A stretch of DNA of 48,489 nt, counting the filler, from Jimgerdemannia flammicorona (lineage: Eukaryota), in NCBI GenBank assembly GCA_003990765.1. It is 2 parts of 2 records of this genome, joined end to end, with 100 filler letters (N's around TTAATTAATTAA, not from the genome) between each part and the next. Parts side by side here need not be neighbours in the genome. Positions count along the whole stretch, not along the records: positions 1 to 24,202 come from RBNJ01001008.1; 1 more part is not named here. The stretch is one strand, 5' to 3'. The notes beneath the pieces were generated by a model, which searched no databases, was not told the DNA's origin, and worked only from the letters and a program-made list of their open reading frames with translations. Both the position numbers and the translations under genes were made by a program. Shown one piece after another: positions 1 through 48,489 of the stretch; within the stretch, counting starts at the first letter, position 1, and each line of letters begins with the position of its first letter.

Positions 1-1
1 G

Positions 2-124
2 GGCGACAACGTGCACTCCAACGTAGGTGACGAAGATAACGACGATATGGATGAATCCGACGACGTATTCGCAGAGGCGTTTGACACGGAGCTGGCCACG
101 CCAGTATCGAATGGAATTATTTAA
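2..124 (+). CDS. Possible C-terminal end of an acidic protein (GDNVHSNVGDEDNDDMDESDDVFAEAFDTELATPVSNGII*), entering from outside the window
   Basis: Open frame from position 2 to TAA at 122-124 in CpG-retaining DNA, with an Asp/Glu-rich composition. No family recognised. Confidence 0.3.
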   Translation, partial: GDNVHSNVGDEDNDDMDESDDVFAEAFDTELATPVSNGII

Positions 125-1276
125 TTTCGTCATTGGGGCCCGACAACTCGGTATGCTACTTTTTGCGAACAATAGGGCATCCAGCAGAAATCCCCAGATG
201 AGCCACATATGAAGTCAACCTGGCTTTTTCACCGAACTGTTGGGTCATCAATATGAGGCTTCCATTTCCTATTGAGTGATGTAACTACCTACTACCCGAA
301 CATCTTTTTCTCCTTCTTGATCAATATAACTATCTACTACTGGAGTTCAACTGGCCACACTGGGAATCCTTATGAAAGTGCAAATTTTGTTTTAGAAGGG
401 TGGTTACTGTTAAGCAAAAGGGACGCGCCAAAGCGTGTATCTAAAACGCGTAAAAGCGCGTGCATACATATGATTTTTTCCTGGCCAATGGCAAATACTA
501 TTGCAGTGCTGGTACTGCATTTGTGCAACACATGAATGCTGTTGGGTTCATTTATATATAATTCTTTTCACATCCAGCACAACACATATATAACATTCAA
601 ACATACATCCAACACAATATGGTCAAGGTGCATCGAAGAACGATCAACTCCCACTATCCCTGCCAAGTGCTTTTGTCCCATTGCTATGCGTCCAAAAGCC
701 CTCTCAGGTGAAATTGTCCAAATGGCCAACGTAACATTGAGTCTGTCGAAGAGCCATTGACTCCTGCTGTCCCTGCTAAGCACTCTCGTTCCTTGGGCAA
801 CACTGAAACAAATGTTATGGCGAGCAAATGGGTTCTATATAGTAACAGTTTTGCACCACAAATGAAGCCCAACATAGCAAAGGGTTCACTTCTAGTACCA
901 CAAACGAGCTCCAAACTAATGTCATATTTATGTACTATCATTCATAGAAGCCAAAAAGGAAACGCGGGCGGCTGACGACACAGTGTGATAGCTGCCGAAT
1001 GCTGCGGAAAACCAAACAGCTGCATATAAAATGCATTCATAAGAATGGTTGGTTATCTTTTCTATTTCCTTACTGCTTTATATATATACTAGCACCAGTT
1101 CGATACATATTTCCCAAAGTACTAACACCTGCTACTACCCCTCTTCCACCGACCCTGTATAGCCACAGCACCAGCTCCTGCTGCCACTCTCCCTCCTTTA
1201 TTGACTCCACATGCTGGCTCAGCATCAGCTCCTACTGTTCCTCTCTCGATCTTGCCTGCTAGTCTCTCAACAGACA

Positions 1277-1377
1277 AAAGTGCATCCGAGGAACTCCTCA
1301 CTGAACTCGAAAGTGCATCCGAGGAACTCCTTACTGAACTCGAAAGTGTATCTGAGGAACTCCTCTCACTGAACTTG
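1277..1377. repeat. 33-bp tandem repeat, about 3 copies
   Basis: Unit aaagtgcatccgaggaactcctcactgaactcg at 1277, 1310 and 1343; the third copy has a 2-bp insertion. Confidence 0.9.
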
Positions 1378-1475
1378 CCTGCTGGTACCCCAGATATGTA
1401 AACTAGTGAGGTGTGTATATAAAATGTAGTTTTTTAGATTTTATAAAATAAAGCATTGCTTATTAGTGTTATCAT

Positions 1476-1737
1476 TGTAACATACCTGGCTCAATGGAGG
1501 CAAATTACAAGGTTGGGGGTTGATGTAGTTTGGCTTGAACCCCCAGTTACTTTGTTAAAAAAGCAACAAAATGTTCTAAGATTCCTGAGGTCCTTGGTGT
1601 TTAGTGGTATAATAGTCAAAGCTGGATATCTGCAAGTGATTTCCTTATTGTGATGGTTCTCTGGGTATAGTGGCAGTTTGTGTGTGAATGGGTTTCCTTC
1701 TTGGATCAACTGGGAATCAGTAGAAATTCGTGTATAG
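1476..1737 (-). repeat. Reverse-oriented LTR of a related Gypsy subfamily, left piece (LTR 3' terminus), interrupted by element 1
   Basis: Reverse complement of the element-1 LTR end (tgtaacatacctggctcaatggaggcaaattacaagg...). No PBS lies next to it, so it is a solo LTR or a 3' LTR. Confidence 0.85.
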
Positions 1738-3191
1738 TGTGACAAACCACAAAACGTAGCAATCTCAAAAACCTAACCAGGTGACATGAACATTAGCATA
1801 GCATAGTAACCAGCAACCATTGCTGCGGAAAAATGTATAAATAACCAGATAGCCAAAGAAGGGAATAATGTGAACAGTGGCTGTCCCCTAGACAGTGGCT
1901 GTCCACCAGACAGTGACCGTCCACCCAAACACACCATAGATAGCAAATCTATAGTTAGCCAGGTAGCAACCAGATAGCAACCACAATGTATAAATTACCC
2001 CAGAGACAAGAGTGAATAAACCTCAGTCTGAAATTCAAAGCAAAAGACAAGTCTGCCTACCATACTTTGAGAGAAACTCTACAGCCACTGCTAGGAGATT
2101 GTGAGCTTATTTCCCCACTCTGGTCCACTTTCTGACACAAAGAACAAGTCTGAAATACAAACACCAAAGAAGCCTCTAAAGATTGAGCATTGGTCCCCTT
2201 TCCACTCTGGTCTACTTTCCGATACAAAGCTGATTTTGCTGCCTAAGTTCAAGGAGAACTTCGCTACCTTTTGAAGAACCTGCTGCTTAAGGAATAAGCC
2301 ATGCTATTGGTATGCTTGCCAGATAAGCCTGAAGAACCCAAGTTTTCGCTGTCATTCTTGCCACAAGCCAGTCTTTCTGATGCAACTTCACAGTAGAGCC
2401 AGTCTACAATGCAACCCCATGTAAATGAAGCCAGTCTTTGACGTAACTTGTCAAGAATCTGAGTTATTTCCCAGAAGCCCGCTGATTCTGGAGAATCCGC
2501 ATCATCCGCCGTTTTCGAGTTATCCACATTCCCAGTTGAAGTCACCAATTCAGGAAGAATCCATGCCATCGTATTCCCAGAAGAGCCTGCCGATTCAGGA
2601 AGAATCCACGTCATCCAAGTAGTATTCCCAGTTGAAGCTAAATCTGCGTCATCTGAGTTATTTGTTGTTCCCAGTAAGCCCAAGGAGAACCCATTGCCAG
2701 TACAATTCCCAGTAAGAAGGATCCATGCCACCCTCTATTCCCAGTGAGCCAAATTGAGTTATTTGCCAAATTATCAGAATGTCCTGCATAGGGAACTCGT
2801 CACGCTACACAGAGATTGCCACCCAAATCGCATAAGAAAAGCCACCAAATTACCAGACCATCATGTACAGAGATCGTCGCGCTACACAGAAATCACCCGT
2901 TACTCAAGAAGGAAACCACTCATGCTACACACAAATTCTGCCATTTCCAGTTGACCCAGGAAGGAAACTCATTCACACAAATCACTGCTATACCCAGAGA
3001 ACTGTCCCAATTAGGAAATCAACATACAAATTGCTTGCAGATATCCAGCTTTGACTATTATACCACTAAACACCAAGGACCTCAGGAATCTTAGAACATT
3101 TTGTTACTTTTGACAAAGTAACTGGGGGCTCAAGCCAAACTACATCAATCCCCAACCTTGTAATTTGTCTCCATTGAGCCGGCACATTACA
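1738..3191 (+). repeat. 5' LTR of element 1 (1454 bp)
   Basis: TGTGACAAACC...CACATTACA, colinear with 10752-12196. Contains an internal 18-bp triple repeat (cagtggctgtcc..., ~1875-1925) and repeated attcaggaagaatcca/ttcccag motifs. Confidence 0.97.
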
Positions 3192-3193
3192 TT

Positions 3194-3210
3194 TGGGGGC
3201 TCAACTGGGA
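3194..3210 (+). other. Primer-binding site, tRNA-Pro type
   Basis: TGGGGGCTCAACTGGGA lies 2 nt after the LTR end and resembles the tRNA-Pro PBS TGGGGGCTCGTCCGGGAT of MLV. Homologous sites occur in elements 2 and 3. Confidence 0.8.
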
Positions 3211-3224
3211 AGATTTTAAAATCA

Positions 3225-5198
3225 ATGTGACTTTTTAGCTCACAAGAACCCACAGTCAAACTGGATACATTTGATACAACACCAACCTCTGCCACTACAG
3301 GAGAACCAGTCATCACTAGTATTTGGACAGGAAGAGAAATAATTACATCAAGACTTGCCAATTACCCAGCATCAGAAGGATCCCAACCAGAACTAGAAGG
3401 CAGTACAGCTTGAAATCCCCAACCAGATCAACTAGACAATACAGACAGCCCTGCTAGAGATTTTGGAGAACTTGCACAAGAACTAGAAGATCTTATTACA
3501 TGGACCCGAGACCTTACAGCCAGACACCCCAGATCAGCCCCACCAATCTCACCAATAGAACCTTTATCACAACCCCTTGCAGAGCCAGAAGTAGCTTCTA
3601 CAAGAATACCTAGACCTATTCCACTTCATCCAAGGTCCAGAACACCATCATCAAGATACCCAAGCACCCCCATCTCCAGTGACAGCTCAGAAAGTGAATC
3701 AGAATCAGAATCCAAACTTGAACCAGAATCAGAAGAAAGTGACAATGAAATGGCCACCTCATTGCCAATCTTTGCAGGATACCTGGAGGAAGACCCCAGA
3801 GAATTTCTTGATGGAATTGAAGGAATTGCAGCCTTGAGAAATCTCTCAGATGAAAGAAAAATTGCCATCTACAAAGCTCAGCTCAGAGAACCAGCCAGAG
3901 GAATTTTCCATCAAACAGTAAATAACTGAGATTCAGAACTAGCAAGACAGATATAAGCAGCAATGTCTGACAAGTTAGAATATGAGGCCATGGTCCACTG
4001 GCTCATCAAAAAGTATGCAGGAAATGAAACCTGCCACAAGGCTCAAGAATCTATCATGGGAATGAAGATGAATCTTGGAGAATCACCCAGAGCCTTCTTC
4101 ATAAGAATCCAGAAGAGAATGTATGCTGCCAGGTTCAATGCCACCAACCAGGACATCATTGATCCAATGACCTTCATGAATGGAATTCCCCCAAATATTG
4201 CCCAACATGTCTACACTCTAGGCATCAGAAGGTCTGAAGAGCAAGTAGATGCAGCCCAAGGATTCTTTGATGTCAGACAAGGAACTACTTGGAGTAACCA
4301 TGATAGGAAAGAAGATAAAGAAGACATTCTGGTCAAAGCCCTACAAGGACTACTTCAAGGACAAGAAAGATATGAAGAAAGAATGCCAGCCAAGGAAGGA
4401 AAGAAGGATAGAAGTGAAATCCAAGACCTTAGCTCCAAGTTGGACTGATTGGTTGGACAGATTGAAAAACTCACTATATGAGAAAATTGGAGCCATCAAG
4501 ACAATAGAGGATACCCACCACAGAGGAGCCAAGGTTATCCACCAAGAGATAACAGGAATTACCAGCAAGAAGAAAGAAGGTACCCTGTCCGAGACAGAGC
4601 CCAAGTCCAATGCTTCTACTGTGGACAATTTGGACACTATGCCACCGAATGTGACAATAAAAAAAGTGACCGAAGGGACTCAGAAGCACCAAACTGAAGG
4701 AATGACACTCAGTACAAAAAGACTGAAGCCTATCCTGTTGAAGATTTCGAAGAAACAAGCAACAGTGAAGACTACAGTGACCTAGACTTGTACTCTGCTA
4801 AGGTTACAACCCAGAAAACAGTCTATCCAGCAGAGAAAAGAAAGAGACCTGTAGGAAGACCATCTAGGAACATCAGCAGAAGAATTATCCAAGAAGAGGA
4901 TGATGAACATGAGGAGGAACAAGTAGAAACACCTCCCCGAACTCCTTCACCTTTTGTCCCCAAGATAAATGAGTTGCCACCAGAAGATGAAGAAATGGAA
5001 CAAGAAGAACAGGAACCTGCTGCTCCAAAGTCTAAGAAGAAGTACACTCTGAAGACCATGCCTAGAGACATTTACAATGAAGCCTGGCAGAAGATTCAAG
5101 AAGCCAAGATGGAAGTCCCTCTCCTGCAGTTCCTGCAACTGACACCAGCCAGAGTCCGAAACAAATCGCTGAGAACCACCAGGTCTAGCACTGGCTGA
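3225..5198 (+). pseudogene. gag: Gag (Pro/Ser/acidic N-terminal extension, capsid-like domain, CCHC zinc knuckle, acidic linker)
   Basis: ATG at 3225 is in frame with ORFs 3963 and 4788. LPIFAGYLEEDPREFL from 3750; CFYCGQFGHYATEC at 4611-4652. Several in-frame stops are explicable as C>T changes. Confidence 0.88.
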
Positions 5199-5249
5199 GT
5201 TCCAATCCCAAGCAAGAACCAGCTTCCATCCCTGTCCAAGCAGCTGAAA

Positions 5250-5635
5250 GACATGTCAGCACCTACTTACATAGAGATATTGGAGGACAAAAGGCGAAAA
5301 TCCTCATAGACACAGGAGCAGCTGTCTGTATTATTGCCAAACAGTTCCTAGACACCCTTCAATGGCCCATTGATGGACCATCCAACCTCAGCATCATAGT
5401 AGCAGATGGAGCCCAAACTCAACCCCTTGGAGAAGTACAAAATATCACCATTTCCCTTAGACACATTCAGTTCTCCATCTCTAAAGCTATTGTCACCGAA
5501 GCTGTTACCTATGACATGATTCTTGGTACCAACTGGATGAAGAAAATGAATGCAGTTGTTGACATTGGCCAACAAGTACTCAAGTTTGATTACCAAGGCA
5601 AGAAATATAAAGTTAAGGTGACCAGCTACGAGCAA
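5250..5635 (+). pseudogene. Retropepsin aspartic protease domain
   Basis: KILIDTGAAVCII (D at 5309) and YDMILGTNWM motifs. Confidence 0.92.
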
Positions 5636-6915
5636 TCAAAGAAGAAGAAGAAGGTCACTATTCAGGAAGAATATGCCAGCAGTGAAGAATCTACCACAGA
5701 AGAAGAAGAAGAATCTGAAGATGGAAATGATCCCAGACTCAATCCCCAAATCAATCTGGTGGATGACCGACCAGAAGATAATGTGTGGGCCAAGAACACT
5801 ATCCCTATTACTATTGGAGCTATTGCAGGAGAAGCCAAAGGATGCCCTACATGCCTCAAGAGACACAAGTGTCCTGAGCACTCCTCCAAGATTATGGGAA
5901 CAAGGAAATCGCCAGGCACAGCCTGCCCAGAGTGCAGAAGGAAGAAGAAGAAATGCTGACATGTTCCAGAAACACCTGCAACCAAAGCTGCAGAAGTATA
6001 AGCAATTTGGAGTCAAGAATCATCTGAGGAAGAAGAAACTTCTGACCAACAAGTTCCTGAACAAGAAGCACCTGATGAAGAAGAGATCCCCAAACTCATT
6101 CCCTGGAATGACCCTTGCTGGACACCACCTGGAGACAATGACCCTTGGAATACAGAAGAAGGACCCAGTATAATCACCATTATCCCCAAGAAAGAAACCC
6201 ACCAAGAGAAAGCTTTTCGGCTAGGAAGATGTCAACACCAAATGGTCTTCTACTCTCCCCAAGACTACTGCTATCAGTGTCATCTGTTGGACCAACAAGA
6301 AAGACAGAGACCCCAGAGACCAGAACCCCCGAACACACTTGCACAGTCAACTACCTTTCAAGAAGTCACCACCAAGCTGCAAAGCCGATTCAGGGGGCAA
6401 GGCTTCTTCACCCAGACAGAAATATATCCCTTGTCCACACTTCCACCCACTTATGACCAAGATGGGTACCAATTCCTGAGACAACAGGAGATAAACAGCC
6501 AGGAACAACATTTCCAAGCAATGGGATACTGCAATTATGGAAGACACCCTGACTGCCAAGACTGCAGACATCAGAAGATCCACCTTAGTCATGACATTGC
6601 AGTCCATACTTTAAAGAGAGGAGACAATAGGGACCAGATCCGAAAAAGCCAAACCAAGAAGCCAGGAAGAAGAATTCTCAAGATCTACAATTTGGGAGAA
6701 GACATCCTGGCTCTCATTAGACATGCAACCCACCAAGGATGGGCAGAAGATGCTACCAACTTCATGGAAGCCCTAGACCCTACAGGAAGAAGAGGAATCA
6801 ACTACCTCCAAGACCCCTCTACTGGAGCCAGATGGCCACACCTCAACCTTAGAGCTTGGAGGCTTTCTGCTAGTGGAGCTTCAGCCCTAGGAAAGCCTGA
6901 ACTCAGCAAGGATAT
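5636..6915 (+). pseudogene. Uncharacterised ~430-aa polyprotein insert between PR and dUTPase, with Cys/His clusters and acidic stretches
   Basis: CPTCLKRHKCPEH...CPECRRKKKKC(R)H, CQH...CYQC and CNYGRHPDCQDCRH are in the PR frame. The region is also present in elements 2 and 3. Confidence 0.75.
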
Positions 6916-7325
6916 TGCCCAGTATCCTGCTGCACCCCAAGGCCAAACCACCGACCAAAGCTCACCCAGAGGATGTGGGATATGATCTTCACAGCCTGGA
7001 GGATGAATCTATCAAGCCTGGAAAAACCTTCATGGTCAGAACTGGATTAGCCATACAGCCACCCCAAGGAGCTTATATTTAACTAACCTCAAGATCCAGA
7101 CTTGCCAGACAAGAGATAACTGTAGAAGGAGGAACCATTGACCCTGGATATACAGGCGAAATCAAGGTTATCCTATACAATAGCAGTGCAGAATGGCACT
7201 GAATCATCAGAGGACAGAAGATTGCCCAAGCAGTCTTCATGAAGATCAAGACCCCACAGTTACAGGAAGTCTCTGAACTAACTGAAGGAACAAGACAAGC
7301 CAAGGGATTTGGAAGTTCAGATAGG
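6916..7325 (+). pseudogene. Trimeric dUTPase domain
   Basis: All five motifs are present: VGYDL, TSRSRLA, GGTIDPGYTGEIKV, GQKIAQ, RQAKGFGSS. There is a 2-bp deletion near 6927 relative to element 2, and two premature stops. Confidence 0.93.
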
Positions 7326-7672
7326 AAGGAGGTACATCTCCTTCAAGTCAACCACCTCAAGAGGAATGTTCTCCAGCAAGTGTACTGGCAACCAGTCAGA
7401 CTGCACAAGAATCTCATCCTGGAGCCTGGGGAACAAACTACCTTCGAAATCTTTACACCACTGGACCCCAGAAACCTTTTCTTCGAACCCAAGGAAGATA
7501 TCCCACACCTGGACATAAAGGGACACACATTCCCTGACAAGATGAACCCAGTACACTCCTGAGCAACCAACCAAAGTTGGGAGACCATCATCTTGCCAAA
7601 AGGAACCATCATAGGACATCTGGTGCCTTTTCTCAACCGAACTCATAGGGAAGTTTATGAACTAAACCTATT

Positions 7673-7720
7673 GGGAAACAGCAAAAGGTCTCAGAAGAAA
7701 GGAAAGGCCCCTCTGCGACC
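7673..7720 (+). promoter_or_regulatory. Putative programmed -1 ribosomal frameshift signal (G_GGA_AAC, 7-nt spacer, hairpin)
   Basis: The heptamer at 7673-7679 is in X_XXY_YYZ phase. GGTCTCAGAAG (7687-7697) pairs imperfectly with CCTCTGCGACC (7710-7720). The zero-frame stop is at 7731 and RT begins in the -1 frame. Element 2 has the same frame offset. Confidence 0.65.
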
Positions 7721-7729
7721 CAGGAGACA

Positions 7730-8760
7730 GTGAAGCCTTCCACCAACATTGGAGAAGAATTGACACCTCAACAACAGCAACAACTAGTAGAACTTCTCAA
7801 CAAATATCAAGATATCTTCACTACCAATTATGGCAACCTGCCATACAATCCATCATATCACCACAGTATAAATACAGGAAATGCAACACCCATCCGGCAG
7901 AAACCCTATAGAATACCCCATCACTTGAAAATATTCGAAAAAGAGCACATTCAAGAACTCTTAGACAATGGAGTCATCCGACCCTCTACCAGCCCCTGGG
8001 CCAGCCCTATACTTATTGTACCAAAGAAAGGAGGATGGAGACTCTGCAGTGGATTATAGGAAACTCAATTCAGTCACCGAAAAGGATGCATATCCTCTAC
8101 CCAGAATTGATGACCTCTTAGATCAGTTACAAGATGCCAGATACTTCAGCAGTATGGACCTCTTTGCAGGATTCCATGAGATCTCCATGGACCCAAAGGA
8201 CATCCAAAAGACAGCCTTCCTTGCTCTAGGAAAACTGTTTGAATACCTCCGAATGCCTTTTGGACTTTGCAATACACCCCCCACCTTTCAGAGGATGATG
8301 AATTTGGTCTATGCCCTCTTGATCCACCACTGTCTGATTGTATACATGGATGATTCCAACATCTATTCAGCAAATTTCGAAGAACACCTGCACCACCTAG
8401 AGGAATTCTTCAAGCTCACTCGCAAGAATCACTTGAGATTGAATGCAAAGAAATGCTACTTTGGGAAACAGAAACTTGAATTCCTGGGATTCATGGTTTC
8501 AAAAGAAAGAACTCATGCAGACCCAAAGAAAACTGAGAAGATCAACAATTGGCCAGTACCCAAGACTCCAAAGGAAACACTATCATTCCTGATGCTAGTA
8601 TCCTACTACAGAAGGTTTATCAAAGATTTTGCCCAAATCGCTGCCCCAATCCGAATCCTTCTCAAGAAAGAAGTGCCATTCAAATAGACAGAATCACAGG
8701 AAAAAGCCTTCAGAGAACTCAAGAACCACATGACTACAGCACCAATCCTTGTGTGCCCCA
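7730..8760 (+). pseudogene. pol: Reverse transcriptase (Ty3/Gypsy)
   Basis: PYRIP, SPWASPILIVPKK, VDYRKLN, YPLPRIDDLL, RMPFGLCN and YMDD (8343). A 1-bp insertion near 8050 is absent from element 2. Confidence 0.96.
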
Positions 8761-8769
8761 ATCTATAGA

Positions 8770-9135
8770 AGCCATTCATCTTGTATATAGATGCTTCTAA
8801 AGATGGCCTTGGGGCAGTCCTGTCTCAAGAAGGATGTGATCAACAGCACCATGTGATAGCTTATACAAGCAGGGCTATCAACCAGCAGCAGATGAACTAT
8901 GGTAGCACTAAACTGGAATGCCTTGCAGTCATATGGGCAGTTACCCTGTTCAAGCATTACCTCATCAGAAAAAGGTTCACCCTGATCACAGACCATACAG
9001 CCCTCAAATGGCTATTCAACTGCAAGGAACCTACTGGAATCCTAGCCCGCTGGATCCTTATCCTTCATGATTACAAAATCACCATTATTCACAAAGCAGG
9101 GAAGCCCACAACAATGTTGATGTACTTTCCTGCCA
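8770..9135 (+). pseudogene. RNase H
   Basis: LYIDASKDGLGAVLSQ, KLECLAVIWAV, FTLITDHTAL and LARWILIL. Confidence 0.93.
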
Positions 9136-10209
9136 GCCCCAATGAACCAGAAGAAGGGTGTCTTGAGGAACCACACCCTAAAGGAAGCTCCTCAGACTAT
9201 CAAGGCACAAGAAGATCTCATCTGAAAAGAACAACAGAAAGCCCACCAAGGACAGACAAGTACAGAAGACAAGATTCAAAAACAATATCAACATTGGCCC
9301 CACCTCAGAACTCAAGTCTGAGACATCATTCAGAAATATGACACCTGTCAGAAGTACCAAGAAAAGAAGAACTATCAAGCCCCTCTGCAACTGATTCCCC
9401 CACCCACTCACATCTTTCAAAGATGGAGAGTAGATGTAATTGGACCCCTACCAGTTACACCAAGAAGAAACAAATACATCCTAGTATTTGTAGAACATCT
9501 GACTAAGTGGCCTGAGGCTTTCCCAATGGAGATTGCAGATGCCTTAACCATTGTAGGCCTCCTCCATAGACTCACACTCAGATATGGAGTCCCCGAAGAA
9601 CTTATCTCTGATCGAGGCACAGAATTCATCAACAACATAATCATAAGTTATGCCCAAATTCACAAGATCCACCTCAAAAGGACCACATCATACTACCCTC
9701 AGACCAATGGCATGACAGAAAGAATGAACCAGACCATCAAGAAAGGACTTGCCTGAGTCAATCCTACTAATTGGGATCTCTGCTTACCTGAGATCCTATG
9801 GGAAATCTGAAATACCCCTGCTGCATCAACCAAACAAAAGCCCTTTGAAATGATGTTTGCCAAGAAGACCAGAACTGCTGACCATGAGAACCTCAGAAAG
9901 CTTCTTGAAAAGAGAGATCAGCTGTGAAATAAAGCCCGAATCCAGATCATCAAGGCCCAGGAAAGACAAAAGAAGTATTATGACCAGAAACAGAAGGATC
10001 AGAAGATCAAGATTGGTGATCAAGTTCTAGTTTGGAGAAGCATGATAGAAACAAACTTTGCCACCAAACTGGAACCCAAATGGGAAGGACCTTATCTTGT
10101 ACACAATATCAGAGGAACTGGCATCTATTTAAGAAGCATGGATGGACGAACCCTGAGAACAGTAGTACACATCAATCACCTCAAACTATATCTCCCCTCT
10201 ATACCATGA
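9136..10209 (+). pseudogene. Integrase (degenerate HHCC, DDE core, GPY/F; no chromodomain)
   Basis: VDVIGPLP, LISDRGTEF, YPQTNGMTERMN and PKWEGPY. The frame ends ...HLKLYLPSIP* at TGA 10207-10209. Confidence 0.93.
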
Positions 10210-10712
10210 GCCAAAGGATTGATTGGCACCTCCAGACATTGGTCCTCAGCTCCTTCCAGGCCCTACCAGTTCCCTTACCCCAGTTCCACCAACTTGAAGG
10301 AACCCCAATACAATTGATCCAAAAGCATCAAGAGAACCTTGTCATTACCCAAAGATTGTTACAGATCTATTATCTACAGGCCTTCTACAACATTGGACAA
10401 TTACTTGAAGAACAACCATACATTGGAGGACCAGCTGGGATAACCCGCCAAGAAGCCAGAACTGCCAAATGAATCTACACACTATACAAATAAAATGTTG
10501 GAGCCCTAGTGCAATCTCACTTCTACCTCAATGATATTCATCAGATGAATGAGACCACCTTTCAGAGTATTCTCCAACAAGTGGACATCCTATTTCCCGA
10601 AGGACAAAAAGAAGATCTGGAGCTAGAATGGAGTGACCCTGATACAGACAATGAAGATGATGGGACAGGTATAGATGCAGAAGCAGCTTATGCCTATTGG
10701 GATGATGACTGA
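10206..10712 (+). pseudogene. Extra 168-codon ORF (ORF3) of unknown function between integrase and PPT
   Basis: ATG at 10206 overlaps the IN stop (ATGA). The frame joins listed ORFs 10032-10472 and 10509-10712 across two stops (TGA 10470, TAA 10491) that fit CGA/CAA C>T changes. The C-terminus is acidic. Confidence 0.8.
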
Positions 10713-10739
10713 AGAACAGTCTGAGACAGACTATCCTTC

Positions 10740-10751
10740 AGTGGGGGCTGA
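10740..10751 (+). other. Polypurine tract
   Basis: AGTGGGGGCTGA lies immediately before the 3' LTR. Confidence 0.75.
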
Positions 10752-12196
10752 TGTGACAAACCACAAAATGTAGCAATCTCAAAAACCTAACCAGGTGACG
10801 TGAACATTAGCATAGCATAGTAATCAGCAACCATTGCTGTGGAAAAATGTATAAATAACCAGATAGCCAAAGAAGGGAATAATGTAAACAGTGGCTGTCC
10901 TCTAGACAGTGGCTGTCCACTGGACAGTGACCATCCACCCAAACACACCATAGATAGCAAATCTATAGTTAGCCAGGTAGCAACCAGATAGCAACCACAA
11001 TGTATAAATTACCCCAGAGAATAAACCTCAGTCCGAAATTCAAAGCAAAAGACAAGTCTGCCCACCACACTTCGAGAGGAACTCTACAGCTACTGCTAGG
11101 AGATTGTGAGCTTATTTCCCCACTCCGGTCCACTTTCTGACACAAAGAATGAGTCTGAAATACAAATATCAAAGAAGCCTCTAAAGATTGAGCATTGGTC
11201 CCCTTTCCACTCCGGTCCACTTTCTGATACAAAGCTGATTTTGCCACCTAAGTTCAAGGAGAACTTCGTCACCTTTTGAAGAACCCACCACTTAAGGAAT
11301 AAGCCATGCTATTGGTACGCTTGCCAGATAAGCCTGAAGAAACTAAGTTTTTGCTGCCATTCTTGCCATAAGCCAGTCTTTCTGATGCAACTTCACAGTA
11401 GAGCCAGTCTATGATGCAACCCCATATAAACGAAGCCAGTCTTTGATGTAACTTGCCAAGAATCTGAGTTATTTCCCAGAAGCCCGCCAATTCCGGAGAA
11501 TCTGCATCATCCACCATTTTCAAGTTATCTGCATTCTCAGTTGAAGCCACTGATTCAGGAAGAATCCATGCCATCATATTCCCAGAAGAGCTTGCCAATT
11601 CAGGAAGAATCCATATCATCCAAGTAGTATTCCCAGTTGAAGCCGAATCTGTGTCATCTGAGTTATTCATTGTTCCCAGTAAGCCCGAGGAGAACCCGTC
11701 ACCAGTACAATTCCCAGTAAGAAGGATCCACACTACTCTCTATTCCCAGTGAGCCAAATCGAGTTATCTGCCAAATTATCAGAATGTCCTGCATAAGGAA
11801 CTCATCATGCTACACAGAGATTGCCACCCAAATCATATAAGGAAAGCCACCAAATTACCAGACTGTCATGTATAGAGATCGTCGCGCTACACAGAAATCA
11901 CCCATTACTCAAGAAGGAAACTGCTTGTGCTACATACAAATTCTGCTATTCCCAGTTGACCCAGGAAGGAAACTCATTCACACAAATCGCTGCTACACCC
12001 AGAGAATCATCCCAATTAGAAAATCGACATACAAATCGCTCACAGATATCCAGCTTTGACTATTATACCACTAAACACCAAGGACCTCAGGAATCTTAGA
12101 ACATTTTGTTGCTTTTGACAAAGTAACTGAGGGCTCAAGCCAAACTACATTAACCCCCAACCTTGTAATTTGCCTCCATTGAGCCAGCACATTACA
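10752..12196 (+). repeat. 3' LTR of element 1 (1445 bp)
   Basis: Direct repeat of 1738-3191 lacking 9 bp (caagagtga). The other differences I inspected are C/T and G/A transitions. Confidence 0.97.
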
Positions 12197-13135
12197 GTAG
12201 TGTGATCTCCAAAAGTATGTGGTTTCTGGGTGATGATCTCTTGTATGGCATGATGATCTCTATATAGTATGGCAGATTCTTTATGTAGGATGTTCTGATA
12301 ATTTGGCAGTTAACTCAATTTGGCGCAGATTCTCCTTACTGGGAATTATACTGGTGGCAGATTCTTCTCAGGCTCACTGGGAACAAATAACTCAAATGTC
12401 GCAGAAACTCGGATGGCACAAATTGAGCTCTTCTGGGAATAATAACTCAGATGTTGCAGAAACTTAGATGGTGTGAATTGGGCTCTTCTGGGAATAATAA
12501 CTCAGGTGGTATGGATTCTTCTTGAATCAGCTGCTTCAACTGAGAAATAACTTGATAGTGTGGATAACTCAGATGTCGCAGATTCTTCTTGAATTGGCAG
12601 CTTCAACTGGGAATATGAACAACTGGTGGCTTTTTGGGAAAGGGTCTCTTGGCAAAGTTACATCAAAGACTGGCTTCATTTGTACAAATGGATTTACTGT
12701 GAAGTTGTATCAGAAACTGGCTTGAGCAAGGTAGCTTTTTTTTAGGCTTTCTGAAAATACAGATAACTTGGAAATAGTGGTGAAGTCTTTCACTTGAACT
12801 TAGCAGCAAACTCAGATTCTTCAGGCTTATCTGGCAAGCAAACCAATAGCACAGCTTATTCCTTAAGTAGTGGGTTTCTCTTCAAAAGGTAGTTAAGTTC
12901 TTTCTTGAACTTGGTGGCAAATCTTCAGCAAGGCTTTGTATCGGAAAGTGGACTGGAGTGGGAAAATAAGCTCACAATCTCCTAGTAGTGGCTGTAGAGT
13001 TCCTCTCAAAGTATGGTAGGCAGACTTGTCTTTTGCTTCAATTTTGGACTAAGGTTTATTCACTCTTGTCTCTGGGGTAATTTATACTGTTATGGTTGCT
13101 ATGGGTTACTATGTTGCTAACTATAGATTGCTAAC
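12197..13135 (-). repeat. Right piece of the reverse LTR split by element 1, truncated by a LINE poly(A) tail
   Basis: Continues 1476-1737 and shares blocks with LTR 22962-24050 (ctccaaaagtatgtg, gggaaagggtctcttggcaaagtta). Contains repeated ctgggaataataactcag units at ~12375-12580. Confidence 0.85.
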
Positions 13136-14945
13136 TTTTTTTTTTTTTTTTATAGTTACTTGGACTTCTTTATTACTCAAATCTCTAATACAACAATGCT
13201 CCTATCTGATAACTACTATATATCTAATATATAGAGCAGAGCCCATCAGCCCACACTTTCTCTCCACTGTACCCCTCTGTCATCCAGCACCAGGTGCCCA
13301 TGACTCCTCTGCACAATGTCCTATACCTTCCTCATGGCTCCTAACTAGTGTCTCTTTCCCTGAAACCACTACCCTTGTACTACTTCCAGAAGCAACCATC
13401 TCCACTACTCCAACAATTCACCAATTCCCATCCAGGGATCTCTCTTGAACACTCATCTCCAGTGTACTGCCATCAGGACCCAGACACCAAGGATATGGCC
13501 CAAGCTCCCCCATATGTCCCCAGTCTCTCCCACCAGTTGGTGCTTGATCACCAGACCAGTGGGGCCCCCTGGTTGTCTACCCTCATGACCCCAATATCCT
13601 TCCAATATCTGTCAGTACTCTTCAACCCTCAGGCATGCTACCAATATATGTTCTGGTGTCTGTACTATACTGCCATCTATCTCACAACACCACTCACATT
13701 CTCTTATATCTTCCACATTCATCCATCCTATCTGGTACCCCAACATTACATTCCTCCTCAAAAATCTCCACCATACTACCCAAAACTTTAGTGGAACCAC
13801 TGTGAGCAAGAAGTCCCCTCATCGCCATATCTGACCCCACTCCCAATCTTCACCAAACTCAGCCTTCTGCCAACCAACTGGCCACCTCTCCAGTGGGCCT
13901 GTCTTGATTCATTCCATTGCTCCAGACAGAGAGTATTCTGGCAACCAGTGGCCACCAATACAAAGGTCTCCTAGTCACCACCATTTCTGCTCTGGGTCCT
14001 CCTTATTACCTGGCTCTGAACCAGTAAGTCTCATTGCCAGCCAGGTCTCTACAATATCCCACCAAAACCTCTTGTAATACAATCTACTGATCCTTCCCAC
14101 CTGAAGCAAACCCCACATATTCTTCCTTGTCTCACCATAGGGGCAGAACCTGACCTCCCAATTGTCCATAGCCAGTCTGTCCCAACTATCTACACTTAGT
14201 TCTGCCATTTGACAAACCCACCAGCCTCAAAGTGTCTTTAACCACCTCTGAAAGTCCACCAGCTCCAGACCACCATCCAACATCTGTATCACTACTGCCT
14301 TCCAACTAATCTGCAGCCTTTTTTCTTGCTACAGCCATCCTTCTACTACCTTCTTCAGATGCTGTACCACCCAACCAGATAAGTCCAAATGGTACTCTAG
14401 ATACCACAGCTTAGGCAACCAGTATATATTTAGTACTACAACCCTTCTGACTAAGGAGAAGCCCCTTCCTAACCATCCTGTCAAGGCACTCTCCCACTTC
14501 CATATCATACCACACCACCACTCCTTTGGCAGCACTGTTCTATATACTGAAAACCAGATATCCAAATATTGGACTACCTCTCCTGTACCAACTGTTCATC
14601 CAAACTGTCCATTCACTCCAAGCCCAGCCCCAAGTTCCATGGTCTCACACTTGCCCCAATTCAATTTTGCCCCTGCCAGCCTCTCATATTATCCAACCCC
14701 TTTCTGCAGGCTTTCAATATCCTCCATACAGCCTAACCCAACCACTATATCATCTACAAAGGCCCCCAACTTCCAAACCACATCCCCCATCTACAATCCA
14801 GTCAGTCTCCCCTTCAGCCAAGCAATAAAGGCTCCAAGGACAAAATATAGAGCAGGGGTGAGAGAGGATCCCCCTGTGGTACACCTCTCCCCAAGGCAAA
14901 CTCTGGGCCATACCACTCATTCATCAGTACTGCTGCTCAACATCC
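13136..14945 (-). mobile_element. 5'-truncated L1/Tx1-like LINE (ORF2 C-terminal part, 3' UTR, poly(A))
   Basis: T-run at 13136-13151. VLNIYWLPKLWY motif shared with LINE 28761-34638. Shared 3' terminal motif. Confidence 0.85.
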
Positions 14946-16075
14946 CTTTTTTTTTTTTTTGTTTAACAGACTCATGTCCTGCGGATTTTTATTGGAAGAG
15001 AACCTAGACTATATAGGCCAAAACCCTCCCCCACCACCCACCAAGCACTGCCCCCCCATTAATCTAGGCTAGCTATTGTCCAGCAGCTCGACCATGCCAG
15101 GCACAGCAGGGCCGATGTAGACCCACACCTCATTCTGCACACCATGCTCTCCCTACCACCAGGGGAAACCCAACCATATGCCAATGACTGAAAGCGCATG
15201 CCTGAGAACCCAATGTATGTACAAGGCTATGCCTGAGCCGAATAGAATAGCCCCTGCCACCCCAAAGAGAATGACAGGTAAAGAAAAAACACTCATCAAA
15301 GCACAACATGGTGGGTAGGGTCTGGTTCTCCCAGTCAAGGTGAGTAAAGAACTTACATGTGAGGTGGGAGGAAACCCCCAATACCCCACTACTCAAGCCT
15401 GTAGGCCTCGATCATGTTGCCACATCAGCTCTCAGTTTCAGTTGAGTGCAGCCAAGATGCCTGAAATAGGTAGCCTCAGACCTCCCTATCTTCTTCATCA
15501 CCTGTCTCTCAAGAGTTGGCAGCCCTTCTACCACCAGACATAATGCATGTGGATCCCACCTCAGATACCTTACCATTCCAATCTTGATGCTCTTGACTAC
15601 CAACCCTTTCTCCAGAGCCTTCACCATCTTCTCCTCCTCCATGAAGCCAATCTCCACTGCCTCCACTGATGGAATGAACTTCAGGGACTCTGCATCAGCA
15701 ATCTTCTCTCCCACTAGCTGCAAAACCTCCCTGGCAGACAAGCCCAGTCCCAGAAAATTCACCAAGATCATCTACATCAATACTGATTTGTAGAAAAAAG
15801 AATGCACTACTAGTTCTCCAGAGCTAGCTACCATTGTCACCTTCTCCTTACTTTCTGAGATACCAGCAGTCACCCCACCAGCCACAGGAAGCTCACCAGC
15901 AGTTCTACCTCCAGCCATCAGTTCAGCTATCAGCCCAGCCCCAGGAATGCCAGTCTCAGCTGTCCCACCTCTGGACCCCTGTCCCCTGGCAGTCACCTGA
16001 CCTGCTATCTGACCAGTTACCTGACTCCCCCCCCTGTCAACACTATGTCTCCCCTGCCCTACCTCCATGGGCCTA
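14946..16075 (-). mobile_element. LINE-derived element: ORF1 N-terminal part joined to a non-ORF2 3' tail and poly(A)
   Basis: ORFs 15772-16068 and 15412-15771 (ILVNFLGLGLSAREVLQLV...VEIGF...MVRYLRWDP) resemble ORF1 of the other LINEs. AATAAA and a T-run (~14947-14960) are present. Confidence 0.7.
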
Positions 16076-19000
16076 GTGTCCTCAGAGTTTATCCATCTAT
16101 GCTTCTTAAATAGATACTAGTTCCTCTGATATTGTGTACAAGATAAGGTCCTTCCCATTTGGACTTCAGTTTGGTGGCAAAGTTTGTTTTAATCATACTT
16201 CTCCAAACTAGTACTTGATCTCCAAACTTGATCTCCTAATCCTTTTACTTCTGGTCATAATACTTCTTTTGTCTTTCTTGAGCTTTGATAATCTGGACTT
16301 AGGCTTGATTACATAACTGATCTGCCTTCTTGAGGAGGTCTCCAAGATTCTCATGGTCAGCAGTTCAGATTTTCTTAGCAAATATCATCTTGAATGGCTT
16401 TTGTTTAGTAGAGGCAGCAGAGGTGTTACAAATTTCCCATAGAATCTCAAGTAAGCAGAGATCCCAGTTGGTAGGATTAACTTGGGCAAGTTCTTTCTTG
16501 ATGGCCTGGTTCATTCTTTCTATCACACCATTGGTCTGAGAGTAGTATGATGTGATCCATTTGAGGTAGATCTTGTGAATTTGGGTATAACTTGTAATCA
16601 TGTTGTTGATGAATTCTGTGCCTCAGTCTGAGATGAGTTCTTCTGAAGATCCATATCTGAGTGTGAGTTCATAGAGGAGGCCTACAATGGTTAAGACATC
16701 TGTGATTTCCATTGGGAAAACCTCAGGCCACTTGGTCAGATATTCCACAAATATAAGGATATACTTGTTTCTTCTTGGTGTAACTGATAGGGGTCCAATT
16801 ACATCTACTCCCCATCTTTGAAAGATGTTGTCTGGTGGTATGATTGGTTGTAGTAGTGCTTGATAATTCTTCCTTCCTTAGTACTTCTGACAGGTGTCAC
16901 ATTTCTTGAGTATATCCTGGAGTTATGTTCTGAGATTAGGCCAATATTTGTGTATTGTTTGCAACTTTTCTTCTATATTTGTCTGTCCTTGATGGGCTTT
17001 CTGATATTCTTTTTAGATGAGATCTTTTTGTGCCTTAATGGTCTGAGGAGCTTCCTTTAGGGTGTAGTTTCTTGGAACACCCTTCTTCTGGTTCATTGGG
17101 GTTGGCAGAAAAGTATATCAACATTGTTGTGATTGTGAATGATGGTGATTTTGTAATCCTGAAGGATAAGGATCTAGCATGCTAGAATTCCAGTAGGTTC
17201 CTTATAGTTGAATAGCCATTTGAGAGCTACATGGTCTGTGATCAGAGTGAACCTTTTTCTGATAAGGTAATGCTTGAACAAGGTGACCGCCTATATGACT
17301 GCAAGGTACTCCAGTTTGGTGCTACCATAGTGTTATTGGCCAAGTCCTTCTTAGACTAGAACTGCTCCTAAGTCATCTTTGAAGGTATCTGTATACAAGA
17401 TGAATGACTTCTGTAGATTGGGGCAGATAAGGATTGGTGCTGTAGCCATGTGGTTCTTGAGTTCTTTGAAGGCTTTCTCTTATAACTCTGTCTATTTGTA
17501 AGGTACTTCTTTCTTGAGAAGGATCTGGATTGGGGCAGCAATTTGGGCAAAGTCCTTAATAAACCTTCTGTAGTAGGATACTAGTATCAGAAATGATAGT
17601 GTTTCCTTTGAGGTCTTGGATACTGGCCATTGTTGATCTTCTTGGTTTTTTTTGGATCTATATGGATTCCTTCTTTTGAAACTATAAATCCAAGGAATTC
17701 AAGTTTCTATTTCCCAAAGTAGTATTTCTTAGCATTGAGTCTCAGGTGGTTCTTGTGAGTGAGCTTGAAGAATTCTTCCAGGTATCCTTGAAATTTGCTG
17801 AATAGATGTTTGAATCATCTATATATACAATCAGGCAGTGGTAAATCAAGGGGGTATAGACTGAATTCATCATCCTCTAGAAGGTGGGGGGGTGCATTGC
17901 AAAGTCCAAAGGGCATTCAGAGATATTCGAACAGTTTTCCTAGAGCAAGAAAGACTGTCTTTTGAATGTCATTTGGGTCCATGGAGATTTCATGGAATTC
18001 TGCGAAAAGATATATACTGCTGAAGTATCTGGCATCTTGTAACTGATCCAAGAGGTCATCAATTCTGGGCAAAGGATAGACATCCTTTTCAGTGACTTAA
18101 TTGAGTTTTCTGTAGTCTACACAGAGTCTCTATCCTCCTTTCTTTGGTACAATAAGTATAGGGCTGGCCCAAGGGCTAGTTGAGAGTCAGATGACTTCAT
18201 TGTCCAAGAGTTCTTGAATGTGCTCTTTTTTGAATGTCTTTAGGTGATGGGGTATTCTATAGGGTTTCTGCTGGATGGGTGTTGTATTTCCTGTATTTAT
18301 ACTGTAGTGATATGATAGATTGTATGGCAGGTTGCCATAGTCTGTAGTAAAGATATCTTAATATTTATTGAGGAGTTCTACTAGTTGTTGCTATTGCTGG
18401 GGTGTCAATTCTTCTCCAGTGTTGGTAGAAGGCTTCACTGTCTCCTGGGTCACAGAGGGGCCTTTCCTTTCTTCTAAGACCTTTTACTATTTCCCAATAA
18501 GTTTAGCTCATAAACTTCTCTATGAGTTCAGTTGAGAAATAGCACCAGATGTCCTATGATAGTTCCTTTTGGCAAGATGATGGTTTCCCAACTCTGGTTG
18601 GTTGCTCAGGAATATACTGGGTTCATTTTGTCAGGAAATGTGTGTTCTTCTATATCCAGATATGGGATATCTTCTTTGGATTCAAAGAAGAGATTCCTGG
18701 GATCAGGTGGTGCAAAGATTTCGAAAGTGGTCTGTTCTCTAGGCTCTAGGATGAGATTCTTGTGTAGTTTGATTGGTTGGCAGTACACTTGCTGGGGGGC
18801 ATTCCTCTTGAGGTGATTAACCTGAAGAAGGTGCACTTCCTTTATATCTGAACTTCCAAATCCTTTGGCTTGCCTGATTCTCTCAGTCAGTTCAGAGACT
18901 TCTTGTAACTGTGGGGTTTTGACTTTCATAAAGACTGCCTGGGCAATCTTCTGTCCTCTTATAATTTGGTGCCATTCTGTACTGTTATTGTGCAGGATAA

Positions 19001-22000
19001 CCTTGATTTCACCTATATATTCTGGGTCAATAGTTTCTCCTTCTACAGTTATTCCTTGTCTGGCAAGCCCAGACCTTGAGGTCAGTTGAATGTAAGTTCC
19101 TTGGGGTAGCTATATAGCTAGTCCAGTTCTGATCATGAATGTTTTTCCAGACTTAATGGATTCATCCTCCAGACTGTGAAGATCATATACTACAACTTCT
19201 GGGTAGGCTTTGGTTGAGGGTTTGGCCTTGGGATGTAGCAGGGTATACTGAGTAACATCCTTACTAAGTTTGGGCTGTCCTTGGGCTGAAGCTCTGCTAG
19301 CAGAGAGCCTCCAGGCTCTGAGGTTGAGGTGTGGCCATCTGGCTCCAGTGGAGGGGTCTCAGAGATAATTGATTCCTCTTTTTCCTGTAGGGTCTAGGGC
19401 TTCCATGAAGTTGGTGGCATCTTCTACCCATCCTTGGTGGGTGGCATGTCTGATGAGAGCTAGGATGTCTTCTCCTAAATCATAAATCTTGAGGATCCTT
19501 CTTTCTGGCTTCTTGGTCTGGCTTTTTCAGATCTGGCCTCTGTTATCTTCTCTCTTCAGAGTGTGGATTGCAACATTATGGCTGAGGTGGATCTTCTGAT
19601 GTCTGCAGTCTTGGCAGTCTGGGTGTCTTCCATAATTACAATATTCCATTGCTCAAAAATGCTGTCCCCTGTTGTTGATCTCTTGTTGTCTTGGGAACTA
19701 GTACCCATCTTGATCATAAGTTGGGAGAAGAGTGGATAAGGAGTATACTTCTGTTTGGGTGAAGAGACCTTGTCCTCTAAATCAACTTTGTAACTTGGTG
19801 GTAGCTTCTTGTAAGGTGGTTGACTGTGCAACTGTAGTCAGGGGTTCTGGTCTTTGAGGTCTTTATCTTTCTTACTGATCCAGTAGATGGCACTAATAGT
19901 AATAGTTTTGGGAAGAGTGGAAGACCATATGATACAGATATCTTCCTAGCCAAAAAGCCCTTTCTTGGTGAGTTTCTTTCTTGGATATGATGGGAATTAT
20001 GCTGGGTCCTTCTTCAGTGTTCCAGGAGTTATCATCTATGGGTGGTGCCCAGCAAGAGTCATCCCAGGGGATGAGTTCAGGGACTTCTTCCTTTTTGGAT
20101 ACTTCCTGTTCAGGAGTTTCTTCTTTCTCAGATGATTCTTGACCCCAGATTGCTTGTACTTCTGCAGCTTTAGCTATAGGTATTTCTGGGACATGTCTGC
20201 ATTTCTTCTTCTTCTTTCTGCACTTGGGGCAGGCTATGCCAGGTGAATTCCTTGTCCCAATAATCTTGGAGGAGTGCTCAGGGCATTTTTGTCTCTTGAG
20301 GCAGGTAGGGCATCCTTTGGACTCTCCTGCAATAGCTCCAATAGTAATAGGAATGGTATTCTTGGCCCACACATTGTCTTCTGGCCTGTCATCCACCAGG
20401 TTGATTTGGAGATTGAGTCTGGAATCATTTCTATTTTCAGATTCTTCTTCTTCTTCTGTAGTAGACTCTTTACTGCTGGCATATTTCTCCTGGATAGTGA
20501 TCTTCTTCTTCTTCTTCAATTGCTCATAACTGATCACCTTAACTTTGTACTTCTTGTCTCAGTAGTCAAACTTGAGTACTTGTTGACTGATATCAACAAC
20601 TGTATTCATTTCCTTCATCCAGTTGGTGCCAAGGGTTATGTCATAAGTAACAGCTTCAGTGACAACAGCCTTTAGGATAGAGAACTGAATGTATCCGAGA
20701 GAGATAGTGATGTTTCATACTTCTCCAAGGGGTTGAGTTCGGGCTCTATCTGCTACTATGATGCTGAGGTTGGATGGTCCATCAATGGGCCATTAGAGGG
20801 TATCCAGGAATTGTTTGGTAATGATACAGACAGCTGCTCCTGTGTCTATGAGGATCTTCACCTTTTGTCCTCTAATGTCTCCATGTAAATAGGTGCTGAC
20901 ATGTCTCTCTGCAGCCTGGATAGGGGTGGGGGTTGGCTCTTGCCATGGGACTGGGACCCAGCCAGTACTAGATCTAGTAGTTCTCAGTAATTTGTTTCAA
21001 ACTCCAGCCAGTGTCAATTGTAGGAACTGCAGGAGAGGGACTTCTATCTTGGCTTCTTGAATCTTCTGCCAGGCTTCATTGTAGATATCTCTGGGCATAG
21101 TCTTTGGGGTGTACTTCTTCTTAGGCTTTGGGGTAGTAGGTTCTCATTCTTCTTGCTCCATTTTTCATCCTCTGGTAGCAACTCATTTATTTCAGGGACA
21201 AAAGATGATGGAGTCTGGGGAGGTGTTTCTACCTGCTCTTCTTTATGTTTTTCATCTTCTTTTTGAACAATTCTCCTGCTGATATTCCTAGATAGCCTTC
21301 CTACAGGTCTTTTCCTTTTCTCTGCTGGGTAGACTGTCTTTCAGGTGGTGACTTTGGCTGGGTACAAGTCTAGATCACTGTAGTCCTCACTGTTGCTTTC
21401 TTCTTCAAAATCTTCGACAGGATGAGCTTCAGTCTTCTTATACTGAGTTTTATTTCTTTAGTTTGGTAATTCTGGGTCCCTTCAGTCACCTCTTTTATTG
21501 TCACATTCAGTGACATAGTGTCTGAATTATCTATAGTGGAAGCATTGGACTTGGGCTCTGTCTCAGACAGGATATCTTCTTTCTTCTTACTGGTAGTTCC
21601 TGTTATCTCTTAGTAGATAACCTTGACTCCTTTGTGGTGAGTATTCTCTGTTGTCTTGATAACTCTGATTTGTATATATGGTGAGTTTTTCAATCTGTCC
21701 AACCAATTGGTCTAACTTTGAGCTCAGGTCTTGAATTTCACTTCTGTTTTTCTTTCCTTCTTTGGCTGGCCTTCTTTCTTCAGATCTCTCCTGTTCTTAA
21801 AGGAGTCCTTGCAGGGCTTTGACCAGGATATCTTCTTTGTCATCCTTCTTATCATGGTTACTCCAGATAGTTCCTTGTCTGATATCAAAGAATTCTTGGA
21901 CTATATCTACTTATTTTTCAGACCTTCTGATACCTAGGATGCAAATATGCTGGGTAATGTTTGGGGGAATTCCATTCATGAAGGTCATTGGACCTATGAT

Positions 22001-24050
22001 GTCTTGGTTGGTGGCATTGAACCCAGCTACATGCATTCTCTTCTGAATTCTTGTGAAGAATGCTCTGGGTGATTCTCTAAGATTCATCTTCATCCCTATG
22101 ATGGATTCTTGAGCCTTGTGGCAGGTTTCACTTTCTGCATATTTTTCAATGAGCCAGTGGGCCATAGCTACATATTCTAGCTCATAGGATGCTGCTGCTT
22201 ATATTTCTGCTGCTAGTACTGAGTGTGGGTCAGTTACTGTTCAGTGGAAAATTCCTCTGGCTGGTTCTCTGAGCTGGACCTTATAGATGGTGATTTTCCT
22301 TTCATCTGAGAGATTCCTCAGGGCTGCAATTCCTTCAATTTCATCTAGGAATTCTCTAGGGTCTTCCTCTGGATATCCTGCAAAGGTTGGCAATGGGTTG
22401 GTCATCACTTTCTTCTGATTCTGGTTCTGATCTGGATTCTTATTCAGATTCTGACTCTGATTTGCTTTCTGAGCTGTTGCTGGAGATGGGGGTACTTGGG
22501 TATCTTGAGGATGGTGTTATAGATCTTGGATGAAGTAGAATGAGCCTAGATATCCTTGAAGGAGCTGCTTCTAATTCTACAATAGCTGGTGGTAAAGATT
22601 CAATAGGTGAGATTGGTGGGACTGCTGTGTAGTATCTGGCTGCTGGATTTCAGGCTTGTATAATAAGATCTTCTAGTTCTTGGGCAAGTTCTTCAAAGTC
22701 TCCAACAGGGTCTCCTATGATATCTGGTTAATCTGATTGAAGATTTTGGGCTATACTGATTTCTGATTGAGATCTTTCTGATGCTGGATAATGGGCAGCT
22801 CTTGAGGTAATTACTTCTCTTCCTGTCTAAATGCTAGTAATGACCAGTTCTCCTGTAGTGACAGAGATTGCTATTATATCAAATGTATCCAACTTGACTG
22901 TGGCTTCTTGTGAGCTAAAAAGTCATATCAATTTGAAAATATTTCCAGTTGAGCCCCTAAATATAATATACCTGGCTCAATAGAGGCAAATTATAAGGTT
23001 GGGGGTTGATGTAGTTTGGCTTGAGCCCCCAGTTACTTTGTTAAAAGCAACAAAATGTTCTTGTTATTTTAGCAGTATAATAGTCAAAGCTGGATATCTG
23101 TGAGTAATTTCCTTTTTGGGACAGATTCTTAGAATTTGTATGCATGGTGGTTTCTGTATAGCATGACAATCTCCAAAAGTATGTGATTTCTGCATGATAA
23201 TCTCTATGTAGTGTGGCAATTTCCTTATACATGACAGTCTGGCAATCTGGCAGTTCTTTTTATATATAATGGTCTGGCAATTTGGCAGTTCTTCTTATAC
23301 AAATTTAGCAGACAACTCAATTTGGTGCAAGTCCTCCTAAATTGGTAGTGCTTCTGAGAATTAACTCAAATGACTTGGATGTTACAGATTCTTCCTGAAT
23401 CAGTGGCTTTAACTGGAAAAAGAGATGGCATGGATTCTTTCTGAACTGGGCTCACTGGGAATAATAACTCAGATAGTATGGATAACTTAGATATCACAGA
23501 TTCTCTCTGAATCAGCAGGTTCTCTGGGAATATGATGGTGCAGATTCTTCCTGAATTGGCAGCTTCAACTAGGAATATGAACAACTGGCAGCTTTGGGAA
23601 AGGGTCTCTTGGCAAAGTTATATCAAAGACTGACTTTATTTGTATAAACAGATTCACTGTGAAGTTGTATTAGAAACTGGCTTGAGCAAGGCAGCTTTCT
23701 CTTAGGTAGTGAAAAAGGCAGAAATCTTCAGGCTTATCTGGTAAGTATACTAATAGTATAGCTTATTTCTTAAGCAGTGGGTTTCTTTTCAAAAGGTGGC
23801 AAAGTTCCTTCTTGAACTTTAGCAGCAAATCTTCAGCTTTGTATCAGAAAGTGAACCAGAGTGAGAATAAGGGGACCAATGCTCAATCTTTAGAGGCTTC
23901 TTTAGTTTGTACTTTAATTCAGACTGAGGTTTATTCACTATTGTCTCTGGGGTATTTTATATATTGTAGTTACTACCTGGTTGCTATGTGGCTAACTATA
24001 GACTTGCTATTTGTGGTAATGTTTAGATATATCCTCTAGATATAGGTGTG
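16076..24050 (-). mobile_element. Second copy of the dUTPase Gypsy family (element 2), lacking the IN end, ORF3 and an adjacent 3' LTR
   Basis: Reverse-complement colinear with element 1: IN ~16076-17090, RH ~17130-17410, RT ~17450-18440, dUTPase ~18845-19250, PR ~20560-20890, gag ~21000-22928, PBS 22943-22959. It has many more stops than element 1. Confidence 0.95.
22962..24050 (-). repeat. 5' LTR of element 2, with its 5' end cut by a LINE tail
   Basis: Adjacent to the PBS and homologous to the element-1 LTR with indels. Ends at the T-run starting at 24053. Confidence 0.88.
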
Positions 24051-24052
<2 letters not shown>

Positions 24053-24095
<43 letters not shown>

Positions 24096-24202
24096 GTCTC
24101 TTGTACTGCCCTTTATTACGGTATCTATAGTGTCTACAATATCAGTCACCCACTTATTCAACCATTGCTTTATGTGCTCTTCTCTTTTTTTTTTTTTTTT
24201 TT
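24053..24202 (-). mobile_element. Very short LINE 3'-end fragment between two poly(A) runs
   Basis: T-run 24053-24092, then atagtctcttgtactgccctttatt (the shared LINE terminus), then a second T-run running into the gap. Confidence 0.75.
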
Positions 24203-24302
24203 NNNNNNNNNNNNNNNNNNNNNNNNNNNNNNNNNNNNNNNNNNNNTTAATTAATTAANNNNNNNNNNNNNNNNNNNNNNNNNNNNNNNNNNNNNNNNNN
24301 NN
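24203..24302. other. Artificial contig spacer (44 N + TTAATTAATTAA + 44 N)
   Basis: A six-frame-stop linker centred in exactly 100 bp. Confidence 0.97.
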
Positions 24303-24897
24303 TCTCTATAGTGATGGGCAGTCCTTCAAATATCTCCATAAGGCTCATTAGGTGACCTTGATGGTTGTCTCGGAGTGGGGTGGTGTGGAAACCTGGTTGA
24401 GTAGGTTCGGTTTGTTGGCTTCCTACAGCGATGCGGTTGCTGCCGATAGCATTGGCTACTTCGGATTCTATCCAGTCAGCATCTTCGGTTGATAGGCAGG
24501 AGAGGCTACCAGCTGTTACTCCTTGCAAGTGTGCTATAGCCCAGGGAATATGGCGGAAGATTTGATGGACACGGAGGGCTCTCTTGATTAGCCGGCTGGT
24601 GGTTAACATTTCGGCAATGAGGTCTTCCTGGTCACCTTCTTGAGTCTCATTGCGAAGGCAGTGTTCAATTTCGTAGTCATGCCAGAGGGTCATTCGTTCA
24701 GTAGTGTCTTTGAGCTGTTGGGTCATTATATACCGGTAGTTGATGAAGTGTCCAAGGTCTTCAGTATAGAAGTTCAAGTGTTCGGAAGTATCTGGGCACC
24801 AGATGGCCTTCTTGATAGCTTCAAAGATCAGGGTCTTTGGGCCAGGCAAAGGGGTAGAGCGGCGGGAGGTCTGGTTGGTTCGGCGAATAGGAGGCAT
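24303..24897 (-). CDS. Intact ORF of unknown function (>=198 aa, runs into the gap), probably carried by a young mobile element; distant similarity to Gypsy ORF3
   Basis: Stop-free from ATG 24897 (upstream in-frame ATGs also exist) and CpG-rich. RALRVHQIFRHIPWAIAHLQGVTAGSLSCLS resembles the ORF at 28391 and ORF3. Confidence 0.65.
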
Positions 24898-25113
24898 TGT
24901 GTGGTGGGTACTTGGTTCTTTGGTGCTGATCCTTGAGGCGGAGTAGGGTTCCTTAAATAATGTGGTCTTCATTTTGGCTTGGGTCATCTTGTCTTCTTTT
25001 GGTGAAATCACTTGACGGATTGGGCTGGTCACCAGTTATCGCACCATAATGTCGTCTGATCTTGTGGTCACAGGGTACTCCGAATTTGGATAGGGTCAAT
25101 TGTAGACGTCACA
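24303..25113 (-). mobile_element. Terminus of an unmutated element starting TGTGAC
   Basis: Abrupt switch from CpG-containing DNA to extremely AT-rich DNA right after ...GTCACA at 25113. The terminal hexamer matches the element-1 LTR start. Confidence 0.5.
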
Positions 25114-25825
25114 ATATATATTTCAATTTATTGTCTATCTATTAAATAAAAAATATTTATAAATAATTTGATTCCAAAACTGAACCAATATATTTTTTTT
25201 TTTAGATTTTTTTTTAAAGATAAAATAAAAATTTAAATACAATAAATTTAATATTTTTAAATATCTCTAATATAAAACTATAATATATTATAATATAAAA
25301 TATATATATTTAGAGTATTTTTATTTAAATAATTAAAATATAAAATTTAATAAAACATTAGTTTAGTTTTGAAATATACTGTATAAGAATACAACTAAGT
25401 AAATAATTTTAATTTTTTTAAAAGAAAAACTATAAGTATAAAAAATTATTAATCCTTTTTTTTTAAAAGTTATTATAAAATAATAAGTTATTATCTATTT
25501 GTTAAATTTGGCTATATTATAAAATAAGAGATATATATTTAGTTATATTTGTAGTAATATTTATTAATTTTATTCTTAAATCTATAGTAAAAAGAGATAA
25601 TTTTTATAGAAATTATATAGATTATATATATATTTTATATATTACTAATATATATAAAACTAATAAAATAATATAAATATAGTATAAAAGACTTTTAAGA
25701 GTTTAAAAAGTCTTATGATTAATTATTTATAAAATATATTTCTTTAATATATTATTCAAAATTTGACTTTAAAAGAGCTTTTGTAAGTAAGTTGATAATT
25801 ATATATACTTTATACTAAATATAGT
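25114..25825. other. Extremely AT-rich, TpA-rich tract, probably a fully decayed repeat
   Basis: Very few C/G bases and no ORFs. Confidence 0.6.
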
Positions 25826-27944
25826 AAATGAAGAGAGCTGTTGAGTTATAGAATAGAGAGTGTCTTTAATACAGAAGATCTAAGAGGTGAAGTTCTTCTC
25901 TAGAGAATTCTCTAGTAATTTATTATCAATAGTTAGCCTAAGAGATAGTAGATATCTATAGTATAGAGAATTTTAGTAGAGGGGATGAAGAGAGTTTACT
26001 ATATTGATCTATATTTATAATATAATAAGAGAGAGACTTAATAGAGATCTATAATATAGAGATAGAATAGACTTCTATTAAGTAGTACTTCTGTAATAGA
26101 CTTTGATATTAGTACTGACATTGAGTGTAAATAAGAGGTGAAATAATATTTGTAATCAGTAAACTAGTAGTTAGCAGATATTAGTAAGATATAGAACTAG
26201 ACTAGAGTTTAGTTCTAGAGTGTAAAGATATAGTAGTGGCTTTCTTTAAGATTCTGAGTAATGTGATAGTATATATATCTTGAGAAAGAATATCATATTG
26301 AACTTCAAATTAAGATATTTAATAGAAGGAGGGGTTTTTGAGTATGAGAATTATTATAATATTAGATAGGAGGAAGGGACTATATAGATACCAGAACATT
26401 GGTAAAAAGAGTATGAGATACTTAATGACTTCTGAGTGATAGTTGGGAGTTATCTAAGAGTATAATAGTAAGAAAAGAGAGAGGGAGAAAGATGAGATAA
26501 CTTGAAGGAGTAGTTGGTAAGTTGTATTAGTAATGAGTAGCTTATAGTTAGATAGATATTAGTAATATGAGCAAAGTTGGCTAGATGCTAGTAATATATA
26601 TTTGAGAATAAGAGATAGATAGTTTTAGGAGAAAGAGTAATAAGTTAAAAAGAGTCAATAGTGGATGCTCTGTCAGACTGATGGAGAGAGTGGGGTTCTT
26701 AATAGGATTATAAGAGGATTACTTATTAAAGTATAATTATGTAGTTCTAGAAGGGGTTTCTCAAAGTTCTGGATATTCTGGAAGACTGTTTTCTTAAGGT
26801 TAAGATCAATTTTATATAGAGTATGTCATCTATGCTTATTGATTTCAAGATTGGGTTAATGTTTCAACTAAAGTCCTTTTTCAGACTAGTTCTGAATGTT
26901 CAGAATTTTCTATATTTCAGAAAGTTCAAGAAACTAAAACCAGCTTAGTTGAATTGGTATATTGCTACAGACAATACTTAATTAGGAAATTTCATAATAT
27001 GGTTAAGAGTGGGATCTAATAGGGTATAAATTTACTTAAGAGTAGTTTGTAGATTATTATATAGATTTATTTGCTATTTATGATATTGCTATACTAGGAA
27101 TAGTTATATAAAGGAATATTATGAGAAGTGTTCAGGATTTTTTGTATGTTTAGATCTGTTTATATCTGAGTTTCTGAGGTCTGAGAGAAGGGATATTTAT
27201 ACTAATGGGAGGCTATCTGGACTATACTAAATATAGATATATGTAGTACTTAGTATCTTACTGAGTCAGAATGCAATTACATAGTACAAGTATGAACTGA
27301 CATTATCTGACTGCTGAGTCAGTATATAGTTATATCATATAAGACTAATCTAACTATACTAATAACTGCTAAGCTATCTATAGATTTAGATACTATCTGA
27401 GTAGTTTTTGATGCAATCACTATTGATGACATCATCTCTGATAAAGTAGTCATCTAGAATGAGGAGTTCTTCGATAATGTCTCCTTATTCATTCATATAG
27501 TAATAGGTTGAGACTATATCACTATCCCACAAGATGACATCATCTGTCTCATATACTGAGTAGGGTATCAGTGAGCAGAGAAGGGGTACATCATCTCCAC
27601 TTTTATCAAATTTACTATCTGTATATCTTCTATAGATAACAGTACTATGAGTTACAGGATTATAGTAGGCTGGTGACTGTGGTTTATTTTATTTATACTT
27701 GAGAGATAGAGTTGTTGGTTCAATCTTGAGAGTTATCTGGAGGTACAGATTGTGTTCTCTGATCTCTTTATTGAAGTAATTGGGCATGAATACAGATTGA
27801 TATTCATATCAGTGGTCATTTTCTCAATAGATTATATTGGTATTAGAGAGATCATTATTTTGTGCTTTATCATTATTAAACTAGATTATATTATAGATAT
27901 CCTTCATAGTATATCTAACTTGGGGCATTTATAAGATATAATCA

Positions 27945-28391
27945 TCAGGTATAAGAAGGTTCTATCTGGGTCTAGATATACTCAATATACTTACGATTGA
28001 GTTCTTGTACTATATCATTAATTTGGCCATAGGATAGAGTGATAACTATTTCAGCAGTAGTAACTTAGAGGTGAGAAATAAAAGTGCTATACTCATAAAA
28101 GAGTTCTTGATATTTGTAGATGATGAGTTTCTGGTGTTGAGACATCTGGATAATATCTATATCATAGTGGTATTAAACTATATCTTCTAGGAGGTAGCTA
28201 ATCTGGTAGTAGCTTGAGATTTGTCTGATTTGATAGACTTTACTGAGTATATTCAGGGCATTCTATTGGGCTTCTATAAAGTAGAGAGATGCCAGGCTAT
28301 GGATATTCATAAGGAGTAGAAGAGGTGTGGCTTGATTGACAATGACATTTCAAATGTCAGCATAAATACAGTTGTAGATCTCAGTGGTCAT
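27945..28391 (-). pseudogene. Decayed ~150-codon ORF3-like gene within an unclassified degraded element (~25830-28600)
   Basis: MTTEIYNCIYADI*...KVYQIRQISSYYQISYLLE...QELFYEYSTFISHL*VTTAEIVITLS in one frame. The internal stops are consistent with C>T changes. Confidence 0.55.
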
Positions 28392-28899
28392 GATTGTATA
28401 TATATTTAAGAGTTATAGTTGTTTGTTTGGTTTGTTGTAGTTCTCTATTTTGAATAAATCTTATATTCTATGACTTTGAGTTAACTCAGCTTTGTGTTCT
28501 GTAACTTCAGTTTGACTTAGTTTTATGATCTTATATGTAATTTCCAGATTTATTCTAAGAGTGATGTGCAATTTCAATGGTTTGGAGGTTGTACACTTAT
28601 AAGGATTACTGTAGATATCTGATAGAAGAGATATATAAGAGAAGTAGTAAGTAGATTGAGGTAGTTAATAATTTAGTAGTTTTTAAGAGAGAGGAGGTGA
28701 GAAAGTGAGAGTATATTGAAGTAAAGTAAAGTGGGCTAGATTGGAGCTACTAGTGTAGTTTTTTTTTTTTTTTTTTTTTTTTTTTAGTCTCTTGGTCTTC
28801 TTTTTTTTTTTTTTTTTTATAGTCTCTTGGACTCCTTTCTTTATTAATACACCAATCTATCCCATATAAATATATTGAGCCCACCTCTTATCTGATCCC

Positions 28900-31800
28900 C
28901 TTAGGGGGGCCCCTCTCCCCTACTCCTACTTGATAAAAGACCACTTTGTCTAATACCATCGCCACTCACCCACCACTTTATTCATAGATCCCTTCCACCA
29001 GACCATGACATAACCCACCCTGGGGACCCCAACCCACCTACCACTCAGTCAGCAGATCCTCCATCAACCCCTCCTATCTTAATAACTTCTTCTATAAATC
29101 TATCTGTCATTTCTCCTTGAAGACAAAGAGCTAATGTCTAGCTAATCCCACCCACACTACTAAAACTTACCCTACAGTGAGCCAACTGTTGCCCACCCCA
29201 CCCACTAGCTGAGATTTCAAATCCTCCCAGTGGCCTTGCTTGCTATTTGGTCTCTGCTCTACACTCAGTCAATTTCTGACTTCTAACCAAAAGTCCCCCA
29301 GCACCTCACACTCTCCCAGCCAATGTACACAAATTCCCCAACTTGCCCCACATTATAATACTCCTCATAATCTAATTGGCCACCATCCACCAGTGCTCTG
29401 CATGGAAATTTAAAATGATATTCCTCTGCAGCATCTGCTACCATACTATCTAGAACTTGGAAGAAAGCTACCTCTGTACCTCAGCACTCTATGACCAGAC
29501 CCCTGCCCCATCCCACTCCTTGCCAATCCTCACCGCCTGCCATCCACTTGGCCAAAGATCTTGGCCAAGATCCTGCTGATACTCCACTCTATCCCTAATG
29601 TCAAAATCAGTAAGCAGAGCACCCCTCAGAAGCAATCTGTCCCATTGCCACATATCTGGACCCCAAGGCACCTCCCTCTCATTGCCCTGTCAGTACAGGT
29701 CTATTTAGTGTGCTCCATCCACCACCCCTCACCAGAAGCCCTTAAACCACAGCCATCGACTTCCATTCAGCCCCACCAGAGTGAGCAAATCTCCCAAGGA
29801 CTCATGAGAGGAGAATCTCATCTCCCACACCTTCTGCAACAGTAGCACCCAACCCCCTCCCTGCAATTCAACAGCTCTCTTCAACCACTAGGCTTGCAGG
29901 CAGTACAACCTCTTAGGGAAATCTACAAGGCTTAGGCCTCCCCTACTCAGCTGATCTGGGACCCCCTCTCTGCCCAAATCCAATCTCTAGCTATCTTTGT
30001 CAGCCTCTTCACCACCCAAGCTGGGAAGTCTAGATGATATGCTATGTACCATAGCTTGGGGAACCAGTATATATTCAGAATCAACACCCATCTGTCAGGG
30101 AGATGTAGTAACCCCCCCAATCTCAAAGAGCCTCCCCCCAAATAGCCACCCTCCTCTCTCACCACACTTATAACAAGACAGATCCATATATAGAAAGAAA
30201 GATGTCCAGATACCACACCACCTCTCCTATAGGGACAATTGTTCCAATGACATCCCCTTCCACTAGCCCATTTCTCAACACCATTATCTCACACTTATAC
30301 TAGTTGAGTTTTGCCCCAGAGTGTGCCTTATACCAATCTACTGTTTCCTTAAGTGCCTCAATGTCTGCCACCAATCCAAGTCCAACCACCATATCATCTG
30401 CAAAGACCCCCACCTTCCACACCATACTGTATATAGAGAGCTCTTCTACCTTTCGATATATTCTATCCATCAAAGATTCCAAAGAAAGGATAGGAGATAG
30501 CAGGTCTCCTTGAGGAACTCCTCTTCCCAAGGGAAATACCAAACCTCTGTAACCATTACACATCAGTACCACCCTGCTACTCTTCAACAAATTCAATATA
30601 GAAGCCTGAAACCATAGGGGCACTCCAATTCTGTCCAGCACCCTGCCCAGCCACACCCACCAAACATGGTCATAGGCCTTCTCTTGGTCCAAAAAGACCA
30701 GTCTACCATCCAGTCTACAAGCCCAGGCCCCTTCAATAATACTGTGCATCCAGGCAGTCCTGTCCCTGATAAGTCTGCCTCCTACAAAGCCCCACTGCTC
30801 CTCACTCAGTATCTGCTAGACAACCTTCTGTAGTCTTATGACAATCACCTTAGTCACCATCTTTCTGTCCATATCCAGAAGCATGATTGGCCTTCAGTTC
30901 TTCCAGTCCTCCTGCCTCTCCTTGTTTTTGTACAATAAGACTACCAGCCCCAAGTTCTGCTCTCCAACCCACTCGCTATTCAGAAGGACATGGTTACATA
31001 GGGCAGCTATCTCTCCTAACACTCTCAGGACTTTCACTATCTTCCTCCAGAAGTCCCAAGGTAACCCATCCTCTCCTGGTACTGTCTCAAGCTTAGTCAC
31101 TATAAGGACTCTCTAGATCTCCTCCTCTTGAATCAGTAAGATCAAGTCTCCCAGCCCCTCTACCTGCTGTGGCTCCCACTCCTCCAGCATGTCTCCAATC
31201 ACCTCTCCATCAGTATCCCCTTCCTCCTTACTCTACAGACCCTGCCATCTCTTTTTCAAAACCCCCAAGATCTGTTATATATCATGCACTATATCTCTCT
31301 CAGCATCAAAGACCCCATCTCACCAATGTTGCACTCTCTTAGCTTTGAGGAGCCTAGACAAGTATCTAGTAGGCTGCTCTCCCTCCTTAAGTCCCTGCCA
31401 CCATAGTCTGGCAGCCATTCCTTTCAAATAAATCTCCTTCTCCTCTCTCAAAACCTATTTTAGCTCCACTATCTCCAATTTCACCTACTCTAACCTCCAA
31501 TCCTCTACCTCTTCAGAAGAAAGCAAATCAGCCCATTCCATCTGCAATCTCATCAGTCTATTAGAAGTACACCATATGTACTTCCTTCTCTATCTCCCAG
31601 TCTCCCTACCAGCTCCTCCCCAATAGATCCTTGCAGCCTCCTTCAATCTCATCCAATAAATACCTATAGACAAATCCTCATACCTCCAGATAGAAATCCT
31701 CACCTGGATGTCCTCTACCCATGAGTCCCACAATACCTTCTCAGCCAGCAGAGAGGAGTTAAGACACCAATGTTCAGGTCCATCTCTACTCCCCAAACTA

Positions 31801-32502
31801 CCTCTGCCCTAATAACCCCCAGTAATCAGACCACAGATATCACTCCACCTCCAAAGTCTTCCAAACATCAATATCCCAGCATTTGGCCATCAGAATCCAG
31901 TCAATCCTCATACCCAAGCCATTCATCCAATGTGTGTAGACCCTCTTGTTGTCCCAGCATATTCTGCCCATATTCTCTAAGGAGCTAAGATTCTCCACCT
32001 TCTCCTATGCATCCAGACCACTACTCCTCCCAACTGCATTTCTTCCTTTATTAGTTCTATCCAATTGCAGATCCCTAACAATATTAAAATCACCACCCAG
32101 AATATCTACTTCTTTCTCTAAGAGAATATCCCTCTCTAGCAGATCTCTAATCCATGCAATCCTCTCACCCCTAACTATAGGGCAGTAGCAGGAGCCAACC
32201 CTCACTGGCTCCCACTCTGGCCAATGCCAATCTCTCCAGACCAAGCAGTCAACCTAGTTCTTGACTTTGCCCAAATTTCCTCTACCCTTCTTCACCAGAA
32301 TCACCACTTTGCTAAACCAAGCAGTATCCCATCCCCATTCTCTAGACCACTCCATCTGATTATCCTCATCCTCACACTGTACATCCTGCAGCAAAAAGAT
32401 ATCAGCCTCTAATCCTTTAAGCCAAGTAAAAATATTTCTATGCCTCCCAGATCCCCTTAACCCATTTATATTCAGAGAGAAAATATTAGTTGTACTGTTC
32501 AT
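28900..32502 (-). pseudogene. LINE ORF2: APE endonuclease, reverse transcriptase and C-terminal region
   Basis: IFSLNINGLR...DIFLLQD, LGGDFN, FLDQEKAYDHV, GVPQGDLLSP, FADD and SGAKLN. The 3' end is approximate. Confidence 0.92.
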
Positions 32503-32519
32503 AAGAAATAATATTGTTG

Positions 32520-34560
32520 ATCAATTACAATCTCTACAAGTCTGCATTCAACTCCTCTTGTGTTAAGTCCAAATTATGCTCTGCAGCCAGAGCATTCTCT
32601 TCAGCTGCCTGTGCCTCCAACCCTACCAGAAGTTCAGCCAATACTCTATCCTTCTTTTCCTTGAAGTCCTCATAATACTCCAGGTATGCCTCCTGCTATA
32701 GTTGTAACCCATGCCACTCAGCCCAACAGTAGGCAGCTCACTCACCCACAATGACTGCCAGCTCAGCCTCTCTTGCCTTATCAACCTCAAATCCCTCCTC
32801 CTCTAGAAAAATCACAAGAATCTCCACCTTCAGTGCCTCCACCACCCCATTGTCATATAGAATCTGTGTCCAGTACTCCTTCAGCACCACATGCAGGTCC
32901 ACCTCCCCCAACTCCTTAGCTACAAAGTTATCCATCATCTTGCTCATCCACAGCAGGTTCCCCATCTTCTTCCCTCCTGACATCTCTGGCCTCTCTGTAT
33001 TGAGCATTGTGGTGTCTGCCCTGACACTAGTAGTCTCATCCCATCTCTCCTCTGGGACATCCACCAGCTCATCCTCATCAACTGCCACTACCCAACCTCC
33101 TTTTGCCATATCAGAAACCCCAAAGTGAACCCTCTGAGCACCCTTCATCAACACATCCTCCTCTATCTGACCCCTTGCTGCTGGACCCCTCTTGATCAGA
33201 GGGGGAGTGTCCTCTATAACTGAGTCCCATACTTCAAATGTGCCATCAGTAAATGGGTTCTTGTATAGCACCCTCTCAGCCCCTCCCAGTCTCTCCTCCC
33301 CACTTATTTGTCCAGATACTTATCTCTATGCCCTCAGACTTCTCAGTGCCCCCAGCCTTCATCTTTGCCCCTCCTTCTATGTTTGCCAGCAGCTTCCACT
33401 GTCTCTTGCACTCTTGAGCCCTCTCTCACTGCCTCCTGTCAGTGCAAATCTGCTTTCCATCAATAATCTCCAGATGTATTGACTCCTCATATAGCTTCCA
33501 GGCCTTCACCTATCACTCAACTGCACCACTCAACTCCTTCAATGCTTTCAACAAGTCCTCCTCCTCCTCTTCACTCCCCTTCACCCTCAATACCTTACAG
33601 ACAAATACCCCCCACATCAATACTAAAGGCCAGTCACTCATCTTCTCTATAGTCTCTCTTCCAGCCAGTCTAATCCTGACATCAATATCACCTGTCCTAA
33701 AGGCAGTCCCCTCCCACATCTGGAAGCTGATATCCACTACATTGCTATACTCTTCCATCACCTCCTCTACCCTCCTCCTAGTCTCAGCCTTTATCATTAT
33801 AGGCACCCCCTTCACCAGCAACTATACCACCCTGGGGTCCCATCTAAGGCATTGCACCATAGGGACCACTACTTCCCCGACCACCACTCCAGTCTTCAGA
33901 GCCTCATCTAGTGGACCCACCTCCTCAAAGCCCACCTCAACCCCCTCCAGCCCCTTCAGGAACTTCACCAAGGCTGCTCCAACCACCTGCTACAAGATAA
34001 GATCCAGAACTATTCTCACTGTCACTGCCAAGCCCTAGAAGTATAAGGTAGCCACAAATTCCAAAATTGACTTCTTGAGTAATAGTGCCACTACTAGCTC
34101 CATCACGCCATCAGCCAGGTCTCTCTTCTGCTTTGGGCCCATCTGCCCAGCCCCCCCATCAATAGTCACATCTGAATTTTTTTCCAGATTCCCAATCACT
34201 TCACCATCAGCAGTCCTGCCACTACTTCTAGTAGCTACCCCACAAGCTCTACCTCCCACTGGCTGAGATCCAACCCCTCCAGCTTCCCCAACCTTCTGCT
34301 TCTCCTTCTCTCCCACCTGCCTACCACAAGTTCTTACTGGCCAACCACCAGCCTATAGCATGTCTGCAAAGCTCCTCTCCTGCTACCCACTGGCCCTACC
34401 ACCAGCACCACTTCCACTGCCTGAGCTGCCCTATCTACTCAAGCCACTAAAAGACCCCATTCCCAGCCCATACTCTTGTCTGACATACTGCCAGTTGAAG
34501 GCCCCAGGTCTATCTGACCTAGTATATATATCAGCTTGCTTACTGATAGATATTACCTTA
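32520..34560 (-). pseudogene. LINE ORF1
   Basis: Fragments 34035-34316, 33513-33821 and 32738-33271 lie upstream of ORF2 and are homologous to 43541-44226 and 48004-48489. Confidence 0.8.
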
Positions 34561-34709
34561 ATATCTTTCTCTAATAAATAACTTGAAAGTATGTTATAAA
34601 AGTATGTATAATATGAATTATAGCAGAGAAAGATGATGGCTACTAGTGTAGTTAAGAATCTTATATTTATTATAGATTAGTTAATAAAGGAGCCTAGTAC
34701 TTAATTATT

Positions 34710-37700
34710 ATAATAAGTATATAATATTATATAACTAGATAATATAAATACTCAGTATAGTATAGCCATCTATACTAAGTTACTCATATATACTATAACT
34801 TATATAATTAGTCAGATATATCAAATTGAGTATATTGATCTATATCTTAAGAATACACTTATATCTAGCAGACATATATATCTGTCTTCAGTAGATATAT
34901 CTGGTCTCTCTCTCTCTAAAATAGTATTATTATATATTCTATAAATACTCAAATATAAAGTAACTAGATAGTAATCACAATTATATAAAATATCTTAGAG
35001 AAGAGTAAATAAACCTCAGTCTAAAAAGTTCCAAAGTAAAAGATAAGTCCATCTAATATACTTTAAGAAATATGTATATCAAAAGTTACTTGATCTAGAA
35101 AGAATTATAATATTTAGAAGAAATGTCTATACTATAGTTACTATTTAAGAGATTGTAAACTTCTTTTTTTACTTTAGTTTACTTTCTAATAGAAAGCCTT
35201 ATTACTAAGTTCAACTGAAGAACTTTGAGAAATCTACTAATTTAGAAAAATCTATACTATCTGAGTTATCTACTTTATTCAAGAAGTTTACTAATTTAAG
35301 AAGAATTGGTATTATCTGTTATCTAAGAAAATTCTATATTACCTAGAAATTTTCAGCCTAATTAGGAAATTACTAAAATTATCTATATTATATAATACAG
35401 AACTTATATCTATTTTAGAGAGAGAAACTATTGAACATTTTATTGCTTTTTGACAAAGTAATTGTAAGTTCAAGCCAATTTATATAGTAGTTCTAATCTT
35501 GTAATTTATCTTTATTGAGCTGATACATTATACATATTTAGAAGCTTAACTAGAAAGATCTTCTTTAAATTTATGTGACTTTTCAGCTAACAAGAACCTA
35601 ACAGCCAAACTGGATATATTTTATAGTACCAATCTCTACTATTATAGAATAATAAGTTATTATTAGTATTTAGACAAAAAGAGAAGTAATTACCTTAAGA
35701 CTTATCAATTATTCAGTATCAGAAAGATCTTAACCAGAAGTCAGTATAGTATAGAATTCTCAATCAGTATTAACAGACTTATTACCAGGAGATCTGATCT
35801 AACTAGATTAATTAGATAATATAGATAACTCTATTAGAAACTTTAATAAGCTTAAATGAAAATTAGAAAACATTATTATATAAACTTAGTTTCTCTTAGA
35901 AACTTCACTAGTCTCTCTAATTGAACCACTATCAGAACTAGTAACTACAGAACTAGAAGGACCAGAAATAGCTTCTTCAAGGATACTTAGATCTACTATA
36001 TCTTACTTAAGATCAATAACTTTATCTTCAGAATATCCAATTATCTTAAGCTTTAGTAATAACTCTGAAAGTAAATTAGAACCAAGAAGACTATAATAAT
36101 AAAATAACTACCCTACTGTCAATCTTTGCAGGATATCTAGAAAAACACCCAAGAGAATTCCTTAATAGGATTAAAGAAATAATAGCTTTAAAAAATCTCT
36201 CTGTCTAGAGAAAAATTGCTATCTTTAAAGCCCAACTTAGAGAACTAGTTAAGGGAATTTTCTACTGAATAATAAATGATACATATGTAAACCTTAGAAT
36301 AGTCATTCAGATAGCAGTATCTTGGAAAGAAGAATATAAAGCTATAACTCACTGGCTTATTCAAAAATATATAAAAAATAAAATCTATTATAAGATCCAA
36401 GAATTTATTATAGAGATAAAGATGAATCTTAGGGAATTATCTAGAGCATTCTTTATTAAAATCTAAAAAAGAATGTATATAGCTAGGTTCAATACTACTA
36501 ATCAAAAAATCATAGGTTCAATGATCTTCATAAATAGAATTTTCCCAAACATTATCCAGTAGGTCTATATTCTAGATATCAGAAGATCTGAAGAACAAAT
36601 AGATGTAGCTTAAGAATTTTTTGATATTAAACAAAAAACTACTAAAAGTGATCACAATAAGAAAGATAACAAGGAAGATATCTTAGTTAAAATCTTATAA
36701 GGATTACTTCAAGAATATAGAAAATCAAAAGAAGAAAAACTAGTTAAGGAGTAGAAGAAAGAGAGAAACAAAATCCAGAACCTCAACTCTAAGTTAGACT
36801 AATTAATTGAACTAATAAAAAACTTATTATATATAAAAATCAGAGTTATCTATAAGATAATAAGGTTATATACTACAAATAAATCAAGACTACTCACTTA
36901 GAGATAATAGGAGCTATTAGCTATAAGAAGAAAGAAGATATCTACTCTAAGATAGAGCTCAAGTCTAATACTTCTATTGTAATTAGTTCAAACACTATAC
37001 TATAGATTGTAACAGTAGAAGAAGTAATCAAAGGAACTTAGAGCTATTAAATTAAAAGAATACAGTCTAGTATAAGAAGACTGAAGTCAACCCTATTGAA
37101 GACTTTGAGAAGAAAAGCAATAGCAAAGACTATAGTGATCTAGATCTATATTCAACTAAGATCATCTCTAAGAAGATAGTATATCCTGCTAAAAAAAGAA
37201 AGAGATCTGCAGGAAGGCCTTCCAGAAGTATAGTTAGAAGAATTATCTAAGAGAAAGATAAAGAAGATAAAGAAGAGTAGGTTGAAATATCTCTCTGATC
37301 TCTCTTACCTTTTGTCTTCAAAACAAACAAATTATTACTAAAGAATAAAGAAATAGAGCAAGAAGAATAAGAGTCAATTGTTCTAAAGTCTAAGAAGAAG
37401 TATATTCCAAGAACCATATATAGAGATATCTATAATATAGTCTAGCAAAAAGATTTAAGAAACTAAGATAGAAGTCTCTCTTCTATAGTTTTTATAACTG
37501 ATATCTGCTAGAGTTTACAATAAACTATAAGAACTATCAGATCCAGTACTGACCAAGTCTCAATCCCATAACAAGAACCAGTACCAACTACCATTTAGAC
37601 TATAGAAAGATATATATATTAGTATATATCTATATTATGATATTGAAAGATAAAAGGTGAAAATACTCATTGATACTAGAGTAGCTATCTGTTTTATTGC

Positions 37701-40700
37701 TAAATAATTCCTAGACATCCTTCAGTGACCTATTGATAGACCATCTAACCTCAGTATCAGAGTAGCAGATAGAGCCCAAACTCAACTTCTTGGAGAAGTA
37801 TAAAACATCACTATCTCTCTTAAACATACATATTTAGTTCTCTATTCTAAAAGCTATTATCACTGAAGCTATTATCTATAATATAATCCTTAGTACTAAC
37901 TGGATGAAAGAAATGAATACAGTCATTGATATTGACCAATAGATGCTCAAATTTGACTATAGAGAAAAGAAGTACAGAATCAAGATGACTAGCTATAAGT
38001 AATCAAAGAAGAAGAAGAAGGTTACTATAGAAAGAGTATATTAGTAGTGAAGATTCTACTATAGAGAAAGAAGAAGAATCTGAAGATAGAAATAATTCCA
38101 AACTTGATCTATTAATCAATCTAGTATATGATAGACCAGAAGACAATATATGAGTAAAAGACATTATCTCCATTACAATCAGAGTCATTATAGAATAAGT
38201 CAGAGGATGCCTCATTTATTTCAAAAGATATAAGTACTCTAAACATTTCTTTAACATCATTGAAATAAGGAATTCACCTTGTACAGTCTGTTCAAAATAT
38301 AGAAAAAAAAAAAATTCTCTCTAAAGATATTTATAACTGAAGCTGCAAAAGTATTAGTAATTTGAAAATAAGAAATATCTAATGAAGAAACTCCTGAATA
38401 AGAAGTCTCTAAACAGGAGAAACTTTCTGAACTTATTTCTCTAGAATAACTCTTATTATATTATGCTAGAAGATGATAATTTTTAGAATACTGAAGAAGA
38501 ACCAAGCAAAGTTACTATTATCTCAAGATAAGAAACAAACTAGAAAAGTATCTTTCAGCTAGGAAGATGCTAGTATTAGGTGGTCTTCTACTCTCACTGA
38601 GACTATCGCTATATATCAGTACTATTTATTAGACCAGCAAGAGAGACAAAGATACTTCAAATTAGTATCTTTAGTAATTATTATACAGATAACTATATAT
38701 TAAGAAATAACCACTATATTGACAAAATAAGTTTAATTTTTTATTTTTTATTTTTTTTTTATAGTCACTTAGACTTCCACTTTATTACCAATTATCATTC
38801 AATTATATTATATTAATACAAAGGTATGGACATATCCTTTACCCAATTCTCTCTCTCTTCTCTACTCTCTTCCTTTCTCTAAAGAGCTACCAACCCCTCT
38901 ATGACCCCAACCCTCTCTCTACTCTTCTTATAAATATATTTCACAAGCCTCCTACTGATTCCCCCTCCAGATCTCCACCCCTGCCACCAACTATTTAGAA
39001 TGTCCAGCAATAATCACTCTCATCATGCAATCTATACCCCAATCTCTAAGTATTGACCATCCTCAAATATAAAGAGCCAATGTCTGGCCAGCTCAACTCA
39101 AATGACCAGAGCCTACCCCAAAGTCAATTACTCATCCCCAACTCCACCCACCAGCCTCTGCCAGAGATCACCCCACCTCCTACTCTCCACTCTCTCTAGA
39201 GATCTCAACTCCAGCTAGTCAGTAATGACTCTTCAGAAATCTCCTAGAATTTTACACTCTCCTAGCTAATGCTCAGAGGTCTGTACTATGTCACTCATCT
39301 GCCTAACATTAAGATACTCCTCACACTCCAAAGTACCTTCTTCTACTAAGTGTCCCAACCAATAATTCAACATTACATTATACCTCAGTAGCTACTACTA
39401 TACCATCCAGAACTTGGGAGAGAGCCATCTTACCACCTGCTTGTATTAAGGCCAGATACCATTCTAGTCCCACTCTTCACCAATCCCTACCCTCTGCTAT
39501 ACCTCTAGCCACAAATCTCTCTCATACTCTTATAGATATTCTATTTTATCTTCTAGCTGAAAATTCTTCACTGGTGTACCCTCCAATAGTAGGTAGTCTT
39601 ATTGCCATATCCATGGTCTCTATTCCTCCTCCCCCTCATCACTCCTCTACCAGAGACCAATACAGTAGGCACCATCCACCACTCTCTACCAGAATTCTCT
39701 ATAGTACATCTTCTTACTCTCTTTAAGAGTCACCAGAGATAGCAGATCACCAGTCATGCCTCAGGGAGAGCACCAAGCCTCCCACACCCTCTGCAAAAGG
39801 AGCACTTACTCTTGTCTCTGCAGTTTACTTACTTGCTTCAGCCACCATACCCTCAAGTAGTACAGATACTTAGTGAAGTCCACCAGGTCCAGCCCACCTC
39901 TATCTACTAGCAATATTAATATCTTCTAGCAAATCTGGCTCCTCCACTCTGCCCAGATCTATGACCTGGCCAATTTTAATAGTCTCTTGACTATCCATAC
40001 CAGAAAGTCTAAATAATACTCCACATATCATAGCTTCAGTATCTAGTACACATTCAGTACCATCACTCTCTCTGTCAGGGAGATATAACAGCCTCCCTAC
40101 CTCAAAAGAACATCTCTCTATACTAGTAGCTGCTGTTCCCACCAACTATGAGGTAGCAGAGAACTATATATCAAAAAATAGATCTTTAAGTAACATACTG
40201 CTTTACCAGCTAGGACTATTATTCTGATCACATCACCACTAACTATTCCTCTATCTAGGACCAGGATCTCACACTTATACCAATTGAGCCTAGTATCTGA
40301 ACATCTCTTATACTATTCCACTGTACTCTTCAGCACTACTACATCCTCTACAGAGTCCAGTCTAATTACTATATTATTGGTGGGAATTCCAACCTTTCAG
40401 TTTACTTCTAAAATATTAAAACCCCCAACTCTACACTATATCCTATCCAATAAAGACTCTAATGAGAGGGTATATAGAATCAGTAATAATAGATATCCTT
40501 GCAGTATTTCTTTGCCTAGGGAGAGGGACTCTCTCCTATGTCTATTCACTATAATAGCTGCCCTACTCTCCTCTAACAGACCAATAAATGATCTTTTAAA
40601 CTCTGGGGAGACTCTCATTTACTTCAATATCCCTTCCAGTCATATATATCAAACTCAGTTATATGCCTTCTCTTGATCCAGAAAAACTAGTCGACCATTG

Positions 40701-43700
40701 ACCCCAGCTATACAAGTACTCTCAATAATACCATGAACTCATACTGTTCTATCTTGAATCAAATGGCTACTGACAAAGCTCCTCTGCTTAGATTCTAGTA
40801 TCTGCTGAGCTACTCCTTATAGTCTGGCCACTAAAATCTTTGTTACTAACTTACAATCTATATCCAGAAGTATGATCAGCCACTAGTTCTTTCAATCCTC
40901 TCTTCTTTCCTTATTCTTATATAACAGAGCTACAAGTCCCAAGCACTGTCTCCCAATCTATATCTCTGAGCTAATGACCTCATCATATATCTACACCAAC
41001 TCCTCCAACACAACCTCAACTTCAGCCATCTTCTTCTCAAAATCTCAAGGCAACCTATTCTCTCCAGGAGCTGTCTCTATACTCATCATTGCCAGTACCT
41101 AGCACACCTCCTCTCCTTGCACCAGAGCTCTCAGATTGCCCAGGCCTATAGCTAGGTCTGGGTGTCAATCCTCTAACTACCATTCAATGTCTAGAGCATC
41201 TTCTCCACCCTCCTCCTTACTCTGCCTTCAGTGAGACTACAGTAGGCCCAGGATCTCTGGTGTCTCATTTACCATATCTCCTGCCTCATCCAATACTCCT
41301 TTCCACTACTACCTCATCCTCCTTACCTATAGCAGCCTTGACAGAAATTTGGTAGACCACTCCCTCTCCTCCAAGCTCTGTTACCTTAACTGAGCCATCA
41401 ACCTCTATATCTGCAATTTCTCCTCCTGTCTAAGCAGCTCCTTCAGTTCATCTACCTCCTGCTGCATCCTCTAGATCCTCTAGTCTCTATTCTCACAGTC
41501 TGCTAAAGACCCAGCCCATCTCTCTAGTAATTTCTCCAACCTCTGTAAAGTCCACCTAATATACCACCTCTACTGAGTTCTCCTCTCTCTCCCAGCTTCA
41601 CCTCAGTACTGCTGCATATCTAATTTCAGTCACTACTAATGATCTCTGATCTCCAACACCTGTGCCCTCCAGCTAACAATCTTAGTACTAATATCTACTA
41701 CTCATTCTTTCTATAAGGTATTATCTCCCAGCAGTGAGATATTCAGATACCAATGTTCAGGCCTATCTCCACTACCCCCAAACCTCTCTCTGTCTAGCAA
41801 ACTCTAGTAGTCTGACCAAGGATACCAGATTGTCTCAATCTCACTCCAGACATCTGCACCCTAGCACTCAGCTATCAACACCCAGTCTATTCTTGATTCC
41901 AGCTCTACTACTCAGTATATATAGACCCTATGATTTGTCCACCTCAGTTACCCTACATCTACCAAAGAACTCAGTCTCTCAATCTCCTCCCAATCTTCCA
42001 TTCTACTACTCCTGCTTACTATTTCCCTTTCTCTATCAGTCCTGTCTATCCTACCATCACATATTATATTAAAGTCACTCTCTAGATGGTCAATCTCCAT
42101 AGCTGCCAAAACACTAGCCTCTTATAATCCTCAGATCTAATTTACTTATTTCCCCTTTTCACCAGATAGTAGCAAGATCCAATAGTCAGGAGACTCTAAT
42201 CTGATCTCCTCTACACTCTCTATACCAATCTGCTCTTTCAATGTCCAATATCTCCAATGTCTCCCTCCCTCTTCCTAATCAGAATACCCACCTGATCCTG
42301 TTATATCACTGTATCTCCCCATTCTCTCATCCAGTCCAGTAAGTCCAAGTTTACCTCAAAACCCACATTCTGCAATAAGAAAATATCTACATTCAGTCTC
42401 TTCAATCAACTAAAGATATTCTGATATCTCATTATATCCCTCAGTCCATTGACATTCAAAGAGAATATTCTAGTTATACTGTTCATATTGAATAATGTTT
42501 TTTTAAGAAGAAGTGTTTACCCAATAATTCTATGCTCATCTCATCACCTGCAAGATCTAAGTTCCTCTCTACTGTAAACTCATCTACCTCTCCTTTCTGA
42601 GCATCCAGTACCACCAAGATCTCCTAACAATCCACTCCATCTATAGCCTCCATCTCTGACCTATACTTCTTATACACTATCTGCTACTTTTTCAGCCCCT
42701 TTCTTAGACTCCACATATAAGTAGCTTGATCATTCACAATTGCCCTAAGTACTGCCTCTTTATCTTATTTACTTGATAAGCCTCAGCCTCTAGCAATGCT
42801 GCCAATATCTTATCTAAGATTTTTCTTAACACCTTCTCACTATATAGAATCTCACCCCAGTGCTACTCACTTAGTACTCAAAGTTCTCTCTCTTCAGCTC
42901 CTTAGCTGTCACATTCTGAAGCATTTTTCACAGCCACTTCTTCTTGTACATAGTCTTCTCAACTCTCTGGACCATCCTCTTCACTCCCTCTGCCTGCCCT
43001 CTCTTGATATTCCTTCTCACTAACTTGTCTCAATCCTCTTCCAGCACATCTTATAGTTCATCCTCACCAGCAGCCCTGCCTGGCACTCCATACTGAGGGT
43101 GCTCTCCCTCAACCATCTTAGTATCTTCTACAACAACACTCAACTCAGAGCCACCTCTCTCTCTCTGGGTCACCTCTGGAGCCACTCTCTTCTCCTCCAC
43201 TCAGACACTTACTTGTAATCTAGTATCTTCAGCTACAGTTCTCTCTGCCATTCCTCCTCCCAACTTTGCCAGTAGATCCTTCTGAATCCACCTCTCCTAT
43301 ATCTACTCTCAGGCTACCTGATCCCACCACACCTTCTTGCCATTGACAATCTCTATAACTATCTTGATCTCATACTTCTTCCAGACCAATCTTCTCCTCT
43401 TCACTGCTCCAGCCAGATCCTTCAATATCTCCAGCAAGTTCTCTTTATCCTCCAGTGACTCTTTCACTCATGAGACCTTGTACTCTACAGATTCTCACTT
43501 AAGAACTGCCAGCTAGTTCCTTGCCTTCCCCATATTCTCCTTGTCTGCCAGTTATTCTCTGATGTCCACATCACCAGTCCTGAAGTTAGTACCTTCTCAG
43601 ACCCTAAACCCAATATCTATAATCTCCCCATACTTCTTGACAGCCTTTACAATCAACTTCCTGACCATTTCCTTTGATACTGTAGAGATATTCAGTACTA

Positions 43701-46700
43701 TCAGTTATACTACTTGGGAATCCCAATACAAGCACTGGGTCATGGGGATCACTACTCCCCCCACTATCACTCTTTTCTCCATTACCTCCAATAGTACCTC
43801 CTCCTTCTTAAAATCAATCTTCACCCCTTCTAGTCTCTTCAAAAACTTCACTAAAATAGCCCCCTTCACCTCCTGGGCCAGAAGCCCCAGAATCATCCTC
43901 ACTAATACTGCCAAGCCTCAGAAATATAATATAATAGTAAATTCTGACCTTGATTTTTTGTGTAATAGTACTACCACCAGTCCTGTCACACTATCTGCCA
44001 GATCTCTGAGCCTCATGCCAATCCCCTGTTCAGATCTACCATTAATTATCATATCTGGATTTTTTTCCAGATTAGTAGTCCCCTCACTATCAGCAGTCTC
44101 ACTCTCTCCAGCTACTACTCCCCCAGCCCTACTGCTCTCACCACTATAGGCCACTCCCCCAGAACCTACAGCTCTTGCCATCTCCTTGCCCCTCCTTAGC
44201 CAGCCCTCCAGTCCAGTCATCATCATTGGTCAACCTTCCTCCACCTTATCTGTAAAGCTCATTCTCTCTATCTCCTGTCCCTCAGTACTGCCTCCTCTCC
44301 TTCCATGTTCTCCAGCCAGCAAGCCCCTCATACTTCCTCCCAAGTCATGACTTCTCCCCACATACTATCAGTCAAATGCACTAGTACTATCCTGCCTAGC
44401 ATATACCTCAGAATGCTCAATAGTTGCTATATTGCTAGTATCTTCTCTCCAAAAATGAAGTCATAAGTATTGATAGAAGATTATATAACTTGAATATTAC
44501 TGAAGAAAGGGTGTCAACAAAATGAGTTCATAGAAGAGATCATTACATCTATATAGAGGTATAACCCTTAGCTACTCTTCTCTCTATCTATAATAGAGAA
44601 GATTATCAATTTCTAAGACAGCAAGAAGTTGATAACTAAAAATAATACTTTTAAGTAATAGAATACTGCTTTTATAGAAAACATCTAAGCTGCTAAACCT
44701 ACCAATATGAGAGGATATACCTTAGCTAAGATATCATAGTATATATACTCAAGAGAGGAGATAATATAATTAAGATTAGAAGAAGCTGAGCCAAGAAATC
44801 CATAAAAAGAATTCTTAAGATCTATAATCTAAAAGATGATATTCTTGCTCTCATTAGATATATATGTAACTTACCAAGAATGAATAAAGGATGCCATCAA
44901 CTTTATAAAAGCCCCAGACTCTACTTGAAGAAGTGGAATTAACTATTTCCAAGACTCCTTTACTGAAGTCAGATAGCTACACCTTAATATTAGAGTATAG
45001 AGACTTATAACTATAGAAGCCTCATTCTAAGGATAGCCTGCTCTCAGTAAAGATATTGCATAGTATGTTCTGAAGGCAGATTCTCAATAAAGGTCCACAA
45101 GGAAGATATAGACTATAATCTTTACAATCTCTAAGATAATACTATTAGCTCTAGAAGTACAGTACTCCTTAATATAGAAATTACTATATAGTTATCCTAA
45201 GGAATCTATATTCAACTAACCTCAAAATCTAGACTTACAAAATAAGAAATTACTACAGAAATAGTAATAATAGATCTAGAATATATAGGCAAAATCAAGA
45301 TTATCTTGAAAAATAGTAATACTGAATAAATTTGAATCTATAGAGAAGAGAAGATTTCTCTAGCAGTCTTTATAAAGATTGAAACACCTCAACTTCAAAA
45401 AGTTTCTGAACTGATCCAAGATATGAGACAGACTGAAGAATTTAGAAACTCAATAAGTATAGTACTAATTAGTAAAACTTCTCAAGAACCTTATTCTGAA
45501 ATCAGAAGAGCACACTATTTTTGAAATATTTATACTACCAGTTCTCAGAAACTTATTCTTTAAACTAAATAAAGATCTCAATAATCTTGATATAGAAGAA
45601 TATACAATTCTTAATAAGATGAATTATATATACTTTCAAGCAACTAACCAAAGCTGAAATAGTCTCATTCTACTAAAAAGAATCATTATAGGCTATCTGG
45701 TACTCTATTTTAATTAGATATATAGAGAAGTTTATAAACTAAACTTATTGAAAAATATAGAAGAAAAGAAAGACCTTTCTGTCATCTAGGAGAAAGTAAA
45801 GTCTTTCATCAATATTAGAGAAGAATTGATCCCTTAGCAATAGCAGCAACTAGTAGAACTCTTTCATAAATATCAGGACATCTTTACTATAGACTATAGC
45901 AATCTGCCATATAACCTATCATATTACTACAGTATAAATACAGGAAATTTAACACTCATCTAGCATAAGTCTTATAAAATACCCCATCATCTAAAGATAT
46001 TTGAGATGGAATATATTTAGAAACCCTTAGACAATAGAGTTATCTGATCCTCTACCAGTCTCTAGACCAGCTCTATACTTATTATACTCAAGAAAAGATG
46101 ATGAAGACTCTGTATAGATTACAGGAAGCTCAACTTAGTGATAGAAAAAAAAAAACTACTCTTTGTCTAAAATTGATAATCTTCTAGACTAATTACAAGA
46201 TATCAGATACTTTAGCAGTAGAGATCTTTTTGCAGAATTCTACAAGATATTGATATTTAGAAAACAGTCTTTCTTATCTTAGACAAATTATTTAAATATC
46301 TCCAAATATTTATTATACTCTATAATATATCCCCAATCTTTCAGAGAATGATAAACTAGTCTATATTCTACTGATCCACTACTGTCTGATTATATATAGA
46401 TTATTACAATATTTATTTAGCAAACTTTGAAGAATACCTATACTATCTAAAAGAATTCTTCCAGCTCAACTATAAGAACCATCTGAGACTCAATACTAAG
46501 AAATATTACTTTGGAAAACAGAAACTCAAATTCTTTAAATTTATAGTTTCTAATGAAGAAATTCTGTCAGATCTAAAGAAAACTGAGAAATCAATAACTG
46601 GTTAGTATCTAAGACTCTAAGAAAAACACTATTATTTTTTATACTAGTATCTTACTATAGAAGATTTATTAAAAACTTTACTCAAATTACTACTCTAATT

Positions 46701-47380
46701 TGAATTCTGTTTTAAAAAGAAGTACCCTATTAATAGACAGAACTACAACAACTAGCCTTCAGAGAACTTAAGCACTATATAATTATAGTATCAGTTCTTA
46801 TATAATCCAATTTATAGAAGCTATTCATCTTATATATAGATGTCTCTAAAGATGGCCTTAGAGTAGTTTTAGCCTAAGAAGGATCTAACTAATAGTACTA
46901 TATGATAGTTTATATAAGCTGAGCTATCAACTAGCAGTAAGCCAACTATGGTAACACTAAATTAGAATATCTTACATTATATAGATAATAACTCTATTCA
47001 AGTACTATCTTATTAGAAAAATATTTACTCTGATAGCTGACTATACTACTCTCAAATAGCTATTTAACTATAAGAAACTTATCAGAATTCTTATCTACTA
47101 GATTCTTATCTTACAGAATTATAAAATCACTATTATTTATAAAGCAGAGAAAGTTTACAATAATGTGATATACTTTTCTACTAACTCTAATAAACCAAAA
47201 AAGGATATACTATAAAAATATACTCTAAAGGAAGTTTTTATAACTACTAAAGTATAAAAAGACCTCATCTGATAAGAATATCTAAAAGCTATAAATAATA
47301 TACTAATACTAGTTTAACCTCAGAATATAAGCTAGAAATATATATAAGAAATACATATGATACCTACTAGAAGTTCTTAT
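34710..47380 (+). mobile_element. Third, heavily C>T/G>A-mutated copy of the dUTPase Gypsy family (element 3), split by a LINE and truncated in early integrase
   Basis: LTR remnant ~34710-35532, degenerate PBS ~35538, gag from ~35573, PR ~37650-37990, dUTPase ~45060-45455, RT ~45800-46730, RH ~46820-47170. Colinear with element 1. Confidence 0.9.
38736..44510 (-). mobile_element. Full-length L1/Tx1-like LINE nested in element 3
   Basis: Poly(A) ~38737-38760, ORF2 ATG at 42486 (MNSITRIFSLNVNGLR), ORF1 upstream. Decayed ~19-bp TSD tattgacaaaataagttta (38717-38735) / tgtcaacaaaatgagttca (44512-44530). The Gypsy sequence resumes in register. Confidence 0.93.
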
Positions 47381-47389
47381 CAATATACT

Positions 47390-47680
47390 GTCTGTCTAAA
47401 TTTTATCAGTAAAACTCATTCTCTCTAACCCTATTTCACCTCCTCCAGATCTCCTACTCTCTCTCTACTCTACCTCTACTCTCACAAGAGCCCAAGAGAC
47501 TCATACTCACATTATAACCCCTTCTTATATACTATTAGTTAAATATATTAGAGCTATCTTGTCTAGTATACTCTTCTGAGCTCAGAGTTAATAATATATT
47601 ACTATTGCTTTTTTTTAAAAAACTGCAAAAAATAAGTTGAGAATTTGTTATATATATAATCTAAGTAATAGCTGAGAAAG
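47390..47680 (-). mobile_element. Degraded 5' end (UTR and ORF1 start) of another LINE
   Basis: ttatcagtaaaactcattctctct and tatactattagttaaatatattagagctatcttgtctagtata align with 44245-44405. Confidence 0.65.
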
Positions 47681-47789
47681 ACTCATTACTCAATATATAA
47701 TACCTGATTCTAGATAATATAGAACTAAGGAAGAAAGTTAGATCTTACTATATTAGACTATTTGAAATCTTAGAGAAGTATAGTCTTAT

Positions 47790-48489
47790 CATACAATTCA
47801 CATTATACTAACTTCAAGCAATAGTTTTTGACACAACTTAGAGAAAAGGTATTATAAAAATATTATCGAGTAATAGTACTGATGGGTGTGCTAGGTCAGG
47901 TAGACCTGGGGCTTTTGGCTAGCAGTATGTAGAAAGAAGTTATGGCCTGGAGATAGAGGCCTTTGGAGGGTTAAAGGGTGGTGAGGGCTCTGGAGGTAGA
48001 CTGATGTCTGGTGGCAATGGGGGAAGGACTGGCCCCCCAAGCTTTGTGGATAAGATGAAGGAGAGTGGGTGGCCAGCTGAATCTAGGGCTGGTGCTACAG
48101 AAGGGAAGGGCAAGGTGAGTCTAGGGAGAGAGGGAGGTACTCAGGTGGGGAATGCAAGCATAGGTGCTAGAGGTGCTGTGGCTGGGGGTGGAACTACTGA
48201 TGGTAGTGTAACAGGAAATCAGGAAAAAAAAGAGATGTGACAGCTGATGGTGGAGTGGGGCAGGGGTTCCCAATGCAGAAGGGGGAGCTGGCTGATGGTG
48301 TAATGGGGCTGGTGGTGGCACTGTTACTCAAGAAGTCAATTTCAGAGTATATGGTAACCTTGTGCTTCTGGGGCTTAGCAGTGATGGCAAGGATGGTCCT
48401 GGGGCTGGTGGCAAGGATCTGTGAGCAGAGTGGAGGAAGGGTGGAAATGGTATTAGACAAGGCGGTCTTTCATAGGGTGGGAGTAGGGG
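47790..48489 (+). mobile_element. 5' part of a plus-strand L1/Tx1-like LINE (ORF1 N-terminus), running out of the window
   Basis: LADGVMGLVVALLLKKSISEYMVTLCFWGLAV closely matches ORF1 of LINE 28761-34638, and ctaggtcag(g/a)tagacctgggg is shared. Confidence 0.85.

Follow-up and report, generated by a model that had tools for sequence, protein, structure and literature searches.

The position of a recoding signal in a retroelement sets which of its proteins it makes in large and which in small amounts. In Rous sarcoma virus, an alpharetrovirus, a single -1 shift (gag-pro/pol) lies downstream of the protease (PR); Gag-PR is therefore abundant, and RT comes from the shifted minority. The accessible part of one source describes the -1 frameshift of this virus and places G_GGA_AAC among the heptamers at which mammalian systems shift most readily (PMC5009743). 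Within Ty3/Gypsy, plant groups whose first ORF is GAG-PROT are on record in the accessible part of PMC6317226, and the description of the expression scheme studied here as atypical for Ty3/Gypsy, made in an earlier sequence-only reading of the same DNA, is thus only partly true. Fungal-type Gypsy elements that, like those reported here, carry a dUTPase between protease and RT include PosPlaTy3-5 of Postia placenta (accessible part of PMC2864245) and the elements represented by proteins P0156 and P0183; that same part of PMC2864245, on dUTPase-bearing fungal Gypsy elements, reports no frameshift, the word itself being absent from it. Here we describe a fungal family in which -1 frameshifting, in itself a known trick, probably occupies an unusual position, after the protease and dUTPase domains.

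The window, that is, the whole 48,489-nucleotide stretch of Jimgerdemannia flammicorona DNA that was analysed, holds three decayed copies (e1, e2, and e3) of a Ty3/Gypsy element of ~10.4 kb, all of them dead. Element e1 occupies positions 1738-12196 on the plus strand, as delimited by self-BLAST and Pfam domain order, and its LTRs (1738-3191 and 10752-12196) are 91.9% identical over 1454 nt by self-BLAST; e2 lies on the minus strand with a self-BLAST extent of 23110-16073. The Pfam domain order in e1 is protease, dUTPase, RT, RNase H, and integrase, and a largely intact metagenome relative of ~80% nucleotide identity (L001) has Pfam matches to protease, RT, RNase H, and integrase in the same order. 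On the plus strand of e1, the aspartic protease part of ORF1 lies at 5189-5956 (gag-asp_proteas, 4e-11), the RT remnant at 7965-8684 (RVT_1, 6.3e-30), and the RNase H remnant at 8769-9338 (RT_RNaseH, 1.8e-35). The e1 protease has left the ORF1 frame only through indels at 5210 and 6925 that are private to this copy; the decayed gag-side ORFs of e1 gave no Pfam match, and a zf-CCHC domain is present in the related protein P0002. The three copies are best explained as dead members of a fungal Ty3/Gypsy lineage in which an active element has three reading frames. The first, ORF1, would encode Gag and protease, then an insert, the canonical dUTPase, and a second domain of dUTPase fold, and would close with a basic, disordered stretch; ORF2 (RT-RNase H), lying in the -1 frame, would overlap ORF1 by 73 nt and have no start codon of its own; and ORF3 (integrase) would begin at an ATGA stop/start overlap.

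The canonical dUTPase survives in e1 as its C-terminal motifs, in frame 0 at 7209-7319 on the plus strand (Pfam dUTPase, 2.4e-05, profile positions 92-128), with a fuller match in the e2 ORF at 18606-19109, where the motifs are visible, and in P0001 and P0002; the Pfam dUTPase match between protease and RT scores 1.3e-32 in P0002 and 4.2e-17 in P0001, against 2.4e-05 in e1. It is followed in frame 0, at approximately 7320-7640 (plus strand), by a stretch, hereafter the post-dUTPase tail, that belongs to no Pfam family. AlphaFold modelled the core of this tail with pLDDT values of 79-94, and the top Foldseek PDB matches listed are all dUTPases (E from 8e-4, TM 0.39-0.60). As modelled, the tail is a second, degenerate dUTPase-fold domain. 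The arrangement resembles that of the Epstein-Barr virus dUTPase, a monomeric tandem enzyme (PDB 2bsy and 2bt1, both among the fold matches) in which a canonical fold is followed by a degenerate copy in the same chain, although the likeness is one of fold only, at 11-22% identity among the matches listed.

The dUTPase-side frame and the RT frame are offset by -1 in both e1 and e2. In e1, the -1 frame is closed upstream by a TGA at 7658-7660 (plus strand), which forms the 5' limit of the ORF1/ORF2 overlap and is matched by TGA in e2 and L001 and by TAA in e3. From 7661 the -1 frame is open and encodes pre-RT and RT sequence, the start of ORF2 as found by ORF scan (7661-8059, plus strand) comprising a linker and the RT N-terminus. 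ORF1 ends in frame 0 at the stop codon 7731-7733 (plus strand; TGA in e1 and e2, TAA in L001 and e3), and the overlap is 73 nt long (7661-7733). Within it, TTG GGA AAC at 7671-7679, read in the phase whose codons start at positions divisible by 3, contains the candidate slippery heptamer G_GGA_AAC (7673-7679, plus strand) in ORF1 phase; the e1/e2 alignment places GGGAAAT of e2 at 18489-18495 on the minus strand, with no indel between the two elements over 601 nt. The in-phase X_XXY_YYZ heptamer, the zero-frame TGA at 7731, the start of RT in the -1 frame, and the same offset in e2 had all been claimed in the sequence-only reading, and all are present. A 1-nt insertion at ~8048, private to e1 and found in neither e2 nor L001, cuts ORF2; other copies, represented by 359 contig pieces of at least 80% likeness from four runs, lack one nucleotide at 8047-8049.

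The codon that precedes the heptamer is variable (TTG, TCG, CAG) with a constant third-position G, and the protein P0001 reads S-G-N at the heptamer position, where P0002 has L-G-K and P0006 I-K-K. Among the variants listed for the contig pieces, whose depth counts contigs and represents neither copy number nor expression, C>T at 7679 is common in other copies and G>A at 7673 is a minority state, the first G being lost in 25.6/177.5 of the X1 depth and in the single X3 contig. Of 20,000 shuffled or simulated 73-nt overlaps, 9-13% contain an in-phase X_XXY_YYZ (Y = A/T); L001 has only two among its 1317 in-frame codons, one of them at the putative frameshift site.

The layout recurs in L001, where ORF1 extends to 1382 and ORF2 (494 aa, open, with RT and RNase H) spans 1310-2794, again with a 73-nt overlap and with GGGAAAC in phase at 1322-1328; the first Met of this ORF2 lies inside the RT core, with no earlier ATG. 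The end of ORF1 can also be followed in proteins. P0001 ends at the residue equivalent to the ORF1 stop, and P0002, an intact 1179-aa Gag-PR-insert-dUTPase ORF1 (CCHC, PR, and dUTPase) that is 39% identical, ends shortly past the post-dUTPase tail, as does P0006. The last residues of P0002 include LPPTLE, which is the e1 frame-0 reading of DNA that encodes PSTNIGEE in the RT frame, and P0002 ORF1 therefore ends in the same phase. P0151 is a separate 450-aa RT-RH protein, and its longest contig equals that of P0002 in length (6987 bp). The range over which the heptamer is confirmed is about 80% nucleotide identity, P0002 and P0006 having been compared as proteins. The tail was covered by 3 of the best 150 matches to a dUTPase-plus-tail query, and a tail-alignment scan of metagenomes returned a single locus, L001; scans of viral contigs and genome contigs with the tail and ORF2 alignments gave no match, and protein word searches with the P0002 tail returned P0002 itself or nothing.

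The frame under selection changes at the overlap, from 0 to -1, with synonymous variation depressed within it. Between L001 and e1, differences at codon positions 1, 2, and 3 number 24/157, 16/156, and 54/156 upstream in frame 0, and 5/102, 2/103, and 26/103 downstream in frame -1. Third positions of frame 0 differ at 1/21 sites within the overlap versus 54/156 upstream (Fisher p = 0.005); the comparison of L001 with e2 gives 3/21 versus 67/156 (p = 0.016), e1 and e2 not being independent of each other. From the upstream -1-frame stop to the heptamer there are three differences, two of which are synonymous in frame 0; in frame -1, all three change the amino acid. L001 and e1 are locally most alike (nucleotide identity 0.93) just 3' of the heptamer, with flanks at 0.83-0.88 upstream and 0.73-0.83 downstream.

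A hairpin is predicted by RNAfold at 7687-7720 (plus strand), 7 nt past the heptamer, its arms 7687-7697 and 7710-7720 being complementary at 9/11 positions; in the minimum-energy fold, 7687-7690 and 7692-7695 pair with 7712-7715 and 7717-7720. The 11-bp imperfect stem described from sequence is present at a 7-nt spacing (canonical stimulators lie 5-9 nt downstream), but its stability is that of shuffled sequence: the minimum free energy is -10.4 kcal/mol in e1 (z +0.36) and -10.8 in L001 (z -0.32), and neither the hairpin nor longer folds exceed dinucleotide shuffles in stability (z -0.44 to +0.70). Covariation and a pseudoknot, which the same reading had put forward as tests, did not strengthen it. 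Across three sequences, seven of the eight stem pairs are invariant, one varies on one side, and none is compensatory, and a crude scan downstream of the heptamer for an H-type pseudoknot, with AAGGC/GCCUU as the second stem, was matched by 16-27% of 300 shuffles. As the stem is no better than shuffles and lacks covariation, it is not evidence for a frameshift.

Sequence comparison indicates that the dUTPase/RT frame offset is a family trait and did not arise by decay. The contrary view, that a master copy, functional when in frame, acquired a 1-nt or 11-nt indel and passed it on to a non-autonomous or dead lineage, draws on the broken state of every copy in the window (3/3), on e3, which is in frame by way of an 11-nt gap, and on other Gypsy lineages in which dUTPase and RT are fused in one ORF (P0156, 783 aa; P0183, 1250 aa); we consider it very unlikely. 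P0156 and P0183 lack the second dUTPase-like domain, and so have a different architecture. The e3 gap, located by alignment at 45750-45760 (plus strand) and rightly noted before at ~45755 as putting both sides in frame, begins directly after the heptamer and removes the spacer and the 5' arm; it is one of seven internal indels within a 1.3-kb stretch of a hypermutated copy, in which C>T and G>A account for 218 of the 329 differences from e1, and its in-frame state is rejected as ancestral. The offset is found in e1, e2, L001, and the contig pieces. An in-frame state in most copies, which the sequence-only reading had named as refuting the frameshift, is thus not what these copies show. No indel separates e1 from e2 between 6925 and 8048, L001 has none against either element from 700 to 1696, no indel appears at 7150-8046 among the variants listed for the 359 contig pieces (listing threshold 5%), and of the 32 records listed, 3 cover the overlap from end to end without a gap. 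The e1 frameshifts at ~5210, ~6927, and ~8050, previously attributed to decay, do correspond to e1-versus-e2 indels at 5210, 6925, and 8048. Moreover, L001 retains a long intact ORF2 and ORF3 with the offset, the intact ORF1 of P0002 stops at the equivalent place at only 39% identity, and purifying selection acts on both sides, each in its own frame. An earlier in-frame TGA in e1, shared by e2 (7560-7562, plus strand), is ruled out as the true end of ORF1: it is attributed to decay at a CpG because the codon is CGA in L001, R in P0001, and CAA in e3, and T>C at 7560 is carried by 51.6/86.2, 8.68/8.68, 27.1/35.9, and 2.1/8.9 of the depth in the contig pieces. Element e2 has two further frame-0 stops, TGA at e1-equivalent 7638-7640 and TAG at 7692-7694.

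Given the conserved offset, the conserved heptamer, the frame switch of selection, and an ORF2 without AUG, ribosomes probably enter ORF2 through a programmed -1 frameshift at G_GGA_AAY, which in e1 occupies 7673-7679. There, tRNA-Gly and tRNA-Asn would re-pair on GGG and AAA, and translation would proceed in the RT frame, such that most ribosomes would yield Gag-PR-dUTPase and a minority a fusion also carrying RT-RNase H. Both the slippage at this site and its frequency are what we infer from these features, and the weak hairpin 7 nt downstream may aid the shift. Were ORF2 instead translated independently, through termination-reinitiation, non-AUG initiation, or an internal entry site, the heptamer would be incidental; the use of an ATGA stop/start overlap for integrase in the same elements, together with the unconvincing stimulatory structure, lends this some credit, yet we judge it unlikely. 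In L001 and e1, no ATG occurs in the open -1 frame until inside the RT core, P0151 likewise has no Met ahead of the equivalent RT-core position, and there is no ATG at or near the ORF1 stop (TAA/TGA). The stop lies 51 nt into ORF2-frame coding, so that a reinitiating ribosome would skip conserved ORF2 codons, and the heptamer is kept in phase. Joining of the frames at the RNA level appears very improbable, even though Ogre, a Ty3/Gypsy element, bridges the same border by splicing according to the accessible part of PMC6317226, and a 41-nt GT...AG pair (7654-7694) would restore the frame. Frame-0 conservation (EVYELNL.GN in P0001, IYEFNLGK in P0002) and synonymous changes continue through 7654-7679, and RT-frame conservation begins by about 7733, which leaves about 54 nt, too short for a spliceosomal intron; the 41-nt candidate is rejected for its frame-0 protein conservation and its shortness. 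Its 5' site, GTTTAT, departs strongly from the fungal consensus, which also counts against splicing. The ORFs overlap with no spacer between them, and A runs are only 3-4 long, too short for transcriptional slippage, which is likewise rejected.

The RT-RH stop overlaps the integrase start in the ATGA at 9142-9145 (plus strand), and CAATGAACC is conserved in L001 (2789-2797), e1, and e2; in L001, ORF3 spans 2770-3855 and encodes 361 aa with rve and zinc-finger domains. As integrase is a third ORF, the transframe product would be Gag-PR-insert-dUTPase-RT-RH, without IN. The proposal of an abundant Gag-PR-insert-dUTPase and a minor RT-RH-IN product therefore holds in its border and layout, but not for IN, which has a separate ORF with an ATGA start. 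A more speculative extension, which we regard as possible but doubtful in its entirety, is that in this Gypsy lineage of an early-diverging fungus two translational devices in series set protein doses, the -1 frameshift after Gag-PR-tandem-dUTPase giving RT-RNase H and ATGA reinitiation giving integrase, with a herpesvirus-like two-domain dUTPase made at Gag-like abundance and perhaps serving as a particle component. Literature searches found no description of such a three-tier scheme (frameshift plus ATGA reinitiation).

On the frameshift reading, the output of protease and of the two-domain dUTPase would follow that of Gag, RT-RNase H would come only from ribosomes that shift, and integrase from yet another mechanism. 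The family would then form a natural contrast with related dUTPase-bearing Gypsy elements that fuse dUTPase to RT in frame, and its compact cassette would be a candidate for work on -1 frameshifting in fungi. Annotators should not count the break in frame between dUTPase and RT as disabling in this family.

Like Rous sarcoma virus, the fungal element would use a single -1 shift past the protease; unlike it, its integrase is a third ORF. Rous sarcoma virus uses a different heptamer and a long structured stimulator, has no dUTPase, and carries integrase within transframe Pol. In P0156 and P0183, which have no second dUTPase-like domain, one reading frame leads from the dUTPase into RT over no more than about 30 residues. 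With PEG10 and sushi-ichi-type Ty3/Gypsy elements, as described in the accessible parts of PMC2800197 and PMC5009743, the family shares its superfamily, the heptamer G_GGA_AAC, its phase, a short -1 overlap, and a downstream ORF without a start codon. The PEG10 shift takes place at the gag/protease border and has an established pseudoknot stimulator, whereas here the shift would come after the protease and both dUTPase-fold domains, and the structural tests gave no convincing stimulator. Ogre and the plant elements with GAG-PROT as first ORF resemble the family in having the ORF border past the protease and not past Gag, although the Ogre ORFs are separated by about 274 bp, removed as an intron, in place of the 73-nt -1 overlap and heptamer seen here (accessible part of PMC6317226). 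Betaretroviruses, as covered by the accessible part of PMC2238898, use two shifts (gag-pro and pro-pol) and place the dUTPase N-terminal to the protease, whereas the fungal family would use one, has Gag, PR, and dUTPase in one ORF, and places the dUTPase after the protease; as in their gag - dut/pro - pol layout, however, the dUTPase is encoded with the protease, upstream of a -1 shift into RT.

Self-comparison showed that the window contains one LTR retrotransposon family in three copies: e1 (1738-12196, plus strand), with 1454-nt LTRs 91.9% identical to each other; e2 (23110..16073, minus strand), 83.6% identical to e1; and e3 (34959-38652 and 44604-47289, plus strand), an AT-rich, split copy. 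Pfam matches to the reading-frame pieces of e1, all on the plus strand, place protease at 5189-5956, the end of dUTPase at 7209-7319, RT at 7965-8684, RNase H at 8769-9338, and integrase at 9322-9753, which is the Ty3/Gypsy order. The insert between protease and dUTPase (6002-6982, plus strand; about 330 residues) has no Pfam match; its counterpart in the database protein P0002 is acidic, with Cys/His-rich stretches. Further LTR-like fragments of the family adjoin e1 (12256-13136, minus strand, and 1488-1737), these being solo or truncated pieces with 65-89% identity to the e1 LTRs. Copy e3 is interrupted by approximately 6 kb of inserted DNA (38652-44604) and is hypermutated, C>T or G>A making up 218 of its 329 differences from e1, which suggests a RIP-like or deamination process. 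Roughly half of its C's in CpA and CpC contexts have changed, as have 7 of 9 in CpG; GC content is near 0.28-0.33 in e3, and low-GC stretches also occur at 24001-28000.

In e1, the dUTPase-side frame (frame 0, ORF1) stops at a TGA at 7731-7733, and the RT frame (-1, ORF2) is open from 7661, following a TGA at 7658-7660, giving an overlap of 73 nt (all plus strand). Within it lies GGGAAAC (7673-7679, plus strand), in phase with frame 0 (codon starts divisible by 3). The sequence-only reading had proposed a programmed -1 frameshift at this heptamer, and its heptamer, stem, stop, and -1 RT frame all proved correctly placed, as did the same offset in e2 (GGGAAAT, 18489-18495, minus strand), which aligns with e1 without an indel over 601 nt. 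Its attribution of the e1 frame breaks near 5210, 6927, and 8050 to decay also holds: indels relative to e2 explain the breaks at 5210, 6925, and 8048, with none between the latter two. In e3, the heptamer is degraded via G>A changes and the 11-nt deletion reported there was found immediately 3' of it.

The heptamer is likewise GGGAAAC in L001, a metagenome contig from a relative. The codon that leads into it reads TTG in e1, CAG in L001, and TCG in most depth of other copies (7672 T>C in 106.7/177.5, 8.68/8.68, 9.1/9.1, and 5.91/12.8 of depth in four runs); its residue varies, and the third-position G that opens the heptamer is retained. This G is lost in a minority of copies (7673 G>A, 25.6 of 177.5 units of depth in run X1, plus the single contig of run X3), among the variants listed; there are 167 further variant rows, so positions 7674-7678 may vary as well. 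Across 1317 in-frame L001 codons, in-phase X_XXY_YYZ heptamers (Y = A/T) occur twice, once at the shift site, and chance yields one in 9-13% of 20,000 shuffled or simulated overlaps. According to the available text of PMC5009743, G_GGA_AAC belongs to the heptamers on which mammalian ribosomes shift most readily, and excerpts of PMC2800197 report its use by PEG10, a Gypsy-derived gene.

L001 (4101 bp, ~80% identical to e1) carries three ORFs: ORF1 up to 1382, with one in-frame stop (849-851); an open ORF2 (1310-2794, 494 aa, RT and RNase H), with no Met upstream of the RT core; and an open ORF3 (2770-3855, 361 aa, integrase). Its ORF1/ORF2 overlap is also 73 nt, with an in-phase GGGAAAC at 1322-1328 and TAA as the ORF1 stop. 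Contigs from four public runs (three labelled soil metagenome, one an organism) were placed on 7150-8150 at a likeness of at least 80%, yielding 291 + 12 + 34 + 22 = 359 pieces. At a 5% threshold, the listing has no indel at 7150-8046 and just two beyond it, with 1 nt omitted at 8047-8049 and 4 nt inserted at 8130; the whole overlap is spanned gap-free by 3 of the 32 contig records listed. Because other copies omit 1 nt at 8047-8049, the e1 break there is private to e1.

When the e2 dUTPase and the stretch following it (the tail) served as query in an exhaustive, profile-free search, 8244 proteins were returned at E <= 0.001, and 3 of the best 150 match beyond dUTPase into the tail. The C terminus of P0001 (226 aa, 76% identical) coincides with the stop at 7731; P0002 (1179 aa, 39% identical), an intact ORF1 with zinc knuckle, protease, and dUTPase, ends ~40 residues past the tail, as does P0006 (312 aa). 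The C-terminal residues of P0002 include LPPTLE, and a stretch of e1 DNA reads SLPPTLEKN in frame 0 and KPSTNIGEE in the RT frame; judged from the protein, P0002 ORF1 would thus have the same phase relative to RT as that of e1. P0151 is a separate 450-aa RT-RNase H protein, and its longest contig, like that of P0002, is 6987 bp.

An in-frame TGA at 7560-7562, common to e1 and e2, was ruled out as the end of ORF1: the codon is CGA in L001, R in P0001, and CAA in e3, indicating a decayed CpG codon, and C at 7560 accounts for 51.6/86.2, 8.68/8.68, 27.1/35.9, and 2.1/8.9 depth units in four runs. Several disabling or heptamer-adjacent e1/e2 changes, at 7560, 7638, and 7672-7673, are CpG transitions (CGA>TGA or TCG>TTG/TCA) that arise repeatedly and independently among copies, consistent with methylation-driven decay.

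Substitution patterns change frame at the overlap. Upstream, L001 and e1 differ at frame-0 codon positions 1/2/3 in 24/157, 16/156, and 54/156 cases; downstream of the ORF1 stop, the frame -1 values are 5/102, 2/103, and 26/103. In the overlap, 5 of 62 sites differ, with a third-position excess in neither frame. Counting frame-0 third positions alone, 1/21 differ there versus 54/156 upstream (Fisher p = 0.005), and for L001 and e2 3/21 versus 67/156 (p = 0.016), two tests that are not independent given the common ancestry of e1 and e2. Between the 7658-7660 stop and the heptamer, two of the three L001/e1 differences (both TTA/CTA) are silent in frame 0, and each of the three alters the residue in frame -1. 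Nucleotide identity between L001 and e1 (60-nt windows) peaks at 0.93 directly 3' of the heptamer, against 0.83-0.88 before it and 0.73-0.83 after. Taken together, these comparisons indicate that frame 0 is translated up to the heptamer and frame -1 afterwards, the overlap being under extra constraint.

The stem proposed downstream is the RNAfold minimum-energy hairpin in e1 and L001, with a 7-nt spacer (7687-7690 and 7692-7695 paired with 7712-7715 and 7717-7720, plus strand), and e2 folds differently. The hairpin has little stability (-10.4 and -10.8 kcal/mol, respectively) and is no more stable than dinucleotide shuffles (z -0.44 to +0.70 over 53-, 81-, and 93-nt stretches). Among the three sequences that could be aligned, none of the 8 pairs shows a compensatory change, 7 being invariant and one going from C-G to U-G. 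For a pseudoknot, a crude scan offered AAGGC/GCCUU as a second stem, and 16-27% of 300 shuffles did as well. A downstream structure is thus neither supported nor excluded.

No Pfam family matches the ~110 residues that separate dUTPase from the shift site. A structural model (three sequences) gave a core pLDDT of 79-94, with the last 55 residues, including the shift site, below 50. Every top Foldseek PDB match listed is a dUTPase (E from 8e-4, TM 0.39-0.60), the two-domain Epstein-Barr virus enzyme among them. The prediction for the tail (about 7320-7640; P0002 about 1040-1125) is therefore a further dUTPase-fold domain that lacks the catalytic motifs, such that ORF1 would end in a canonical dUTPase, a degenerate fold copy, and a disordered basic tail, a tandem that recalls monomeric herpesvirus dUTPases.

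RT, RNase H, and integrase had been envisaged as one transframe product. RT-RNase H does lie in the -1 frame; integrase, however, is a separate, -1-phased third ORF, since its ATG overlaps the RT-RNase H TGA as ATGA (e1 9142-9145, plus strand; e2 about 17091-17094, minus strand; L001 2791-2794). CAATGAACC at this border is conserved in L001, e1 (9140-9148), and e2. P0151, from a distant lineage, likewise ends shortly past ...DVLSR.

With the offset kept in e2, L001, and the contig pieces, and an equivalent phase in P0002, active family members probably express RT-RNase H via -1 frameshifting at G_GGA_AAY. Independent translation of ORF2 deserves weight, as the same elements appear to couple integrase through the ATGA stop/start overlap, but ORF2 lacks an ATG and its coding sequence has already run for 51 nt at the ORF1 stop. 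Splicing could join ORF1 and ORF2, as it does at the equivalent border in plant Ogre elements (available text of PMC6317226), yet coding conservation in either frame would leave just ~54 nt for an intron. That the offset is itself decay is contradicted by the L001, P0002, and contig data, and the hypermutated e3 has 7 internal indels within 1.3 kb, the gap that places it in frame among them.

Alpharetroviruses use a single shift, after protease. In betaretroviruses, dUTPase and protease lie upstream of the pro-pol shift (excerpts of PMC2238898). Among LTR retrotransposons, -1 frameshifting is common at the gag/pol border (a 2003 survey, as described in the available text of PMC5009743), and in some plant groups the first ORF is GAG-PROT (PMC6317226, available text). 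The fungal Gypsy element PosPlaTy3-5 has dUTPase between PR and RT, with no frameshift mentioned in the available portion of PMC2864245. Unlike the window family, the dUTPase-bearing Gypsy proteins P0156 and P0183 run from dUTPase in frame into RT, without a second domain. A literature search in a limited library returned no description of this shift position combined with a tandem dUTPase and a putatively reinitiated integrase. The mechanism and heptamer are ordinary; what is new is the combination of where the probable shift sits, a predicted tandem dUTPase within ORF1, and an integrase that would follow in series by reinitiation.
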